Part shown: positions 1-64,000 of the stretch, piece after piece
How positions within the stretch are numbered: position 1 is the stretch's first letter
Layout: each line of letters begins with the position of its first letter
Origin: Dehalococcoidia bacterium
GTDB lineage: Bacteria > Chloroflexota > Dehalococcoidia > Plut-88900
DNA length: 64,000 nucleotides
Direction of reading: 5' to 3'
NCBI GenBank assembly: GCA_963668115.1
Contig: OY764147.1
Location: forward strand, 2,317,761-2,381,760
The notes under the pieces: generated by a model
Told to the model about the DNA's origin: nothing
The model's database searches: none
The model's input: only the letters and a program-made list of their open reading frames with translations
Program-made: the position numbers and the translations under genes

Positions 1-216
1 TCTCCTTGAAAGTGGGGTTTACACTCTCTGCCCCCCATGCTAGCATGGGGGGCAAAATTCACGAAACCCCCAACGCTACCACCGCGTCGGGGGTTCCGCC
101 GAGACCTTCACGGGAGGCCACGGAAGGCTCCAGAGCATCGGGAGTATACCCCCGATTCTGGGCCTAGCACAACCGAAAGGCAAACCCCCTTGTCGAGTCT
201 CGGCAAGGGGGTTAAT

Positions 217-480
217 TTGGATTCGGTAAGTTACCTAGTAGCGGGAGTGTTTCTCAGCCTGTTTGGACTGGTGGGGTTAGTGATAGGTTTGATTGGCTTA
301 GTAAGACTTCTCAAGCGGATGGGATGCGTTGATGAGTCGCCGCGTCACGGTAGGCGGATGGTGATTGCGCATAAACCTTTGTATGACAACGCGGGCATTG
401 ACTTACTAATTCTCTTATTTGGCTCAGGGATGTTGTACGTTGCCATAGAATTGCTAAAAGAGATAGCACAAGAACTATAG
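217..480 (+). CDS. small two-TM membrane protein (passenger ORF inside the IS). Probable TTG start at 217; the annotated ORF 37-480 has an implausible GC-rich N-terminal extension.
   Basis: Hydrophobic helices (LVAGVFLSLFGLVGLVIGLIGLV; IDLLILLFGSGMLYVAI). An AGGGGG Shine-Dalgarno-like motif lies upstream of the TTG. The ORF is AT-richer than its flanks. Confidence 0.3.
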   Translation: MDSVSYLVAGVFLSLFGLVGLVIGLIGLVRLLKRMGCVDESPRHGRRMVIAHKPLYDNAGIDLLILLFGSGMLYVAIELLKEIAQEL

Positions 481-590
481 CAATTCCGAGTGTGCCAATT
501 ATCGCCCAAATTACGTGCATGGATAAGGTAATCTCGCCCATGCCAACATCCTACATTAGCAAGCGGCCCGCAGGCAAATAAGGAGAGTCA

Positions 591-860
591 ATGGAGTACC
601 TGAAGACAAAACATCCGTGCCTAGTAGTGCTAGTCCTGTTCCTGATATCGGTTCCATTTCGATTCGCGGCCATGACGTCGGGTGTCCTTCCCCTTGCCAT
701 CATTGGCGATGGTATATTTATCATCGCAATCGTCTTGGGAATCGTCCTGATAGCCTTGAGGCTCAAGGCGCGGCGTCAAATCATCGGCTACTGTGAGACT
801 TGCGGCAAGCCATACATGAATGACAAAGAGCAAACCGAGCACGCCTTTAGCCATAGGTAG
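591..860 (+). CDS. small two-TM membrane protein with a C-terminal CxxC (CETCGKPY), passenger ORF inside the IS
   Basis: Strong RBS AAGGAGAGTCA precedes the ATG. Two hydrophobic helices. The stop lies 2 bp before the transposase start, suggesting an operon. Confidence 0.5.
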   Translation: MEYLKTKHPCLVVLVLFLISVPFRFAAMTSGVLPLAIIGDGIFIIAIVLGIVLIALRLKARRQIIGYCETCGKPYMNDKEQTEHAFSHR

Positions 861-862
861 CA

Positions 863-1948
863 ATGACGCAATTCACCGAGACCATAACCTACAACATCGA
901 ATGCCCGAATAAGGACGGGGGGAAGGTAATCAAGGTCGGGGTGAGAAACGGGCATCAGCGTTACCAGTGCAAGAAATGCGGGTCGAAATTCCGAGACCCT
1001 AGCATCGCCAAAGGAAAGCAGTATCCCATCAAGCAGGTGGGTGCGGCTTTGGCGTGGTACTTCGACGGACTCTCATACCGCGAAGTCGCAAGGCAGTTGA
1101 AGAATACCTTTGACATTCCCGAACCGACCGACAACACCATCTACCAGTGGGTACAAGCGTATTCCGACGAAGCCGTAAGGGAGGCAAAGGACGTAAAGGC
1201 TCACACCGGCCCCGTATGGTCGGCTGACGAAACCGACGTGACGATAGACGGCGAGCATTACTGGCTATGGTTCGTCATGGACGATGAAACCCGATACGTT
1301 CTCGCGGCCCTACTCACGCATCGGAGAGACGCCAAAGAGGCCGCTAAGGTCATGCGAATCGCAAAGGACGCCGCCGTTAATCTCCCCATGAGCATCCGCA
1401 CCGACCGGATGAAGTCCTACCCGTCGGCAATCAAGAACGTCTTTGACGGCAAGGTTAAACACGTACAGACGGACGGACTCGCCGCCGTTATCAACAACAA
1501 CCTTGTCGAGCGGCTGAATGGCACGATGAAGGAACGGGACAAGGTTTTCAGGGGATTCAAGCGGCTGGACTCGGCCCAGCAGTACGTTAACGGGTGGGTG
1601 CTGGACTACAACTTTTTCAGGCCGCACATGGCCCTATCGGACGGCAAGGCAACCCCCGCAACTCTCGCCAATGCCAAACCCCCATTCCACAGTTGGGAGG
1701 ATGTGGCCCGGACTGTAGAGGCTGTCGGGAGAGTGCCAAAGGCCACGCGGCCAAAGGAAACGCCGGGCTTCAAGCCGAAGAAGAAGCTAGGGAGACGGCG
1801 CACCAAACCACGCGGGCGGGCGGCTTTGGAACTGGAAAAGCTAGGGCGGCCCATAGGCGACCGCGCACCTAAGAAACGCGAGCGTCGGCCCGTCGCTCAC
1901 TCGGAGCGGCCCACAACCCAAAAGAGCCTAGACACGGGGAAGCGGTAG
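863..1948 (+). CDS. IS6-family DDE transposase with an N-terminal zinc-ribbon
   Basis: N-terminal CPNKDGG...RYQCKKCGSKF zinc ribbon. DDE region WSADETDVTIDGEHYWLWFVMDDETRYVLAALL...TDRMKSYPSAI resembles the IS26/IS240-type motifs DETYVK...YLYRAVD...TDKLxSY. Basic C-terminal tail. Confidence 0.8.
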   Translation: MTQFTETITYNIECPNKDGGKVIKVGVRNGHQRYQCKKCGSKFRDPSIAKGKQYPIKQVGAALAWYFDGLSYREVARQLKNTFDIPEPTDNTIYQWVQAYSDEAVREAKDVKAHTGPVWSADETDVTIDGEHYWLWFVMDDETRYVLAALLTHRRDAKEAAKVMRIAKDAAVNLPMSIRTDRMKSYPSAIKNVFDGKVKHVQTDGLAAVINNNLVERLNGTMKERDKVFRGFKRLDSAQQYVNGWVLDYNFFRPHMALSDGKATPATLANAKPPFHSWEDVARTVEAVGRVPKATRPKETPGFKPKKKLGRRRTKPRGRAALELEKLGRPIGDRAPKKRERRPVAHSERPTTQKSLDTGKR

Positions 1949-2265
1949 AATGTTCCGTCGGGAACATAGGGATTTTCGCGTAGGGGGGTCAAACCCCACT
2001 TTCAAGAAGAACCCATAGTTGTTATAGAAGCGGGCAAGTTGAAAGTCGTCCAGCAGAATGACCTGGTACAGGAAGACCAGGATACACAGGGCCATGATGG
2101 CCACGTTTACGTAGGGGATGCCGTGTCGGGGGTGTTCGGGGTCGGAGATGGGAAACATGGGTCAAGCAGGTGTGAGTAGAAGTGCTATCGACAACATTAG
2201 AGAGTCGGGTTTGGGCTGTCAATCGAGGCGCACGTCCCCCGACCGGTGCTAAAATATCCGCCGCT

Positions 2266-2919
2266 ATGCCTATCCAACCCATCGAGGCCGTCATATTCGA
2301 CATGGATGGCGTACTGGCAGACAGCGAACCCCTCTACCACCTCTCCCTGAACCAGGTGCTCCAGGCCCACGGACATTCCCTGACCGACGAGGACAACCGC
2401 ATCATCCTGGGCACGACTGTCGAGTTCACCTGGAAAACGCTCAAGGAACGATTCAACCTCGACGGGGACCTCCAGGACTGGATCGGCGTCTACGACGAGG
2501 TATTGTTGAAGAACCTCAAGGCGAATATCGAGCCCTCGCCAAGTCTCTACGACCTCCTGGATTCCCTGCAAGCCCGAGGCCTCCCCTTCGGGCTGGCCTC
2601 CTCATCTCAAGGCAACTGGGTCGACGTCATCCTCACTATTCTTGGCGTGAAGGAACGCTTCCGGGTGGTGATGTCAGGAGACATGGTGACCAACGGCAAG
2701 CCCGCCCCCGAGATCTACCTCACCGCCGCCTGCAAGCTGGACGTGGACCCAACGCGGTGTCTCGTGTTCGAGGACTCGCCCCACGGGATTCAGGCCGGCA
2801 AAGCTGCGGGGATGACGGTCGTAGCAGTGCTTACGGACATGACCCGGGGCATGGACCTGTCCCACGCAGACCACCACATCGAGTCCCTGGCGGACTTTGA
2901 TTTGACCCTGCTGGGCTAG
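2266..2919 (+). CDS. HAD-IA family hydrolase, probably a phosphoglycolate phosphatase. True start is likely the ATG at 2266 (MPIQPIEAVIFDMDG...).
   Basis: HAD motifs: FDMDGVL (motif I), GLASSS, GKPAPEIYL, VFEDSPHGIQAGKAAGM. It sits next to the glycolate-oxidation genes. Confidence 0.7.
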   Translation: MPIQPIEAVIFDMDGVLADSEPLYHLSLNQVLQAHGHSLTDEDNRIILGTTVEFTWKTLKERFNLDGDLQDWIGVYDEVLLKNLKANIEPSPSLYDLLDSLQARGLPFGLASSSQGNWVDVILTILGVKERFRVVMSGDMVTNGKPAPEIYLTAACKLDVDPTRCLVFEDSPHGIQAGKAAGMTVVAVLTDMTRGMDLSHADHHIESLADFDLTLLG

Positions 2920-2937
2920 TCCCTCGCTCGGGCAAAA

Positions 2938-2967
2938 TTGACGCTCCCCAACCCCGACCGCTACACT
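2938..2967 (+). promoter_or_regulatory. candidate sigma70-like promoter upstream of the aminotransferase gene: TTGACG, 18-bp spacer, TACACT
   Basis: The -35 and -10 hexamers are seen directly in the sequence, about 30 bp upstream of the ATG at 2997. Confidence 0.3.
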
Positions 2968-2996
2968 ACGACCACTTTCCCCGCGAGGACATAACC

Positions 2997-4166
2997 ATGA
3001 CTGAACCCACCCCCAAGACCCTTCTGGGCCCCGGCCCGAGCAACGTCCACCCCCGAGTCTACGCCTCAATGTCGGGACCCGTGCTTTCCCACATGGACCC
3101 CGACTTCTGGGCCATCATGGACGAGACCGTAGAACTCCTGCGGGAGGTGTTCCAAACGGGCAACGGGCTCACCCTGCCCATCTCGGGGACCGGCTCTGCG
3201 GGGATGGAAGCCGCCCTCTACAACTCCCTGGAGCCCGGCGACACGATCATTGTGGGGGTAGCCGGTTTCTTCGCCTCACGCATCGCCGAAATTGCCGCCC
3301 GGTGCGACGCTAACGTCGTCACCGTTGAGGCCGAATGGGGCAAAGCCGTGACCCCCGCCGCGGTCGAGGAAGCCCTTGCCGCCAACCCCAACACCAAGGT
3401 CGTAGCCTTCGTACACTGCGAAACCTCCACGGGCGTCCTTCAGCCCCTTGGGGAGATTGGGCAACTGGCCCGGTCCCACGGGGCCATGTTCCTGGTTGAT
3501 AGCGTCGCCTCCCTCGGGGGTCAACGGTTGCCCGTGGATGACTTGGGCATCGACATCTGCTACAGCGGGAGCCAGAAGAGCCTCAGTTGCCCGCCGGGCC
3601 TCGCGCCCATCACCATGAGCCCTCAGGCCGTGGAGGCCATGAAGTCCCGCCAGTCCCCATCCCGGAGCTGGTACCTGGACCTTTCCATGCTTGACGAGTA
3701 TTGGATCAGCGCCCGGAAATACCACCACACCGCCCCCGCATCAATGATCTACGCCCTGCGGGAGTCGTTACGCATCCTGGTTGAAGAGGGGCTGGAAAAC
3801 AGCTTCGCCCGACACCAGCTAAACGCCGACGCCCTCCGCGCGGGTGTCGACGCCATGGGCCTGTCCATCGTCGCCGACGAAGATGTCCGCTCCAACACCG
3901 TGAACGGCGTCCGAATGCCCGAAGGCGTCGACGCCAACGCTGTCCGCATGGCCCTGCTCAACGACTACAACATCGAGACGGGTGGAGGGCTCGGGCCCTT
4001 TGCGGGAAAGGTGGTCAGGGTCGGGCTGATGGGCTACTCGTCGCAGGAGACCAACGTGTTGCTGATACTCTCCGCCCTGGGTAGGGTGCTGAACGGGCTG
4101 GAATACGAGGTTGCCGTCTCAGCGGGTGTAGCCGCGGCGAGTCGGGTGTACGCGGGAGCGTCCTAG
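2997..4166 (+). CDS. class-V aminotransferase (serine--glyoxylate / alanine--glyoxylate aminotransferase type)
   Basis: Class-V PLP-enzyme length (389 aa). The lysine motif SGSQKSLSCPPGLAPI is typical of AGXT/SGAT. Confidence 0.8.
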   Translation: MTEPTPKTLLGPGPSNVHPRVYASMSGPVLSHMDPDFWAIMDETVELLREVFQTGNGLTLPISGTGSAGMEAALYNSLEPGDTIIVGVAGFFASRIAEIAARCDANVVTVEAEWGKAVTPAAVEEALAANPNTKVVAFVHCETSTGVLQPLGEIGQLARSHGAMFLVDSVASLGGQRLPVDDLGIDICYSGSQKSLSCPPGLAPITMSPQAVEAMKSRQSPSRSWYLDLSMLDEYWISARKYHHTAPASMIYALRESLRILVEEGLENSFARHQLNADALRAGVDAMGLSIVADEDVRSNTVNGVRMPEGVDANAVRMALLNDYNIETGGGLGPFAGKVVRVGLMGYSSQETNVLLILSALGRVLNGLEYEVAVSAGVAAASRVYAGAS

Positions 4167-5485
4167 CCGGAATCCTCCTCCTGCCTATAGGCCTGGTCCA
4201 GCAGCTCCACTACGTGGTAAGAGCGCGTCGTTTGTCCCTGCTTGCGCAGACCCATATCAAGCTGGAGCATGCACCCGGGGTTGGCCGTGGTCACGACGTC
4301 GGCTTCCGCCGCCGACACATCCCGCATCTTGCTGTCCAGCAACTGCGATGAAAGCTCCGGGTTGACGATGTTGTAGACCCCCGCCGCACCGCAGCACTTG
4401 TCCGAGTTGGGCATTTCGCAGAGCTCCACGCCAGGGATCGAGGTCAAGACCTGGCGCGGCGCCTCCCTGATCCTCTGGGCGTGTACCAGGTGACATGAGT
4501 CCTGGTACGTGACCCGCTTGCTGAACCCCGACTTGGGCGGCGCGAATGGTAGGTCGGCGAGGAATTCGTGAACATCTTTGACTTTGGCGACGAAAGTCTC
4601 TGCTTTGCCTGAGTAACCGGGGTCCTCCGCAAGCAGCTCTTCGTACTCCTTCAGCATTGCCCCACACCCTGCGGCGTTGACGACCACTGTGTCGGCTTCC
4701 GCAAAAGCGTCGATATTCTTACGGGCCATCTCTCGGGCCGAGTCTCGCTCGCCGCTATGCACGTTCAGCGCACCGCAGCAACCCTGCCCACCCGGGATGT
4801 CCACCCGACAGCCGTTCTTGGACAGCACGTTTACCGTCGCCCGGTTCACGGGCCCAAACACTAGGGGCATGATGCACCCGGAAAAAAGGGCCACCGTCTT
4901 CTTTTCAGCCCCCTTTGCCGGTACGCTCTTCGCCTTGCCCCGGGGGTAGGGGCTGAAGGCCAGCTTGGGAAGCATCGACTCCATGTGGGACAGGCGAGTC
5001 GGGAGCAGCTTCAGCACGCGGGACTTCCTCACAAGCCACTGAATACCCGAGGCCTGGTAAAGGGAAAGCATACGGGAAGCCAGACCTAACCTGCCCTGGT
5101 GAGGGAACAGGTGCCTGAAGGCAATGTTCCTGGCCGTCCTTTCGATGAAGGGCCGAGAGGTCTGCGCCTCGATTCTGGCTCGGGTCTCCGTCATCAGGCT
5201 CCCGAAGGGCACCCCCGAGGGACAAGCGGCCTCGCAGGCCCGACATAGCAGGCAAAGCTCCATGTGCTCGACCAGCCGGTCCGTGTACCCGAACCGGCCC
5301 TCCGCTACGGCCTTCATCAGGGCCAGCCGGCCCCGGGGGGACTCGGTCTCCAGGCCCAGCTCCAGGTAGGTCGGGCACTGGTTGAGGCACAGGCCGCAGT
5401 GGACACAGCGGTAGAGTTCCTCCGCCGTGACGCCACCCACCGAAAGGTCCAGCAGGTCCATCACTGACTTTTCAGCTCTCACCAC
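4163..5485 (-). CDS. glcF: glycolate oxidase iron-sulfur subunit GlcF-like (Fe-S oxidoreductase with CCG domains)
   Basis: Two ferredoxin-type motifs (CVHCGLCLNQCP; CLLCRACEAACP) and two cysteine-rich CCG-type repeats (CCGAL..., CCGAAGVYN). Confidence 0.75.
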   Translation of the reverse strand: MVRAEKSVMDLLDLSVGGVTAEELYRCVHCGLCLNQCPTYLELGLETESPRGRLALMKAVAEGRFGYTDRLVEHMELCLLCRACEAACPSGVPFGSLMTETRARIEAQTSRPFIERTARNIAFRHLFPHQGRLGLASRMLSLYQASGIQWLVRKSRVLKLLPTRLSHMESMLPKLAFSPYPRGKAKSVPAKGAEKKTVALFSGCIMPLVFGPVNRATVNVLSKNGCRVDIPGGQGCCGALNVHSGERDSAREMARKNIDAFAEADTVVVNAAGCGAMLKEYEELLAEDPGYSGKAETFVAKVKDVHEFLADLPFAPPKSGFSKRVTYQDSCHLVHAQRIREAPRQVLTSIPGVELCEMPNSDKCCGAAGVYNIVNPELSSQLLDSKMRDVSAAEADVVTTANPGCMLQLDMGLRKQGQTTRSYHVVELLDQAYRQEEDSG

Positions 5486-5489
5486 TGCC

Positions 5490-6875
5490 CTATATCCCCT
5501 TCACGAACCGGCCCGGGTTCAGCGTGCCGTTGGGGTCAAACTGCTCTTTGATCCGTTTCATCAGGGCAACTTGGGGCCCATCGAATCCCCACACGTCGAT
5601 ACGTTCCTTCAATTCTGGGGGGCAGGCCTCGATGACGCAATGGCCGTTCATCTCTGTTGCCACATCTCTAATGGCCGTTACAAGGGCTTCTAATGTGTCA
5701 GTAGGGGTTTCCCTGTCCATCCAGTAGCCGTAGATGACCCCATTGACCATGTTACAGGAAACGCTAAGTCCTTCTCCGCCGACTTGTCGAATACGCTCCA
5801 CCAGGGACGCGGAGTCGGAAGGGAGGCAGGTGGCCTTGACGATCATAGTCGCCGGCGAGTTGGATCCCCGCCCCGCATCACATACCAATCGCCAAAAATT
5901 CTCACCGCTATATCCCCCCTCAATGGTATATCCAGATGCCCCTTTACGCAGAATCTGCCAGAACTTCTCCCCTTCATCCGTCGCCGGCAGACCCCTGTCG
6001 TTGCAAAGATCCGTCACAACTCGGGTCTGCCGTTCAACGGCCTCCCTGACGCCGCCTATCTTCAGCGCCACGGCGTAGCCTGTCCTGACTGCGAACCCTA
6101 CACCGCCAACCAGCTGAAGGGCCACGGGATCCACTCCCGCTCCGCGTAGGTCTTTAGCAATTTCTCCTGCCTCGGAAGCGGCGTCGCAACCAATCAGCAA
6201 ACTCCTTGTCTCCTTGAACAACGGAGCCAGCTTGAATGCCGCCTCAACAATTATCCCCAATGTTCCAAGCGCTCCTGTGTAGAGCTTGTTCATGTCATAG
6301 CCCGAGACGTTCTTGACGACCTTGCCCCCACCCTTGGTCACGTCACCGTTCGGATTCACGACTTTAACCCCGATAAGCCTGTCCCGAATCGCGCCGAACT
6401 GCGCCCGGATCGGCCCGCTGGAGTTGGCGGAGAGTATGCCCCCAATCGTCGCTTTCTCGGGAAGGGGAGGGTCCAGGGGCAGGAACTGTCCCTTTTCGCC
6501 AAGCTCTTCCTGCACGGCCCCGAGAGTAATCCCCGCTTCCACCACCACCGTCAGGTCCGAGGGTTCGTATTCGAGGACCCGGTTGAGCCTGGACGTGCCG
6601 ATCACAAGGTCGCAGGCTCTGGGCAGGTTTCCCAGGCCCATCGCAGTACCTCCGCCCCAGGGCACGACCCCCTTGCCATCCCGGTCCGCCGCCGAGAGCA
6701 CATGGCTCACCTCCTCGATTGTGTTTGGAAAGACTGCGGCCCCCGGCTCGACGCCATCGACTGCATACTGCCTGAGGCCCGGCCCGTGAGTGATCTTACG
6801 GTTGCGGGGTATCCGGTCGATCTCCCATTGCAGGGAGTGGGGAATGGCCATGACGATGCGGCTCGGTTGCGCCAA
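5490..6875 (-). CDS. glcE: FAD-binding oxidase, glycolate oxidase GlcE-like subunit
   Basis: PCMH-type FAD-binding domain (VPWGGGTAMGLGN). Located between glcD and glcF. Confidence 0.7.
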   Translation of the reverse strand: MAQPSRIVMAIPHSLQWEIDRIPRNRKITHGPGLRQYAVDGVEPGAAVFPNTIEEVSHVLSAADRDGKGVVPWGGGTAMGLGNLPRACDLVIGTSRLNRVLEYEPSDLTVVVEAGITLGAVQEELGEKGQFLPLDPPLPEKATIGGILSANSSGPIRAQFGAIRDRLIGVKVVNPNGDVTKGGGKVVKNVSGYDMNKLYTGALGTLGIIVEAAFKLAPLFKETRSLLIGCDAASEAGEIAKDLRGAGVDPVALQLVGGVGFAVRTGYAVALKIGGVREAVERQTRVVTDLCNDRGLPATDEGEKFWQILRKGASGYTIEGGYSGENFWRLVCDAGRGSNSPATMIVKATCLPSDSASLVERIRQVGGEGLSVSCNMVNGVIYGYWMDRETPTDTLEALVTAIRDVATEMNGHCVIEACPPELKERIDVWGFDGPQVALMKRIKEQFDPNGTLNPGRFVKGI

Positions 6876-6881
6876 CCCCGA

Positions 6882-7811
6882 CTAGGAGCCGGAGAGCCAC
6901 CCCTTCAGGGCTTGGATATGGTCGGGCTTCGTGCCGCAGCACCCGCCTATGATGCGGGCGCCTTGCTCCTGCCAACCCTTGGCGTGTTCCAGGTACTGCT
7001 GCGGGTCTAGGGCATTCCGCAGTGGCCTGTCGGTGTTGTGGCCCGGGAAGTGAGCATAGGCGCCAAAGGTCCCCGACCAGCTCTTCTTGACTATCTCCAG
7101 CGCGGGCGCCGTGTCCCCTACCGGCGTGTGCATAACAAACACCGCGTCGATGTCCCTGTCCTTGATGGCGTCCATAGCGTCCTGGAGGGACTCACCGCCG
7201 TGCCTGTCATCAATACCGAGATATAGATCGTTCCCATCAGGGATTACCGACAGTCCAACCCACGCCGGGAGCCCCAGCTGTCCGGCGGCGTCGATTATGG
7301 CGAGGGTGTCCGAAATTCGCACTAACATTTCCCCGACCGCCACGTCGGGGCCGCCCTTGGCCAGCTCTCCGAACTGCTCCAGGTAAGTTTCCAGGGCTTT
7401 TTCGTAGGCAACGGGAACTTCGGCATGGGCCTTGGGCTTCATGGTGGAGGCGGAGGCTGCAATCACAACCGAGTCCTCCGTTCCCGTGTTCTTCCTTGCC
7501 TTAACCGCCGCTTCGATTCCGTTCCTGTTGGCCTCGGCTACTTTGTCCTCGAGTCCACCCTCCTCCAGCATGTCTCGGCCGGTGCCGAAGGTATTCGTGA
7601 TGATGATCTCTGCGCCTGACCTGATGTAGTCCTCGTGGATCTCCCTCACCAGTTCCGGGTCGGTGAGCATCGGGCCGCCCGACCAGGTCGTGGGGCTGAT
7701 AAGCCCTCGCCTCTCGAACTCCGAGCCCATGCCCCCATCCATCAGGATAGTCTCACCCGCGGCGATTCGCGCCTGCATCTTTTCGTAGTTGTTCATCCGT
7801 TTTCTCCGCAA
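6882..7811 (-). CDS. homocysteine S-methyltransferase family protein (MmuM/BHMT-like)
   Basis: Motifs ILMDGGMGSEF, IITNTF, and the zinc-ligand motif GGCCGTKPDHI near the C-terminus. Confidence 0.75.
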   Translation of the reverse strand: MRRKRMNNYEKMQARIAAGETILMDGGMGSEFERRGLISPTTWSGGPMLTDPELVREIHEDYIRSGAEIIITNTFGTGRDMLEEGGLEDKVAEANRNGIEAAVKARKNTGTEDSVVIAASASTMKPKAHAEVPVAYEKALETYLEQFGELAKGGPDVAVGEMLVRISDTLAIIDAAGQLGLPAWVGLSVIPDGNDLYLGIDDRHGGESLQDAMDAIKDRDIDAVFVMHTPVGDTAPALEIVKKSWSGTFGAYAHFPGHNTDRPLRNALDPQQYLEHAKGWQEQGARIIGGCCGTKPDHIQALKGWLSGS

Positions 7812-7843
7812 TCAAGTCCGATTTGGCAGTCCTGCGTAGGGCC

Positions 7844-9286
7844 TTATACGTACATACCTGAAGCCTGTGGCACGGGCCTGTGCAGATCCGATTCCCGGTT
7901 TGGCGGAGCCTCGTCTGGGAATATCTTACCGGGATTGAAAGTTGCCTTGGGGCAGAAGGCCGCGCGCAGGCGCTTCATCGCCGCCATGTCTTCAAGGGTG
8001 AAGGCCCAGGGCATGTACATCTGCTTCTCGACACCAATGCCGTGTTCGCCGGTCAAGGCTCCTCCAACGTCGATGCAGGCCCGCAGCATCTCGGCGCCGG
8101 CCTGAAGGACGTTCTCTTTTGCACCCTCATTGCGGTCATCGAACAGGATTATCGGGTGCAGGTTGCCATCCCCGGCATGGAAGACATTGCCTGCCACGAC
8201 ATCGTATCGTTCACAAATCTCTTCTACTTTCTCCATTATCTCGGGGAGTCGAGTACGGGGCACGACGCCGTCAACTATGTAGTAGTTGGGAGCCACGCTC
8301 CCCAGGGCCCCGAATGCGCTCTTGCGGCCCGCCCAGAGCCGTTCTCGTTCAGCGGGGTCATTCGCCGAACGGACGAGGGTGGCATTGTGGGCCTTGCAGA
8401 TCTCTTCAATGGCCGCGGTCTCCTGCCGCGTCGACTCTTCCAGACCCTCGACCTCGATAAGCAGGACGGCCCCCGCATCCTCCGGAAATCCGGCCTTTAT
8501 CACCTTTTCCACCGCTCGTATTACCACGTTGTCTATCATCTCCAGGGCTGCGGGCACTATCCCCGCCCCGATCACCGACGAAACCGTGTTGGTGGCGTCA
8601 ATCGGGCTATCGTAAACGGCGAGGAGAGTTTCTACGGACTCGGGCTTCGGCGTGAGTCGGACCAGGATCTTCGTCACCACCACAAACGTCCCCTCCGACC
8701 CGACGATTGCCCCCGTAAGGTCGTAGCCCGGCACGTCCCTGACCCTGCTCCCGACCCACATCAGGTCGCCGTTGTGCAAGACCACTTCCAGCCCGAGAAC
8801 ATGGTTGGTTGTGACACCGTAGGAAAGACAGTGAGGCCCGCCCGCATTCTCGGCCACGTTTCCGCCGATGGTGCAGGCCTTCTGGCTGGAGGGGTCGGGG
8901 GCGTAGTAGAGCCCGAACTTGCTTACGGCGGCGCTCAGGTCCAGGTTTACCAGGCCCGGCTCCACTACCGCTATCAGGTTGTCCGTATCGACCTCCAGGA
9001 CCCTCTTCAGCCGAGTCATGGCGAGAAGTATGCCGCCTGTCGAGGCCAAAGCCCCGCCGCTGATGCTGGTGCCCGCGCCCCGGGGCACGACCGGCAGCCC
9101 TTCCCGGTACGCTATCTTCACCGTCTCAGCGACTTCCTCAGCGGAGCCGGGAACAACCACAACCTCGGGATAGCCCGTGGCCTGAGACCCGTCATATTCG
9201 AAGACTATCAGGTCCTCAGGGGCGTACAGAACGTACCGCTCCCCGACGACCCCTACCAGTTCTTCGATTACCTTCTGAGGGATCAT
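7844..9286 (-). CDS. glcD: FAD-linked oxidase, glycolate oxidase subunit GlcD
   Basis: 480 aa. FAD-binding PCMH domain (PEVVVVPGSAEEVAETVKIAYREGLPVVPRGAGTSISGG) and a C-terminal FAD-oxidase domain. Confidence 0.8.
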   Translation of the reverse strand: MIPQKVIEELVGVVGERYVLYAPEDLIVFEYDGSQATGYPEVVVVPGSAEEVAETVKIAYREGLPVVPRGAGTSISGGALASTGGILLAMTRLKRVLEVDTDNLIAVVEPGLVNLDLSAAVSKFGLYYAPDPSSQKACTIGGNVAENAGGPHCLSYGVTTNHVLGLEVVLHNGDLMWVGSRVRDVPGYDLTGAIVGSEGTFVVVTKILVRLTPKPESVETLLAVYDSPIDATNTVSSVIGAGIVPAALEMIDNVVIRAVEKVIKAGFPEDAGAVLLIEVEGLEESTRQETAAIEEICKAHNATLVRSANDPAERERLWAGRKSAFGALGSVAPNYYIVDGVVPRTRLPEIMEKVEEICERYDVVAGNVFHAGDGNLHPIILFDDRNEGAKENVLQAGAEMLRACIDVGGALTGEHGIGVEKQMYMPWAFTLEDMAAMKRLRAAFCPKATFNPGKIFPDEAPPNRESDLHRPVPQASGMYV

Positions 9287-9450
9287 TCCTTGTTCAACTC
9301 AACCGGCATTTGCGCGCCCAAAAGCTTCAAAACGGGCGTCGCTTCTAAACATCCTACCACCTACTAACCCATCTAGCACAAGCTACGGGGTATAGCGCGG
9401 GGCCGAGCGCCCAGAGCATCCGCCATGTTTTCGCGGGTATAATCCTCCCC

Positions 9451-10590
9451 ATGAAAATCGTTGTCGCGCCCCAGGCGTTCAAGGGGAGCCTGGGCGTGTT
9501 CCAGGTCTCCGACGCCATCGTCGCCGGCATCCGGCGCGTCTTCCCCGACGCCCAGGTCCTAATTTCCGCCATGGCTGACGGCGGCGACGGCACCCTTGAA
9601 GTTCTGATGCGGAGCACGGGGGGCCGCACCCACGAGGACGCGGTTACCGGGCCCCTGGGCGAGCCCGTCCAGGCTCACTGGGGAGTGCTCGGCAACAGTG
9701 ACACCGCCGTCGTGGAGATGGCTAGTGCCTCGGGTTTGGCCCTCGTCCCGAGCGACAGGCGAGACCCCCTGATAACCACTACCTACGGCACCGGAGAGCT
9801 GATCCGCCACGCCCTGGACAAGGGGCACCGCAAGTTCATCCTGGGTGTAGGGGGGAGTGCAACGTGCGACGGAGGCACAGGTGTGGCCCAGGCCCTTGGC
9901 GTGAAATTCCTTGACGAAACCGGCGCCGAGCTGCCCTTCGGCGGGGGCCCCCTTGCCCGGCTGGCGAAGATCGACACCTCGGGCATTGACCCTCGGGCCA
10001 CGGAGTCAACGTTCCAGGTCGCCACCGACGTAACCAACCCCCTCTGCGGCCCCGAAGGCACCGCTGCCATCTACGGCCCACAGAAGGGCGCCACCCCGCC
10101 CATCATCGCCCAGCTTGACGCAGCCATGGGCAAATTTGCCGACGTGGTACAGAGAGACCTCGGCATCGATCAGAGGGACGACCCCGGGGCTGGGGCGGCG
10201 GGCGGTCTCGCCTACGGCATGAAGGTGTTCTTCCCCACGGAATTGAAGCCCGGCGTTGAGGTCGTGGCGGATGCTGTTAACTTTGTGGAACAGTTGAACG
10301 GTGCTGACCTCGTCATCACCGGCGAGGGACAGATAGACGGACAGTCGTCGTATGGCAAGACGATCATGGGCGTGGCATCTCGGGCTAAAGGACGCAACAT
10401 CCCGGTCATTGCCCTGGCCGGAGGCCTGGCCCCCGAGTACCGCTCCATCTATGAGCAGGGCGTGACCTCCGTGATGAGCATAGCCCCGGGCCCCATCGCC
10501 CTGGACGCCGCCATCCACGACGCGGACTCCCTCCTCACCGAGGCCACCGAACGCGCCCTCCGCATGGTCTCTCTCGGTATGGGCATCTGA
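9451..10590 (+). CDS. glxK: glycerate kinase
   Basis: N-terminus MKIVVAPQAFKGSL; GVGGSATCDGGTG; ITGEGQIDGQSSYGK. These are glycerate kinase family hallmarks. Confidence 0.85.
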   Translation: MKIVVAPQAFKGSLGVFQVSDAIVAGIRRVFPDAQVLISAMADGGDGTLEVLMRSTGGRTHEDAVTGPLGEPVQAHWGVLGNSDTAVVEMASASGLALVPSDRRDPLITTTYGTGELIRHALDKGHRKFILGVGGSATCDGGTGVAQALGVKFLDETGAELPFGGGPLARLAKIDTSGIDPRATESTFQVATDVTNPLCGPEGTAAIYGPQKGATPPIIAQLDAAMGKFADVVQRDLGIDQRDDPGAGAAGGLAYGMKVFFPTELKPGVEVVADAVNFVEQLNGADLVITGEGQIDGQSSYGKTIMGVASRAKGRNIPVIALAGGLAPEYRSIYEQGVTSVMSIAPGPIALDAAIHDADSLLTEATERALRMVSLGMGI

Positions 10591-10631
10591 GTCGCGGGCA
10601 AAGCATCATCTCTATCGAAACCGGAGGCCTC

Positions 10632-11333
10632 TTGGAAAACGTCAACGGCCCGGGCCCCGACCTCAGAGGCCGCAAAATCCCTGTCCTGGACAAGGGATAC
10701 GTCCATCTCCTCGACTACATAGGCGACGACGACAGGATCCTGTCCGCTGCCCGAGTCTCTACGGGCGCCAAGTCGGACCCCGAGCGCGACCGCAAACTCA
10801 TCTTCTTCCTGATGGAGAACAAGCACCACACCCCCTTCGAGCACGTCGTCTTCCAGTTCGTCATCAAGTGTCCGATCTTCGTGGCCCGGCAGTGGCTCAG
10901 GCACCGCATCGCCAGCTACAACGAACGTTCCGCCCGCTACCGGGTCTTCCAGGAGGAGTTCTACGTCCCCTCCCTCGACGATATTCCCAACATCTTCGAC
11001 GAGGATGACATCAGGGAATACGAGGAGATGATGCACCGGGAGCACGACTTCTACGAGCGCATGATAGAGAAGGCCAAGCCCTATCGGGAGCACCGCAAGC
11101 GCACAAGGGAGGTGTTCCGAGGCGTGCTGGGGACGGCCTACTACACCGAGTTCTACTGGACGCTTAACTTCCGGGCCCTTATGAACTTCCTGGAACTGAG
11201 ATTAGGCGAAGGTGCGCAACCCGAGATCCGTGCCTACGCCCTCGCCATCGAGAAAATCGCTCAAGAGGTTGCTCCCTTAGCCTTCGAAGCCTTCGACGAG
11301 TTCTTCCTGAAGCCCGCCCGGGCCCATGGCTAG
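10632..11333 (+). CDS. thyX: FAD-dependent thymidylate synthase ThyX
   Basis: ThyX signature RHRIASYNERSARY (RHRxxSxNxxSxR) and HHTPFEHVVFQF. Confidence 0.9.
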   Translation: MENVNGPGPDLRGRKIPVLDKGYVHLLDYIGDDDRILSAARVSTGAKSDPERDRKLIFFLMENKHHTPFEHVVFQFVIKCPIFVARQWLRHRIASYNERSARYRVFQEEFYVPSLDDIPNIFDEDDIREYEEMMHREHDFYERMIEKAKPYREHRKRTREVFRGVLGTAYYTEFYWTLNFRALMNFLELRLGEGAQPEIRAYALAIEKIAQEVAPLAFEAFDEFFLKPARAHG

Positions 11334-11958
11334 TCCCGTCCCACTCCCCAGGCTCTGTCTGGTCACAGACTCCACTGTGAAGATGCACGTGCCCCTTGAA
11401 GAAGTGGTAACTGAGGCAGTGTCGGGTGGTGTGGGGATGGTGCAGATCAGGGAGAAGACAATGCCTTCGGGGGAGCTATATGAGCTGGCGAAGAAGCTGC
11501 GGCTCGTGACACAGGGCAAGGCTCTGCTCATCATCAACGATAGGGTTGACGTAGCGCTCGCCATAGATGCCGACGGCCTTCACCTCCCCTCCCACTCCAT
11601 GCCCGTCTGTGTGGCCAAGAAGCTCGGTGGAGAGGGGATGCTGGTTGGCAAGTCAGTGCATAGCGTCGAGGAGGCCGTGGCCGCAGAGCAGGAAGGCGCA
11701 GACTATTTGATACTCGGAACGATATATGGGACTGCATCCCACCCGGGGCGCGAGGGTTCGGGGCCTGGGTTGGTTGCACAGGTGAAGGCCCGGGTCCAAG
11801 CGCCCGTCTACGCCATCGGGGGAATAAATGCCTCCAACGCCGCAGAGGTCATGCAGGCCGGCGCCGACGGCATAGCCGTCATCCGCTCCATCCTCGCGTC
11901 CCTGGACCCTCGGGAAGCGGCCCGTGAGCTTAGAGAGCTTGCAGACTTCAACCGATAG
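11326..11958 (+). CDS. thiE: thiamine-phosphate synthase ThiE
   Basis: LCLVTD...VQIREK...LIINDRVDVALAIDADGLHL...GGINASNA. The start overlaps the thyX end. Confidence 0.85.
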   Translation: MASPVPLPRLCLVTDSTVKMHVPLEEVVTEAVSGGVGMVQIREKTMPSGELYELAKKLRLVTQGKALLIINDRVDVALAIDADGLHLPSHSMPVCVAKKLGGEGMLVGKSVHSVEEAVAAEQEGADYLILGTIYGTASHPGREGSGPGLVAQVKARVQAPVYAIGGINASNAAEVMQAGADGIAVIRSILASLDPREAARELRELADFNR

Positions 11959-11990
11959 ATTGTCGGATAGCAGAAGAAGGACAGAATAAG

Positions 11991-13073
11991 ATGTCGATAG
12001 AAGTGAAGATTTGGCGAATCGGCGAAGAATTTGCTCCAATATCACTCGGCGGGATGGATTATGAACACCGGCTCCAGGACGTCATAGCCTCCGATATCTC
12101 TATGATTGATCCCGGTCTTATAGTAATCGGCCGGGAAGTAGCTACCGCTTTTGGTGGCCGTATCGACATCCTGGCCGTTGATGCAGAAGGCAACTTGGTA
12201 GTAATTGAATTGAAACGTGCGCGTACACCCAGGGATATAGTGGCACAAGTGCTTGATTACGGTTCCTGCATGCTCCACATGGACTCCGAGGTGATTGCTA
12301 AGACTTTTATTGACTACCAGCAACGGTTTCTCAACGAGGCTAACCCCAAAGGAATCAATGACGCATTGCAAGAAAAATTCAACAGTGTTCCTGATGAACT
12401 CAATGCCTCCCACCGACTGCTCATCGTCGCCGAAGAACTCGATCCTTCTACTGAGCGCATAGTCCACTATCTACAAGACAAACACGAGGTTGACATCAAT
12501 GTCGTATTCTTCCGTGCGTTTCAGGATGAAGGACGTCTATATTTGACTCGTACCTGGCTAAATGACCCATTCGTCCTTTCTTCCGAACCTTCTTCCGACA
12601 AACGGCAGAAACGAGAGTGGAATGGTGAATTCTACGTTTCCTTCGGAGAAGGAGAAAGCCGAACTTGGAGCGATGCTAAGAAATACGGCTACGTGAGTGG
12701 AGGAGGAGGAGAGTGGTACGTGAGGACGCTGAGGATGCTTGAACCCGGCAACCGGATATGGGTCTCAGTCCCCGGTAAAGGATACGTAGGCGTTGGGAGA
12801 GTTATCACCCCGGCCATGCGCTTCGATGAGTTCCAAGTCCAACAAAACGGCTCTCTCGTTCCCATCACAACGGTCGGCCTTCAAGCGCCAAAGGCACTCC
12901 AGAAAGAGCAGGCTGAACATTTCGTAGGGGTTGAGTGGATCAAGACTGTCGACCTACAGGATGCAGTGAGAGAACGCGGTTTCTTCGGCAACCAGAACAC
13001 CGTGGCCCAGCCCCGAGACCCCAAGTGGAACTTCACGGTCGAACGCCTGCAATCCATCTGGGGAATAGATTAG
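11991..13073 (+). CDS. uncharacterised protein with an N-terminal PD-(D/E)xK (NucS/DUF91-like) nuclease motif and an about 230-aa C-terminal domain of unknown function
   Basis: GRIDILAVDAEGNLVVIELKRAR matches the RecB/NucS-type D...D/E-x-K core. The rest has no motif I recognise. Confidence 0.5.
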   Translation: MSIEVKIWRIGEEFAPISLGGMDYEHRLQDVIASDISMIDPGLIVIGREVATAFGGRIDILAVDAEGNLVVIELKRARTPRDIVAQVLDYGSCMLHMDSEVIAKTFIDYQQRFLNEANPKGINDALQEKFNSVPDELNASHRLLIVAEELDPSTERIVHYLQDKHEVDINVVFFRAFQDEGRLYLTRTWLNDPFVLSSEPSSDKRQKREWNGEFYVSFGEGESRTWSDAKKYGYVSGGGGEWYVRTLRMLEPGNRIWVSVPGKGYVGVGRVITPAMRFDEFQVQQNGSLVPITTVGLQAPKALQKEQAEHFVGVEWIKTVDLQDAVRERGFFGNQNTVAQPRDPKWNFTVERLQSIWGID

Positions 13074-13109
13074 GGAATTTTGCCGACCGGTTAGTGAGAG
13101 AGGCCCCCC

Positions 13110-13877
13110 ATGCTAGACCTATCTGATAGCCACACCCATCTCGAAGACTACGGAGACCAGCTCCCGGATGTCGTCCAGCGCGCCCGGGACGTCGGTGTCA
13201 GGCGCATCATCACCGCAGGCAGCTCCCTCGAATCTTCCAGGGCCGCCGTCCGCATCGCCGACGAGTACCCCGACATCTACGCGGGCGTCGGCATCCACCC
13301 CCACGCCGCCCACCTCAACATCACCGAGGAAACCTTCGAGGAGCTTGCCGGTCTGGCTCAGTCCAGCGAGAAGGTCCTGATGATCTGTGAACCGGGCCTC
13401 GACTACTTCAAAAGCAAGGCCCCGCGAGAGCTCCAGCAGGACGTCTTCCGCCGACACCTCTGCCTTGCCCGGGAGCTGCAACTGCCCGTGGTATTCCACA
13501 GTAGAGAGGCCTACTGGGACTGCCTGCGCATCCTCAAGGAGGAACGAGTCTACGAGGTCGGGGCCATCATGCACTACTTCGTCGCCGACCAGCGTATCGC
13601 CGAGGAGTGCATCGACATGGGAATCTACGTCTCCTTCTCCAAGACCCTGCTCGCCCTCCCCCACCTCCACCCGATAGCCGCGTCCCTGCCCATGGAGTAC
13701 ATGGTCATAGAGACCGATTCCTTCCCCCAGCCCTGGAAAAAGAAGAACCCCCTGGAACCCGCCCAGCTAATCCGCGTCGCTGAAAAAGTCGCGGAGCTAC
13801 GCGGCATCACCGTCGAGGAAGTCGCCGCTCAGACCACGGCCAACCTGAAGTACGTGTTGGGGCCTAAGCTACTATAG
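13110..13877 (+). CDS. tatD: TatD family metal-dependent hydrolase/DNase
   Basis: N-terminal SDSHTHLED; GIHPH; full-length TatD architecture. Confidence 0.85.
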   Translation: MLDLSDSHTHLEDYGDQLPDVVQRARDVGVRRIITAGSSLESSRAAVRIADEYPDIYAGVGIHPHAAHLNITEETFEELAGLAQSSEKVLMICEPGLDYFKSKAPRELQQDVFRRHLCLARELQLPVVFHSREAYWDCLRILKEERVYEVGAIMHYFVADQRIAEECIDMGIYVSFSKTLLALPHLHPIAASLPMEYMVIETDSFPQPWKKKNPLEPAQLIRVAEKVAELRGITVEEVAAQTTANLKYVLGPKLL

Positions 13878-14721
13878 GGGTGTCGTCCCGGTTGGCCCAC
13901 TCACCCATCGAGCCGTCGTAGTTGCTGACGTTTTCGTATCCCAGGAGCCTGAGGGCAAACATCACGTGTGCCGCGCGAATTCCGCCCTGTCAGTAGGTGA
14001 CTACCTTCTTCTCCGGCGTGATCCCCGCCGACGCATAGAGCTCCCTTAGCTCGTCGGGCGGCAGGAAGGTCCTGAACTCGTCGTCGGTGACCGCTTTCGT
14101 CCACTCGATGTGCACGGTGTCCGGCAGGTGCCCGCCCCGCTTGTTCCCCCGGGTCTGCACCCCCGTGTACTCGTCGTCCGTCCGAACGTCCAGCGTGACC
14201 CATCCCGGCTCGTTCAGCCGCTCCTTCAGTTGGTCGAGGGTGCAGTTGTATTCCGGGTGCATGGTCGGGGTGAAGGTGGCTGGCGGGTACGGCGACATCG
14301 GCCTGCCGCTGTGGTACGTCGCCAGGGGTGCAGGCTCCACCGCCCGACCCTCCGCTATCCACTTGTTCCACCCGCCGTTGAGCACCCGAACCTTCTCATG
14401 GCCGTGCATCCGCAGGAGCCACCACAGCCGACCCGCGTACAGCCCGCCCCAGTCGTCGTAGGCTATTACGTCGTGCTGGTCGCCGATGCCTACCTGCCCC
14501 ATCTCCTCGGCGAACTGGTCGGGGCCCATGACCAGCGCCCGGTTGTCGGGGTCCTTGAAGTAGTTGCGGTTCAGTCCCATCGCCCCCGGAATATGCCCCC
14601 TCTTGTACCCGTCGATGGGCCCCATATCCACGATCCTCAGGTTGGGGTCATCTAGGTGCTCTGCCAGCCATTCCGTCTCGACGATGAGGTCCGGTCTGTT
14701 GTGAGTGTTTTGGTTAGCCAT
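13864..14721 (-). CDS. two-domain rhodanese / 3-mercaptopyruvate-type sulfurtransferase. Candidate selenoprotein: the in-frame TGA at + coordinates 13990-13992 coincides with the catalytic Cys position (…EKKVVTY-U-QGGIRAAHVMFALRLLGYENVSNYDGSMGEWANRDDTPIVA).
   Basis: The annotated ORF 13990-14721 stops at TGA immediately before the conserved active-site loop. Reading through in the same frame gives the canonical rhodanese C-terminus (CxGGxRA...LGY.NV.NYDGS..EW) and ends at TAG 13864-13866. An SD (AGGAGAGGAG) precedes the ATG at 14721. Confidence 0.65.
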
Positions 14722-14740
14722 ATCTTGTCCTGCTCCTCTC

Positions 14741-15097
14741 CTAACTCCCCACCGCCCCCTCCAACGCCTCCACGTTGTACCCCAACACCGGCGCCGACCC
14801 CCCGACCACTATCGGTCTCTTCAGTAGCGCCGGCTCCTGCGTCATCAGGTCCAGCTTTTCATCGTCGGAAAGGGCGTCGACATCCAAACCCAGCTTCTTC
14901 ACCGCCCGACTCTTCCGTGAGAATAGCTGCTCCATGGGTATGATCTCCAGCAGACCCTCGATCTCTTCACGGGACAGGGGCTCCTTGAATATATCCCGCT
15001 CTATGTGGTCGATTTCTTTCTGCGAAAGAAACTCCTTCGCCCTTCTGCAGGAAGTTCAGGAGCGTTTCGTGTACAGCGTTATCCCGGTTGCAGCCAT
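14741..15097 (-). CDS. Spx/ArsC-family thiol-redox protein. Candidate selenoprotein (UxxC): the in-frame TGA at + coordinates 15056-15058 replaces the first Cys of the CxxC motif (MAATGITLYTKRS-U-TSCRRAKEFL...).
   Basis: Strong RBS CGAGGAGGAAATC precedes the ATG at 15097. The translation aligns along its whole length with Bacillus Spx (VTLYTSPSCTSCRKA...ERNIFSEPLS...LLRRPII...VGYNEDE), with the TGA at the Cys10 position. The downstream ORF 14741-14935 is the C-terminal remainder in the same frame. Confidence 0.65.
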
Positions 15098-15270
15098 GAT
15101 TTCCTCCTCGCGATTGCGGTAAAGCTTATGGGGCCATTCTACGCGCCGACCCCCTCCCAGTCCACTGTATGTACTGGGATTTGTTTGATTTGATGATGGG
15201 TTTTGACTTTGCAAGGGTGATGTTCATGTCTGATTCGCGATGGGAAGGTGGGATATGATAGGAATGGGCG

Positions 15271-15690
15271 ATGATCAATAGGTACTACAAATATTCGGAG
15301 TTGACCGGAAGGGTTATCGGGTGCGCGATGACGGTGCACTCGGCCTTGGGCAACGGCTTCCAGGAGGTGATCTACCAGCGGGCATTGGAGATCGAGATGG
15401 CCGACCAAGGGCTTTCCTTCAGCCGGGAACATGAAATGCCTATCTACTACAAAGAGCAGCAGATCGGTGCCAGAAGAGTGGATTTTCTGGTCGATGGCCT
15501 GGTCTCCGTTGAGCTGAAGGCTGTCATAAACCTCGAAGATGTTCACCTTGCGCAGGCCATCAACTACTTGGAGGCCTATGACCTTGAGGTAGGACTGCTA
15601 ATCAACTTCGGTGCCAGAAGCCTCCAATTCAAAAGGGTCGCTAACGGCAAATTCAAACAGAAGAACCAGGTAAACCCGGCAATCCCATAA
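15271..15690 (+). CDS. GxxExxY family protein (PD-(D/E)xK-like)
   Basis: Motif GNGFQEVIY (G-x-x-E-x-x-Y) and overall length match the GxxExxY family. Confidence 0.65.
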   Translation: MINRYYKYSELTGRVIGCAMTVHSALGNGFQEVIYQRALEIEMADQGLSFSREHEMPIYYKEQQIGARRVDFLVDGLVSVELKAVINLEDVHLAQAINYLEAYDLEVGLLINFGARSLQFKRVANGKFKQKNQVNPAIP

Positions 15691-15777
15691 ATCCCGCTAC
15701 ACATAAAGGTGGCTTCCACTCACCCATGAACCACACCCTCAATCCAAGAAATCAAGGTAATCCCTTAATCCCAAGAA

Positions 15778-17637
15778 TCACGGTTCAGACGTTAATTCCG
15801 GGTCCCCCCCATACACCCCCGAGAACCTACCCGAAATTTTCGCACCCGACCCCGTCCCCGCCTCCAATAGTTCCAGCGTCCCCGATGTAAAGGGAGTATA
15901 GCTGTCCGGTGCGACCGCCCCCGCCGGTATGGACCACGTACCCCCGGCTATCGGGTCCCGACCAATGACCAGCGTTGCACCGTCGGCCACCCGTGACACG
16001 GGCAGCACAACGGTCATTCCCGTTATGGAGCCGTCAGCCTCGACGCTGAAGCCGGCTATGGAAGCCAGCTCCCCGACCCCCGGCAGGATAGCCTGCTCAT
16101 CCGGGCTTGCGTGACCGGCGGTTATGGCCACCCCCTCCGTAGACTCTTCGTTTCCGTTCAGCAGAAGCCGCGTAACCGTCCCCTCTTCCCACGGATCGAC
16201 GTTGCGGTTGCTTCCCCAAACGGTCTCGAAGCTCACTTCCAGGGAACCCGACTCCCCCGCCACTTGCCCATAGTCGGGCTCAGGCCAGTCCGGGGGTTCC
16301 GGCGTGATGTCGGCCAGGATCTCCCCCCGACGCTTCAGTATGAACTTTCTCACCCGCTCCGTGTCCTTGGCCGCCGCCTCCCGTGCCCCGGGCTCGGCGT
16401 GCCTCTGGACTATGGCCGCCATCCGGTCGACACTCGCCATCAACTCATCCTCGTCCCAGATCGTCTCCAGCAGTTCCTTCATCCGGGCCGCGTATTTCGC
16501 CCGCCAGTCGGGGGTGTTGTAAAGGCGGTTGGGAATGGCCGTAAGTGCCAGCACCGAGGGGGGCGGGTCGCTAATGTTGTCGAACGGGTTGGGGTCCTCC
16601 TTCAGGTGGAAGGTGTCGTCCACCCCCCAGGGTATGAACACGAAGGGGCCGTCGGGCTCCCGGTAGAAGTGGTAGTTGTTGCGGTTGCCGGCATATCCGT
16701 CCCAGTGGCCCACCAAAACCTCCGTGGCCCAGAAGGACAGGAACCTGTCCAGGTCGACGACCTCGCCCAGCGCTTCCACCCCGCCCCCCGACCCATCCCG
16801 AAGGGCGGCCACCACCGCGTCGATATCCGACCAATCGTCTTCATCCTCGTTGGTCTTCTTCTCAATCGTGCCCCGGTAGTCGGGCGTGAAATCGCTCACC
16901 GTACCCTCGTACAGGTTCCCGTCTGCGCTGTCGAAATGGCGGGCCAGGAACGGCTTCTTGATCTCCTCCACGTGGACGTACAGCCCCAGTTCCTTGCCGT
17001 TCACCGTAACCGTGGCGAAATTGCACCGCGACGCAGGCAACCCCGCGGCCGCGAAGACCTGGTACGTCAAACAGGTGTTTATCATCGATGGGTCTTGGAC
17101 GCTGTTGTTCAACGTCATGCGCTCGATGACGCCTCCAAGGGTCTGGCCGTCCACGTACTTGTCGAACCGGAGCTTCAGCGCCGGCTTCGTGTCGCTCTGT
17201 GACCCGAGAAATCCCTTCTTCCGCACCCCGACCTCCGAGTGCGTCTCCCCATCCACCGTCACCGTCCCGGGGAACCACGTGTAGATGTCCGAAAAGGGAC
17301 GCGACAGCCCGAACTCCTCTATCTCCGCCATCACGTCCTCGAAGGTTCGCGTCTGGTGGCGCAGCGTGTCCCAGTCCTCGCGCGCAATCTCGATTTCTAT
17401 GTCCAGCACCCGACCCAGGTTGAAATATGTGGCGCTTGGGTCGACGACAGCGGTGTCAGGTGCAGATGTAGGAGATGTAGGGGTGGGTGTGCTGGTAGGA
17501 GGGGGCGCGGGTGTGGGAGTGGGCGTAGGAGTCGGGTCTGGGGAGGAACATCCCGCCAGGACCAGGATGGCAAGGGAGATGGCGACCAGAGCCAGGGCCG
17601 CCCGTCTACTGCTTCGCAAAGCTCGATTCATGTCCAA
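15778..17637 (-). CDS. CotH-like (kinase-fold) lipoprotein with an N-terminal Pro/Thr-rich linker
   Basis: Lipobox LVLAGCSS, then a PTPTPTPTPAPPPTSTPTPT stalk. A CotH-like core (NRNNYHFYREPDGPFVFIPWGVDDTF; GNLYEG) follows. Confidence 0.6.
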   Translation of the reverse strand: MDMNRALRSSRRAALALVAISLAILVLAGCSSPDPTPTPTPTPAPPPTSTPTPTSPTSAPDTAVVDPSATYFNLGRVLDIEIEIAREDWDTLRHQTRTFEDVMAEIEEFGLSRPFSDIYTWFPGTVTVDGETHSEVGVRKKGFLGSQSDTKPALKLRFDKYVDGQTLGGVIERMTLNNSVQDPSMINTCLTYQVFAAAGLPASRCNFATVTVNGKELGLYVHVEEIKKPFLARHFDSADGNLYEGTVSDFTPDYRGTIEKKTNEDEDDWSDIDAVVAALRDGSGGGVEALGEVVDLDRFLSFWATEVLVGHWDGYAGNRNNYHFYREPDGPFVFIPWGVDDTFHLKEDPNPFDNISDPPPSVLALTAIPNRLYNTPDWRAKYAARMKELLETIWDEDELMASVDRMAAIVQRHAEPGAREAAAKDTERVRKFILKRRGEILADITPEPPDWPEPDYGQVAGESGSLEVSFETVWGSNRNVDPWEEGTVTRLLLNGNEESTEGVAITAGHASPDEQAILPGVGELASIAGFSVEADGSITGMTVVLPVSRVADGATLVIGRDPIAGGTWSIPAGAVAPDSYTPFTSGTLELLEAGTGSGAKISGRFSGVYGGDPELTSEP

Positions 17638-17883
17638 AAAGCTTCCCCACCCCTTCCTATCCGATTGCCGGATACTTTAGCAACCGACAGCGCCGGTAAA
17701 CAAGCCAACAACAGCTTTTCACATGTCGCAACCGAGGTCACTCCCACCCTCCCCACCCACTCTTTGCCGTCATTCCCGTGCCCCGACACGGGAATCCAGA
17801 ATCAGACGCCTACTTTTTTAATTGGAGACGAGACCCACCCCCGCCCCTTGCCCTCAAGTCATAGGGTTGCCTATAGACTACTA

Positions 17884-19230
17884 TCAATAGTCCGCTAGGA
17901 ATACCTCCATCCTCTCGGCCAGGGCATCCAGTTTGAGGCCCAGCCACTTCTCATCAACCAACACTGCCTTTTCCAGCGCAACAGGAGAGGTGGGGAGGTC
18001 GGCTAGGACCTCTGGTGCTACGCGCTCAGGCCCCAATGGTAGCGCATGGAGATTCAAGGGTCCGTAGGGAATGTAGTTTGAAATCTCTACGTTAATCTCG
18101 GGGTGCCCCGTCCAAGCAATGAATAGTTCGGCCAGAGTCTTGTTCGGAGACCCTTTCGGGATATAGAACACATTGGCCTGGGTAACGTGTCCACATTCGT
18201 AGCAGTAGTGGATGTTGTTTCCGCCCGGTTCCCTCTGAATATTCCGTATCCGGTAGTTCCATGCCGTGCACATGTCAACTTCATCGTTCATCAGGCCTGA
18301 CGGGCAGTCGGTGCCCCCCGACCACCAGAACTGGATGTGGGGCTTGATCTGTTCCAGCTTTTCGAAAGATTGGTGTATCTGTTCAGGGGTGAGCTTGGCT
18401 GTAGATGTCCGACCATCGACAGTGTTCAGAATATCCGGCCTTCGGGCGAAGTGGGCAAAGAATATGTTTTCGTTCACCCTTCTACCCATCCACCTGGTGC
18501 CCGGAAAGTTCTCAACGTCCCAGAAAGCAGTCCAGTCGTTCGGCTTCTTGCCATCCCACAAAGTGTCGATCTTATCCTTTCTATAGGCGAGACCTGTGGA
18601 CCAGACCATCCCTCCACCACCACTCCACGGTGATATAGTCACTTCAGGATAACCGGTCAAGTATCCGTAGTGGATCGCCGGTGTTAGTTCTTCCAGATCC
18701 CCTGTAGGGCCGAGTTGCCATACAGCCCTCATGCCAGAGTCTCCGATGTCCCAGTTCATGTTTCCGGTTTCCAACCTCAAGCGGACCTTGGAGTCCTCAA
18801 CGGGGCTGTCTTCAATTATCTCAATCCCGAACTTCTCTTGGAAGGGCAGGAAGTAAGCCTGTCGCTGGGCTGCTTGATAAGAACCACCCCAGGAGACCAC
18901 AGTCAGACTCCGGCCCCTGTAGTTGGCCAGTTCCGCCTCAATATCCTGGAGGGTGGCGGGATTTTCCGCCGTCCATTGATGCCGAGGCTGAGGCTCGCTA
19001 GTGGGTGGTGGCGTCGGAGTGGGAATTGGCGTAACAGTCGGGGGTGGGATGGGCGTAGGTGTTTGAACAGGCGTCGAAATACTTATAGGCGGGGTGGCAG
19101 TCAGCAAGGCTTGCTCCACGGCAGTCTGGACGGCAGAGCCTGCGTCCTGGGTAGGGGGTGGAGCTTCCACAGTGCCGGAGCACGCGGCAAACGCGACCAG
19201 CAGGGCTATCGCCGCAGCCACAAATTTCAT
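17884..19230 (-). CDS. extracellular solute-binding lipoprotein (ABC transporter substrate-binding protein, family-1 like) with a Pro/Thr-rich stalk
   Basis: Signal sequence plus AFAACSG lipobox and a PTPIPPPTVTPIPTPTPPPT linker. The mature domain resembles PotD/iron-type periplasmic-binding proteins (LTVVSWGGSYQAAQ...). Confidence 0.6.
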   Translation of the reverse strand: MKFVAAAIALLVAFAACSGTVEAPPPTQDAGSAVQTAVEQALLTATPPISISTPVQTPTPIPPPTVTPIPTPTPPPTSEPQPRHQWTAENPATLQDIEAELANYRGRSLTVVSWGGSYQAAQRQAYFLPFQEKFGIEIIEDSPVEDSKVRLRLETGNMNWDIGDSGMRAVWQLGPTGDLEELTPAIHYGYLTGYPEVTISPWSGGGGMVWSTGLAYRKDKIDTLWDGKKPNDWTAFWDVENFPGTRWMGRRVNENIFFAHFARRPDILNTVDGRTSTAKLTPEQIHQSFEKLEQIKPHIQFWWSGGTDCPSGLMNDEVDMCTAWNYRIRNIQREPGGNNIHYCYECGHVTQANVFYIPKGSPNKTLAELFIAWTGHPEINVEISNYIPYGPLNLHALPLGPERVAPEVLADLPTSPVALEKAVLVDEKWLGLKLDALAERMEVFLADY

Positions 19231-19862
19231 CGGCCCACCCTACCCCCGCCCCCCACACCCGTCAACCAATCCCCAAAAACCCGCCCCCAAAAACCCTTGC
19301 TTTCTATTATATTCGTGCTAAACTGTCTGCGGTTCGAACTACTATTCATAATCAAAGGAGGTACACCAACACCCAGGGAAGCCCACCCGACCCCACACGG
19401 GTTCCGTGCCCCTTCCCTAACCCCCAGGCGATGGAAGGTCCATCGACTCTATGCGGCATCAGGCCTCTATATCGACGCCCTTGCCGATACGACGCCCCTC
19501 ACCCGGGCGTATACGCCTCGCCGACTTAACCCCCGCCGAGGAATTCCGCGAGTCTTTCACTCGTTATGCAGGGCCTTAGCGCCCTTATGCGGCTCCACCC
19601 GCCCACGGCGGCTTCGAGCCGATATGCCGTCCCGTTCAGCGGTCGAGCGCTGATGCGGAGGACGGATGTCCCCACGCAGAGACGCCCTCGACACCGGCAA
19701 GTCTCCCAAGGCATGCGTGAAGGGAAAGGCAGGACAACCGCCGATGCTGCCAGCGTCGGCGTAGGTGCCATCGAGATCCTGCATCCGAGTCCCGGACCTC
19801 CATCGCCTACCCAAACCCCACAACCAAACAACCTCTCCCCCACCCTCATCCCCTCCCCTCTC

Positions 19863-20086
19863 CGTAGGGGCGACCGGCTGGGCGCCCTCCCCGGTGTGGG
19901 GTGGGGGGTTCCTTCCCCGTTCCTTAAACAATCAAAGCCGTGCCTGAAATTGCAAAACAATCAAAAACCCACCCCTCGCGCCACGCGAATTCCCCAGAAA
20001 TCCCTTTCAGGCGTCATTCAATCAAAACAGCTACGAGTTCAATCAATCTTCAATCAACGTTCAATCAATGTTCAATCAAAACCCCA
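19863..20086. repeat. left arm of a long imperfect inverted repeat (core about 225 bp at about 90% identity with 25436-25642; weaker similarity extends to about 19700). Contains 5 tandem TTCAATCAA motifs.
   Basis: The reverse complement of 25436-25642 aligns base by base (…ggtgtggggtggggggttccttccccgttccttaaacaatcaaagccgtgcctgaaat…ttcaatcaa…). The shadow ORFs here are shared with those of the right arm. Confidence 0.85.
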
Positions 20087-20233
20087 CCCGAACAAGCGCA
20101 CCAAATTGACACCTCCACCTCCCCACTATAGAATAAAGGCCGCTTTTGGGAGGAATCACCATCAGTCTTGTGCCTTTACGCGCGGCGTCGCGCCCCGCCA
20201 ACGGCACGCCCCCATAGCTACAGGAGGTCGATA

Positions 20234-21379
20234 ATGGCAGATCTGTCCCGTATGGCCGCTATCGTCGGCGTCGACGAGTCCGACGAAATAGGCAAGGTAC
20301 CCAACAAGTCCCGCCTCCAGCTAGGCTCGGAGGCCGCATTCAACGCCCTCGACGACGCCGGCCTATCGCTATCGGACGTCGACGGGCTCTTCGTCGCAGG
20401 CCCGTCTCCCTATAACATGGCCGAATACCTGGGCATCACCCCCAGGTACACCGACGGCACCAACGTCGGCGGCTCTTCCTTCGTCATATACGTTGAGCAC
20501 GCCCTCGCCGCCATCAGCGCCGGCCTCATCGACGTTGCCCTCATCGTTCACGGCGAAGCGGGGCGAAGCTCTCGGGCCTACGCCGGCGACGACCCCAACA
20601 TGCCCATCGCCCAGTACGAGCACCCCTACGGCCTCGTCATCGAGCCCCACCCCTACGCCCTTGCCGCCACCCGCTACATGCACGAGTTCGGCCAGGAACG
20701 CACCCAGAACGCCTTGGGCGAGATCGCCGTTTCGACCCGAAAGTGGGCCCAGCTCAACCCCAAGTCCTTCATCAAGGACGACATGTCCATGGAGGACTAC
20801 CACGAGTCCCGGTGGATATCCTGGCCCTTCCACCTCTTCGACTGCTGCCTGGTTACCGACGGCGGCGGCGCCACGGTAATCACCTCCGCGGCGGTGGCCA
20901 AGAACACCAAGAAGAAGCCCGTCTGGGTCCTGGGTACCGCCGAGGGCCACGATCACGGCGAGGGAATCCTCCAGCAGGCCGACCTCTGCTCCACCATCGC
21001 CAGGGAGACCGGGCCCCGGGCCCTCGAAATGGCAGGGCTCAAGCACTCCGACATAGACCTCGCCATGATCTACGACTCCTTCACCTACACCGTCCTCATC
21101 ACCCTGGAGTCCCTCGGATTCTGCGGCCGCGGTGAAGGCCCCGATTTCGTCGCCAACCAGCGCACCGCCCCCGGCGGCGACTTCCCGATGAACACCAACG
21201 GTGGCGGCCTCTCCTACTGCCACACCGGCATGTACGGCATGTTCCTTCTCCTGGAAGCCACCCGACAGTTGAGAGGCGAGTGCGGAGACCGTCAGGTCGC
21301 CGGCGCCAAGACCTCCCTGGTCAACGGTACCGGAGGCACCCTCTCCTCCACAGGCACCATAGTCCTCGCCGCCGATTAG
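20234..21379 (+). CDS. thiolase-like protein (SCP-x/lipid-transfer-protein-type thiolase), paralogue 1. The true start is the ATG at 20234, preceded by CAGGAGG.
   Basis: N-terminus MADLSRMAAIVGVDESDEIGKV. Thiolase-like architecture, paired with a downstream DUF35 gene. Confidence 0.8.
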   Translation: MADLSRMAAIVGVDESDEIGKVPNKSRLQLGSEAAFNALDDAGLSLSDVDGLFVAGPSPYNMAEYLGITPRYTDGTNVGGSSFVIYVEHALAAISAGLIDVALIVHGEAGRSSRAYAGDDPNMPIAQYEHPYGLVIEPHPYALAATRYMHEFGQERTQNALGEIAVSTRKWAQLNPKSFIKDDMSMEDYHESRWISWPFHLFDCCLVTDGGGATVITSAAVAKNTKKKPVWVLGTAEGHDHGEGILQQADLCSTIARETGPRALEMAGLKHSDIDLAMIYDSFTYTVLITLESLGFCGRGEGPDFVANQRTAPGGDFPMNTNGGGLSYCHTGMYGMFLLLEATRQLRGECGDRQVAGAKTSLVNGTGGTLSSTGTIVLAAD

Positions 21380-21413
21380 TAACCAGTGAGCTACTTCGAA
21401 AGAGGTGATTGAT

Positions 21414-21824
21414 ATGGCAGACTACAACCTTCCCGTCCCCGTACCCCAGCCCGAGTCCGACTTCTACTGGGAAAAAGCCAAGGCCCACGAACTCTGGTTT
21501 CGCAAGTGCAACGAATGCGATAAGGTCTTCTTCTACCCCAGAGACTTCTGCCCCGGCTACCACTGCAAGGACGTTACCTGGGTCCAGAGCAGCGGCAAGG
21601 GCACCATCTACGCCTTCACCATAGTCCACCGCTCCCCGCCTCCCTTCCGTGAGGTGTGCCCTTACGTGGCAGCCGTCGTGGAACTCGAAGAAGGCCCCAG
21701 GATGCCCACCAACATCGTCATCGACGACCCGACTCCCGAGAACGTCTCCATCGGCATGCCCGTCGAGGTCATCTTCGACGACATAACCGACGAAATTTCC
21801 CTGCCCAAGTTCAAACCCGTCTAG
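21414..21824 (+). CDS. DUF35 family protein (Zn-ribbon + OB-fold), the usual partner of SCP-x-type thiolases
   Basis: CNECDKVFFYPRDFCPGYHC rubredoxin-like zinc ribbon followed by an OB-fold region. RBS AGAGGTGATTGAT upstream. Confidence 0.8.
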   Translation: MADYNLPVPVPQPESDFYWEKAKAHELWFRKCNECDKVFFYPRDFCPGYHCKDVTWVQSSGKGTIYAFTIVHRSPPPFREVCPYVAAVVELEEGPRMPTNIVIDDPTPENVSIGMPVEVIFDDITDEISLPKFKPV

Positions 21825-21856
21825 CTCCCGGGCCGGTGCAACTGAGGAGGTCCCTA

Positions 21857-23002
21857 ATGGCTGACCTTTCGCGAAAAGCCGCCATCGTCGGCGTCGACGA
21901 GTCTAACGAGATAGGCAAGGTACCCAACAAGTCCCGCCTCCAGTTGGGCTCGGAGGCCGCTTTCAACGCCCTCGATGATGCCGGCCTCTCCCTCTCTGAC
22001 GTCGACGGGCTATTCGTCGCAGGCCCTTCCCCCTATAACATGGCCGAATATCTGGGCATCACCCCTAGGTACACCGACGGCACCAACGTCGGCGGCTCTT
22101 CCTTCGTCATCTACGTGGAGCACGCCCTGGCAGCCATCAGCGCCGGCCTCATCGACGTGGCCCTGATAGTCCACGGCGAGGCCGGTCGCAGCTCTCGGGC
22201 CTACGCAGGGGACGACCCCAACATGCCCGGCGCCCAGTACGAGGACCCCTACGGCCTCGTCATCGCTCCCCACGGTTACGCCTTGGCTTGCAGCCGTTAC
22301 ATGCACGAGTTCGGCGAAGAGCGTACCCGTGACGCCCTCGCCGAAATAGCCGTCGCCACCCGCAAGTGGGCCCAACTCAACCCCAAGGCCTTCATGCAGG
22401 ATGACATGACCATCCAGGACTACCACGAGTCCCGGTGGATATCCTGGCCCTTCCACCTCTTCGACTGCTGTCTCGTCACCGACGGCGGCGGCGCCACCGT
22501 CGTCACCTCAGCCGCCGTGGCCAAGAACACCAGGAAGAAGCCGGTCTGGATTCTAGGCTCCGCCGAAGGCCACGACCACGGAGACGGCATCCTCCAGCAG
22601 GCGGACCTCTGCTCCACCATCGCCCGGGAGACCGGGCCCCGAGCCTTGGGCATGGCCGGCCTCACCCACGACGACATCGACCTCGCCATGATCTACGACT
22701 CCTTCACCTACACCGTCCTCATCACCCTGGAATCCCTCGGCTTCTGTGGCCGCGGCGAGGGGCCGGAGTTCGTGGCCAACCAGCGCACCGCCCCCGGCGG
22801 CGACTTCCCGATGAACACCAACGGCGGAGGTCTCTCCTACTGCCACACCGGCATGTACGGCATGTTCCTCCTCCTCGAAGCCGCCCGGCAGCTTAGAGGC
22901 GAGGGTGGAGACCGCCAGGTGAAGGACGCCAAGACCTGCCTGGTCAACGGCACCGGCGGCACCCTGTCCTCCACCGGCACCCTCGTCCTGGCCTCGGACT
23001 AG
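21857..23002 (+). CDS. thiolase-like protein, paralogue 2. Start is the ATG at 21857, preceded by GAGGAGG; the annotated ORF 21656-23002 carries a spurious N-terminal extension.
   Basis: Its first 130 aa or more are nearly identical to paralogue 1 (MADLSRKAAIVGVDESNEIGKVPNKSRLQLGSEAAFNALDDAGLSLSDVDGLFVAGPSPYNMAEYLGITPRYTDGTNVGGSSFVIYVEHALAAISAGLIDVALIVHGEAGRSSRAYAGDDPNMP). Confidence 0.8.
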   Translation: MADLSRKAAIVGVDESNEIGKVPNKSRLQLGSEAAFNALDDAGLSLSDVDGLFVAGPSPYNMAEYLGITPRYTDGTNVGGSSFVIYVEHALAAISAGLIDVALIVHGEAGRSSRAYAGDDPNMPGAQYEDPYGLVIAPHGYALACSRYMHEFGEERTRDALAEIAVATRKWAQLNPKAFMQDDMTIQDYHESRWISWPFHLFDCCLVTDGGGATVVTSAAVAKNTRKKPVWILGSAEGHDHGDGILQQADLCSTIARETGPRALGMAGLTHDDIDLAMIYDSFTYTVLITLESLGFCGRGEGPEFVANQRTAPGGDFPMNTNGGGLSYCHTGMYGMFLLLEAARQLRGEGGDRQVKDAKTCLVNGTGGTLSSTGTLVLASD

Positions 23003-23020
23003 CCTTTCAGCCAGGAAACG

Positions 23021-23056
23021 AAAGAGGGGGAGTGCGCTTTCGCACCCCTTCTTTGT
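23021..23056. terminator. bidirectional rho-independent terminator between the convergent thiolase and LON-N genes
   Basis: aaagagGGGGGaGTGCGctttCGCACCCCttcttt: a GC-rich hairpin flanked by an A-tract and a T-tract. Confidence 0.5.
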
Positions 23057-23084
23057 TACGTGCTGGATTTCGTTGGGAGCCGGG

Positions 23085-23777
23085 TCAGTTCAGGGAGAAC
23101 CGGGGCCGGTCAGAGGAGTCGTCCTTCTTGCCGCCCCGGGCTTCTTTCTTTCGCTTCTCTGCAAGGAAGAGCTCCAGGCTCAGATTGGTGGATTGGAGGA
23201 GTTTCAGTTCTTCTTCGAGGCGCACCTTTGCCGTAGGAGCTTCCAGGAGACCCTGCTTCTCCCGTGGCCCGGCCATGAGCTCGGCGGCCACGGTGTATGA
23301 CAGCCTCTCGGGGTCCCGGTCAAGCTCCACCGTCCCGTCTCCGCCACCACGCAGGGACGTCAATAGCGACATGTAGGTGCGGAAGTGGCGGACAACTCTG
23401 CTGGTTAGCTCGCCGGGGGTTGGCTCTTCGGTCCTTTCGAGCAGCTCAACCCGGCCTACCATGTAGGGCGTTATCTGCTGGACATCGACTATACGGAACA
23501 CGTCCTGGCCTATGGCGCTCAGGTGCATCCTTCCCTGGCCCTGGGGCACGACGTCGGTGATCCGCGCCAAGGTTCCCACCTCGAAGGGGATGGCCGATCC
23601 GCCCACCTCTTTCCCCTCCCTGATCAGCGCCACCCCGAAGGTCTTGTCTCCCTCCAGGCATTTTTGCATCATCAGCTTGTACCGCTCTTCGAATATGCGA
23701 AGAGGAAGGGCCATGCCGGGATAGAGGACAACGTTGAGCGGGAACAGGGGAAGGTCTATGGGCTCGCCGTCCGGCAT
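23085..23777 (-). CDS. LON N-terminal (substrate-binding) domain-containing protein
   Basis: N-terminus LPLFPLNVVLYPGMALPLRIFEERYK is the hallmark LON-N motif. There is no ATPase or protease domain. Confidence 0.7.
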   Translation of the reverse strand: MPDGEPIDLPLFPLNVVLYPGMALPLRIFEERYKLMMQKCLEGDKTFGVALIREGKEVGGSAIPFEVGTLARITDVVPQGQGRMHLSAIGQDVFRIVDVQQITPYMVGRVELLERTEEPTPGELTSRVVRHFRTYMSLLTSLRGGGDGTVELDRDPERLSYTVAAELMAGPREKQGLLEAPTAKVRLEEELKLLQSTNLSLELFLAEKRKKEARGGKKDDSSDRPRFSLN

Positions 23778-23780
23778 GGG

Positions 23781-24257
23781 TTAACCCTGCGCCGCCGACC
23801 CCGACGCCTCACGCTCCGGCATCCGCTTGCCGATTTCCCCCTCTATGAAGGAGAAGTCCTCTTCCGAAAACAGGTGGACGTTGCCCTGGAAGGCCAGGTG
23901 CCAGTGCTGGGGTGGCCACCTCTTGACGTACTCAAGGTGCGGGACTATGGACTTGGCGTCCACGTAGGTCCCGGGCTCCAGGATGAGGTCGGGCTTGATT
24001 CCGAAGCGGAAGGGGTATTCCTCGCCCTTCTTCTTGCTGTTCCAGATCGGGGCGCGGTCTTCGTAGTAGGGGGAGGTTATGGTCGCCGTGCCGCCGAACT
24101 GCTGAACGCCGGTCAGGTAGTAGAGGACCCGATCCCCGGGCTCCATGCGCTCGGCCTTCTTCCGGTGCCGGCTCTTGATTCCCTGCAACTCGAACCCGAG
24201 CTCCCGAGAAATCTCGAAGTTCTCTGCAGAGCTTACGATCATCCAGTAATTGGGCAT
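23781..24257 (-). CDS. EVE/PUA-like domain protein (tentative)
   Basis: The N-terminal NYWM... opening and GDRVLYY pattern are reminiscent of EVE domains. This is a weak call. Confidence 0.4.
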   Translation of the reverse strand: MPNYWMIVSSAENFEISRELGFELQGIKSRHRKKAERMEPGDRVLYYLTGVQQFGGTATITSPYYEDRAPIWNSKKKGEEYPFRFGIKPDLILEPGTYVDAKSIVPHLEYVKRWPPQHWHLAFQGNVHLFSEEDFSFIEGEIGKRMPEREASGSAAQG

Positions 24258-24296
24258 AGCTGATAAATCTCCTTCTTCGAGGTTGTCCCGGCCCTG

Positions 24297-25337
24297 CTAG
24301 CCGCCGATGTGGTACATCTCCACCTTCCTGGCCCGGCTCCCGGCTAACGACGCCCGCTCCTCCGAATAGCGGTCGGCCCTGCGGGCCCAGATACCCTTGA
24401 TAATGTCGGTGAGGTCATCGTCGGTGGCGCCGGCGCGGAGGGGGCCCCGGAGGTCCTGGCCTTTGGAGGCGAAGAGGCAGGTGTAGACCTTCCCCTCCGC
24501 CGAGATGCGGGCACGAGTGCAGTCACCGCAGAAGGGGTTGCTCACCGAGGATATGACACCGATCTCGCCTTCGCCGTCGGCGTAGCGGTAGCGGTCTGCG
24601 ACTTCGCCGCGGTAGCTCTTGTCGACGGGCTCGAGGGGCATCTCCCGGCCAATGAGGTCGATCACCTGCTGCGAGGTGACCACCTGGTCGGACTCCCACT
24701 GATTCAGGTTGCCTACGTCCATGAACTCGATGAAGCGGAGGATGTGACCCATCTCCTTGACCCGACGGGTGAGGTCGACGATGGTGTGCTCGTTGACGCC
24801 CTTCTGGACGACTACGTTGATCTTGATGGGCGTCAGGCCGGCTTCCTCGGCGGCGCGGATGCCTTCCAGCACCCGTCCCGTCCCGAAACCCCGACCGTTC
24901 ATGTGCCCGAATACCTGGTCGTCCAGGGTATGGAGGCTTACCGTGACCCGCTTCAGGCCGGCATCCCGGAGGGTTTGCGCCTTCCTGGCTAGCAGGTAGC
25001 CGTTGGTGGTCAGGGCCAAGTCCTCCAGCCCTTCGATGGAGGCAAGCTGGCCGACCAGGACTTCCAACTGGTCGCGGAGGAGGGGTTCGCCGCCGGTGAG
25101 GCGTATCTTGCGCACGCCGAGGCCGACGAAGAGCCGGGCAACGCGGCTTATCTCCTCGAAGGTGAGGATGTCGTCTTTGGGCAGGAAGCGGTAGCGCTCG
25201 CCGAATATCTCCGCGGGCATGCAGAAGGTGCATCGGAAGTTGCACCTGTCGGTGACGGATATGCGCAGGTCCCTGAGGGGCCTCCCGAAGAGGTCGAGAA
25301 TGGTGTCGGGCCGGTTTGTGGAAGCGTTGGTACTCAT
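24297..25337 (-). CDS. moaA: GTP 3',8-cyclase MoaA (radical SAM molybdenum cofactor biosynthesis)
   Basis: Radical-SAM motif CNFRCTFCMP. C-terminal MoaA cysteines (CGDCTRARISAEGKVYTCLF). Full length. Confidence 0.9.
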   Translation of the reverse strand: MSTNASTNRPDTILDLFGRPLRDLRISVTDRCNFRCTFCMPAEIFGERYRFLPKDDILTFEEISRVARLFVGLGVRKIRLTGGEPLLRDQLEVLVGQLASIEGLEDLALTTNGYLLARKAQTLRDAGLKRVTVSLHTLDDQVFGHMNGRGFGTGRVLEGIRAAEEAGLTPIKINVVVQKGVNEHTIVDLTRRVKEMGHILRFIEFMDVGNLNQWESDQVVTSQQVIDLIGREMPLEPVDKSYRGEVADRYRYADGEGEIGVISSVSNPFCGDCTRARISAEGKVYTCLFASKGQDLRGPLRAGATDDDLTDIIKGIWARRADRYSEERASLAGSRARKVEMYHIGG

Positions 25338-25435
25338 GCGCCGCAGATGGATAGGCCACCCCTCCCGACTTCCATTCTACCCGCGACCCTCGGGGGTGTA
25401 CAAACGAGGGCACCGGTAGGGCCGGTTAGAGGTGC

Positions 25436-25642
25436 AGGGGGTTTTGATTGAACATTGATTGAACTCGTAGCTGTTTTGATTGAACGACGCCTGAAAGGGA
25501 TTTCCGGGGAATTCGCGTGGTGCAGGGGTGTGGGTTTTTGATTGTTTTGCGATTTCAGGCACGGCTTTGATTGTTTAAGGAACGGGGAAGGAACCCCCCA
25601 CCCCACACCGGGGAGGGCGCCCACGAGGGACGCCCCTACGGG
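25436..25642. repeat. right arm of the long inverted repeat (partner of 19863-20086); contains 3 TTCAATCAA motifs (reverse complement). Weaker similarity extends to about 25830.
   Basis: Direct base-by-base match to the reverse complement of the left arm. Confidence 0.85.
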
Positions 25643-26338
25643 GGAGGAAGAGAGAGGGGCCGGGTTGTTGGGTTGGGGGGTTTGGGTTTGCATTTTGTCT
25701 GTCGGGTTTTGGGTTGGCGATGGAAGACGCTTCCGGGACGCTGCCCCGTTCCTGTGCTTCGGGTTATTCGACGCCCCGGGGCAGGGGCGCCGGCCCGCTT
25801 TTGCCGCTGTGCGGCCTCTGGCCCTAAATACGCTGGACTTGGGCAAGGACCGTAAGGGCCAGCAGGTCCGAGCCATACTCCCTGGGGGGTTGGCTGCACC
25901 GCAGAAGGGCGGTATGGAGGCTCTTCCAGCGTCCGATGCAGAGCCTCTCGCAGGCGTAAAGGTTTCCAAGTTTGCCGGTGCGACCCGGGAGTGCGGGGGA
26001 CCACCGGCACCCGGCCTGATTGAGCGGTCGGGTTACCGAGAAGTCCTCGGCGCCGGGTCTATCCGACCGCACTTCCGCTGCAAAGAGCGGCTTCCTCCCG
26101 AGGGAGGCTTCCCCTGAAAGAGGCCGAGAGGGCGTCTTAGAGGGGCTTCACAATGGAACGTAGCGTCCAGGGCGTCTATCCATCGCCTGGGGGTCAGGGA
26201 AGGGGCACGGGACCCGTGTGGGGTCGGGTGGGCTTCCCTGGGTTTTTGGTGTTCCTCCTTAGGTCAGTGAGAATATCTGGTCGACCGTAGGGTATGATAA
26301 CGCCTTTGCTCAGATGTGTCAAGCAAATGTACGGGTTG

Positions 26339-26387
26339 GGAAGGAATTCCCCCGATTCCTCGCGGGGCATAGGGATGACATGGGGGT
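26339..26387. repeat. partial copy of the hairpin-repeat family (shares gattcctcgcggggcat with the copy at 28330-28346)
   Basis: Sequence identity to part of the 28258-28356 element. Confidence 0.5.
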
Positions 26388-26440
26388 TGGGGGTGGGGCT
26401 AGGGAAGGGGGTGTAGTGCTAGGATGCAGGTGATTATTCA

Positions 26441-26510
26441 GGAGGGATGGATTACCACCTCCGTGGGAATGATCCGCCATAGGCGGACAGGCTCCCCTCG
26501 GGGGTGGGGA
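26441..26510. repeat. hairpin-repeat family copy: GGAGGGATGGATTaCCAC-CTCC-GTGGGAAT palindrome, plus CCGCCataGGCGG and CCCCtcGGGG hairpins
   Basis: Three consecutive short palindromes. The same unit recurs at 26564-26724 and 28258-28356. Confidence 0.6.
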
Positions 26511-26563
26511 GGGGGGACGGGGTTGGAGTGACGGAAGATGGGAAGGGTGGGTTGCGGGGTTGT

Positions 26564-26724
26564 GGGTGAGTGTTTCGGAGGGATGGATTCCCACCTCCGT
26601 GGGAATGACGGATTAAAGGGGCGGGAATGATCCGCCATAGGCGGACAGGCTACCCTCGAGGGTGGGGGCCGCCCTGCCCCGCCCCGCGGGATGGATTCCC
26701 GACTACTCGGGAATGACGGAGGGG
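26564..26724. repeat. hairpin-repeat family, compound copy (two GGATGGATTCC-N-GGAATGAC units, with stems CCCAC/GTGGG and CCCGA/TCGGG)
   Basis: The GGGTGAGTGTTTCGGAGGGATGGATTCCCACCTCCGTGGGAATGACGGA core matches 28258-28304 except for compensatory stem changes. Confidence 0.6.
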
Positions 26725-26820
26725 AGGGGATTTTTGGTTGTATGGTGCGTTTAGAATGTACGGGAGGGGGTGATATGGAAATCAGGGGGAGGGAGAGAAG
26801 TGAAGACGGTTATCAGAGAA

Positions 26821-28233
26821 ATGGGGTGGTTGGCCTTGGTGGTGGGGTTGCTGATTGGGGTTGCGGCCTGCGCCTCTGACTTGGAAACACTCGTCTCCGA
26901 TGTCACGCCTAGCCCTTCTACTAGGGATTCGGAGACCGTCACAGCCCACATCACACCCACAATCCATGCCCTGCCGCAGCCTCCATTCTACGGTGCCGGC
27001 ACCCCATCATTGGATGAGCGCATATACGAATCGGATATCGTAGTCAGAGTTTCCTTATCATCCGTCACCGATGATCTATTGAAATTTAAGGCCATTGAAT
27101 ACCTAAAGGGCTCTGGAGCATCCGAGATCAGCGTCCATGCCTCCACCACTGGACGAAATACCTCCTGGGACGGACGGGAAGCGATACTCTTCCTCACCCT
27201 ACCGAAGAGTCAAGGGACAACAGGTTCCTCAGACAGTTCCTCATCACAGTTCATATTCACAGAATCCCAAGCCGTCAAGCACTATAGTGGTAACCTGTCC
27301 GATGGTTATACCATAGATACCCGGAACCCTGCGTGGCTACCTGCGGAATCTGCCTCTGGTACAACAGGGACTAGCGGTGGTAGTCAGACATTTATTACGG
27401 ATACCCAATCTCCCACCGGTGCTCTGTCTCCAGTGATTTCTCTGACGGATCTTCGTTCCAAGATAGCGTGGCAGGAAGTGAAAGAAGGTGTAGCAGGATA
27501 CGAGGATTGCATCTTGGCGCGCCTAGATCACGAGCAATGGTTCCGAAACTGGGAGACCCATTATGGGCGCGCATGGCCTCTTCATCAATTCAATGCGCGA
27601 GTGAATTCAGGAACGGGCAAGGGAGCAGTTATTAAGGCTTCCGGCAATTACAACTTGAATAAGTACTGGAAAGAGTGGTTAACCGGTATGGATGCAGAAC
27701 TCTTCAGCACTCAGGTCGTCGATAACGATGAGAAGCCCGGCAACGGCTTCAGCAGCAATATTACAACCGCCCGTCCTCTGATTGGCGGAACATACAATTA
27801 TATGTTCCACAGACAATGGCCCGAATACATGCCATGCAACTTTGTCTCTCCTCGTCATCGTCTAGCGTTAATAGTCACCGTCACTGCTCCGACGGGGACT
27901 GTTCACGAAGCCTTCTTCGATCCTGCCTCCACCTCCCTAGGGGTGGGTTTCCGGGGAAGTCAAGGCACACTCTCTCCCGCCTCCTTCACTCACGGGGACG
28001 TCTCATCCTCCATCGTCGGACTCGGGTGGGAGAATGGCAAGGTCATGCTTGCCCTTTCGCCCTACGTGTCCCTTGCGGGCAAGACCTTGGACTTCATCGA
28101 ACTGGATGGGACGGTGGGCCTTAGCCTGAGGTTCGACGATGGTGTGTCGGATGGGGAGTCGGGGACGGTTGTGTGGAAGGTGGATGAGCGGCCGTGGGAG
28201 TCGGGGGATGAGTTGATGATTCGGATTAGGTAG
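26821..28233 (+). CDS. hypothetical lipoprotein. Probable start at M18 of ORF 26770-28233; the gene is AT-richer than its surroundings.
   Basis: Signal peptide with LIGVAAC lipobox. The composition is Ser/Thr/Gly-rich and protein-like. I recognise no functional motif. Confidence 0.5.
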   Translation: MGWLALVVGLLIGVAACASDLETLVSDVTPSPSTRDSETVTAHITPTIHALPQPPFYGAGTPSLDERIYESDIVVRVSLSSVTDDLLKFKAIEYLKGSGASEISVHASTTGRNTSWDGREAILFLTLPKSQGTTGSSDSSSSQFIFTESQAVKHYSGNLSDGYTIDTRNPAWLPAESASGTTGTSGGSQTFITDTQSPTGALSPVISLTDLRSKIAWQEVKEGVAGYEDCILARLDHEQWFRNWETHYGRAWPLHQFNARVNSGTGKGAVIKASGNYNLNKYWKEWLTGMDAELFSTQVVDNDEKPGNGFSSNITTARPLIGGTYNYMFHRQWPEYMPCNFVSPRHRLALIVTVTAPTGTVHEAFFDPASTSLGVGFRGSQGTLSPASFTHGDVSSSIVGLGWENGKVMLALSPYVSLAGKTLDFIELDGTVGLSLRFDDGVSDGESGTVVWKVDERPWESGDELMIRIR

Positions 28234-28257
28234 GGGGAGAGGTGAGTTGTGGGGATG

Positions 28258-28356
28258 GGGGTGAGTGTTTCGGAAGGATGGATTCCTGCCTCCGCAGGAA
28301 TGACGGAGTGGTCGGGGGTGGGGCGCTGGAGATTCCTCGCGGGGCATCGGAACGGG
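28258..28356. repeat. hairpin-repeat family copy immediately downstream of the lipoprotein gene (stem variant CCTGC/GCAGG)
   Basis: GGTGAGTGTTTCGGAAGGATGGATTCCTGCCTCCGCAGGAATGACGGAG. Both stem arms changed together relative to the 26580 copy. Confidence 0.6.
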
Positions 28357-28520
28357 AAGAGAGGGGCGTCGGGAAGGGGAGGAAGGAGTGGAGGGATGTC
28401 ATGCTTGCATGTGAGCGAAGTCTGTGGGGCTGTGTGTCAATGGGAGGAAGTGAAGCAGGGCCGTTCGGAAGGCATTTGACAGGGTCAAGCCGGTAAAATT
28501 ATATTGGGCATACATCTCTC

Positions 28521-29075
28521 TTGGAGAGTGCCGAACTGCGCCTCCTCCTCGTCTCGTTAGCTCTTGCCTTCATCCTGGCTTGCCTCGGTTGCCGCGACGC
28601 GGGCTCTTTGGAGATATCTCTGCCTTCACCCACTGCGCCTTCGGAGATAGTCGTTTACGTTACGGGGGAGGTGGTCAGCCCGGGGCTGTACACCCTTCCC
28701 CCGGGTCAGAGACGCCTTATAGAAGCGGTTGATACGGCGGGCGGCTTTACGGAAAATGCCGACCGGGCCAGCGTGAACGGCGCCCTGGTCATCTACGACC
28801 AGGAACATATCCACGTCCTCCCCCTGCCCCTTGCGCCCGACTCGTCCTCGGCCGGTTCGCAGCTGGGAACTACCTCCGGCGGGCTTATCGACCTTAACTC
28901 CGCCTCTTTCGAGGAGCTTCAGACGTTGCCGGGCGTAGGGCCGACAACGGCGGAGTCGATCATAGAGCACCGGCTGGCCAACGGCCCCTTCACGCGAGTC
29001 GAAGACCTAGTCGAGGTCGCAGGGATAGGGGAGAAGACTTTCGAATCGCTCCAGCACCTGATAACGGTGCGTTGA
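28521..29075 (+). CDS. comEA: competence protein ComEA (helix-hairpin-helix DNA-binding), TTG start
   Basis: C-terminal LIDLNSASFEELQTLPGVGPTTAESIIEHRLANGPFTRVEDLVEVAGIGEKTFESL HhH tandem motif. N-terminal membrane anchor. Confidence 0.8.
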   Translation: MESAELRLLLVSLALAFILACLGCRDAGSLEISLPSPTAPSEIVVYVTGEVVSPGLYTLPPGQRRLIEAVDTAGGFTENADRASVNGALVIYDQEHIHVLPLPLAPDSSSAGSQLGTTSGGLIDLNSASFEELQTLPGVGPTTAESIIEHRLANGPFTRVEDLVEVAGIGEKTFESLQHLITVR

Positions 29076-29103
29076 GCCTCGCCAAGAGGGGGCCGAGCTC
29101 TCC

Positions 29104-31572
29104 ATGACCCTCGTCTACATCAGCGGGGCCCTGGTCGTCGGCATATTCGCCGGCGTGGAGCTGGACCTGCTCGCCTGGCCCTTCTTCCTTACGGCGGCCC
29201 TGATCGTTGCCGGCGGCCTCTTGCTGAGAAAGCACCCGAGAGTGATCTACGTGCTCATGCTGGCTGCGTTGCTGGCGGGGGTGGGGAGGGGGGCGGTGTC
29301 TCCGGTTTCGGGGCCGCCGGATGAACTCCAGGGCCTCGCCCGGTTAGACACCTTGGAGATTGCCGGAGTCATAGAAGACTACCCGGAGCCTCGGGGCGGG
29401 CTGACCCGATTCCGCTTCGACATTCACGGCTACCGAAGTGGTGAATCGTGGGTGGAGTCCTCCGGGCTGTTACTGGTCAAGGCCCGGCCCTCGGCGGATG
29501 TGATCGGGGGGCGGGCCCCGCCCTTCTTCCGTTACGGCGACTCCCTTGTCCTCACCGGCGCCCTCACGGAACCCCCCGTCCTAGAAGATTTCGACTGGCG
29601 GGAACACCTGGCGCGAGAGGGTGTCCACTACCTGATGGATCAACCGGAAGTGCGGCTGGTCGGGAGTGGGCACGGGTCACCGCCAATGCAATTGCTCTAC
29701 CGGTTCCGGTCGGAGATGGCCGCATCCCTCGGCAGGTCTCTCCCCGAGCCCCATGCCTCGCTGACACAAGCGCTTCTGCTGGGCATACGGAGCGGCCTCC
29801 CTTCCGACCTGAGGGATGACCTGGCGCACACCGGCACCACGCACCTGGTGGCAATCTCGGGTCTGCACGTGGGGATCCTGGTGGGGCTGGTCAGTCTCGG
29901 GAGTGCGGCGGCCCTCGGGAGGAGGGGGCAGTTGTACGTCGTTGTTCCTCTCTTGTTCGTGTGGGCATACGCGTTGCTTACGGGGTTCTCGCCACCCGTG
30001 GCTCGGGCGGCGATCATGGCCAGCCTGTACCTGTGGGCCATCTACCTAGGCAGGCAGCGGAGCGGCCTCACCGCCCTTTCCGCCGCCGCGGCCGTCATGG
30101 TAGCGGTCGATCCCGAAATTCTGGCAGAGCTTTCATTCCAGCTCAGCTTCCTGGCCATGGCAGGACTGCTTCTTCTCGGGCCCTGGTTTCGGGCCGGGGG
30201 CCTTAGGCTGGTGGCCCGGTACTGGGAGCCCGAGGGTGTACCGGGCACAGTGGTCAAGTTCTTCGTCGAGGCCACAGCCATCTCCCTCGCCGCGATCCTT
30301 GCGACATTGCCGATCGTAGCCGTCAACTTCCATTTCCTGTCACCCGTGGGCCTGCCGGCGACCCTGCTTATCCTGCCGGTAATGCCCCCGGCCCTGGTAT
30401 CCGCCTTTGTAGTCGGGGTGGGGGGTGTGGTGTCGGAGGCTGCGGGACAGGTCCTATCATGGGCAGCGTGGCCCTGGCTTGCGTGGATGACGGGCGTCGT
30501 GGAGATATTCGCTCGGGTTCCGGGGCTGACCGTCGACGCCGGGCCCGCCGCGCCGTACCTGTCTATGCTCTACTACGCTTTCTGGCTCGGGCTGCTTTGG
30601 TGGGCGCGCAGACGGTGGCCCAAGGCGCTTTTGCGCTCCGAGCTTCCGGAGTTCCCCACTCTTCGCTCGCTACCTAAGCCCCGGGTCTCGGCCCTGCTAA
30701 GCCTCAACGCGGCGCTGTTGATAACGGGGTCAGTGCTGCTGGCCGCCATATTCACCTTCTCGGCGGTTTCCTCGGGTGAAAGGCTCAGGGTGACCGCCCT
30801 GAACGTGGGCCAGGGCGACTCATTCCTCATCCAGGCCCCGGGACCCGCGACCATTTTAGTGGACGGGGGCCCCGACCCTGACAAGCTGGTTCTTGAACTG
30901 GGGCAACGCCTTCCCCAGTGGCAGCGAACCATCGACCTGGTTGTTCTCACCCACCCGGACACCGATCATCTGTCGGGGCTGATGGGGCTGCTGGAAAGAT
31001 ATGAGGTCGGGGGCGTCATCCAGTGTGGCGTGAATTGCGTCACGCCGGGCAACGAGGCCGACTACCTGGCGTGGGAGGCACTGCTGACCAGGGAGGGAAT
31101 TACGCCATTGGAGGCGCAGGTCGGGACCCGGGTGCTAATCAGCGGAGACCTTGTATTGCAGGTCCTCCACCCCCCACCCCGACCTCTCCTCGGGACGGAC
31201 GCCCACGCCAATAACAATTCGGTGGTGTTGAGGCTGGAGTACGGAGAGACGAGCTTCCTGTTCACCGGCGATGTCGAGGCGTTCGCGGAGGGCTATCTGC
31301 TGAGACAGGGTGTGCATCTGGATAGCGCCGTGATGACGACGCCCCATCATGGGAGCAACTCCTCATCCAGCCCCGAGTTTGTAGACGCGGTGGACCCGGG
31401 GCTGGTGCTAATCTCTTCGGGTGTCGACAACCGCTACGGCCACCCCCACCCGGAGACGCTAGCCACCCTGACCCGTCGGCTCCCACCCGAACGCATTTTG
31501 AACACGGCGGAGGTCGGGGCTATCCAGGTGGAGACGGATGGGGAAGGGATTTGGGTGACCACCGAGGAGTAG
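29104..31572 (+). CDS. comEC: DNA internalisation competence protein ComEC/Rec2 (polytopic channel + C-terminal MBL domain)
   Basis: Multi-TM core (LVAISGLHVGIL) and a C-terminal metallo-beta-lactamase domain (VLTHPDTDHLSGL…TTPHHGSNSS). Confidence 0.85.
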   Translation: MTLVYISGALVVGIFAGVELDLLAWPFFLTAALIVAGGLLLRKHPRVIYVLMLAALLAGVGRGAVSPVSGPPDELQGLARLDTLEIAGVIEDYPEPRGGLTRFRFDIHGYRSGESWVESSGLLLVKARPSADVIGGRAPPFFRYGDSLVLTGALTEPPVLEDFDWREHLAREGVHYLMDQPEVRLVGSGHGSPPMQLLYRFRSEMAASLGRSLPEPHASLTQALLLGIRSGLPSDLRDDLAHTGTTHLVAISGLHVGILVGLVSLGSAAALGRRGQLYVVVPLLFVWAYALLTGFSPPVARAAIMASLYLWAIYLGRQRSGLTALSAAAAVMVAVDPEILAELSFQLSFLAMAGLLLLGPWFRAGGLRLVARYWEPEGVPGTVVKFFVEATAISLAAILATLPIVAVNFHFLSPVGLPATLLILPVMPPALVSAFVVGVGGVVSEAAGQVLSWAAWPWLAWMTGVVEIFARVPGLTVDAGPAAPYLSMLYYAFWLGLLWWARRRWPKALLRSELPEFPTLRSLPKPRVSALLSLNAALLITGSVLLAAIFTFSAVSSGERLRVTALNVGQGDSFLIQAPGPATILVDGGPDPDKLVLELGQRLPQWQRTIDLVVLTHPDTDHLSGLMGLLERYEVGGVIQCGVNCVTPGNEADYLAWEALLTREGITPLEAQVGTRVLISGDLVLQVLHPPPRPLLGTDAHANNNSVVLRLEYGETSFLFTGDVEAFAEGYLLRQGVHLDSAVMTTPHHGSNSSSSPEFVDAVDPGLVLISSGVDNRYGHPHPETLATLTRRLPPERILNTAEVGAIQVETDGEGIWVTTEE

Positions 31573-31575
31573 AAC

Positions 31576-32508
31576 TTACTTGAATCGGGGCAAGACCGTC
31601 TCGGCGAAGCGTTCGTAGTCTCCCTTGACCTCGGGGAGGGGTCTTGCGCAGTTCAGGACGAAGTGGGTGACGCCGATCTTCATGTGGTCTTCGATGGTCT
31701 GGGCGCAGTCGTCGGGGGTGCCTATGAGGATGGCACGGAGGTCGGGTAGGTACGGCTCGTAGCCATATCGCTTAGCTAGTGTAGCCCGCACCGTCTCCCG
31801 CGCTTCCTCTCGACTCTCACCCATGGCGAAGTAGAGGTGCACGGCCCGGGTTATCTTCGAAGCGTCCGTACCGTATCTGTCGGCGTAGCCTTCTATACGA
31901 CCCCAGAGTCGAAGGTACTCCTCAACGCCCGGGTTGCTGGGGACGAAGCCCTGGCACCACCGCGCCGCCCGACGCAACACACCCTCGGCCTCTCCTCCGG
32001 CCCACAGGGGAGGGTGGGGCTTCTGGACGGGCGCAGGACCCATCTCTATGTTTTCGAAGGAGTGGAAACGGCCCTGATGGCTGACTGGTCGGGCTGTCCA
32101 GAGCTTCGTCATGATCTCCAGCATCTCGTCGGTGATGGCGCCGCGCTGACGGGGGTCGACGCCGCAGACGTCAAAGGCATCGGAGCGGGAATTGGAAGAG
32201 CCTCCGACACCCACCCCCAGCACGACCCGACCCCCGGAGAGGAAGTCCAGGGTTGCCGTCTCCTTGGCAAGGATGGCGGGGTTCCTAAGCGGAGCGATGA
32301 CCACGCAGGTTCCGACGGTAATGCGCTGGGTATGCTGTACGAACGCGCCCAGGGCCAAGATGATGTCCAGAGCGGGCATCTCGTTGACGAGGCCCTCGGT
32401 GACCCACAGAGAGTCGTAGCCGGAGTCTTCGATCGTCGTTGCGAACTCGGGGATGGGGACAACGGGGTGCAGCCTGCTGTATATGACGCCGAATTTGGGG
32501 TCGGGCAT
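31576..32508 (-). CDS. LLM-class (luciferase-like) flavin/F420-dependent oxidoreductase
   Basis: TIM-barrel LLM family features (…LWVTEG…, GGRVVLGVGVG, C-terminal helix). About 310 aa. Confidence 0.75.
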   Translation of the reverse strand: MPDPKFGVIYSRLHPVVPIPEFATTIEDSGYDSLWVTEGLVNEMPALDIILALGAFVQHTQRITVGTCVVIAPLRNPAILAKETATLDFLSGGRVVLGVGVGGSSNSRSDAFDVCGVDPRQRGAITDEMLEIMTKLWTARPVSHQGRFHSFENIEMGPAPVQKPHPPLWAGGEAEGVLRRAARWCQGFVPSNPGVEEYLRLWGRIEGYADRYGTDASKITRAVHLYFAMGESREEARETVRATLAKRYGYEPYLPDLRAILIGTPDDCAQTIEDHMKIGVTHFVLNCARPLPEVKGDYERFAETVLPRFK

Positions 32509-32541
32509 TTGATTGCTCCTGGTGTGTTATTTCGAGGCTGA

Positions 32542-33462
32542 TTACCGGAACTGGGGCATGATTTGGGTGGCGAATAGCTCCATCTGGCCCATGAACTCCG
32601 GCCTCTTGCATATCGGGTTCACTATCAAGTGCTCAATGCCGCAGGATAAGAATCGTTCGATAGACCTTAGGCAGTCATCCACCGTTCCGACGGCACTATC
32701 CTGGGGCCGTATCTTCACCCTTCTGCCCATACGGTTGGTCATGTCCTCGGAAGCCTGGGCCGATGCCTCTTCCTCGCTGTTCCCCATTCTGAAGGAGAGG
32801 TGGAGGGCGCGGGTGATGCTTCTCGGGTCCCGGCCGAACTCTTCGGCGTAGCGCTCTATCTTGACCACGGCGCGTGCGTAAGTGGCGGCGGTGAGGGACG
32901 TGGGCATGAACCCGTCCCCGAAGCGCGCCGTCCTTTTCAAGGCCCCCTCCGAATGTCCGCCGACCCAAATGGGGGGGCCCGGTCGCTGCACGGGCTTGGG
33001 CTCCATGAACATGTCTTCGAACTGGTAGAACCGGCCATTGTGGGTTAAGGGTTTATCGGACCAGAGGCCCTTCAATATCTCCAGAGCCTCGTCTGTGCGG
33101 GCGCCCCGTTCCCGAGGGTCGACACCCGTGGCCTCGAGATTGCGGTTGGCCCTCGGGCCTGCGCCGACACCGAGCACGAACCTTCCGCCGGACATGTAGT
33201 CGATAGTTGCGACCTGCTTGGCAAGGATAGCGGGATACCTGAGGGGTACGACGACAACGCATGTGCCCAGCATGATGTCTTTGGTGTGCTCGGCGAATGC
33301 CCCGACTACGGGAGTCCAGTCCAGGGCATGCTCCCGGGTGATTAGGGTGTCGGGGACCCAGATGGCGTCGAAGTCCATCTGCACCGTAGTATCTGCGAAC
33401 TCCTTGATGCCAACCAGTTCATGTATCCGGCTGTACAGGGGGCCGAATTTAATGTTTGCCAT
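32542..33462 (-). CDS. LLM-class flavin/F420-dependent oxidoreductase (tandem paralogue)
   Basis: Same family signature (GGRFVLGVGAG). Adjacent to a paralogue on the same strand. Confidence 0.75.
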   Translation of the reverse strand: MANIKFGPLYSRIHELVGIKEFADTTVQMDFDAIWVPDTLITREHALDWTPVVGAFAEHTKDIMLGTCVVVVPLRYPAILAKQVATIDYMSGGRFVLGVGAGPRANRNLEATGVDPRERGARTDEALEILKGLWSDKPLTHNGRFYQFEDMFMEPKPVQRPGPPIWVGGHSEGALKRTARFGDGFMPTSLTAATYARAVVKIERYAEEFGRDPRSITRALHLSFRMGNSEEEASAQASEDMTNRMGRRVKIRPQDSAVGTVDDCLRSIERFLSCGIEHLIVNPICKRPEFMGQMELFATQIMPQFR

Positions 33463-33507
33463 TACTTAGACGGTTCCTTTCGGGTTTGGGACGCGCCCAG
33501 TCCCCAA

Positions 33508-34635
33508 TCAGACGTGATGATACCCGAACACCTCTTTCTTCACCTCTTCAACACTGCGTCGGGCGAACTCCCGGATCTTGGCACGGTCACCCTCCTCCAG
33601 CCTGGGCCCCGAGGCATCTCTCAACGTCTCGATCCCCGACCTCTCTTTGTAAGACTCGGGCGTCTCATTGGGCCATTCGTGCTCCAGCATCACCCCGTAG
33701 GCCAGGGCCCAGCATCGGGCCACGGCCTCCACATCATATCCCCCTCCCCCGAGGGCCAGCCACCGATCAGCCATTCCCGACAGCTTCCGAACAGCAGTAG
33801 TGAAGCCCTCCGTGGTTATGTACAGGTGGCCGAGGATGTCGGAGTGATAGGTGTCGATGCCTAGTTGGGTGACTATCACATCGGGGGAAAAGGCTCGCAC
33901 CAGGGGCGGGACTATTTCTTCGAAGGCCTCATGGTAAATCTCGTCATCGGTGTAGGGGCCAAGGGGGAGGTTGACGGCGTGACCGGTCCCCGACCCCGTT
34001 CCAATCTCGTTGGGGTAGCCGGTGCCGGGGAAGATGAACCGCCCCGATTCGTGGACGGAAATGGTGAGGACGGAGTCGGTGTCGTAAAAGGCGTTCTGGA
34101 CGCCGTCGCCGTGATGGACGTCGATGTCGACGTAGGCCACCTTCATGCCCCTATCCACCATCCGCTTGATGGCTATCACGGCGTCGTTGAAGACGCAGAA
34201 GCCAGACGTGAAGCCGGCGGCGGCGTGGTGCAGGCCACCGCCGGGGTTGAAGGCGGCATCCACCTCGCCGTCGACAATCATGTCCGCCGCCAGCAGGGAC
34301 CCGCCGACCACCAAGGTCGCTGCATCGTACATTCCGGGATAGGTGGGGTTGTCGCCGTACTGGCTGAAGTTGTATCGGCCTGGGTCAACGAGCATACGGC
34401 CTTCGCCGAAGGACTTGACTGCTGCGGCGTAGTCGGGGGTATGGAAGGTCTGGACTTCTTCGTCTGTCGCGTGCCGGGGGTCGACAAGCCGGCCGTTTTC
34501 CACCTCGAAAGCCCCGAAATCATCCAGCAGCTCGTAGGTGTAGCGGAGGCGAACGGGTTTGAAGACGTGGTCGTCCCGGAGCACGTGCCTCGACATTGCA
34601 TCCCGGTAGACGAATGCGCCCTTTCTATTTGCCAT
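33508..34635 (-). CDS. histone deacetylase superfamily protein (AcuC / acetylpolyamine aminohydrolase-like)
   Basis: Catalytic region DIDVHHGDGVQNAFYDTDSVLTISVHE. An HHAAAGFTSGFCVFND motif upstream. Confidence 0.8.
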   Translation of the reverse strand: MANRKGAFVYRDAMSRHVLRDDHVFKPVRLRYTYELLDDFGAFEVENGRLVDPRHATDEEVQTFHTPDYAAAVKSFGEGRMLVDPGRYNFSQYGDNPTYPGMYDAATLVVGGSLLAADMIVDGEVDAAFNPGGGLHHAAAGFTSGFCVFNDAVIAIKRMVDRGMKVAYVDIDVHHGDGVQNAFYDTDSVLTISVHESGRFIFPGTGYPNEIGTGSGTGHAVNLPLGPYTDDEIYHEAFEEIVPPLVRAFSPDVIVTQLGIDTYHSDILGHLYITTEGFTTAVRKLSGMADRWLALGGGGYDVEAVARCWALAYGVMLEHEWPNETPESYKERSGIETLRDASGPRLEEGDRAKIREFARRSVEEVKKEVFGYHHV

Positions 34636-35400
34636 CTAGACCTCCAACTCCAACCCTTCGAAGGCGGCCTTTATCTCGATTCCCAACTCCCGAGACGCAG
34701 CCGCGAGGTCTTCCTTGATCTCTTCTTCGTGGCGGGGGTTGAGGTGTACGGCCCAGACCGTGGGGAGTCCGCCACACTCTCGCCTGATTGTATCCAAGTC
34801 GGCGGCGAGGAGGGATGGGGTCAGGTGGCCCCGAGAGCGGGTGTCGGCTTCCATGCGGTCCGGGTAGGACGTCTCGATGAAAGCCACGTCCGGTGAGAGC
34901 ACCCCCCACCCCTCCCCGAACCCCGGCCCCGTATCCCCGCTGTAGAAAAATCTCCGGCCGTCGGGGCCCGTGACTTGGAAGCCGTAGGTCGGGGGGCCGT
35001 GGAGTACCCTAATTGGCAGGACGAAATAGTCTCCGACACTGTTTTCCTTGCCGGGATCAAGGGGGTTGAACCGTAGGGAAGGGCACTCAGCCGGTGAGCG
35101 TGTGTGGTCAGGATAGAGGGTCCCGTTTACCAAGTTGGTCGAGAGGCTTTCCAATACCTCGGGGCAGGCGTAAACATCGGTGGTACTACTACGGGTGTTC
35201 AGGCCGAAGGTAAGGAGATCCCGGCAGTGGTCGAAGTGGTGGTGGGTAATGAGGATTGCTTCGATTGCATCCTGTTCCTCCAGCGTCAGCTCCGAGGTCA
35301 GGCTCCCGGCTTCCACGGCCAGAACATCGTCAATAAGAAATGACGTGAGCCTGGTGTCCCGGGTCTCGAGCTGGTGAGCTCCGAGAACCCTAATTCTCAT
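34636..35400 (-). CDS. MBL-fold metallo-hydrolase
   Basis: HxHxDH motif (ITHHHFDHCRDL). About 250 aa. Lies 3 bp downstream of the helicase gene. Confidence 0.6.
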   Translation of the reverse strand: MRIRVLGAHQLETRDTRLTSFLIDDVLAVEAGSLTSELTLEEQDAIEAILITHHHFDHCRDLLTFGLNTRSSTTDVYACPEVLESLSTNLVNGTLYPDHTRSPAECPSLRFNPLDPGKENSVGDYFVLPIRVLHGPPTYGFQVTGPDGRRFFYSGDTGPGFGEGWGVLSPDVAFIETSYPDRMEADTRSRGHLTPSLLAADLDTIRRECGGLPTVWAVHLNPRHEEEIKEDLAAASRELGIEIKAAFEGLELEV

Positions 35401-35403
35401 GTC

Positions 35404-37692
35404 TCATTCCGCCAGCAGGGCCTCCAGTATGTAGCGGGCCGCGGTCTTGTCCAGGGGCTCGTTGTTGTTGCCGCACTTGGGAGATTGGATGCAGCTGGGG
35501 CAGCCGTATTCACAGGGGCATCCTTCCAGGGTATCTAGGGTGGCCCGCCAGAGCTCCCGTATCAACTCAAAGCCCTTCTCCGTGATGCCGACTCCGCCCG
35601 GGTGGCCGTCGTAGATGAATATCTGGGGTCGAGCAGTGTCCATGTGCATGGGAGTCGAGAGCCCGCCGATGTCGGCGCGGTCGCACATGGCGAACATGGG
35701 GAGCAGGCCGATGGCTGCGTGCTCGGCGGCGTGGAGTCCGCCGGGTAAGTCCACGTGGTCGTCCATAATGCGGTTTTGGGCAGACTGCGGGATGTCGAAC
35801 CACAGGGCCTGCGTATGGTACACCTGCGACGGCAGGTCCAGTATCTCCTCTCCCAAAAACTCATCGGTAATCCGCTTCTTTTTCTTGAAGCCCCAGATGG
35901 TATTGGAGACCTCCACCCATCCCCGATACACCCCCACCCCCGCCGCCCGCTTCTCCTCTTCGACCTGGACTATTCGGATGTCGGTGTTGTGGTTTGTCTG
36001 GGTGTAGTAGTCGACGTCCGTGGGTCGGGCGAAGGCTAATCCCGCTTCCAAGTTAAGGTCGGTCACGAGGAAGGACTCTCCCTGGTGAAGGTAGACGGCC
36101 CCCGGGTGGACCTGAGAGAAGGCGGTGGCTTCGTCTACGGTCTCGATGACCCGGCCCGTACCCTCGACCACCACCTGATAGTTGCTCCTGGACGCCGAGC
36201 GGATGTTGACTTCCTCGGCGGGATAGTCGATCTCCGGGGATACGTGCCACCGACCCCTCATCTCCCTCAGCGCACCCTCGGTCTCCAGGCGCTTTACAAT
36301 CTCTTTTATCCCCTCCCCGAACAGCTTGTGGTCAAGGTTAGCCAGCGGCCATTCGTAGGCGGCGCAAAGCAGGTGCGGCTCCAGGATGTAGGGGTTGGAC
36401 GGAGAAACCAGGGCATGCTCGTGCGCCTTGTCGAAGAAGTCCGACGGGTTGCGCATGAAATACTGGTCCAGCGGGTTGGCCTGCCCGATCATCACCGTCA
36501 AAGACCCATCGCCCCTACGCCCGCTTCGTCCGGCCTGCTGCCACGCGCTGGCGATGGTGCCCGGGTAGCCCGTCAGGATAGTTGCGTCCAGGTCTCCGAT
36601 GTCGACGCCCAACTCCAGGGCGTTGGTGGCGCAGACCCCGAGAAGGTCGCCGTCTATCAGGCCTCGCTCTATCCTGCGCCGGTCCTCGGCCAGGTAGCCC
36701 GCGCGGTAGGGGCTGATGCGCCGGCTCAGCTCGGGGATGGTCAGGTCAAAACTCTCCCGGGAGTACATGTAGATAAGCTCGGCCACGCGTCGGGTGCGGG
36801 CGAAGGCCAGGGTCCTGACCCCTCGGGCCACGAGTTTCGTGAAGAGGAACGTGGCCTCGGTGGTGGCGCTGCGGCGGATACTGCGGGCCTCGTCGATGAT
36901 CGGGGGGTTCCAGAAAGTGAAGGTCTTGTGTCCGCTGGGCGACCCGTCTTCCGACACAACCTCAAAAGGCCGCCCGACCAGGGTCTCGGCATGCTGTTTA
37001 GGGTTCGCAATGGTCGCCGAGCAGAGGATGAACTGGGGAGAAGAGCCGTACAGTTTGCAGACCCTCCGCAGTCGGCGCAGGATGTTGGCCACGTGAGACC
37101 CGAAGACGCCCCTGTAGACGTGGGCCTCGTCGATCACCACGTACTTCAGCTTGCTAAGAAGCCGACTCCAGTTCTTGTGGTTGGGGAGGATGCCAAAGTG
37201 GAGCATGTCCGGGTTGGTCAGCACTATCTGTGCCAACCTCCTGATGCGGCCGCGTTCCTCCCTAGGCGTGTCTCCGTCGAAGGTGCTGACGTTGATCTTT
37301 CCCAAGCCTTTGTCGGCGTCAAGGAGCTCCTTCAATGCCCGCCACTGGTCCTGGGCGAGGGCCTTGGTAGGGAACATGTAGAGCGCCGCCGAAGCGCGCT
37401 CCTCCAGGATACGAGTCAGCACGGCAGCGTTATAGACCAAGCTCTTGCCGCTGGCCGCGGGCGTTGCAACCATTACGTTGGAGCCTTCGGACAGGAATTC
37501 AAGGGCCTGGGCCTGGTGGGAGAAGAGCCTGTCCAGCCCCAACTCTTCAAGAGCCCTTTCCAACGCAGGCTTGAATTTTGTCCGCCCGATGCTGAAAGAG
37601 GGCTGCTTCCTCGCTATGGACTGGACGTGGACTATCTGCCCGTCGTAGTCGGGGTGGCGCCTGATTGTGGATAAAACGTCCTTGGAGTCCAA
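35404..37692 (-). CDS. DEAD/DEAH-box helicase with a C-terminal DUF1998 zinc-binding domain (MrfA/YprA-like)
   Basis: Walker A (TPAASGKS), DEAH box (VIDEAHVYRG), a helicase C domain, and a C-terminal CPCEYGCPSCIQSPKCGNNN cysteine cluster typical of DUF1998. Confidence 0.8.
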   Translation of the reverse strand: MDSKDVLSTIRRHPDYDGQIVHVQSIARKQPSFSIGRTKFKPALERALEELGLDRLFSHQAQALEFLSEGSNVMVATPAASGKSLVYNAAVLTRILEERASAALYMFPTKALAQDQWRALKELLDADKGLGKINVSTFDGDTPREERGRIRRLAQIVLTNPDMLHFGILPNHKNWSRLLSKLKYVVIDEAHVYRGVFGSHVANILRRLRRVCKLYGSSPQFILCSATIANPKQHAETLVGRPFEVVSEDGSPSGHKTFTFWNPPIIDEARSIRRSATTEATFLFTKLVARGVRTLAFARTRRVAELIYMYSRESFDLTIPELSRRISPYRAGYLAEDRRRIERGLIDGDLLGVCATNALELGVDIGDLDATILTGYPGTIASAWQQAGRSGRRGDGSLTVMIGQANPLDQYFMRNPSDFFDKAHEHALVSPSNPYILEPHLLCAAYEWPLANLDHKLFGEGIKEIVKRLETEGALREMRGRWHVSPEIDYPAEEVNIRSASRSNYQVVVEGTGRVIETVDEATAFSQVHPGAVYLHQGESFLVTDLNLEAGLAFARPTDVDYYTQTNHNTDIRIVQVEEEKRAAGVGVYRGWVEVSNTIWGFKKKKRITDEFLGEEILDLPSQVYHTQALWFDIPQSAQNRIMDDHVDLPGGLHAAEHAAIGLLPMFAMCDRADIGGLSTPMHMDTARPQIFIYDGHPGGVGITEKGFELIRELWRATLDTLEGCPCEYGCPSCIQSPKCGNNNEPLDKTAARYILEALLAE

Positions 37693-37715
37693 GTGCAGTC
37701 ACCGGTGCCGGGTCT

Positions 37716-38009
37716 CTAGAAGACCTCCAGAAGCTCGGTCTGGTAGTCGAGCACCTCGGAGTCCTGGGCGGTGGCCTCTATGAAGCTCAGGACCCGGTAG
37801 AGGACGTCGTTTACGAAGGTGGCGTCGTTGCCCACGCAGCTGAACCCGATGGTCGCGGCTTGCCAGAGGTCCAGGTCGTCCACCTCGGCGATGGAGATGT
37901 TGAATTTGTTCTGCGCCCGAGTCATCAGGGACTTGATTATCCGCCGCTTCCCCTTGAGGGACCCGTTCTCCGGCAACCGGAGCCTTATCACGCAAACGCC
38001 AGTCTTCAT
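37716..38009 (-). CDS. DUF503 (YlxP-like) family protein
   Basis: 97 aa. The pattern VCVIRLRLPENGSLKGKRRIIKSL…FNISIAEVDDLDLWQAATIGFSCVGND matches DUF503. Confidence 0.5.
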   Translation of the reverse strand: MKTGVCVIRLRLPENGSLKGKRRIIKSLMTRAQNKFNISIAEVDDLDLWQAATIGFSCVGNDATFVNDVLYRVLSFIEATAQDSEVLDYQTELLEVF

Positions 38010-38045
38010 AGCTGAAAGGTGAGTCGGAATGAGGGTGAAAGTCCC

Positions 38046-39071
38046 TCACAACATCACGATTATGATACCACCCATGGTGATCAGGATTCCCACCCCCGCC
38101 CGAATGTTCAACCTCTCCCTAAGCACGATCATCGACAGGGGGGCGAGTATAAGAAGCTGGGCGTTGAATATCACCATGGTCACCGCGGCTCCAGCCTCTT
38201 TCAGGGCTACGAACATGAAGGTAGTCCCGAGTCCCAGGCTCAGGCTTCCCGACAGCACACCCAACCCCACATTCAACCGGTTCAACCTGGGGCCGCGGGG
38301 GTGGAGAGCACGGGTGTGGATGCTATTGTCACCGCTTCTAGTCGGATGGGGGTGATGGGTCTCGGGGGTGGGGTGGTAGGCGACGTTGGGCTGGGCGATC
38401 CTACGCTCTCGCCTGTGCCCCGACGCCTCGGCCGTCAGCCTCATCCCCTGCTGCATCCCCAGTGCCGTGATCAAAAATGCCGATATCACCACCATCCTGG
38501 CAGCGTTGCCGGTGAAGGGGTCGACCTCCCGCAATCCTTCCCGCATGAAACCCACTCCCGTCACCCAAAGCGTCACTATGAACAAGAGCGTCAGGAACTT
38601 CCTGGGATTCAGCAGGCTCTTCTCGGGCTCCGTAGAAGAAGACCCCGTCTGGCCCAGCAGGTAAATCCCGCCGATTACTAGGGCGGTTCCCAAGAGAGTC
38701 AGAAGGGTCACGTCCTCATCGAGGAGGAGGGCTCCCGCCCCGACCATGAGCAGCGTGTTCAGGGCCTGGGCCATGGTGCTGGTCTTGGCCACGTCCACCG
38801 TGCGGATAAACCTGAGGAAGATCGTGTCCCCAACAAGGGTGGTTATCAGGCCTCCGCCTACTATCAAAGCCAGGCTGTCGTAGGCGACAGAGGGGAGGTC
38901 GTCAGCAGCGCCGGCGGCGAAATAGAGGATGAGAAGGAAGGTGGCTGCACCGGTGGTCCGTGTGGCGTTCAGCGACACCACGTCCATCCGTCGGGTGAGG
39001 TACTTGTTCAGGACGCTGCTGCAGGCGACTGTCGCCGCAGCAAGCAGGGCCATCAGCTCACCGATGCCCAA
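38046..39071 (-). CDS. DMT-superfamily (EamA-like) transporter
   Basis: Two blocks of about 5 TM helices each, with an unusually hydrophilic central loop. Confidence 0.6.
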   Translation of the reverse strand: MGIGELMALLAAATVACSSVLNKYLTRRMDVVSLNATRTTGAATFLLILYFAAGAADDLPSVAYDSLALIVGGGLITTLVGDTIFLRFIRTVDVAKTSTMAQALNTLLMVGAGALLLDEDVTLLTLLGTALVIGGIYLLGQTGSSSTEPEKSLLNPRKFLTLLFIVTLWVTGVGFMREGLREVDPFTGNAARMVVISAFLITALGMQQGMRLTAEASGHRRERRIAQPNVAYHPTPETHHPHPTRSGDNSIHTRALHPRGPRLNRLNVGLGVLSGSLSLGLGTTFMFVALKEAGAAVTMVIFNAQLLILAPLSMIVLRERLNIRAGVGILITMGGIIIVML

Positions 39072-39092
39072 ATCACGCGCCCTTTCATGTCC

Positions 39093-40490
39093 TCATAGTA
39101 CCACCAGCACGACTCCCACCACCGTTGCCCCTATCCCGGCCAGTGTCTTCCAGCTTAACCTCTCTCGCAATACAAATGCCGACATCAGGGCTATCCAGAC
39201 CAGCTGGGTGCTCATGAGGACCTGGGTCACGGCAAGCCCGACTTTTTGCAGAGCCACGAGCATCAGGAAGCTGGCCAGCCCCATGGAAAGCGCTCCACTG
39301 ACCACTGGGAACAGAACGGGGAGGAAACTCCTGCGCCCCATCTTCATCACCCTGACTCTTCCAGTCCCGATGAGCGGACCCCCACCCCCGAGGGGTGGCC
39401 CTAACCCGACGCGCACCTTTTCATCGGGAGGATGCAGCGCGATTTCGACCCGCTGGGTCCTGGCCCAGTGACCCGTCCATCGTGCCGACGCCACCTCCGG
39501 CATGGCGGTGAGGGTGGCCTCCGGGGCGTACACGCCGGGCAGGTCTATCCGGAAACGGAGCCCTCCCCTCCCCCTTCCCTTCTCAACCTGCACGAGATCG
39601 CCGCCCAGTGCCCGGATACCTTCGCCAAGCCTGTCCAACTGCTCCCAGTAGACCGGCGGCCGGATGCGCGCCGGTATGTGCCGCACCGACGGCTGACGCG
39701 GCGCCCGGGGCTTGGCCCAGTAGGGAATATGCAGCATCCTGGGCCTGTAGAAAAGGTGAGCCAGAGGTCCCGGGCCATGCAACCGCGATGTTCTTCTCTG
39801 ACGCCGGGCAAGGCTCTTGGGCGAGGGGGTGGGGGCGCGGGTGTCGCTGCCGAGCAAAAAGTCCATGTTGGTTGTCGCCATCATCGAAAGGACCAGAACC
39901 ACCGGGACCAGTCTGACGGCGTTTACCAGGACTGCTCCCGCTTCATCCACCGCGAACTTCTGCAGGAGTGTTCCACCCGTCCAGGTCGCCACAATAAACA
40001 GCAGGACCAGCATTCCCTTCAGTCCCAGCCATTTGGCCTGGGATGCCTCCACCTGCCTCCTCTGTGAGAAGGTCAGCACGTACATCCCGACGACTATAGC
40101 CGCTATACCAACCAATCTGAGGGGGGAGGAGTCCTCCTTGAGGAGTACGAGCCCGATGAACACTGCGAGCAATGCCTGCAGGCCGCTCATGATTGGCGAG
40201 GCCTTACTGACGTCCACGGAGGTCAGAAACCGGAAGTAGAGGGGCATCCCGATGCACAGTGCAAGCACCGACCCTGCAGCGCTCAGCGCGAGGTAGGCCG
40301 TCGGGGTGTTTGGAAGCTTGGAAGCCTCGCCGGTGATGAACGTCAGCACTAGGGCAAACAGCGCGCCGCCCGTCACCCCCAGCGCCGACATGGGCAGGGG
40401 AAGGAACCTGCGCGTCATTAGCTTGTCGATAACCGCCGTTACGGCAAAGATGAAGGCGGCCAGCAGCATCGCCAGCTCTCCGACAGGCAT
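39093..40490 (-). CDS. DMT-superfamily (EamA-like) transporter with an Arg/Pro-rich cytoplasmic insertion of about 170 aa between TM7 and TM8
   Basis: 7 N-terminal and 3 C-terminal hydrophobic helices. The central region is hydrophilic and low-complexity, and a long shadow ORF lies on the opposite strand. Confidence 0.55.
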   Translation of the reverse strand: MPVGELAMLLAAFIFAVTAVIDKLMTRRFLPLPMSALGVTGGALFALVLTFITGEASKLPNTPTAYLALSAAGSVLALCIGMPLYFRFLTSVDVSKASPIMSGLQALLAVFIGLVLLKEDSSPLRLVGIAAIVVGMYVLTFSQRRQVEASQAKWLGLKGMLVLLFIVATWTGGTLLQKFAVDEAGAVLVNAVRLVPVVLVLSMMATTNMDFLLGSDTRAPTPSPKSLARRQRRTSRLHGPGPLAHLFYRPRMLHIPYWAKPRAPRQPSVRHIPARIRPPVYWEQLDRLGEGIRALGGDLVQVEKGRGRGGLRFRIDLPGVYAPEATLTAMPEVASARWTGHWARTQRVEIALHPPDEKVRVGLGPPLGGGGPLIGTGRVRVMKMGRRSFLPVLFPVVSGALSMGLASFLMLVALQKVGLAVTQVLMSTQLVWIALMSAFVLRERLSWKTLAGIGATVVGVVLVVL

Positions 40491-40737
40491 CCAGGTCAGC
40501 CTTTCTCCTGCTCTCTGGCGCCCACCTCGCCTCCCCTTACCTTCATTCTGCTCATCTCATCCTTTCGATATCCGGTGGCGGAGGACGGTCACTACATTCC
40601 CATCGAGTCCCGGTTTTGAGCGCGTGAAACAATAGTCCCGAAGTGACCCGTTTACAATAGCAATTACGGTGAGTTTGGGAAGGGAAATCGGACTGAAATG
40701 ACGGTGCACGGGACGCGGGAACCGGGCGGGGAAAGCC

Positions 40738-40766
40738 TTGACAGCCCTAGGGTGGCGTCATATACT
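40738..40766 (+). promoter_or_regulatory. consensus sigma70-like promoter (TTGACA, 17-bp spacer, TATACT) about 190 bp upstream of the 23S rRNA gene
   Basis: cTTGACAgccctagggtggcgtcaTATACTtcc is seen directly. The spacer length is optimal. Confidence 0.5.
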
Positions 40767-40952
40767 TCCCGTTACACCTCAGACAGACAGGTATCGCCGG
40801 GACTTCCGGCTCAACACCCAATTGACGTACTGACAATCCACAACAACCTGATGAGTACTCGGTAGCGGCTCGAGGAACATCGGGCCGCTTGTTTGTCTAA
40901 GGAGCACATTAACAACCGAATAGAGAAGAACGTTCTGTCCGGGTCTTAATGT

Positions 40953-44090
<3,138 letters not shown>

Positions 44091-44138
44091 TGCATTAAGA
44101 CACGCACAGAACGTTCAACTTCTCTATTCGGCACATGG

Positions 44139-44301
44139 CGCGGGGTGGAGCAGTGGTCCGCCACGGGCGGATCGGGCTGGAGCAGTGGTCCGCCGAGGGC
44201 GGATCGGTCTCGTAACCCGCCGCACCCGCGGATCGCAGACATCGCGGGGTGGAGCAGTGGTCCGCCGAGGGCGGATCGGGCTCATAACCCGCCGCAGACA
44301 T
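44139..44301 (+). repeat. three degenerate tandem partial copies of the 5' half of the initiator tRNA-Met (each begins CGCGGGGTGGAGCAGTGG then TCCGCC(G/A)(A/C)GGGCGGATCGG; the third retains the CTCATAA anticodon loop)
   Basis: 18-nt identity to the tRNA 5' end at 44139, about 44183 (partial) and 44243. Each copy carries an inserted palindrome TCCGCCgagGGCGGA. Confidence 0.7.
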
Positions 44302-44376
44302 CGCGGGGTGGAGCAGTGGCAGCTCGTCGGGCTCATAACCCGAAGGTCGTTGGTTCGAATCCAACCCCCGCTACCA
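44302..44376 (+). tRNA. initiator tRNA-Met (CAU anticodon)
   Basis: CGCGGGGTGGAGCAG…TCGGGCTCATAACCCGAAGG…GGTTCGAATCCAACCCCCGCTACCA. Matches the E. coli tRNA-fMet layout, including the three G:C pairs in the anticodon stem and an encoded CCA. Confidence 0.85.
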
Positions 44377-44381
44377 AGACA
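44358..44381 (+). repeat. 24-bp direct repeat, copy 1 (AATCCAACCCCCGCTACCAAGACA, the 3' end of the tRNA-Met); the second copy is at 45208-45231
   Basis: Exact 24-bp identity between the two loci, about 830 bp apart and bracketing the vapBC cassette. This is the att-like signature of an integration at the tRNA 3' end. Confidence 0.8.
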
Positions 44382-44387
44382 GAAAAA

Positions 44388-44420
44388 GGCCCCCGAGATT
44401 TCTCGGGGGCCTTGTCTTTG
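44388..44420 (+). terminator. rho-independent terminator after the tRNA
   Basis: aaaaaGGCCCCCGAGatttCTCGGGGGCCttgtcttt. Confidence 0.6.
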
Positions 44421-44495
44421 CGGCCGGGCAATGTGGTTGCGGGGCCGACCGGATATTGCTTGACCATAAGCTGACGTATGGGTAGTATGGGATAC

Positions 44496-44744
44496 ATGAA
44501 GACCACTATTGACATACACGACGAATTGCTTGCGCGCGCAAAGCGACATGCGCGCAATACAGGCCGACCACTTCGCGCAGTGGTTGAAGACGGTCTTCGG
44601 CGGGCGCTTTCGGCGGGGGATAATCACGAAGGGTACATTCTGCCCGACCATAGCATGGGTCAATCCGGGGGGAGAGACCCCCTGGAAGCGTACTCCTGGC
44701 AGGACCTCCGGGAGATCATCTACGGAGACCTTGAAGGCCGATGA
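44496..44744 (+). CDS. vapB: type II antitoxin, VapB-like (ribbon-helix-helix/CopG type)
   Basis: 82 aa, basic/acidic ([38 protein letters not shown]). Overlaps the downstream PIN gene by 4 bp (ATGA). Confidence 0.65.
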
Positions 44745-45181
44745 TCGCTCTGGATACAAACCTGCTTGTGTATGCGCACCGGCGTGAATCCAGACACCAT
44801 CAGGCCGCCTTTTCGCTGTTACGGAGCCTAGCGGAAGGCAACCATGCGTGGGCCATTCCCTGGCCTTGTTGCTACGAATTTCTCAGCGTTGTCACCAATC
44901 CTCGCATCTGGAGGGACAGCGCCACGAGTCCCGAGCAATCGTGGCGTCAGCTGGCGGCCTGGATGGATTCCCCCTCAATCCGCCTGATAGGGGAGACGGG
45001 GGACTTTCCTGCGATATTGGAGAGCTTTATACGACGCCCCCGCGTTATAGGAGGAGTTGTCCACGATGCGAGGATAGCTGCAATATGCGTGGCCCACGGT
45101 GCGGAAGCTCTGTTGACAAGAGATCGTGACTTCTCACTGTTTCCCGAACTCAAGACCCGGGACCCGATTGCGGAGGGCTAG
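44741..45181 (+). CDS. vapC: type II toxin VapC (PIN-domain ribonuclease)
   Basis: N-terminal [11 protein letters not shown] (first PIN Asp), C-terminal TRDRDF acidic residues. 146 aa. Confidence 0.8.
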
Positions 45182-45207
45182 CGTAAGCGCACCGCATAGA
45201 ACGGTCT

Positions 45208-45231
45208 AATCCAACCCCCGCTACCAAGACA
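45208..45231 (+). repeat. 24-bp direct repeat, copy 2 (duplicate of the tRNA-Met 3' end)
   Basis: Identical to 44358-44381. Confidence 0.8.
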
Positions 45232-45236
45232 TAAAA

Positions 45237-45461
45237 ATGACCAGCCAGTTGGGGGCTTTTGATAAGAGGAGGCAATCTATGTTTAGAATCATTACCGAAA
45301 GCAGTGAAAACCACGACATTTCCATGATCGTATGTAAGACTCCCTCCTTAGACGAGGCTTACCGGGCTTTTAAGGACGCATGCAAGAATCAAAGGGAAGG
45401 GGTAACCGTCATACTGTGTGCCACAATAGCAAGCGATGGCCCAGACGCTCCCAACGCCTAG
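45237..45461 (+). CDS. hypothetical small protein (lower-GC ORF)
   Basis: 74-aa ORF with protein-like composition, followed by a palindromic terminator-like sequence at about 45480-45515. No recognisable motif. Confidence 0.3.
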   Translation: MTSQLGAFDKRRQSMFRIITESSENHDISMIVCKTPSLDEAYRAFKDACKNQREGVTVILCATIASDGPDAPNA

Positions 45462-45557
45462 CTATCAATGCCACGCGGAAAGGCCCCCGACGGCAGGCTG
45501 GTCGCGGGCCTTTTTCTGTCTATTTGTGAGGGATACCGAACCCGCGAGAGGGAATTT

Positions 45558-46838
45558 CTAATCCGTTAGCCAGAGGAAGCGGCGATCCTCCGCACCGTAT
45601 CCGGGCTGGTGTATCAGGAGTAGACCCCGTTCATCCTCTGGTATCTCGAAGCAAACGCTGCCCTCTACCCGGCCTCCAGGGAAGATTTCACGATTGAGCT
45701 CGTCCGGAATGAGACCGCAATCCTCACTAAATGAGGTGTATACCACCCTATTATTTCCAATGAGTTCGAAGTCATAGGCAGAGGATTCGACAGATTGCAA
45801 GGCATCCGAAGGGTTTGTAATTTCTAGCCGAATCATGAAGAAGCGGTTGCCCTCTCCAGGAGGATCGTTGTACCGATTTTCTGCATACACAAGCGACCAT
45901 GCATCCGCTATTGTGCTGACAACACGAATCTGCGTACCATCAGACCCCGTCATGACCTCGCCTTGCGCATATGCGTCGTCCAATGTACCTCCTGGCGGAG
46001 GAACCGGGTCACCAACACTATAGCCGATAAACGAGTCCCCATCACGGTCAATTTCGTAGTGATAGGTCAAGAATACGTCTCCGCCCTGACTCATCTTAGC
46101 CTCGGCCTTGCAACGCAAGAGTTTAGCTGTTCGCTCTACTTCCTCAATCTTGTCGGTATACAATTTCAGGATGCGAGGTGAAAATGAACTCTCATTGTCT
46201 TCTGACAATTCGATTATTTCATCGATGAACCACTCATCATTGCATGTTTGGGAGGAGGCTATCGTTAGCTTCACGGTGATGGTGAAGGTAGCGCGGACTG
46301 TGGGGTTTGAGTCGTCGTTGGCGGATATGGTAACCCTATAATCCTTGGCAGAGGCTTGTGAGCTTATTGTGCCGACCACTTGGCCTGACTGGTATGAGAG
46401 GCCAGGGGGTAGGCCGGAAAGTCTCACGGCTGGAGTGTCCTCTGCATCGGTAACCGTTATATCAAAGGCTGTGATCGTCTCGCCCTGATCGTAGCTCTTG
46501 TTGCCAGGGTTAGTGATTATCGGTCGAGAGTTTGGTATTGGCGTAGGCGTAGGTACAGGTGTTGGGCGGGGTGTAGCAGTGGGTTCGGGGGTAGCAGTAG
46601 GCACGGGTGTAGAGGTAGGGCGTGGCGTTGCAGTGGGATCAGGAGTCTCAGTCGGAGCTAGCGTTGGAGTGGGCGTCTGGGTCGGAGTAGGTACAGCAGC
46701 TTCCGTGGGCGCGGCAGTAGCCACCGAACCAGGCGTTTCAGACGCACACCCGAACACCATTACCAGAATGGCAATCAGCGTTGCCGAGATGCAAAAGAGC
46801 TTGATGGTGGAGCGGAACGGGATTCCGGCTGTGTGCAT
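45558..46838 (-). CDS. lipoprotein with a long Pro/Thr-rich repetitive linker and a C-terminal DUF4352-like beta domain
   Basis: Lipobox MVFGCAS. TPTPT/ATPEPTATPRPT repeats. C-terminal region with the RFFMIRLEITN…GSVCFEIPED pattern. Confidence 0.55.
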   Translation of the reverse strand: MHTAGIPFRSTIKLFCISATLIAILVMVFGCASETPGSVATAAPTEAAVPTPTQTPTPTLAPTETPDPTATPRPTSTPVPTATPEPTATPRPTPVPTPTPIPNSRPIITNPGNKSYDQGETITAFDITVTDAEDTPAVRLSGLPPGLSYQSGQVVGTISSQASAKDYRVTISANDDSNPTVRATFTITVKLTIASSQTCNDEWFIDEIIELSEDNESSFSPRILKLYTDKIEEVERTAKLLRCKAEAKMSQGGDVFLTYHYEIDRDGDSFIGYSVGDPVPPPGGTLDDAYAQGEVMTGSDGTQIRVVSTIADAWSLVYAENRYNDPPGEGNRFFMIRLEITNPSDALQSVESSAYDFELIGNNRVVYTSFSEDCGLIPDELNREIFPGGRVEGSVCFEIPEDERGLLLIHQPGYGAEDRRFLWLTD

Positions 46839-47107
46839 GGCAGGCCGCCTTTGCAGGACAGGTTATTGTCCGGCCCGCTAAAGGGGATGGCCTGTCGGAA
46901 ACGCAGTGTCCCAACAAGGTGCCCCCTCGCGACGGGCAGGGTTTCCTGCTAGAGACACCGTTGCCAGCACTGGGGTCACAAGGGGGCATGGGAGAAGCCC
47001 ATGCCTATACACCCTGGCACGGACGGTGCCCGGTGTCTGTCGCAGGGCGGAATCTAGCACAAACGCCTTTGCGTGTCGATACCCGGCAACCTCCCACCTG
47101 TCCAATA

Positions 47108-47160
47108 CAAAAAGCGAGGAGCGGACGCCTTGGACGTCCGCTCCTCGCCTACTTTTTTCT
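47108..47160. terminator. bidirectional rho-independent terminator downstream of marR
   Basis: aaaaaGCGAGGAGCGGACGccttggaCGTCCGCTCCTCGCctactttttt. Confidence 0.55.
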
Positions 47161-47200
47161 TGTGGGGGTGGGTGACTGTTACGCCGTCAATGCGCCCGCA

Positions 47201-47662
47201 TTACTCGCTCTCCGTCTCCTCCCCGGCCTCCGCATTCGCAGCTATCTTCTGTATCGTGCGCATGAATACCAGCTTTTCCTTCTCGGACACTCCCCTCAGG
47301 AGCAGGGCGTTGACGGCCTGCAACCGCCGGCCCAGCTCGGGCATGAGGTCAAGCCCTTCCTTGGTCAGGCTCAGCCTCACCACCCGCCGGTCGCTCCGCA
47401 GTCGCCGCCTTCGGATCAGGCCCTTTTTAACCAGCTCGTCTACGTTTCTGCTTATGGAAGCGGAGTCGATAGGTACAATCTGCATCAACCCCGTAACGGT
47501 GTTGGCCTGTTGTTGAAAGCAGGCCTCCAGGATGCTCCATTGCAGGGCCGTCAACTCGAAGGGCGCCAGTCTCTCCTCCACCAGCTTGGAATACGCGGAT
47601 ACCACCGTGGCCGCCAGGGGACCCAGGGGTGCGAAGGGAATCGGGATCGAGCCGGGATTCAT
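47201..47662 (-). CDS. MarR-family transcriptional regulator
   Basis: wHTH region TALQWSILEACFQQQANTVTGLMQIVPIDSASISRNVDELVKKGLIRRRRLRSDRRVVRLSLTKEG. Confidence 0.8.
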   Translation of the reverse strand: MNPGSIPIPFAPLGPLAATVVSAYSKLVEERLAPFELTALQWSILEACFQQQANTVTGLMQIVPIDSASISRNVDELVKKGLIRRRRLRSDRRVVRLSLTKEGLDLMPELGRRLQAVNALLLRGVSEKEKLVFMRTIQKIAANAEAGEETESE

Positions 47663-47821
47663 GAGTGGCGCAGCAACCTATGTTAAATCGATGTCCATCA
47701 CCCGAACGTAGACTGTGCCATTATATTCGAGCCAATAAAGGTGACAAGGGAAGAAGGTGTATAGGCCATTTATTCTCCCGAGATTTTCCTCTTTTAGCGG
47801 CGAGGCTCTATAATCCCCCCC

Positions 47822-48475
47822 ATGACCACCCCCGACACCCGAGACGTCGAAGAACGCTACCAGCGCTTCGCCGCCACCTACGACAACGCCATGAGCTGGC
47901 TGGACGGCGTCCGGGACGCCTCCTTCGAACACCTCGCCCTTAAGCCTGGGGAATCGGTGCTCGACCTCGGGTGCGGCACCGGCATCAGCTTCGAACGGCT
48001 TCACCGGGACGTGGGCCCGGAGGGTCGCATCATCGGCTTGGAGCTAAGCTCCGAGATGCTGGAGTTAGCCCGGCAAAGGGTCGAGCTCAACGGCTGGGAC
48101 AACGTTACCCTCATCGAGGGTGATGCCAGCACCGTCGACATCCCCGGCCCCGTCGACGCCGTACTTGCCTTCTTCGTGCCCGAGATTCTCTATTTGCCCC
48201 CCGCCGTTCGCCGCGCCCTGGACTCGCTATCGCCCGGCGGCAGACTTGTGGCCTCCGGCGTGAAGCACGCCCGCGGGCCTTTGGGCCCCATCTTCAATAT
48301 CTATTTTCAAGCGAGATGGAGGACCTGGCGATGGGTGGGCATGAAGCGCGTCGTCAAGAGGATGTTCGGCAGGGGCCAGCCGTATGACACCCTGCAAGCC
48401 GCCGCCTCCAACCTGGAGCTATGGGACTATTTTTACGGCTGTGTCTACGTAGCACGGGCAACGAGGGACGGCTAG
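47822..48475 (+). CDS. class I SAM-dependent methyltransferase
   Basis: Motif I VLDLGCGTG, with the acidic and post-II motifs. Confidence 0.8.
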   Translation: MTTPDTRDVEERYQRFAATYDNAMSWLDGVRDASFEHLALKPGESVLDLGCGTGISFERLHRDVGPEGRIIGLELSSEMLELARQRVELNGWDNVTLIEGDASTVDIPGPVDAVLAFFVPEILYLPPAVRRALDSLSPGGRLVASGVKHARGPLGPIFNIYFQARWRTWRWVGMKRVVKRMFGRGQPYDTLQAAASNLELWDYFYGCVYVARATRDG

Positions 48476-48482
48476 CCTACCC

Positions 48483-49136
48483 ATGAACGCCTACGACCCC
48501 CAGGTCCAAAGGGACCGTTACCGACTCCACGCCGCCGACTACGACAAGGGCAAGCGCTTCTCCGACCGCATCCGACCCCACGCCATCCGACGTCTGGACC
48601 TGAAACCCGGAGAGACGGTCCTTGACCTGGGCTGCGGCACGGGCCTCAGCTTCGACATGCTCCAGCAGGGTGTCGGGCCTGAGGGCCGGATCATCGGCGT
48701 GGAGCTCAGCCCGGACATGCTGGACATCGCCCGTCAGAAAGTCGAGCGCAACGGCTGGGATAACGTCACCCTGATACAGGGCGACGCCCGGGAGGTGGAT
48801 ATCCCCGGTCCCCTGGATGCCGTCCTGGCCTACTTCGTGCCCGAAGTCCTAATCTCGCCGCCCGCCGTGACCCGGGTGATCGACGCTATGGCGCCCGGGG
48901 GCCGGCTGGTCAACGGGGGAGTCAAGCATGCCCAAGGTCTCCTCGGCCCGCTCTTCAACCTCTTTTTCCAGGTGCGGTTCAGGACGTGGCGATGGGTCGG
49001 GGTGAGGGGCTCGATGAGCAGGGTATTCGCCAAGGGCCAGCCCTATGATGAGCTGGAAAGGGCAGTCCCCGGACTGGAGCGAGAGGACTACATGCTCGGG
49101 TGTGCGTACATAGCTCGGGCGGAGAAGGTCGGGTAG
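48483..49136 (+). CDS. class I SAM-dependent methyltransferase (tandem paralogue, about 60% identical by eye)
   Basis: Same motifs. Nearly collinear with the upstream gene. Confidence 0.8.
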   Translation: MNAYDPQVQRDRYRLHAADYDKGKRFSDRIRPHAIRRLDLKPGETVLDLGCGTGLSFDMLQQGVGPEGRIIGVELSPDMLDIARQKVERNGWDNVTLIQGDAREVDIPGPLDAVLAYFVPEVLISPPAVTRVIDAMAPGGRLVNGGVKHAQGLLGPLFNLFFQVRFRTWRWVGVRGSMSRVFAKGQPYDELERAVPGLEREDYMLGCAYIARAEKVG

Positions 49137-49141
49137 AGGGT

Positions 49142-49525
49142 CTACACCCGGAACCCGAGCGCCCTCGCAACCTCTCCCTGCCGACGGTCCAGGGTTACGA
49201 ATGTCAACTCTTCGGGAAACGGCGTCAAATACAGAGCTGTAGCCAGGTGCCATAAGTCAGCGCCCTTTACGTAGCCAGCTTCTACCACCTTTGAGATTTC
49301 CAGGGTTAACGGACGGTCAGGGAACAGCCAACTGATATCGGTCAGGAGGTCGGGATCAAAGGCTTCAGCATTCCTTGAATATGCAGCTCGTACTTCTGCT
49401 TCCAATAGGTTCGAAGACCAGACCTCTGAAAACTCGGACAGGCGACGTGATAATCCCAGAGCTCCAAATTCGTCAAATGCGATCGCTATGATCGCAGACG
49501 AGTCGACGTAGGCAATGGCCATCAA
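49142..49525 (-). CDS. vapC: type II toxin, PIN-domain VapC
   Basis: N-terminal AYVDSSAIIAIA (Asp). 127 aa. Overlaps the upstream antitoxin by 4 bp. Confidence 0.75.
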   Translation of the reverse strand: MMAIAYVDSSAIIAIAFDEFGALGLSRRLSEFSEVWSSNLLEAEVRAAYSRNAEAFDPDLLTDISWLFPDRPLTLEISKVVEAGYVKGADLWHLATALYLTPFPEELTFVTLDRRQGEVARALGFRV

Positions 49526-49794
49526 TCACGCTCAGCCAGAAACCTCTCTAAAGCGCCGGGCACAGGCTTCCCTACCTTAAACGTTTTCCACGGTCCCTTC
49601 GCGCGGACGACGACCCCTCGCAACTCTAAATCGCGAATCCTCTCTTCCAAGGTCTGTGCCGGCGTTTCAACCGGCCGGATCTCCGCAACCGGCTCTCCTC
49701 GGTAAGACACAGTTACCGTTTTCCCCTCCCTTACTTGGCGCAGCACCTCGGAGAATTTGGCTTTGGCTTCGTAGGTTGTATATGTGATTCCCAT
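49522..49794 (-). CDS. type II antitoxin, Phd/YefM family
   Basis: 90 aa. N-terminal ITYTTYEAKAKFSEVLRQVREGKTVTVSYRGEPVAEI is the Phd/YefM fold signature. Confidence 0.7.
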   Translation of the reverse strand: MGITYTTYEAKAKFSEVLRQVREGKTVTVSYRGEPVAEIRPVETPAQTLEERIRDLELRGVVVRAKGPWKTFKVGKPVPGALERFLAERD

Positions 49795-49833
49795 AAGAAG
49801 AGTATAACTGGTCAGACTAGTCTATTCAATCGA

Positions 49834-51045
49834 CTATTGGGGCTGGCTCCCCCGCACCACCACCCCACCCCCCTCCAACTCCCCTATCTGCTTCTCCGAA
49901 TACCCTATTTCCTTCAACACCTGCTCCGTGTGCTCCCCCAGCCCCGGGGCCCGGGCGCCGATCTCTCCAGGTCTTCCACTCAACCTGACGGGGGCGTTTA
50001 TCATCCGCGTCCGTCCGACTCCCGGATAATCGACCTCAGCCAGAAACTCGTTTGCCTGAATCTGCGGACTATCGAATACGTCGTTGGCGCCCAAGACAGG
50101 CGCACATGGAACATCGTGCTCCTCCAGGACTTTCAGCCATTCGCTCAGCGGTCTCGTCGAAAACACCCCCGACAGTACCTGGAATAGCACCTCTCCGTGT
50201 TGAATGCGGCCCAGGGGCGTCGCAAAACGGCTGTCTTCAAGCACATCCAATATTTCCAGCGCTTCGCAGAGGCCCTGGAACTCCTTGTCGCTGATGACTA
50301 CGATGTTGACCCATTCGCCGTCCGAGCACCGGTAGGGTAGATAGAGTGGCTGGTTGGCGTAGTCCTCCCCCGACTCCCCACCCGACCCCACCTCCGAATC
50401 CGCCCTTACCAGGTCAACTGCTTGCATGGCCATGGACATCTGCAAAAGCGACGTGCCCACCTCCTGCCCCTCACCCGTCTTATCTCTGTGCATTAACGCC
50501 AGTGCAATCCCGTAGCACATCGCCCATGGCGCCGACATGTCCGCCGCCCAGATTCCTGCATTCCGCGGTATACCCTCGGGCCCCGACTTTCTCATCATCC
50601 CCGAAAGCGCCTGGAATATCCGGTCGTAGCCCCGCTTTTCGGCGTAGGGGCCCTTCTCACCGTACGCCCCGACCCTTGCGTAGACCAGCCCTTTGTTGAC
50701 CGCCCGCAGGCTCTCGTAGTCGTAGCCGAGACGTCGGGCTACGGGAGGGCGGAAGTTTGTTATCAATACGTCCGACCGTTCGACCAGGGCATAGACTATC
50801 TCCTTGCCCTCAGTCTTGGCGATGTCGACTGCCATCCCCTTCTTTCCCCGCGATGCGACCAGCCACGACCTGCTCAAGCCGTTGGGCAACGGCGGGCTGC
50901 TGAAGGTGCGTCGGGCCTGGTCTCCCCATGGAGGCTCGACCTTTATCACGTCAGCGCCTTGGTCGGCCAGATACGCCCCGATGAGGGGCGCCGCCCACAT
51001 CGAGGCGATGTCCAGGACCTTAATTCCTTCTAAGACGCCTGGCAT
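49834..51045 (-). CDS. CoA-transferase family III (CaiB/BaiF) protein
   Basis: N-terminal LEGIKVLDIASMWAAPLIGAYLADQGADVIKVEPPWGD. About 400 aa. Confidence 0.85.
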   Translation of the reverse strand: MPGVLEGIKVLDIASMWAAPLIGAYLADQGADVIKVEPPWGDQARRTFSSPPLPNGLSRSWLVASRGKKGMAVDIAKTEGKEIVYALVERSDVLITNFRPPVARRLGYDYESLRAVNKGLVYARVGAYGEKGPYAEKRGYDRIFQALSGMMRKSGPEGIPRNAGIWAADMSAPWAMCYGIALALMHRDKTGEGQEVGTSLLQMSMAMQAVDLVRADSEVGSGGESGEDYANQPLYLPYRCSDGEWVNIVVISDKEFQGLCEALEILDVLEDSRFATPLGRIQHGEVLFQVLSGVFSTRPLSEWLKVLEEHDVPCAPVLGANDVFDSPQIQANEFLAEVDYPGVGRTRMINAPVRLSGRPGEIGARAPGLGEHTEQVLKEIGYSEKQIGELEGGGVVVRGSQPQ

Positions 51046-51048
51046 AGG

Positions 51049-52623
51049 TTACTCCATGTTGTTGTACACGTAGAACGGTTTGTCCTGCCCCGGGTCCCAG
51101 GCCTCGTAGAAGCGCTGGATGTAAGGCTTCAACTCCTCCGCCGTCCGACGCCGCGCCCGGCTCTCTTCCGACAACGGCTGGGCAAGTTCCGCCTTCAGGT
51201 TCTCAAGCATCCGCTCTTCGTCCACACTAGCCACCCGACCCCCCTCCACCATCACCCGGCCTCCAATCATCACCGTATCTACATCCGTGGCCCTGGCCTT
51301 GTAGATCAGGGCGTCCACTATAGGCGCCTCGGGGTCCAGGTAGGGTTCGGTAATGGCATCCAGCTTGATAGTTATCAGGTCGGCCTTCTTGCCCGGTTCC
51401 AGCGACCCAACGTCCCCAAACATCGTAGCTTTCGCGCCACCGACAGTAGCCATGCTGACTATCTTGTCGGCGGTCAGGGTGGGGGAGTTGACCCCGGGGT
51501 TCCTGTGCAGCCGGTGGGCCAGCCTCATCTCCTGCAAAAAGTCCTCGTCCTCGTTGATCGACGTGCTGTCCGTGCCCAGGGCCAGGTTTAGCCCCCGAGC
51601 CGCCATCTCCGCCACTGGGGCGATGCCAGTTCTCAGCCTCAGATTGGAGCTCGGGTTCGTGCAGACGTGGACGCCCCGCTGCTTGACCAGGTCCATGTCC
51701 GCTGCCGTCAGCCACACAGCGTGGGCCAGCGACACGTCGGGCCCGAGGAAGCCCAGGTCGTCCAGGTGGGCCAACGCCGTCTTCCCGTACAGCTTCAGCC
51801 CTATGAGCTTTTCATAGACGCTTTCCACTAAGTGAATGTGCAGCCCCGTGCCTAACTTGGATGCCGATGCCCTCATCCTCTCCAGCAATGCATCCGAGCA
51901 CCAGTGGGCATTGGCGGGCGAGAGCATCACCTTAACGAATTCACCGTCGTGGTCCGATGCATGTAGAGATTCGGAAAGGGCTATGTAGTCATCGTCGCTG
52001 ATATATTCGTCGTCCAATACCTCCTTGGCCCGGGCCGCGAGGTCTGACGGCAGCCGGCCCAGGAACACCGATTCATCCTCGGCGACGATCCGGTACTGGG
52101 TCTCCGCGTAGACCGAGAAATTAACCCTCATTCCCGCATCCGCGAAGGCGGTCAGCGCTTTCTTGCAGTCCTCGGATAGGTCCGCCGCCGACCCTGGGCT
52201 CAGGTTGAACATCACCGTGGTCACCCCCGACCGCAGCATCTTTATGCAGGCGTAAAGCGTGTCCAGGTACATGTCCACGGGTTTGCGGCCCCAGGAGTCG
52301 GCCATCCAGTACTCCAGGTGGTCGTCCAGGCTGCCCTTCATCAGGGGGCTGACACCCTTGCCGTGATGGTGGGCGTTCACCAGCCCCGGCATGACCAGGA
52401 AGTCATCTCCGCCAAGCACGGGGACTTCCGGGTGCCGATCCTTTATCTCTCCGACCGGCCCCACATCCACCACCACCCCATCCCGCTCGTAGACAGCCCC
52501 ATTTTCCAGCACGTGCGTCTCGGTGCCCGAGGCCCTGGTTATGAGATACCTGCCGTGGACTATCGAAGAAGTCATGGAAGTTCCTCCTCCCGGTTCCCAC
52601 AAGGTGAGGGAAGCATAGCACAC
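51049..52623 (-). CDS. amidohydrolase-family protein (cytosine-deaminase/chlorohydrolase-like metal-dependent hydrolase)
   Basis: GLVNAHHHG metal-binding motif. 524 aa, with TIM-barrel amidohydrolase features. Confidence 0.7.
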   Translation of the reverse strand: MCYASLTLWEPGGGTSMTSSIVHGRYLITRASGTETHVLENGAVYERDGVVVDVGPVGEIKDRHPEVPVLGGDDFLVMPGLVNAHHHGKGVSPLMKGSLDDHLEYWMADSWGRKPVDMYLDTLYACIKMLRSGVTTVMFNLSPGSAADLSEDCKKALTAFADAGMRVNFSVYAETQYRIVAEDESVFLGRLPSDLAARAKEVLDDEYISDDDYIALSESLHASDHDGEFVKVMLSPANAHWCSDALLERMRASASKLGTGLHIHLVESVYEKLIGLKLYGKTALAHLDDLGFLGPDVSLAHAVWLTAADMDLVKQRGVHVCTNPSSNLRLRTGIAPVAEMAARGLNLALGTDSTSINEDEDFLQEMRLAHRLHRNPGVNSPTLTADKIVSMATVGGAKATMFGDVGSLEPGKKADLITIKLDAITEPYLDPEAPIVDALIYKARATDVDTVMIGGRVMVEGGRVASVDEERMLENLKAELAQPLSEESRARRRTAEELKPYIQRFYEAWDPGQDKPFYVYNNME

Positions 52624-52749
52624 GCTCCTCCGACTCTTTCTTCTTATCTTTCACAAACTTGACACCCTATCAACACCATACTTACCATTTCCTCCGGCGG
52701 ACTCGACTCTTACGTGTCGTAGGTCCGCTTTGTTAAAGGAGAACGTATC

Positions 52750-54384
52750 GTGGTTATTGCCACCGACGAACGAAAATTCAACGTCATACGCAGCTATGTC
52801 GATACCGAATCACCGGAGTTCCAGGAGAATAGGGCCCACCAGATCGGCTTGCTGGAACAGTTGAGGGATCGGCTGGAGATCGTAAAACAGGGCGGTCCCG
52901 AGGCCTCCGTCGCCCGGCATAAGGCCCGGGGCAAGATGACCGCCCGCGAGCGCATCGACAAGCTGTTGGACCATGACCGGCCCTTCTTGGAGCTCAGCGC
53001 ACTAGCTGCCTGGGAAATGTACGACGGACAGGCCCATTCCGCAGGCATCGTCACGGGCATAGGCGTGGTCAGCGGCCGCGAGTGCATGATTATGGCCAAC
53101 GACGCCACGGTGAAGGCCGGCGCCTACTACCCTCTCACCGTCAAGAAGCACCTCCGTGCCCAGGAAATCGCCCAGCAGAACCGGCTCCCGTGCATCTACC
53201 TCGTGGATTCCGCCGGCGCATTCCTTCCCCTTCAAGCCGACGTCTTCCCCGACAAGGAGCATTTCGGCCGGGTCTTCTACAACGAGTCGGTAATGTCGGC
53301 ACAGGGGATTGCCCAGATCGCAGTCGTGATGGGCTTCTGCACCGCCGGGGGTGCTTATGTACCTGCCATCGCCGATGAGTCGATTATCGTCAAGGGAACG
53401 GGGTCGATCTTCATCGGGGGCCCGGCTCTCGTGAAGGCTGCTACCGGTGAGGAAGTCACCGTTGAGGAACTCGGCGGCGCTGACGTTCACACCCGCATCT
53501 CCGGCGTCTCCGACCACTACGCCGCCAATGACGAGGAAGCCATCGCCATCACCCGCGAGATAGTCTCCGGCATCCCTATGAAGAAGGAACTCCCGTGGGA
53601 GCTCACCCCACCCCGCCCCCCGGCCTACGACCCCGAGGAGATATACGGACTCCTCCCGAAAGACCTCCGCACCATCATCGACACCCGGGAGGTCATCGCC
53701 CGCCTCGTCGACGGCTCCGAGTTTCAGGAGTTCAAAGCCCTCTACGGCGATTCGCTGGTCTGCGGATTTGGCCGGGTCATGGGCTACCCTATCGGCATCG
53801 TGGCCAACAACGGCATCCTCTTCTCGGAGTCCTCCCAGAAGGGCGCCCACTTCGTGGAGCTGTGCTGCCAGCGAAAGGTGCCCCTGCTCTTCATGCAGAA
53901 CATCACCGGTTTCATGGTGGGTAAGGAGTACGAGAACCGCGGCCTGGCCAAGGACGGGGCGAAGCTGGTCATGGCTGTGTCCAACGCCCAGGTACCCAAA
54001 TTCACCCTGATTTTCGGCGGGTCCTTCGGGGCTGGAAACTTCGGGATGTGCGGCCGGGCCTACAACTCCCGCCAACTCTGGATGTGGCCCAACGCCCGGA
54101 TCTCCGTGATGGGGGGTCGGGAGGCGGCAAACACCCTCCTTACCCTCCGCATGGACAACCTGAAGGTCAAGGGCGAGTCCATGACCGAGCAGGAGCAGGA
54201 CGACTTCAAGAACCCGATCCTGGAGCGCTACGAGACCGAGGGCAGCCCCTACTATTCGACGGCCCGACTCTGGGACGACGGCATCATCGACCCCGCCGAC
54301 ACCCGCATGGTTCTGGCTCTGGGCATCTCCGCTGCCCTCAATGCCCCCGTACCCGACACCCGCTTCGGCGTATTCCGAATGTGA
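52750..54384 (+). CDS. acyl-CoA carboxylase carboxyltransferase (beta) subunit, methylcrotonyl-CoA-carboxylase type; GTG start
   Basis: Carboxyltransferase domains (…GGAYVPA…; [19 protein letters not shown]). About 540 aa, typical of MccB/PccB. Confidence 0.8.
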
Positions 54385-54407
54385 CCCCCTACCAGAAAGC
54401 AACTCCC

Positions 54408-56435
54408 ATGTTTGACAAGGTCCTCATAGCCAACCGGGGCGAGATTGCAGTCCGGGTGATGCGCACCTGCCGGGACATGGGCATCTCCACCGTCGCCGTT
54501 TATTCCGACGCCGACCGAGATGCCCTCCACGTCCGCTTCGCAGACGAGGCTGTCCACGTAGGCCCGGGGCCCGCCACCGACAGCTATCTCAACATCGATG
54601 CCGTGGTTTCGGCTGCCTTGAGCGTTGGGGCACAGGCCGTTCATCCGGGCTACGGGTTCCTATCCGAGAACCCCAATTTCGCCGAGGCCTGCGCCTCCGC
54701 CGGCATAGTCTTCATCGGCCCCTCCCCCAACATCCTTAGGTTGCTGGGTGACAAATCGGAGGCCAAGAAGCGCGCCCAGCAAGCGGGCGTTCCCGTGGTC
54801 CCCGGCTACTACGTCGAGGGCCTCAGCCCCGAGAAAGTCACCCAGAAGGCCGAGGAGATAGGCTATCCCGTCCTCATCAAGGCCGCTTTCGGTGGTGGAG
54901 GCCGCGGCATGCGTACAGTCTCCGAACCGGGGGAGCTGGAAGAGGCGATGGCCGGCGCCCGACGCGAGGCCCTCTCCTCCTTCGGCAACGACACCGTTAT
55001 CTTAGAGAAGCATGTCGTGCGGCCACGGCATATCGAGGTGCAGATTATCGGCGACACTCATGGCAACTTGCTGAGCCTCGGGGAGCGGGAGTGCTCCGTG
55101 CAGCGACGCTTCCAGAAGGTCATCGAGGAGACGCCTTCCGTGGCCGTGACGCCGAAGATCCGGAAGGGCCTGGAAAGCTCGGCTCTGGCCCTTGCCGCTG
55201 CCGTCAGCTACACCAACGCAGGCACCGTCGAGTTCCTGCTGGATGCCGACGGCAACTTCTACTTCCTTGAAGTCAACCCCCGACTCCAGGTGGAGCACCC
55301 GGTGACCGAGTGGGTCACGGGTCTAGACCTCGTAAGGCTCCAGCTTATAGCCGCCTCCGGGGAGAAACTGCCCATCAGCAAGTCGGATGTGAAGGCCCGA
55401 GGCCACTCCATCGAGGCACGGGTCTATGCCGAAGACCCTGGGGCGGGATATATGCCCGGCGCGGGTCCTCTTGTCCGATTCTCTCCGCCATCGCTGCCGT
55501 GGGTGCGCCACGACGTGGGCGTCTACGAGGGGTTCGAAGTGCCAGTCTTCTATGACTCCCTTCTCGCCAAGATCGCCGTCTATGGCGAGGACCGCCAACA
55601 GGCTGTCCGTCGCCTAAGGGACACCCTAGACGCATATGTGGTATCCGGGGTCCCGACCAACCTCCAGATGCTTCGAGTCATCGCCCAGGACCCGGACTTC
55701 GAGTCGGGCGCCATAGACACGGAGTACGTCGGGCGCAGTATCGAACCCGCCCTGGCCCCTGCGGGCGAGCTTCCCGTTCAGGCCCTGGCCTCGGCCATAG
55801 CCCACCGGTTGGTCACCTCGGGGCTGGCCGGTTACGAATCGATGCAGGACAATCGGGTGGCCGGCGATGTCTGGAGCAGAGCCGGGGCCTGGCGCATGGG
55901 TAGACAGGACATGCTGTACGCCTTCAGGCACTCCGGTGGAAACGTGACCGCCAACGTCTCCAGCAGGCCCGGCGCCCTCGCTTGGAAGGTACAGACCCCC
56001 GACACCTCCTTCGATCTCTCCCTCTCCCTCACCCCCGACGGGCGCACCATCGCCACCGTGGACGAGGAAACATGGGCCGTCGAGGTTGCTGCGACCGACG
56101 ATGGACTGCTAGTCCACTACAACAACGCCGACTATCTGCTGGCCACGCCCGACCAGATCTACACCGGGTCAGGGGGCGGACAGGCCGTGGGCCCCGGCGC
56201 GGAGACCGAGATCACCGCTCACCTGCCCGGAGTGGTCGCGCAGGTGAGGGTCAAGGAGGGCGACGAGGTGTCGGCGAGGCAGACCCTGGTGGTGCTGGAA
56301 GCCATGAAAATGGAGCACCACATCACCGCCCCTTACGACGGCGTCGTGGCCCGGGTCTCCTGCGAGGCCGGGATGCAGGTGATGAAGGGCGCATCCCTGC
56401 TGGAACTGGAGCCCGCCGGGGCTAGTGGGTCATAA
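54408..56435 (+). CDS. acyl-CoA carboxylase biotin-carboxylase/BCCP (alpha) subunit. Start is the ATG at 54408; the annotated ORF 54048 has a spurious N-terminal extension.
   Basis: MFDKVLIANRGEIAVRVMRTC biotin-carboxylase N-terminus, an ATP-grasp domain, and a C-terminal biotinyl motif EAMKMEH. Confidence 0.85.
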   Translation: MFDKVLIANRGEIAVRVMRTCRDMGISTVAVYSDADRDALHVRFADEAVHVGPGPATDSYLNIDAVVSAALSVGAQAVHPGYGFLSENPNFAEACASAGIVFIGPSPNILRLLGDKSEAKKRAQQAGVPVVPGYYVEGLSPEKVTQKAEEIGYPVLIKAAFGGGGRGMRTVSEPGELEEAMAGARREALSSFGNDTVILEKHVVRPRHIEVQIIGDTHGNLLSLGERECSVQRRFQKVIEETPSVAVTPKIRKGLESSALALAAAVSYTNAGTVEFLLDADGNFYFLEVNPRLQVEHPVTEWVTGLDLVRLQLIAASGEKLPISKSDVKARGHSIEARVYAEDPGAGYMPGAGPLVRFSPPSLPWVRHDVGVYEGFEVPVFYDSLLAKIAVYGEDRQQAVRRLRDTLDAYVVSGVPTNLQMLRVIAQDPDFESGAIDTEYVGRSIEPALAPAGELPVQALASAIAHRLVTSGLAGYESMQDNRVAGDVWSRAGAWRMGRQDMLYAFRHSGGNVTANVSSRPGALAWKVQTPDTSFDLSLSLTPDGRTIATVDEETWAVEVAATDDGLLVHYNNADYLLATPDQIYTGSGGGQAVGPGAETEITAHLPGVVAQVRVKEGDEVSARQTLVVLEAMKMEHHITAPYDGVVARVSCEAGMQVMKGASLLELEPAGASGS

Positions 56436-57234
56436 ATCCGCCGCCGTCCATGTTGATGGACTGGCCGTGGATCCAGGAAGCCGCCTTCGTGCACAGGTAG
56501 GCCACGAACTCTCCAACCTCTTCATCAGTACCGTTGCGGCGGATGGGTGTTTCCATGGCCATCCTGTCGAACCAGTCCCCGACCTTCAGGTGGTCCAGCC
56601 TTGAGGTGTCAACCCAGCCGGGGCAAACGCAGTTAACGTTGATGTTGAACTGGCCCAGCTCCCGGGCCAGCGTTTGAGTCATCCCCACCTGCGCGAAGTT
56701 TGCCGCACAGTAGGCCAGCGTGTCCTCCGACCCCGACTTCCCCGCCACCGACGCCACGTTGACCACCTTCCCGCCCTGGCCCTGGGCAATCAGCACCTTG
56801 GCTACGGCCTTCGTGCACAGGTAGGTGCCCCGGATCTTGATGTCCACCACCTTCTGGAAGATATCATCGTCCAGCTCGATGGTAGGGACGCGGTCCGGGC
56901 CCCGGGCGAAGGCTGCGTTGTTAATCAGGATGTCGACGCGGCCCAGTTCCCTGACGGTCTTCTCGATCATCTCCGCCACGTCGTCGGTGCTGGCCACGTC
57001 CACCACTAGGGGCAGAGCCCTCCGCCCGAGGGCGCGCACCTGTTCCGCCGTGCTCTCGATATCCTTCCACCCGACGGCCTTCTCCGAGTCAGGGTAACGG
57101 GACGGGTCCCGGCCTGTGCCCGTGGGCACCACGTCGGCACCCAATTCTGCAAGGGCCACGGCAGCCGCCCGACCTATGCCCCGCAGTCTCCCGGCCCCCG
57201 TGACTATCGCTACCTTGCCGTCAAGCTCACCCAC
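56422..57234 (-). CDS. SDR-family oxidoreductase
   Basis: TGAGRLRGIG Rossmann motif, the NNAA motif and YxxxK (YCAAK). Confidence 0.8.
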   Translation of the reverse strand: MGELDGKVAIVTGAGRLRGIGRAAAVALAELGADVVPTGTGRDPSRYPDSEKAVGWKDIESTAEQVRALGRRALPLVVDVASTDDVAEMIEKTVRELGRVDILINNAAFARGPDRVPTIELDDDIFQKVVDIKIRGTYLCTKAVAKVLIAQGQGGKVVNVASVAGKSGSEDTLAYCAANFAQVGMTQTLARELGQFNINVNCVCPGWVDTSRLDHLKVGDWFDRMAMETPIRRNGTDEEVGEFVAYLCTKAASWIHGQSINMDGGGFMTH

Positions 57235-57332
57235 TGTTTGCTCCTTCCATTGCCTGCATTGTTGCGGACCGTACCCTGCCTTGTCGCAATTCTACTACAT
57301 CACTTTTCAACCCCCGTGATAAGCTTGGCGCC

Positions 57333-58538
57333 ATGTTTGATGCTAGGGGCAGGCATTACGGATGGACGTTGGTCGGCATGTTTGCCGTCAATTACTCGAT
57401 GATAGTCATCGCCTTCGAGACCCTCGGGTTCCTGCTCCCAGGCATGGCCGAAGACCTGGACCTCTCCCTCACCGAGCAGGGCTGGCTCAGCGCCTCCATC
57501 ATGTTCACGAACCTCATCTTCGAGGTGCCCTCCAACTGGTTCTTCTCTCGCTTCCGGCCTTGGCGCTCCTCGGTTATCTCATTTGCCGCAGCGGCCATCT
57601 TCGTCGCTCTGAAGGGCTTCGCTCCAACTCTCCTTGTCCTGTTCGTAGCACGCATTGGCCTGGGGTTCATCTACCTGAGCACGCAGGCTTCCCGCACCAT
57701 ACTCCTGATCCACTGGATCCCGGGCCGGCAGGTCGGCAAGGCAAACGGGATCATGTTCAGCATCTTGGAGACCACTATCGGCTTCGGGTTTATGCTGATT
57801 CCCGCCATCCTCTGGCTCGCCGACGGCGACTGGCGAAGGACCCTCTACATCTGGGCCATAGTCAGCGCAGCCGGAGCATTCGTCTGGCTCCTCTGGGGCC
57901 GGGACAGGCCCAAAGAGGATCTGCCCCAATCCACTGAGACCTCGGGCGGCACGCCCATACGCGTCCTGTGGCGCTACAAGGTGCCCTGGATTCTAGGGTT
58001 CGGGGTGTCAGGCATCACCGGGGCCCGGTCGGCCTACGCAACCTTCTGGCCTCAATACCTGGACGACACCTATGGCACGGCCCTGGTTACCGTCGGCCTG
58101 ATTCTTGGCATAGCGGGCATGACCAAGGGCCCGATGATCCTCGGGGTCACACTGACATCCGCCATCGCCAACCGGACGCCATTCCTCCTGATGGCCTGCG
58201 GGGTCCTGATGTCGATCACGTCTTTCGGGATGATATTCACCGGGTCTGTGCCATTGCTGTTCCTGTTCGGCATCGTTAACGGTATGTGCATGTGCTTTAT
58301 ACCCGCCATGCTGACGATGATCTACAGGCTGCCCGGCATCCGGGAAAGGGAGGTGGCCGTAGCCGTGGCCGTTTACTTCAGCTGCCTTTGGACGGGCTCG
58401 GCCATGGGACCGATGGTCACCGGCTACATCGGAGACATTGCCGACCTGCGCACGGGCCTCTCGGTCGCCGCCTTCACCCCCCTGACCCTTTCTACGGCAG
58501 GGATTGTTCTGGCGTTGATTGGCCGGAAGGAACCTTAA
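57333..58538 (+). CDS. MFS transporter (paralogue 1 of 3)
   Basis: 12 predicted TM helices. About 400 aa. Confidence 0.65.
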   Translation: MFDARGRHYGWTLVGMFAVNYSMIVIAFETLGFLLPGMAEDLDLSLTEQGWLSASIMFTNLIFEVPSNWFFSRFRPWRSSVISFAAAAIFVALKGFAPTLLVLFVARIGLGFIYLSTQASRTILLIHWIPGRQVGKANGIMFSILETTIGFGFMLIPAILWLADGDWRRTLYIWAIVSAAGAFVWLLWGRDRPKEDLPQSTETSGGTPIRVLWRYKVPWILGFGVSGITGARSAYATFWPQYLDDTYGTALVTVGLILGIAGMTKGPMILGVTLTSAIANRTPFLLMACGVLMSITSFGMIFTGSVPLLFLFGIVNGMCMCFIPAMLTMIYRLPGIREREVAVAVAVYFSCLWTGSAMGPMVTGYIGDIADLRTGLSVAAFTPLTLSTAGIVLALIGRKEP

Positions 58539-58547
58539 CACTCTCCC

Positions 58548-59774
58548 ATGATGCGTCTACTCTCCAGGCCCACCGACTCCCCAACCTACGGCTGGGTGGT
58601 CATCGGCACCTTCATCATTAACTACTCCCTGGTGGATATAGCGGCCCTGACTATAGGGCTGCTTCTGCCCTCCATATCACGGGAGATGGGCCTGAGCGGT
58701 ACACAGCAGGGGCTGCTCTCCTCCGCCGTGGTGGTGGGCAACCTGGTCTTTGAAATCCCCGCAAACGCTTGGCTCTCCCGATACCGGCCCTGGCGCATCG
58801 CAAGTGTTGCCTTTATCGCCTCCGCCCTGCTTACCCTTCTCAACGGCTGGTCGCCCAACTTCGTCATCTTCCTGGTCATGCGTCTGCTTCTCGGGTTTGC
58901 CTACGTGGTCTGCAAGGTACCTCGGACCCTCGTCCTCCTGCAATGGGTCTCCCGACGCCGCATTCCCCTGGCCAATGGGATCATCTTCAGTGTCATCGAC
59001 AGCATGAGCGGGATAGGCTTCATGGTGATCCCAGTCGTCCTCGGTTTGCTGGACGACTGGAGGCTCACCCTCTACGCCTGGGCGGCGGTGATATTCGGTG
59101 CGGCCGTGGTCTGGCTGGTCGTGGGGAAGGACCGCTACACCCCCGAGTACAGCGCCGGCATCCAGTCCCAGGTCGGGACTCCGTTGAGGGCGATCTTCAA
59201 GTACAGGGAGCCCTGGATAATGGGGTTCGGCACCGGAGGCGCCATAGCAGCTCGTATCGGTTTCATGACCTTCTGGCCCACCTTCACCCTTGACGCCTTC
59301 GACGTGACCCTGACATTCAGCGGCATCGTAATTGGCATGGTCTCCATCGCCAGCACCCCCGGCAAGCTGGCCGTCTCCATCATCCCCTCCCTGGTCAAAC
59401 ACCCGTCCATGGTGCTATTCGCCAGCGGACTCCTCACCTTTGGCTCCTTCGTGGGAATGCTGTACACCGACTCCGCTGCCCTACTCCTGCTCCTCGGCTT
59501 TGTGAACGGGATAGGGTTCTGCTACTTCCCCCTCATGGTGACCGAAATCTACGAACTTCCAGATATTCGACCTAGGGAGCTCACTGTGGCGGTATCCGTG
59601 ATGTTCACCCTGTTGTGGATCGGCGGTTTCCTTGGCCCCCTTATCGTCGGCATCATCGACGATGCTACTCAGGACCTGCAGTTCGCCCTCCTTGTCATCT
59701 CCTTCTGCAGCTTCAGCCTCAGCGTTGCGGCGCTTCTACTCTCGGCCTTCAGGAGGCGCACGCCAATTGACTAG
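58548..59774 (+). CDS. MFS transporter (paralogue 2 of 3)
   Basis: N-terminus MMRLLSRPTDSPTYGWVVIGTFIINYSLVDIAALTIGLLLP is highly similar to paralogue 3. Confidence 0.7.
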   Translation: MMRLLSRPTDSPTYGWVVIGTFIINYSLVDIAALTIGLLLPSISREMGLSGTQQGLLSSAVVVGNLVFEIPANAWLSRYRPWRIASVAFIASALLTLLNGWSPNFVIFLVMRLLLGFAYVVCKVPRTLVLLQWVSRRRIPLANGIIFSVIDSMSGIGFMVIPVVLGLLDDWRLTLYAWAAVIFGAAVVWLVVGKDRYTPEYSAGIQSQVGTPLRAIFKYREPWIMGFGTGGAIAARIGFMTFWPTFTLDAFDVTLTFSGIVIGMVSIASTPGKLAVSIIPSLVKHPSMVLFASGLLTFGSFVGMLYTDSAALLLLLGFVNGIGFCYFPLMVTEIYELPDIRPRELTVAVSVMFTLLWIGGFLGPLIVGIIDDATQDLQFALLVISFCSFSLSVAALLLSAFRRRTPID

Positions 59775-59870
59775 CACCCTCCTCCCACTCCAGAGCAGGG
59801 AACATCCTGATCTTGATGGGCCGATGCTCCCCCAACCCCGCCTTCACTGCTGTATGAACTGCACCGGAAT

Positions 59871-61100
59871 TTGCCGATGATGCGCCTCATCCGTCGGCCC
59901 ACCGACTCCCCCACCTACGCCTGGGTCGTCGTAGGCACCTTTATTACGAACTATTCCCTCATCGACATCTCCGCCCTCACCATCGGCCTCCTCCTCCCCG
60001 ATATTCGTGATGAGATGGGCCTTACAGCCACCCAGCTTGGACTCATCTCCTCCGCAGTCATTTTCGGCAACCTCGCCTTCGAAATTCCCGCCAATTTATG
60101 GCTCTCCCGGTACAGGCCCTGGCGCGTTGCGAGTATCGCCTTTATCGCTTCCGCGCTCTTCACTGCGCTCAACGGCTGGGCTCCGACCTTCATCATCCTT
60201 CTCAGCACCCGGCTTCTTCTCGGCGTTGCCTACATAGTCTGCAAGGTTCCCAGGACCCTGGTCATACTGCAGTGGGTCCCGAGGCGGCGCATCCCCCTTG
60301 CCAACGGCCTGATCTTCAGTTTCATCGACAGTATGGGAGGCGTAGGATTCCTGCTCATCCCCGTAATTCTTGGCATTCTGGACAACTGGAGGCACACCCT
60401 CTTCGCATGGTCCGCCATCACCCTCTTGGCCACCTTGACCTGGCTGGTGCTGGGCAAGGACCGCTATACACCCGAGTTCCGCGCCGGAATGCAGTCCCAG
60501 GTCGGCTCTCCCATCAGGGCCTTGCTTATGTACAAAGAACCCTGGGTCCTCGGTTTCGGTATCAGCGGCGCCATAGCCGCCCGCTTCGGATTCAACTCCT
60601 TCTGGCCAATTTACGCCCGCGACGAATATCAACTCACCATCTTCCTGAGCGGGCTGGTCATTAGTATGATTTCGCTGGCCAGCACTCCAGGCAAAATTGC
60701 CGTTTCCGTGGTGCCTGCCCTCGTGAACCGACCCTCTCTGGTCCTCACCGTTTGCGGTGCAGCAATGTGGGCCACCTTTGCAGGGCTCCTGTTCACCGAC
60801 TCCCTCCTGTATCTTATCCTGCTTGGCTGCATAAACGGGCTCTCTTTCTGCTTCATACCACTGATGATGACCCAGCTATACGAACTCCCGGGCATCCGAC
60901 CCCGGGAGCTGACCGTTGCCGTTTCCGTCATGTTCACCATCCTTTGGGCGGGTGGATTCCTCGGCCCCCTCGTTGTGGGAATTATCGACGACGCCACTCA
61001 AGACCTCCGGCTGGCCTTGTTCGTAATCTCCTTCGGCAGCCTTGCCCTTGCCGTGTCGGGACTCCTTCTGCCCGCGCTGGGAAAGCGTACTCCCAATTGA
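59871..61100 (+). CDS. MFS transporter (paralogue 3 of 3)
   Basis: Collinear with 58548-59774 throughout. Confidence 0.7.
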   Translation: MPMMRLIRRPTDSPTYAWVVVGTFITNYSLIDISALTIGLLLPDIRDEMGLTATQLGLISSAVIFGNLAFEIPANLWLSRYRPWRVASIAFIASALFTALNGWAPTFIILLSTRLLLGVAYIVCKVPRTLVILQWVPRRRIPLANGLIFSFIDSMGGVGFLLIPVILGILDNWRHTLFAWSAITLLATLTWLVLGKDRYTPEFRAGMQSQVGSPIRALLMYKEPWVLGFGISGAIAARFGFNSFWPIYARDEYQLTIFLSGLVISMISLASTPGKIAVSVVPALVNRPSLVLTVCGAAMWATFAGLLFTDSLLYLILLGCINGLSFCFIPLMMTQLYELPGIRPRELTVAVSVMFTILWAGGFLGPLVVGIIDDATQDLRLALFVISFGSLALAVSGLLLPALGKRTPN

Positions 61101-61170
61101 CTTAGCTCCCTCCCCTCCATAGGATAAGCCGAGAATTTGGCCCCGACTCCCGGGGCACGGGGGGTGCTTA

Positions 61171-62118
61171 ATGTCCACGTCGGTTTCTCTTGGCAGCGGA
61201 GAGTTCACCTACGTTCCCCAGGAAGACTGGGCGCAGCTGCCCGACGGCTGGTCTTTCCACGAATGCGCCGACGTCGCGGTGGACGCTAACGACCGCGTCT
61301 ACGTCTTCAACCGCGGCGATCACCCGGTCATCATGTTCGAGGCGGACGGGACGTTTGTCGGGTCCTGGGGGGAGGGTGTCTTCACCACCGCCCACGGCAT
61401 CACCTACGCCCCCAACGACACCATGTATCTCGCCGACCAGAAGGACCACTCCGTCAGGCGGTGCACCCTGGATGGTCGTGTCGTCTCGACCATCGGACAA
61501 CCCCATCACCCCCCGACGCGCTGGAGCGGCTTGGCCTTCAACGAGCCGACCAAGGTCGCTGTCTCCCCCAGGAACGGAGACCTGTTCGTCTCCGACGGCT
61601 ACGGCAACTCCCGGGTACACAAGTACACCCCCGACGGTCGGTACCTCTTCTCATGGGGTGCCCCGGGCATCGATCCCGGAGAGTTCGTCATCCCCCACAC
61701 GATCCTCGTCGACAACAATGACAACGTAATTGTCGGGGACCGGGAGTGTAACCGGGTGCAGATATTCGACACCAACGGCAAGCTCCAGCACATCTGGCAG
61801 AACATCTGGAAGCCCGCAGGCATGGCCCTGGGCCCCGACGGCAACATCTACATCGCCGAGCTCTGCGGCGACACCTACTTCGCAGATGCCCCCAACGTCG
61901 GCAACCGGGTCAGCGTCTACAACGTGGACGGCAAGCTGCTGGCAAGGGCCGGAATGCCCACCCAGGGCGATGGCCCCGGCCAGTTCCTCGCCGCTCACGG
62001 CATCACCGTCGACTCCCGGGGAGACATCTACGTCGCCGAAGTGTCCTGGACCATGTACGCCAGGCACCAGGGGCACCCCAAAGAGATGCGGAGCCTGGTC
62101 AAGCTGGTAAGGCAGTGA
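61171..62118 (+). CDS. NHL-repeat (six-bladed beta-propeller) protein
   Basis: Repeated …DG.L.VSD..N.RV..Y/F… blades (DLFVSDGYGNSRVHKYTPDG; NVIVGDRECNRVQIFDTNG; DIYVAEVS). Confidence 0.65.
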   Translation: MSTSVSLGSGEFTYVPQEDWAQLPDGWSFHECADVAVDANDRVYVFNRGDHPVIMFEADGTFVGSWGEGVFTTAHGITYAPNDTMYLADQKDHSVRRCTLDGRVVSTIGQPHHPPTRWSGLAFNEPTKVAVSPRNGDLFVSDGYGNSRVHKYTPDGRYLFSWGAPGIDPGEFVIPHTILVDNNDNVIVGDRECNRVQIFDTNGKLQHIWQNIWKPAGMALGPDGNIYIAELCGDTYFADAPNVGNRVSVYNVDGKLLARAGMPTQGDGPGQFLAAHGITVDSRGDIYVAEVSWTMYARHQGHPKEMRSLVKLVRQ

Positions 62119-62175
62119 CAAGCAGGCCGAAATGAACGCCCGCATACCCAAACATCGAAGGAAAGAGGGACCGAC

Positions 62176-62925
62176 TTGGGACTCGTAATCATCGCGGTCA
62201 TAGTCATCCTGCTCATCATGATCGTAATTGTGGCGAGGCGTCAGGCCGGTAGACCCGCTGTCCCCGGTTCCGGCAACGTCGTCTCCCAGATCAAGCCGCT
62301 GGAAGGCTTTGCCCGGGTCAACATCGGCAACGCCTTTCACGTCGAAATCAAGGAGTCCCCCCAGTTCAGCGTCTCCATCTCCGCCGACGACAACGTAATC
62401 GACCTGGTCGAAGCCGAGAAGGAGGGAGACACCCTGCGCATAGGCCTTGAGGCCGGTGACTACAGCGAGGTCACCCTTCGCGCTCGAATCACCATGCCAG
62501 AGCTTTTGGGCGTCATGCTCACGGGCGCCAGCCGAGCGACTCTTGAAGGTTTTTCTTCAGCCAACGACCTCAGTATCAGCCTGTCCGGCTCCAGTGTCCT
62601 TGAAGGCTACGTAGAAGCCCGGGAGGCCGACCTCCGCATAAACGGCGCCAGCAAGCTCACCCTCGCCGGTTCCGCCGACAACCTGTCGGTCAGGGCGTCG
62701 GGGGCCAGCGTCCTGACGCTGCAGCACTTCTCGGTTGATCGCTCTTCCGTAGTGCTCGACGGTGCAAGTCAAGCCACTGTAAATGTACGCAGGGACATCG
62801 AATACGCTCGCCTCACCGGTGCTTCCATTCTTCTATATGATGGAGAACCGGATTTAGGGGATATCCAGACTTTAGGCGCATCCAGGATCGAGTCCCGTCC
62901 CAGTGAGGAGATTCCCCACTCCTAG
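62176..62925 (+). CDS. DUF2807/'head GIN' beta-helix domain protein with an N-terminal TM anchor (TTG start)
   Basis: N-terminal hydrophobic helix, then repetitive β-strand units (…LSISLSGSSVLEGYVEA…LRINGASKLTLAGSADNLSVRASGASVLTL…). Confidence 0.5.
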   Translation: MGLVIIAVIVILLIMIVIVARRQAGRPAVPGSGNVVSQIKPLEGFARVNIGNAFHVEIKESPQFSVSISADDNVIDLVEAEKEGDTLRIGLEAGDYSEVTLRARITMPELLGVMLTGASRATLEGFSSANDLSISLSGSSVLEGYVEAREADLRINGASKLTLAGSADNLSVRASGASVLTLQHFSVDRSSVVLDGASQATVNVRRDIEYARLTGASILLYDGEPDLGDIQTLGASRIESRPSEEIPHS

Positions 62926-62941
62926 CCCCGACCCGACAGCC

Positions 62942-63175
62942 ATGCTCTACAGAAGCCGAACAAACCGCAGGATATGGGGCGTCGCCGGGGGTCTCGGCGA
63001 GCACTTCGGCACCGATCCCGCGATAGTCCGCACCATTTTCATCGTCTTCCTGTTCTTTGCTGGCTTCTCCGCCTTCCTCTACCTCTTCCTTGCCGTCATG
63101 ATGCCCCTCGCCCCCGAACCCACCCCCCAGCCCCCCGACCCCGAAGAAAGCGGACCCCAACCCGATGATGGGTAG
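62942..63175 (+). CDS. PspC-domain protein
   Basis: RRIWGVAGGLGEHFGTDPAIVRTIFIVF is the PspC domain signature. Followed by a TM helix and a Pro-rich tail. Confidence 0.7.
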   Translation: MLYRSRTNRRIWGVAGGLGEHFGTDPAIVRTIFIVFLFFAGFSAFLYLFLAVMMPLAPEPTPQPPDPEESGPQPDDG

Positions 63176-63187
63176 CCCGCGCTCCGC

Positions 63188-64000
63188 ATGTTCTCGCTAG
63201 CCCTTCCCGGCCCCGCCAGGGCCGTAGTCGATAGCCCAAACTACAAGTGGTGGGTCTACGCCGCGGTTGCCGTCGGGACTTATCCGACCGTTGTAGACCA
63301 GGCGGGAGTCGGCATCGCCCTTCCCAAGATATCCGAGGAGTTCGGCCTCGATATCCCGACCGTCCAGTGGATATACCTCGCCTACGTGCTGACCACCGCC
63401 ATCATGTTTATGCCCGTAGGCCGCCTCGCCGATATCATCGGGCGGAAGAAGGTCTTTCTGCTGGGGTGGGGCGTCAACTTCGTTGGGGCGGTGGTGGGGG
63501 GCACAGCGACGGAGTTCCCGGTAATCCTGGTGGGGAAGGTGATACAAGGCCTGGGCGTCGCCGGGATCCAGGGCAACGGCATGGCCATCATCTCCTCCAA
63601 CTTCCCGGACCGCGAGCGCGGCAAGTCCATCGGCCTGTACACGGCCGTAATAGGCTCGGGGCTGACTTCCGGCCCGACCATCGGGGGTGTTCTGGTGGAC
63701 TGGCTAAGCTGGAGGGCCGTCTTCTTTGCCAACCTACCCTTCGGTGTAGTTGCCCTCTTCCTGGCGCTCCTCGCCTTCAAGCCCATGGTTACCAGTACCG
63801 GGCCTGCGGCCGGATGGCGCACCTTCGATTGGGTCGGGGCGGGGCTGTCCGCCGGCGCATTTGTTAGCTTCCTGATGGGGATGAGCAACGGCCACCGGTT
63901 CGGATGGGGCTCGGCGCCCATCTTGGCCAGCTTTGGGGCAGCCGCAGTCCTGTTTTCCCTCTTCATCGGATGGCAGCTCAGGACCCGCCACCCGATGCTC
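63188..64000 (+). CDS. MFS transporter, DHA2 (EmrB/QacA-like) family. 5' partial; runs off the window end; not in the supplied ORF track.
   Basis: Hand translation from the ATG at 63188 gives MFSLALPGP…VGRLADIIGRKKVFLLGWGVNFVGAVVGG…GKVIQGLGVAGIQGNGMAIISSNFPDRERGKSIGLY…. These are typical DHA2 motifs, open to the window end. Confidence 0.65.
   Translation, partial: MFSLALPGPARAVVDSPNYKWWVYAAVAVGTYPTVVDQAGVGIALPKISEEFGLDIPTVQWIYLAYVLTTAIMFMPVGRLADIIGRKKVFLLGWGVNFVGAVVGGTATEFPVILVGKVIQGLGVAGIQGNGMAIISSNFPDRERGKSIGLYTAVIGSGLTSGPTIGGVLVDWLSWRAVFFANLPFGVVALFLALLAFKPMVTSTGPAAGWRTFDWVGAGLSAGAFVSFLMGMSNGHRFGWGSAPILASFGAAAVLFSLFIGWQLRTRHPML

Follow-up and report, generated by a model that had tools for sequence, protein, structure and literature searches.

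The closest described system to the repeats analysed here is the NTS/SRM hairpin family, which takes in the Neisseria Transformation Sequence (NTS), containing dRS3, and the "Ssn-related motif" (SRM). Its nuclease, SsnA, is a 94-aa GIY-YIG protein that binds the hairpin exclusively in ssDNA and cleaves slightly upstream of it (Chenal et al., Nat Commun 2025, PMC11893778). The NTS has the published consensus CGTCATTCCCGCGMAVGCGGGAATCYRG; a GTC directly 5' of the palindrome is needed for cleavage and a C directly 3' of it for binding, and altering the palindrome sequence while keeping its structure abolishes the activity of the N. meningitidis SsnA (PMC11893778). An effect of SsnA on transformation has been demonstrated in Neisseria only.

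Three other groups of short repeats invite comparison, namely the dRS3-bearing Neisseria intergenic mosaic elements (NIMEs), the extragenic palindromes of the REP/BIME and REPIN type, and the Rickettsia palindromic elements (RPE). The last of these are about 100–150 nt long and can insert in frame into protein-coding genes. We compared with these systems a set of palindromic repeats in a 64-kb stretch of a Dehalococcoidia genome (the window), where they lie on both sides of a lipoprotein gene.

Hairpin copies and modules around the lipoprotein gene

The initial annotation of the window had placed four palindromic units at 26441, 26580, 26688 and 28271, and all four were found within 1–3 nt of these positions. 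Their core matches start at 26449, 26585, 26693 and 28280 and consist of GGATGGATT(C/A)C, a 3-nt stem, a 4-nt loop, the complementary stem arm and GGAATGA(C/T) (n = 4). The pattern GGATTMC-N10-GGAATGA has four matches in the window, against 0.02 ± 0.14 expected from 100 dinucleotide shuffles.

These four copies are on the plus strand. Copy 1 (GGATTACCACCTCCGTGGGAATGA, 26449–26472) is decayed, with one outer-stem mismatch (ATTAC) and GATC replacing the GACG flank; copy 2 (core 26585–26608) has the inner stem CAC/GTG, copy 3 (GGATTCCCGACTACTCGGGAATGA, 26693–26716) has CGA/TCG and copy 4 (core 28280–28303) has TGC/GCA. A fifth copy lies on the minus strand at 17770–17797, with a solute-binding-protein gene (17884–19230, minus) and a CotH gene (15778–17637, minus) as its neighbours. 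It has a 9-bp stem and is the only canonical copy in the window; its plus strand reads CGTCATTCCCGTG-ccccga-CACGGGAATCCAG at 17768–17799, which is the NTS-forward reading. With its inner stem CGTG, the distinct inner stems of the window are CAC, CGA, TGC and CGTG.

Sequence comparison also identified decayed variants of a second form, the B-type, on the plus strand at 26354–26378 (GATTCCTCGCGGGGCATAGGGATGA) and 28331–28354 (GATTCCTCGCGGGGCATCGGAACG). In its canonical form, the B-type of Dehalococcoidia loci is GATTCCTCGCGGGGCATCGGAATGAC, which has an ATTCC/GGAAT stem and a 12-nt interior, and among the sampled loci this form with the 12-nt interior occurs only in Dehalococcoidia. All seven elements around the lipoprotein gene share one orientation and are direct repeats.

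The longer flanks said to be shared upstream and downstream of the lipoprotein gene are real: GGGTGAGTGTTTCGGA is present twice, at 26564 and 28259, and so is GATTCCTCGCGGGGCAT, at 26354 and 28331. A 73-nt composite module on the plus strand (26540–26612), which joins a G-rich flank to GGGTGAGTGTTTCGGA and hairpin copy 2, is 85% identical to a second plus-strand copy (28235–28307) that carries hairpin copy 4, and the locus L040 has a similar module. The 45-nt module C (GGGAATGATCCGCCATAGGCGGACAGGCTCCCCTCGGGGGTGGGG, 26465–26509, plus strand) holds two more small palindromes and recurs with 96% identity at 26623–26667 on the same strand, where it starts with the right half-site GGGAATGATCC. In addition, 26402–26509 and 26540–26667 are related by a local duplication that covers hairpin copies 1 and 2. 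The local array grew partly via duplication of such modules of 70–150 nt, which are too diverged for Tandem Repeats Finder to detect the array.

A promoter-like site on the minus strand (26294–26322, TTGACA-17-TATCAT, 11/12) marks the left edge of the array and points left to the leader of the moaA operon, and another on the plus strand (28476–28505, TTGACA-18-TATATT, 11/12), upstream of comEA, delimits the downstream repeats on the right; both are consensus matches only. A nearby replication origin, considered on the basis of GC skew, was dropped because the skew flips sign again at 47 kb.

The gene between the repeats (26800–28233, plus strand) encodes a lipoprotein-like protein of 477 aa, with a signal peptide that ends in the lipobox VAAC, and is matched by a database protein (P0001) with 100% identity. 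The database gene call starts at the GTG at 26800 and replaces the start at 26821 given initially. The protein has 396 homologues and belongs to a large family in Chloroflexota MAGs that has no Pfam domain; searches of Pfam, NCBIfam and the PDB found no relative. Its gene is lower in GC, as had been noted (GC 53.7%, with GC3 at 58.8% versus 72–87% in most measured neighbours), and three other genes of the window are equally atypical in composition.

Sequence identity and stem pairing

Read on the opposite strand, as its reverse complement, the window unit is CGTCATTCC…GGAATCC (also written CCGTCATTCC…GGAATCCATCC). The whole unit spans about 31 nt, (C)CGTC-ATTCC-NNN-loop-NNN'-GGAAT-CCATCC, on the minus strand around the lipoprotein gene and on the plus strand at 17768–17799. 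It has in common with NTS/SRM and its SsnA site the blocks CGTC-ATTCC…GGAAT-C, the oriented non-palindromic flanks, the 8–9-bp stem with a variable loop, and the clustering of many copies in intergenic DNA around surface-protein genes. The ATTCC/GGAAT outer stem is present in 5/5 window copies, with one mismatch in copy 1, and the two positions that are most critical in the published work, GTC upstream and C after the palindrome, are kept in copies 2–5, copy 1 having ATC. Judged by their sequence, the window repeats are members of the NTS/SRM family. The element family was already described in 2025, and Dehalococcoidia (Chloroflexota), a phylum absent from the main text of PMC11893778, is a new host.

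The window copies nevertheless differ from the published family in several respects. The degenerate SRM pattern, HGTCWYN(0-2)YYVSBRHN(0-5)WNVSBRGN(0-2)RNCYNB, is matched by one of the five copies (exactly, at 17768–17799), and the other four, with the inner stems CAC, CGA and TGC, each miss it at one inner-stem position. Because of these variants and the reported loss of SsnA activity when the palindrome is changed, copies 1–4 may escape the canonical enzyme. The 3' flank is CCAT in the window versus CYRG in the paper, the arrays are direct here and inverted there, Dehalococcoidia loci add the B-type with its 12-nt interior, and no cognate ssn gene is seen within the 64-kb window.

As in the dRS3/NIME arrays of Neisseria, hairpins here form mosaics with longer repeat modules (45 and 73 nt) interspersed among them or attached to them, and the array adjoins a variable surface-protein gene. 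Only copies 2 and 3 carry the strict dRS3 form, ATTCCC-N8-GGGAAT, exactly. Copies 1, 4 and 5 fall outside the strict N8 definition, copy 4 through a compensated T-A pair and copy 5 through N12. The G-rich modules that separate the hairpins here are unrelated to those of Neisseria, and the host phylum is a different one.

The hairpin arms had been described as always complementary. The stems do pair, and the inner stem varies with compensation, but the outer pair of copy 1 is broken and copies 1 and 2 share CAC/GTG; since these two also lie in one local duplication, they are not independent. Across many genomes, at least three Watson–Crick inner pairs are kept in 203/218 copies, with more than nine stem types, and double compensatory changes are more frequent than in shuffled controls. 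As ssDNA, the hairpin is predicted to fold with −7 to −9 kcal/mol (z −2.3 to −3.4). Predicted DNA folds reach −8.9 kcal/mol for copy 5 (z −3.3), −7.5 kcal/mol for copy 3 (z −3.4) and −7.7 kcal/mol for copy 4 (z −3.0); the hairpin of copy 2 is formed in the fold of the plus strand, and that of copy 1 is weak (z −0.75).

Selection on the hairpin, in a family broadly like REP/BIME, was among the initial proposals, and it is upheld by the copy at 17770–17797, the presence of the hairpin in other genomes (more than 115 blocks), the paired inner stems and the compensatory excess. The results support a dispersed hairpin-repeat family under selection for pairing. The opposite outcome that had been envisaged, copies confined to this locus by local tandem duplication, fails in that copies exist elsewhere, but it is right in that the array arose partly by local duplication.

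Spread across genomes and the link to Ssn genes

More than 115 genome blocks, most of them from Dehalococcoidia MAGs and others from further phyla, contain the same hairpin. In the 67 blocks from Chloroflexota, 92/129 hairpins match the SRM pattern and 64/129 are at most one mismatch away from the Neisseria NTS consensus. The gene families that recurrently adjoin hairpins in Chloroflexota loci are only abundant metabolic ones, plus a methylase-Mrr gene (4 loci). In a relative (L008), a tilS-like gene contains the unit as a discrete, in-frame insert about 33 nt long. This in-frame copy resembles the behaviour of RPE; unlike RPE, the hairpin unit is shorter and unrelated in sequence, and the window holds no in-frame copy.

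A partner gene family emerges from GIY-YIG-family metagenomic loci. Among the 80 that were retrieved, a hairpin lies within 300 bp in 52 and on both sides in 22, and 91 of the 124 hairpins across those 412 kb adjoin the GIY-YIG gene. The link between an Ssn gene and the hairpin is directly seen in L116 and L117, and in two loci outside Chloroflexota (L013 and L068) hairpins still flank degenerate ssn pseudogenes or remnants. A further locus, L125, carries a hairpin-flanked Ssn gene beside greA-lysS-serS genes that are syntenic with, and 49–59% identical to, those of a Dehalococcoidia MAG, which suggests that the Ssn enzyme may occur in Chloroflexota.

We searched the window and 115 genome blocks for Ssn with regular expressions, with phmmer using a YhbQ sequence, with a family consensus and with an HMM built from 120 real matches. 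Neither the 64-kb window nor the 67 Chloroflexota blocks (about 8 kb each) contain an Ssn/GIY-YIG gene or remnant, and the 115 blocks yielded only remnants, all of them in non-Chloroflexota loci. This absence says little, because a genome has hundreds of hairpins but perhaps a single such gene. No Chloroflexota-named Ssn was present among the best 120 of thousands of GIY-YIG matches to either the consensus or the "high-GC-shifted" consensus query. One Ssn candidate on a long contig was rejected, as it sits in a chemotaxis operon.

Possible roles and meaning of the array

Our preferred reading, to which we assign a probability of about 0.6, is that the repeats are NTS/SRM-family units that, by analogy with Neisseria, act at the DNA level and are recognised by an Ssn-family nuclease. 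The CGTC-ATTCC strand, once single-stranded in incoming transforming DNA or in replication and repair intermediates, would fold into an 8–9-bp hairpin, and a small Ssn-family nuclease (cd10448) with GIY-YIG as its single domain would recognise this hairpin and cut a few nt 5' of it. Cutting would fragment the ssDNA and lower recombination across the flanked gene. The genome would then be expected to encode a cognate Ssn, the inner-stem variants of the window would be among its substrates, and the hairpins flanking the lipoprotein gene would have a consequence for that gene. The DNA-uptake genes comEA and comEC lie directly downstream, which makes ssDNA uptake plausible in this organism, although the argument is circumstantial.

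The same hairpins could instead be relics, NTS/SRM by descent and spread in the past, that persist by local duplication and slow decay as neutral passengers with neither a protein partner nor an effect on the lipoprotein gene. We regard this as possible but rather unlikely. It would agree with the degenerate state of copy 1 and of both B-type copies, with the module duplication in the array, with the failure to find an Ssn gene in the Chloroflexota blocks or in the window, and with the hairpin-flanked ssn pseudogenes of L013 and L068; hairpin-bearing intergenic DNA also differs between relatives whose flanks are 89% identical. The compensatory upkeep of the stem over many copies and genomes, however, speaks for continuing selection or for hairpin-dependent copying, the flanks critical for Ssn are kept in 4/5 window copies, and half of the Chloroflexota copies are at most one mismatch from the Neisseria consensus. 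A role as RNA, whether as 3' stabilisers, U-tract-less terminators or regulatory stems for the lipoprotein gene or its neighbours, appears improbable to us. Some placements would suit it: the core of copy 4 begins 47 nt past the lipoprotein stop codon and the end of copy 5 lies 87 nt beyond that of the solute-binding-protein gene, each in sense orientation, and in L105 a hairpin follows each of two lipoprotein paralogues. Yet the hairpins have G-rich tails and no T-run, the terminator scan does not report them, the region 25950–28450 has no Rfam match at E<5, and the five upstream elements sit between two diverging transcription units. Over the whole window at the gathering score, Rfam 15 returned only 23S rRNA and a tRNA, and nothing for the conserved leader beside the array. 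Orientation to the upstream gene is equally often sense and antisense across loci (38 vs 40 and 24 vs 26), and SsnA shows no interaction with an RNA version of its site (PMC11893778). The terminator function that had been raised at the outset thus finds no backing, and a DNA-level role fits better with random orientation and the missing terminator tail.

Two further explanations invoke mobility. That the hairpins are REP/BIME elements moved by a RAYT, or sites for an IS110/Piv-type recombinase in the way reported for dRS3 and the Neisseria filamentous phages, seems very unlikely to us. They do look alike in general: both are short intergenic palindromes in mosaic arrays, with compensatory stem variation and a single-strand-specific enzyme (HUH or GIY-YIG type) as the proposed partner; the discrete 33-nt insert (approximate length) in the tilS-like gene shows that the unit can be inserted, and a phage recombinase has been cited as acting on dRS3. 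But a Pfam scan of about 54 ORFs of the window found no Y1 (RAYT) or IS110-type transposase, the sole transposase gene being of the IS240 type (DDE_Tnp_IS240) and 25 kb away. The direct order of the seven elements, shared by 42/50 adjacent hairpin pairs in Chloroflexota loci, is unlike the inverted doublets typical of REPINs, the conserved flanks are different, and the gene family that co-localises with the hairpin is GIY-YIG. The comparison with REP/BIME made initially is therefore sound in the broad sense and not in the RAYT sense, the specific identity being NTS/SRM. We give hardly any credence to the proposal that a mobilised cassette or MITE, with the repeats as its ends, imported a foreign-looking lipoprotein gene. 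It was prompted by a low-GC3 gene with repeats on both sides, and the closest homologue of the lipoprotein (62% identity) lies in a different neighbourhood, beside a DDE transposase. The flanking repeats nevertheless lie in direct orientation, five upstream and two downstream, and differ in type, and a repeat search of the window found no terminal inverted repeats around the gene. Three of the four homologue contexts elsewhere (L118, L119 and L120) have no adjacent hairpin, only L105 resembling the window, and unrelated metabolic genes adjoin the same hairpins in many loci.

With the NTS/SRM assignment, the genomic hairpin sites of a recently discovered system of site-specific ssDNA nucleases are now placed in Chloroflexota. 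Nearly the same 28–31-nt sequence is found in Neisseria, Nitrospirales, Binatia, Poribacteria and Dehalococcoidia, a distribution that speaks for the hairpin and its enzyme having spread horizontally as a pair. For annotation, the assignment accounts for intergenic "junk" arrays rich in G and for the spurious ORFs that cross such arrays; a search with the published SRM pattern gives too low a count of variants of the kind present in the window.

More speculatively, and with considerable doubt, Dehalococcoidia might possess their own NTS/SRM branch, with inner-stem variants beyond the known recognition pattern, the B-type and tandem direct arrays in G-quadruplex-prone tracts, served by a diverged Ssn or another ssDNA-binding enzyme. 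Its arrays would bracket hypervariable surface-lipoprotein genes beside DNA-uptake genes and might insulate or steer exchange by natural transformation in host-associated communities. If an Ssn partner exists, the arrays by comEA/comEC and around the variable lipoprotein gene would allow the control of recombination to be tested in a host other than Neisseria.

Hairpin units around the lipoprotein gene

The short palindromic units described in the initial annotation within 26330-28360 are present and not due to chance: the core GGATT(C/A)C-N10-GGAATGA occurs on the forward strand at 26449, 26585, 26693 and 28280 (copies 1-4), four matches in the window compared with 0.02 in its dinucleotide shuffles. 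In these units the outer stem (ATTCC/GGAAT) is constant, the 3-bp inner stem varies and the loop has 4 nt, with GGATGG to the left of the hairpin and GACGG to its right. Relaxing the search adds a fifth copy on the reverse strand (17770-17797; stem 9 bp, loop 6 nt), sited between a CotH gene and a solute-binding-protein gene. The sequence GATTCCTCGCGGGGCAT, previously read as a shared flank, does recur at 26354 and 28331, but it is itself a variant hairpin in decayed form (B-type, with a 12-nt interior), whose intact counterpart in Dehalococcoidia loci is GATTCCTCGCGGGGCATCGGAATGAC. Around the lipoprotein gene there are five elements upstream and two downstream, in a single orientation throughout. 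G-runs of the G-quadruplex type are concentrated about the hairpin arrays (26189-26559, 28354-28379 and 17743-17853), on the strand reading GGATTCC…GGAATGAC; G makes up 44-48% of the array DNA on this strand.

The lipoprotein gene (26800-28233) encodes a 477-aa product with a lipoprotein signal peptide, for which no relatives were found in Pfam, NCBIfam or PDB. Its family comprises at least 396 proteins of ~500 aa, with several paralogues per genome; a few homologues are named from Chloroflexi MAGs, and some carry extra cadherin or fibronectin-III domains. The foreign look attributed to this gene stands as regards its low GC3 (59%, against 72-87% in most measured neighbours), but the trait is common to three other window genes: one at 11991-13073 (360 aa, GC3 54%) in which a NucS C-terminal-like nuclease domain is the sole domain, one for a DUF4352 protein at 45558-46838 (also 54%) and a solute-binding-protein gene. 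Strong promoter-like sites lie at the edges of the upstream repeat tract (26322-26294, reverse strand) and of the downstream tract (28476-28505, forward strand, upstream of comEA).

The array is a mosaic of repeated modules, including a 73-nt module at 26540-26612 and 28235-28307 (85% identity) and a 45-nt module at 26465 and 26623 (96% identity). Because 26402-26509 and 26540-26667 are diverged duplicates, copies 1 and 2 are traced to a single local duplication; both have the stem CAC/GTG, and copy 1 has since lost one outer pair. Between copies 2 and 4, which have the same loop and lie in homologous 73-nt modules, two stem pairs have changed on both sides with pairing kept (C-G to T-A and A-T to G-C); this is a genuine covariation event.

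The window holds further repeats. Two apparently non-coding stretches of ~1 kb, 19230-20235 upstream of thiolase-like genes and 25338-26300 upstream of moaA, are inverted paralogues (19355-19435 matching 26260-26179 at 94%, and 19809-20057 matching 25687-25444 at 90%); in them the repeat TTCAATCAA occurs about five times (~20010-20085) and an AAGGAGG motif precedes a conserved stem-loop, and they are also kept in the related MAG loci L042 and L030 and gave no Rfam match. The ORFs called there (19566-20234 and 25334-25969) are probably spurious. Two adjacent Thiolase_C_1-domain genes (20222-21379 and 21845-23002) are 87% identical in DNA, as expected of a recent tandem duplication, and further tandem paralogues are methyltransferases (47822-49136) and three MFS transporters (57333-61100). 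A 23S rRNA gene without adjoining 16S or 5S, followed by tRNA-Met (44302-44376), occupies 40954-44376; it is bracketed by inverted repeats (40916-40961 and 44083-44131), with a 40-nt direct repeat nearby at 44139 and 44243. At the start of the window (1-1948), the window's transposase gene (863-1948) lies in a low-GC stretch, and a perfect 26-nt palindrome is found at 29-54.

Relation to the Neisseria hairpin family

On the opposite strand, the unit reads CCGTCATTCC-NNN-loop-NNN-GGAATCCATCC. The Neisseria Transformation Sequence (NTS) is defined as CGTCATTCCCGCGMAVGCGGGAATCYRG and includes the long-known dRS3 repeat ATTCCC-N8-GGGAAT; a wider class, the Ssn-related motif (SRM), has also been defined (Chenal et al. 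2025, PMC11893778). The single-domain GIY-YIG protein SsnA (94 aa, cd10448) binds this hairpin as single-stranded DNA only and cleaves a few nucleotides upstream of it; binding critically needs the C right after the palindrome, cleavage the three nucleotides preceding it, and the motif typically lies on the flanks of ssn genes (PMC11893778). The segment 17768-17799 (CGTCATTCCCGTGCCCCGACACGGGAATCCAG) fully fits the published SRM pattern. Copies 1-4, around the lipoprotein gene, each deviate from it at a single position of the inner stem and retain the critical flanks, although copy 1 reads ATC instead of GTC. We assign the window elements to the known NTS/SRM hairpin family (probability about 0.9). 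What is new about them is confined to the lineage that hosts them and to variants seen locally, namely inner stems that the SRM pattern does not cover, the B-type form and the direct arrays.

Searched for in a single genome of each species, GGATGGATTCC-N(8-14)-GGAATGACGG matched at least 115 blocks, about 67 of the 115 listed being from Dehalococcoidia or other Chloroflexota MAGs; the others among the matches listed include Nitrospirales, Binatia, Povalibacter, Neisseria, Burkholderiales, Sphingomonadales, Thermoanaerobaculia and Planctomycetota. Among the hairpins of the listed Chloroflexota blocks, 92 of 129 satisfy the SRM pattern and 64 of 129 have at most one mismatch to the Neisseria consensus. 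The closest relatives of the window among the matches listed are Dehalococcoidia MAGs (L042, at 89% over 570 nt, then L040, L030 and L008). Compared with window 19828-19898, L042 (3793-4118) has ~255 nt extra, in which a hairpin accompanies a long palindrome rich in GC, between flanks 89% identical to the window; intergenic DNA with hairpins is thus polymorphic for presence or absence. In L008 (CBDBLV010000005.1), a hairpin at 1766-1800 lies in frame within a tilS-like ORF and contributes 11 residues, PSFLRRQESIL, that a homologue in another locus (L126) does not have, so the unit can be inserted as one self-contained ~33-nt block, which a protein can accommodate.

Compensatory variation and alternative readings

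The observation that the hairpin arms vary yet stay complementary extends to other genomes. At least three Watson-Crick inner pairs are found in 203 of 218 copies (window plus the 115 blocks of other genomes among the matches listed), with more than nine inner-stem sequences in use. Across 45 distinct sequences, pairing occurs in 97% of cells compared with 90% after shuffling, both-side changes in 23 cells compared with 3.9, and pairing falls to 30-55% when the partner columns are slid out of register, with only three inner pairs informative for covariation since the search pattern fixed the outer stem. Single-stranded DNA folds of the copies reach -7 to -9 kcal/mol (z -2.3 to -3.4 for intact copies).

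The position of repeats on both sides of the lipoprotein gene had been taken to suggest a mobilised cassette or MITE. We reject this reading, since the elements are direct, mixed in type and unequal in number, and the sole transposase gene in the window is the distant IS240-type DDE_Tnp_IS240 (863-1948); moreover, no hairpin adjoins the lipoprotein homologues in three other loci (L118, L119 and L120), and only L105 resembles the window. An RNA-level role, as terminator, stabiliser or regulatory stem, is likewise disfavoured: the hairpins are followed by no T-run, have no match in Rfam and are oriented without bias with respect to the genes nearby (counts of 38 and 40 for Chloroflexota, and of 24 and 26 outside it, on crude gene calls). 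The comparison with RAYT-type REP elements fails as well, as no Y1 transposase is present in the window and hairpin pairs at most 400 bp apart are direct in 42 of 50 Chloroflexota cases against 6 of 30 in other phyla (L001-L115, matches listed), a contrast in which a few genomes supply many of the pairs.

Association with Ssn-type nuclease genes and a proposed role

Most likely, the hairpin would act by being recognised, when single-stranded, by a GIY-YIG nuclease of the Ssn type. A consensus of the family corresponds to an existing and very large group of GIY-YIG proteins (Pfam PF01541, ~95 aa), and the hairpin flanks two of its members, in one Nitrospirae and one Poribacteria genome. In a sample of 80 metagenomic loci encoding the family (412 kb), a strict hairpin lies within 300 bp of the GIY-YIG gene in 52 loci, on both sides in 22, and 91 of the 124 hairpins across the 412 kb adjoin such a gene. 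Orientation is NTS-forward in 35 of 42 cases upstream of the gene and reverse in 37 of 49 downstream. Two further blocks (L013 and L068) contain ssn gene remnants with hairpins still on both sides. In one locus (L201, 9284-12959), an Ssn-family gene sits inside a chemotaxis operon amid three CheD-like fragments, as if its insertion had split or duplicated cheD.

No ssn gene or remnant was found in the window or the 67 Chloroflexota blocks, which says little because less than one match is expected if a genome has a single such gene for what may be hundreds of hairpins. A metagenomic Ssn locus (L125) adjoins greA-lysS-serS genes that share synteny and 49-59% identity with a Dehalococcoidia MAG, and its hairpins have the TGC/GCA stem of window copy 4; this suggests, short of proof, that the enzyme occurs in the Dehalococcoidia lineage. 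In N. meningitidis, SsnA reduces the integration of site-bearing transforming DNA (PMC11893778). In the window, the ComEA and ComEC genes directly follow the downstream repeats, an adjacency that is circumstantial. We give roughly even odds that the hairpins presently function through Ssn in this organism.

Follow-up and report, generated by a model that had tools for sequence, protein, structure and literature searches.

An unlinked 23S rRNA-tRNA-fMet transcription unit ends at this locus, in a genome that its nearest relatives place in the Dehalococcoidia class of Chloroflexota. Two independent events have taken place around the tRNA-fMet gene of the unit, one downstream and one upstream. 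16S and 5S genes were absent from the window (the whole 64-kb stretch of DNA analyzed here), and the order 23S rRNA gene, tRNA-fMet, and terminator was found at 14 Dehalococcoidia/Chloroflexota loci. Downstream of the tRNA lies a vapBC toxin-antitoxin cassette between two copies of a 24-nt repeat; directly upstream, at 44139-44301, lie three truncated tRNA-fMet units, referred to below as mimics. Orthologous loci were anchored on the SAM-dependent methyltransferase gene, the last feature in the list below, and all sequences compared were metagenome assemblies. The features of the region are as follows.

40954..44092, plus strand: 23S rRNA gene, full length (Rfam LSU_rRNA_bacteria, 2695 bits)
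44093..44138, plus strand: native 23S-tRNA spacer; by sequence comparison, its end corresponds to the tRNA start in the mimic-free relative L153
44139..44172, plus strand: mimic copy 1, with the 5' strand CGCGGGGTGGAGCAGTGG and the hairpin TCCGCC-ACG-GGCGGA; anticodon arm deleted, fused to copy 2
44173..44242, plus strand: mimic copy 2, with the hairpin TCCGCC-GAG-GGCGGA; anticodon arm degenerate (TCGGTCTCGTAACCCG), tail of 23 nt
44243..44301, plus strand: mimic copy 3, the intact unit, with tRNA positions 1-18, the hairpin, TCGGGCTCATAACCCG, and a leader-like tail CCGCAGACAT
44302..44376, plus strand: intact initiator tRNA-fMet (CAU) (ARAGORN, tRNA-Met(CAT); Rfam tRNA, 65 bits)
44358..44381, plus strand: left 24-nt repeat copy (attL-like), from the T-loop to the tRNA 3' end plus 5 nt
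44386..44413, no strand assigned: terminator of the 23S-tRNA unit, a 12-bp GC hairpin homologous to the terminator of relatives
44460..44488, plus strand: promoter-like site (TTGACC, 17 nt, TAGTAT), a consensus match only, just upstream of the vapB ATG at 44496
44478..44744, plus strand: vapB-like antitoxin ORF, likely start ATG 44496, with a 4-nt overlap with vapC
44741..45181, plus strand: vapC, PIN-domain toxin (PF01850, 3e-9; TIGR00028, 87.2 bits against a cutoff of 73.6)
45208..45231, plus strand: right 24-nt repeat copy (attR-like), read as the original tRNA 3' end after displacement; the native terminator behind it, to about 45270, is decayed
45479..45521, no strand assigned: second terminator-like hairpin; its 3' part repeats, in inverted orientation, the sequence that flanks the tRNA downstream (inverted repeat I1, 95% complementary)
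45558..47662, minus strand: rest of the variable region, with a DUF4352 protein (45558-46838) and a MarR regulator (47201-47662), both assigned by Pfam
47822..48475, plus strand: SAM-dependent methyltransferase, the first conserved gene past the hotspot

ARAGORN and Rfam gave a single tRNA-Met call in the locus, at 44302-44376. Read from its sequence, this gene has the hallmarks of an initiator: C1 and U72 are mismatched, and three G:C pairs close its anticodon stem. Its sequence is identical in L065, L066, L071, L079, L081, L099, and L117. Further downstream, the presence of the DUF4352 and MarR genes varies among relatives, as seen in the synteny tables.

The 24-nt sequence AATCCAACCCCCGCTACCAAGACA occurs exactly twice in the 64 kb (44358-44381 and 45208-45231), where shuffled sequences would be expected to contain none, so that the exact recurrence of the tRNA 3' end reported in the preliminary description of this DNA was confirmed; similarity between the two copies reaches 38 nt at 89%. 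The segment between them holds a terminator hairpin, the vapB-like ORF, and the vapC ORF, which agrees with the contents described before, and its length is 826 bp rather than the 830 bp then given. In L153, a relative with an empty site, the native terminator can be aligned to the flank of the right copy; such a match is expected if the right copy is the original tRNA 3' end, now displaced.

Comparison at tRNA-fMet in related genomes revealed empty sites, the same cassette, and a different PIN cassette. Among relatives that are syntenic on both sides, the site is empty in L155 and L156, and L153 and L157 carry DUF4352 only, with no cassette at the site. In L173/L174, the junction is the one seen here and holds the same vapBC cassette; a further cassette and a third tRNA 3' copy are also present. 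L079 and L158 have a different cassette, composed of a PIN gene and a MazE/PrlF (AbrB-type) gene, with a 72-nt repeat starting in the anticodon loop. In the wider set of 120 genome loci, about 25 of the about 126 matches of a 19-nt core were partial tRNA-fMet 3' copies; one such copy (L062) lies 190 nt from a tyrosine integrase, and integrases adjoin tRNA-fMet in L133 and L134. The tRNA-fMet 3' end is an insertion hotspot occupied here by an att-flanked cassette that carries no integrase, which is ordinary tRNA-hotspot biology. The ORFs upstream of the partial 3' copies in L005, L087, and L093 looked like housekeeping genes, judged by their translations alone, and thus not every partial 3' copy marks a recognizable island. 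The 19-nt core was also found in viral contigs, where it was considered as a possible attP site and rejected, since it belongs there to phage tRNA-Met genes.

The 826-bp insert contains vapB and vapC and no recombinase, in keeping with the earlier statement that no integrase remains, and the neighboring ORFs of the window correspond by Pfam to DUF4352 and MarR. Precomputed Pfam tables of the syntenic relatives list no tyrosine or serine recombinase; L155 has one rve-type transposase upstream of its 23S gene. The cassette had been interpreted as the footprint of an integrase-type insertion. The footprint itself and its polymorphism among relatives are observed, and both the variable contents in syntenic relatives and the match to the L153 flank agree with a hotspot bounded by attL/attR-like repeats; the part played by an integrase is one that we infer. 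The incoming segment would have entered in the T-loop region, bringing a terminator, a vapBC pair, and a tRNA 3' end of its own and displacing the original tRNA 3' end to 45208-45231. The att-flanked cassette that remains would be mobile only with an integrase acting in trans, if at all, and the attP of a matching tyrosine or serine recombinase would carry AATCCAACCCCCGCTACCA. Since the terminator of the left copy is homologous to the native one, the insertion could also stem from recombination with the DNA of a relative and not from a site-specific integrase.

The 88-aa vapB-like ORF ends at 44744 and vapC starts at 44741, so that the antitoxin gene is directly upstream of the toxin gene and overlaps it. 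The antitoxin ORF matched Pfam VapB_antitoxin with 21 bits, under the cutoff of 23.4, and its match to DUF6364 was also weak; it is paired with the PIN gene throughout L173-L182. The closest solved structure to VapC was that of Mycobacterium tuberculosis VapC43 (7vwo, 1.7e-13), and the acidic residues D5, E46, D109, and D128/D130 were present when read from the translation. The pair resembles type II VapBC modules in the small antitoxin gene overlapping a PIN toxin by 4 nt, in the TIGR00028 score above cutoff, and in these acidic residues, and differs from them in the weak match of the window antitoxin to VapB/DUF6364. In unrelated contexts, the coding block is found by itself (44477-45168, 74-79% nucleotide identity). 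The VapBC module is conserved and very widespread, with 3342 homologs, many of them 75-96% identical.

Several traits of the cassette are those of tRNA/tmRNA genomic islands and CIMEs: a distal boundary where the 3' end of a small stable RNA gene is directly repeated, insertion in the T-loop, contents that vary between relatives, att sites without an integrase as in some such units, and tandem accretion of cassettes (three copies in L173). In Dehalococcoides, tandem islands at ssrA are bounded by 20-bp direct repeats (PMC3146451). The cassette differs from these elements in being only about 0.8 kb long, with a terminator and a toxin-antitoxin pair as its sole contents, in having no integrase of its own and none called among the neighboring genes of syntenic relatives, in the native-like terminator brought by the left copy, and in its target, a tRNA-fMet that ends a 23S unit. 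Without a recombinase in the cassette, it fits a CIME and not an autonomous island. The tRNA-fMet at the end of the 23S unit is thereby added to the plasticity hotspots of Dehalococcoidia, as a place where minimal att-flanked toxin-antitoxin cassettes accrete.

Upstream of the tRNA, three imperfect copies of its 5' part with palindromes had been described. The copies and the palindromes are present (44157-44171, TCCGCCACGGGCGGA; 44189-44203 and 44261-44275, both TCCGCCGAGGGCGGA), with the correction that copy 1 lacks the anticodon arm and is fused to copy 2, a fusion that gives a 32-nt period. The CAU anticodon loop is kept in one copy, as had been noted: copy 3 has CTCATAA, and in copy 2 the loop is mutated to CTCGTAA. 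Covariance model R1 scored 63 bits on copy 2, at 44171-44221, and 76.8 bits on copy 3, for which a fold of -32.3 kcal/mol (z = -3.2) was predicted. The leader was duplicated with the unit, and the 27-nt stretch formed by CGCAGACAT followed by CGCGGGGTGGAGCAGTGG is 100% identical before copy 3 and before the real tRNA. The units have no T arm, 3' acceptor strand, or CCA, and neither ARAGORN nor Rfam (E up to 10) called a tRNA at 44139-44301. No family of Rfam 15 matched 44093-44301 at E up to 10 or, at E up to 1, the mimic regions from 10 further loci. Truncated initiator-tRNA units of this kind were not encountered in the literature searched.

Mimic units upstream of tRNA-fMet were found at 32 metagenome loci, in about 19 distinct designs and often in tandem, with one to at least four units. 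The common design is a leader followed by tRNA positions 1 to about 41-43, without a T arm, and the D region usually bears a GC hairpin with UCC/GGA closure. Positions 27-40 match the cognate tRNA almost perfectly, after which mismatches appear at positions 41, 42, and 43 in 5/19, 10/19, and 12/19 units, respectively. Arrays of two to at least four units occur in L127, L146, L125, and L138; the anticodon arm is mutated or deleted in some copies of L127, and the mimics of L122, L133, and L140 have an intact D arm and no hairpin. Closer to the window, mimics were found in L079, L154, and L039 (= L124), and a decayed remnant in L155. For the window and its close relatives, the copy numbers are 3, 1, 1, a remnant, 0, 0, 0, and 0, with none in L153 or L156-L158. 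The mimic is independent of the cassette: L154 has a mimic without a cassette, and L158 a cassette without a mimic. No mimic was found in viral contigs.

All six units folded were predicted to form a rod (z from -2.6 to -3.7), which was also obtained with RNAalifold. The predicted helix P1 joins the G-rich 5' acceptor strand to the run of C in the initiator-specific anticodon stem, and P2 joins GAGC of the D stem to G31-C34 (GCUC); P3, the UCC/GGA-closed GC hairpin, caps the rod. The two hairpin variants could not be aligned by MAFFT, and their pairs were tallied directly. The apical hairpin was 100% paired, with three invariant and three covarying pairs, and is the only part of the rod that covaries. 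The closing helix formed by the 5' strand and the tail has one compensatory change between the window and L079, together with register slips in G/C runs. In P1, comparison of the window with L079 shows a change of G2:C to A2:U. P1 and P2 consist of invariant tRNA-derived bases, and covariation therefore neither supports nor refutes them; the rod as a whole is a prediction from folding energies. A derivation of the hairpin from the arms of the anticodon stem was considered and rejected, as it fits the TCCCGA/TCGGGA hairpins and not those with TCCGCC/GGCGGA.

We consider that there is an even chance that the array arose by recurrent tandem partial duplication and that the duplicated fragments survived through self-pairing. 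The leader and tRNA positions 1 to about 41-43 would have been duplicated in tandem, after which slippage or unequal crossing-over would have enlarged the array to three units; the slippage suggested in the preliminary description is in part upheld, as the array looks like a tandem duplication of this segment. The units would be co-transcribed with 23S rRNA and tRNA and presumably removed with the leader when RNase P cuts at the tRNA 5' end. With the spare 5' strand locked in the predicted rod, it would not compete for the 3' acceptor strand of the real tRNA, a constraint that would account for the constant end point of the homology. That self-pairing is the reason such fragments are tolerated, the units having no trans-acting function, is given a chance just about even or slightly short of it. 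Mimics would arise, amplify, decay, and be lost, and signs of decay are seen in window copies 1 and 2, with their lost or mutated anticodon arms. The recurrence of the same UCC...GGA closure at the same place, next to differing tRNA-fMet genes, is hard to obtain from independent neutral events and hints at a specific constraint or mutational mechanism. Tandem amplification to three to five units could also reflect a dosage benefit, a counterpoint to mere tolerance. That the 5' copies are scars left by an integrase after several rounds of integration and excision at the hotspot, as proposed earlier, is by comparison very improbable. The tRNA-fMet is clearly an integration target, and the point where homology breaks off, at the end of the anticodon stem, falls on the edge of what we take, from the classification of att sublocations within tRNA genes, to be an att core of the anticodon-loop type. 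However, integration at this site copies 3' parts downstream, and no 5' fragment separated by an element was found in 92 full tRNA-fMet loci; moreover, the units stand head to tail only 10-40 nt apart, they occur independently of the cassette (L154, L158) and with one design in unrelated lineages, and the hairpin of the D region would be left unexplained. An assembly artifact at a repeated region (rRNA operon end, multi-copy tRNA genes), also raised before, is the least credible origin. All the data are metagenome-assembled, and the L173 contig breaks exactly inside the 5' part of the tRNA, a region hard to assemble; yet homologous units with their own substitutions appear in independent assemblies (L079, L154, the L155 remnant, and L039 = L124) and in many unrelated metagenomes, and the window units differ from one another (loop ACG or GAG, mutated anticodon loop, 23-nt tail) in a way unlike collapsed or duplicated reads.

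A selected function is possible, and we regard it with some doubt: the mimics would then be a functional structured RNA within the tRNA-fMet precursor, imitating the initiator tRNA. They might act as a decoy or sponge for binders of the initiator anticodon arm (VapC-type anticodon nucleases, MetRS, or IF3 with the 30S P site), or, as another candidate role, as an element of processing or stability or a controller of initiator-tRNA maturation, in cis or in trans, and tandem copies would raise the dose. Such a function is suggested by a single architecture in about 19 distinct lineages with differing tRNA-fMet sequences, by a covarying hairpin with invariant closing pairs, by what the units retain, namely the anticodon loop, the 5' strand, and the three G:C pairs specific to initiators, by the arrays of two to at least four units, and by TAnnTTTG motifs in some lineages, read as Bacteroidota-like promoters. 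A precedent is 3'ETS-leuZ of Escherichia coli, a tRNA-transcript spacer that works as an RNA sponge. Two different VapC cassettes also adjoin tRNA-fMet in this lineage, and some VapC toxins cut tRNA-fMet within the anticodon stem-loop (PMC4705866); outside this lineage, however, no PIN gene was seen beside mimic-bearing tRNAs in the subset of downstream ORFs that was annotated. Against a function also stand the patchy distribution in close relatives (remnant in L155, none in L153 and L156-L158), the mutated or deleted anticodon arms of window copies 1-2 and of some L127 copies, whose hairpins are still perfect, the burial of the anticodon-loop CUC in a helix in the predicted folds, and the viral contigs without a mimic. 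It is likewise no more than tentatively that we would call the mimics an undescribed, widespread class of structured leader/spacer RNA derived from initiator tRNA, kept by selection and amplified in tandem. We consider it unlikely that the hairpin belongs to a family of small palindromic repeats, REP-like or otherwise mobile, that are dispersed in the genome, and that insertion of one of them into one of two tandem tRNA-fMet copies produced the mimic as a by-product. The stem TCCGCC-NNN-GGCGGA does occur twice more in the window (26473 and 26631), in a repeat-rich intergenic region; perfect 6-bp TCC-closed hairpins are enriched in the 64 kb (10 against 1.4 expected), and TCCCGA...TCGGGA hairpins are also found off the mimic (window 26697 and the L130 spacer). 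REP families, however, are usually specific to a species or genus, whereas the UCC/GGA closure is common to lineages differing in tRNA-fMet and base composition; nor would such a repeat explain the constant end of homology at tRNA positions 41-43 or the hairpin-free mimics with an intact D arm (L122, L133, and L140).

The mimics can be set beside other tRNA-derived sequences. Plant mitochondrial t-elements are tRNA-like processing elements inside longer transcripts; they and mascRNA retain the acceptor/T-arm module needed by RNase P and RNase Z, unlike the mimics, which lack this module and keep the opposite part of the tRNA. Like t-elements, mascRNA, and 3'ETS-leuZ, the mimics would be structured parts of a precursor, derived from or linked to a tRNA, that tRNA-processing enzymes set free; mascRNA is a tRNA-like element within the longer MALAT1 transcript (PMC8457004). 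Mobile elements leave tRNA gene fragments and pseudo-tRNAs (PMC9897764), which resemble the mimics as partial tRNA copies adjoining an intact gene. The mimics are distinct from them in being 5' parts that lie upstream and end constantly at positions 41-43, and in their remodeled D region, covarying hairpin, and single design across unrelated lineages.

In the upstream half of the locus, an essential and usually single-copy initiator-tRNA gene repeatedly gains copies of its own first two thirds that are predicted to fold on themselves. If these are only tolerated duplications, RNA folding constraints would filter which gene fragments persist beside an essential RNA gene, and annotators should treat arrays of pseudo-tRNAs with caution. 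If they are functional, they would represent a new class of tRNA-derived regulatory or decoy RNA linked to translation initiation. Complete initiator tRNA genes also occur in tandem, as in metZWV of E. coli, and a tandem duplication of initiator tRNA genes was observed in L135/L142.

Downstream of its 23S rRNA gene, the window carries a tRNA-fMet gene that is preceded by three truncated copies of its own 5' part, here called units, and followed by a vapBC cassette lying between direct repeats. The architecture of these truncated initiator-tRNA units is real, occurs repeatedly and has apparently not been described before, and the insertion hotspot with its cassette is a feature of an ordinary, well-understood kind. 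All evidence for both comes from computation on metagenome assemblies. The features of the region are:

40954-44092, full-length bacterial 23S rRNA gene (Rfam)
44139-44301, units: copy 1, anticodon arm lost, fused to copy 2; copy 2, anticodon arm mutated; copy 3 (44243-44301), continuing into the anticodon arm TCGGGCTCATAACCCG
44302-44373, tRNA, the single tRNA match (Rfam)
44302-44376, tRNA-Met(CAT) (ARAGORN)
44386-44413, GC terminator hairpin of 12 bp, between the repeat copies
44460-44488, promoter-like site, between the repeat copies
between the repeat copies, small antitoxin ORF with weak VapB/DUF6364 matches
overlapping this VapB-like ORF by 4 nt, PIN gene (PF01850, 3e-9; TIGR00028, 87 bits, above cutoff)

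The tRNA at 44302-44376 bears the initiator marks in its sequence, with C1 facing U72 and three G:C pairs adjoining the anticodon loop. The 23S gene is not linked to a 16S or 5S gene, as Rfam found neither in the 64-kb window, and the tRNA-fMet and terminator follow it within 35-180 nt (40954-44420). The same 23S-tRNA-fMet layout was seen in the compared loci L050, L060, L064, L081, L084, L085, L090, L094, L099, L111, and L120, and it is kept in many Dehalococcoidia/Chloroflexota MAGs.

Each of the three units consists of the first 18 nt of the tRNA followed by a palindrome, TCCGCC-NNN-GGCGGA. The 27 nt comprising leader and 5' strand are identical ahead of copy 3 and ahead of the tRNA, and by eye the 3' ends of the tails look like native leader, which together suggest that a unit is a tandem duplication of the leader plus tRNA positions 1 to ~43. 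Across 19 units, positions 27-40 were nearly identical to the cognate tRNA, and mismatches set in at position 41 (5/19), 42 (10/19), and 43 (12/19), which puts the breakpoint at a fixed position in the anticodon stem, within its 3' strand.

The hairpin occupies one of two positions: after GGAGCAGTGG, in place of the 3' half of the D arm (variant 1), or after GGAG, then GTAGCTCG (variant 2). All 17 hairpins compared are closed by U:A, C:G, and C:G, and pairs 4-6 each occur in three or more Watson-Crick combinations. In an eight-sequence alignment the hairpin helix was 100% paired, with changes on both sides at three pairs and a covariation score matched by none of 500 shuffles. For six units of both variants, the same rod fold was predicted each time (-22.6 to -32.3 kcal/mol, z -2.6 to -3.7): one helix joins the acceptor 5' G-run to the C-run found in the anticodon stem and tail, a second is formed by GAGC and G31-C34, and the GC hairpin makes the cap; the RNAalifold consensus was also this rod. 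Covariation supports the apical hairpin only, since the outer helices are built of invariant tRNA-derived bases; between the window and its relative L079, the outer helix stays paired where G:C is replaced by A:U. The anticodon loop would not be displayed in this predicted fold.

Among the relatives, L079 and L154 carry a single unit with the hairpin TCCGCT-TGA-GGCGGA, in which a C to T change leaves a G-U pair; L155 retains a 5'-truncated remnant, and no unit was found in L153, L156, L157, or L158. A diverged unit, with the hairpin GTCCCG-CCACGT-CGGGAC, is present in a more distant SAR202 MAG (L039, the same as L124). A scan of metagenomes for initiator 5' strands preceded at 10-40 nt by an initiator anticodon arm returned 32 loci. 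Read individually, they comprised about 15 distinct designs with a hairpin, four in which the D arm is intact, two complete back-to-back tRNAs (L135/L142, abutting initiator genes with no spacer), and one internal fragment from anticodon arm to T-loop (L151, ~100-160); two of the 32 are likely chance matches. At every locus the unit copies that locus's own tRNA, and the carriers' tRNA-fMet sequences differ (T stems GTTGG, GTAGG, GGGGG, GCAGG, and others). Units follow 23S or 5S in L121, L125, L127, and L130 and come directly after sigma-70-like promoters in L138 and L152; the promoters ahead of those in L126, L128, L129, and L123 look Bacteroidota-type. Tandem arrays of two to at least four units occur in L125, L127, L138, and L146.

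No Rfam family matched the units, and a literature search found no description of truncated initiator-tRNA units. A covariance model scored them at 50-77 bits, against ~45 bits for real tRNAs, and on species-level loci (at least 120 listed) it found units, among the matches listed, only in L079 and, weakly, in L039; the element is thus rare but recurrent. In three AT-rich loci of Bacteroidota-like appearance (L128, L129, L148), a ~100-nt insertion lies in the D region of the unit and seems, by eye, to form two long hairpins, the first again TCC...GGA-closed.

We put the chance that the units are a tolerated by-product at about one in two. Partial duplications of the initiator tRNA gene would arise occasionally, and those ending just past the C-run could pair with their own G-rich 5' strand. 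With a stable hairpin cap, such a unit would offer no competition for the essential tRNA's 3' acceptor strand, and RNase P would discard it together with the leader; units would amplify by slippage, decay, and then be lost. This model would explain why the breakpoint is constant, the distribution patchy and the upstream copies degenerate, and why the carrier is the initiator tRNA, which has the G-run and C-run, but leaves the universal UCC/GGA closure unexplained. The main case for a functional RNA, which we consider possible but doubtful, rests on that closure. Such an RNA might be a decoy: some VapC toxins cleave the anticodon stem-loop of tRNA-fMet (PMC4705866), and this tRNA-fMet has received two different VapC cassettes as neighbours. 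However, the predicted fold conceals the anticodon loop, and outside this lineage no PIN association was found among annotated downstream ORFs.

The closure also argues for a dispersed palindrome family, as does the enrichment of TCC-closed hairpins in the window (10 perfect 6-bp TCC...GGA hairpins versus 1.4 expected and a maximum of 6 in 50 shuffles; all perfect hairpins are at chance level, 63 versus 61) and the recurrence of the stem TCCGCC/GGCGGA at 26473 and 26631; we nevertheless regard this origin as unlikely. The preliminary description had recorded the repeats, cassette, and 5' copies correctly except for small details, and tentatively suggested that the copies are a scar of serial integration and excision or of slippage. 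The scar did not hold up: the units recur in metagenomes, and among relatives units and cassette are seen in all combinations, so the two are independent. Integration scars are accordingly poorly supported and quite improbable, and an assembly error behind the array, likewise poorly supported, is very improbable indeed.

A dispersed G-rich repeat family lies at 26409-26729 and 28262-28310, around a gene at 26770-28233. Its units follow the pattern ...GGATGGATTCCnnn-CTCC-nnnGGAATGACGGA..., its hairpin shows compensatory changes (CAC/GTG, CGA/TCG, TGC/GCA), and two copies bear TCCGCC-ATA-GGCGGA. It had no Rfam match at the gathering threshold; a REP-like element is one possibility, a small RNA family another.

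The direct repeat that flanks the cassette, the 24-mer AATCCAACCCCCGCTACCAAGACA, has exactly two copies, 44358-44381 and 45208-45231 (zero expected by chance), within a similarity of 89% over 38 nt. The nearest solved structure to the enclosed PIN protein is M. tuberculosis VapC43. A -10-like element, TAGTAT, ends at 44488, only 7 nt ahead of the vapB ATG at 44496 (44460-44496), so the vapBC mRNA may be leaderless; the start annotated at 44478 is probably too early. The coding block alone (44477-45168) has copies of 74-79% nucleotide identity in unrelated neighbourhoods without a tRNA, and the 3342 VapC homologs at E <= 1e-20 suggest that the module itself is highly mobile. In L176-L182 (~3195-5396), a vapBC pair whose VapC is 86% identical to that of the window lies between two Oxidored_molyb ORFs of 71-93 aa and 189-206 aa, and looks as if inserted into an Oxidored_molyb gene.

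A 19-nt query from the tRNA 3' end, run on one genome per species, matched at least 120 loci. Those listed were mainly from Dehalococcoidia and other Chloroflexota; among them, at least about 25 were fragments without the tRNA 5' half, whose starts lie at the anticodon loop or within the T arm, and in at least five Dehalococcoidia loci the tRNA is followed, 0.4-2.7 kb downstream, by a direct partial copy. In L098, a further Dehalococcoidia locus, two partial copies lie 0.5 kb apart. The enclosed segments hold one to three genes each, with varied contents (membrane proteins; L25 and a flavoprotein; MaoC; an MFS transporter and a HicB-like protein; PIN and antitoxin), and no integrase was found in those of the five loci and L098. 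A tyrosine integrase and a tRNA-fMet 3' fragment lie 190 nt apart in a Verrucomicrobiota MAG. An island of ~8.4 kb occupies tRNA-fMet in a Chloroflexia MAG, between the L077 tRNA and the L082 partial copy; one of the genes it carries, adjoining the distal repeat, encodes a Shedu SduA C-terminal domain.

Orthologous loci were located through three anchors: the 23S end, homologs of the methyltransferase (47822), and VapC homologs. L079 is 98.7% identical to the window over 593 nt at the 23S end. L155 and L156 are empty sites (tRNA, terminator, methyltransferase), L153 and L157 add only DUF4352, and L154 has two hypothetical genes. In L079 and L158 a different, other-strand cassette, PIN with a MazE/PrlF-type antitoxin, is closed by an exact 72-nt repeat that starts in the anticodon loop and includes the terminator. 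L173/L174 have the window's cassette (VapC 96% identical) with an identical junction, ...GCATAGAACGnCCn|AATCCAACC; after it come an intact terminator and a second cassette, then a third tRNA 3' copy. The tRNA 3' end thus stands three times around two cassettes in L173 1-2300 (tRNA, ~944, ~2249-2300), and this contig ends exactly inside the tRNA 5' part.

These differing contents, empty sites included, bear out the proposal that the tRNA-fMet 3' end is an insertion hotspot. The att-like footprint proposed with it also stands; since the locus has no integrase, insertion of the cassette by one can only be inferred. The sequence flanking the window's right-hand repeat copy aligns to the native terminator of L153, including the subsequent TTTTGAT, which fits a displaced original tRNA 3' end. 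Acquisition of the cassette from a relative by recombination would also fit, as the incoming side carries a terminator homologous to the native one. The closest described system is the ssrA islands of Dehalococcoides, an array with 20-bp repeats, T-loop insertion, and tandem accretion, in which some units have no integration module (PMC3146451).

A 74-aa ORF (45237-45461) that begins in the decayed terminator after the right repeat had no Pfam/NCBIfam match; it is probably no real gene. The tRNA downstream flank (44377-44396) recurs inverted, as a 20-nt copy (95%) at 45502-45521 that forms part of a second terminator ahead of the convergent DUF4352 gene; duplication of the terminator region has occurred in both orientations. 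A second toxin-antitoxin pair, of 127-aa and 90-aa ORFs (49142-49794, minus strand), has its syntenic equivalent in the PIN and PhdYeFM genes of L153, L154, and L155 and, unlike the tRNA-adjacent cassette, is conserved in place.
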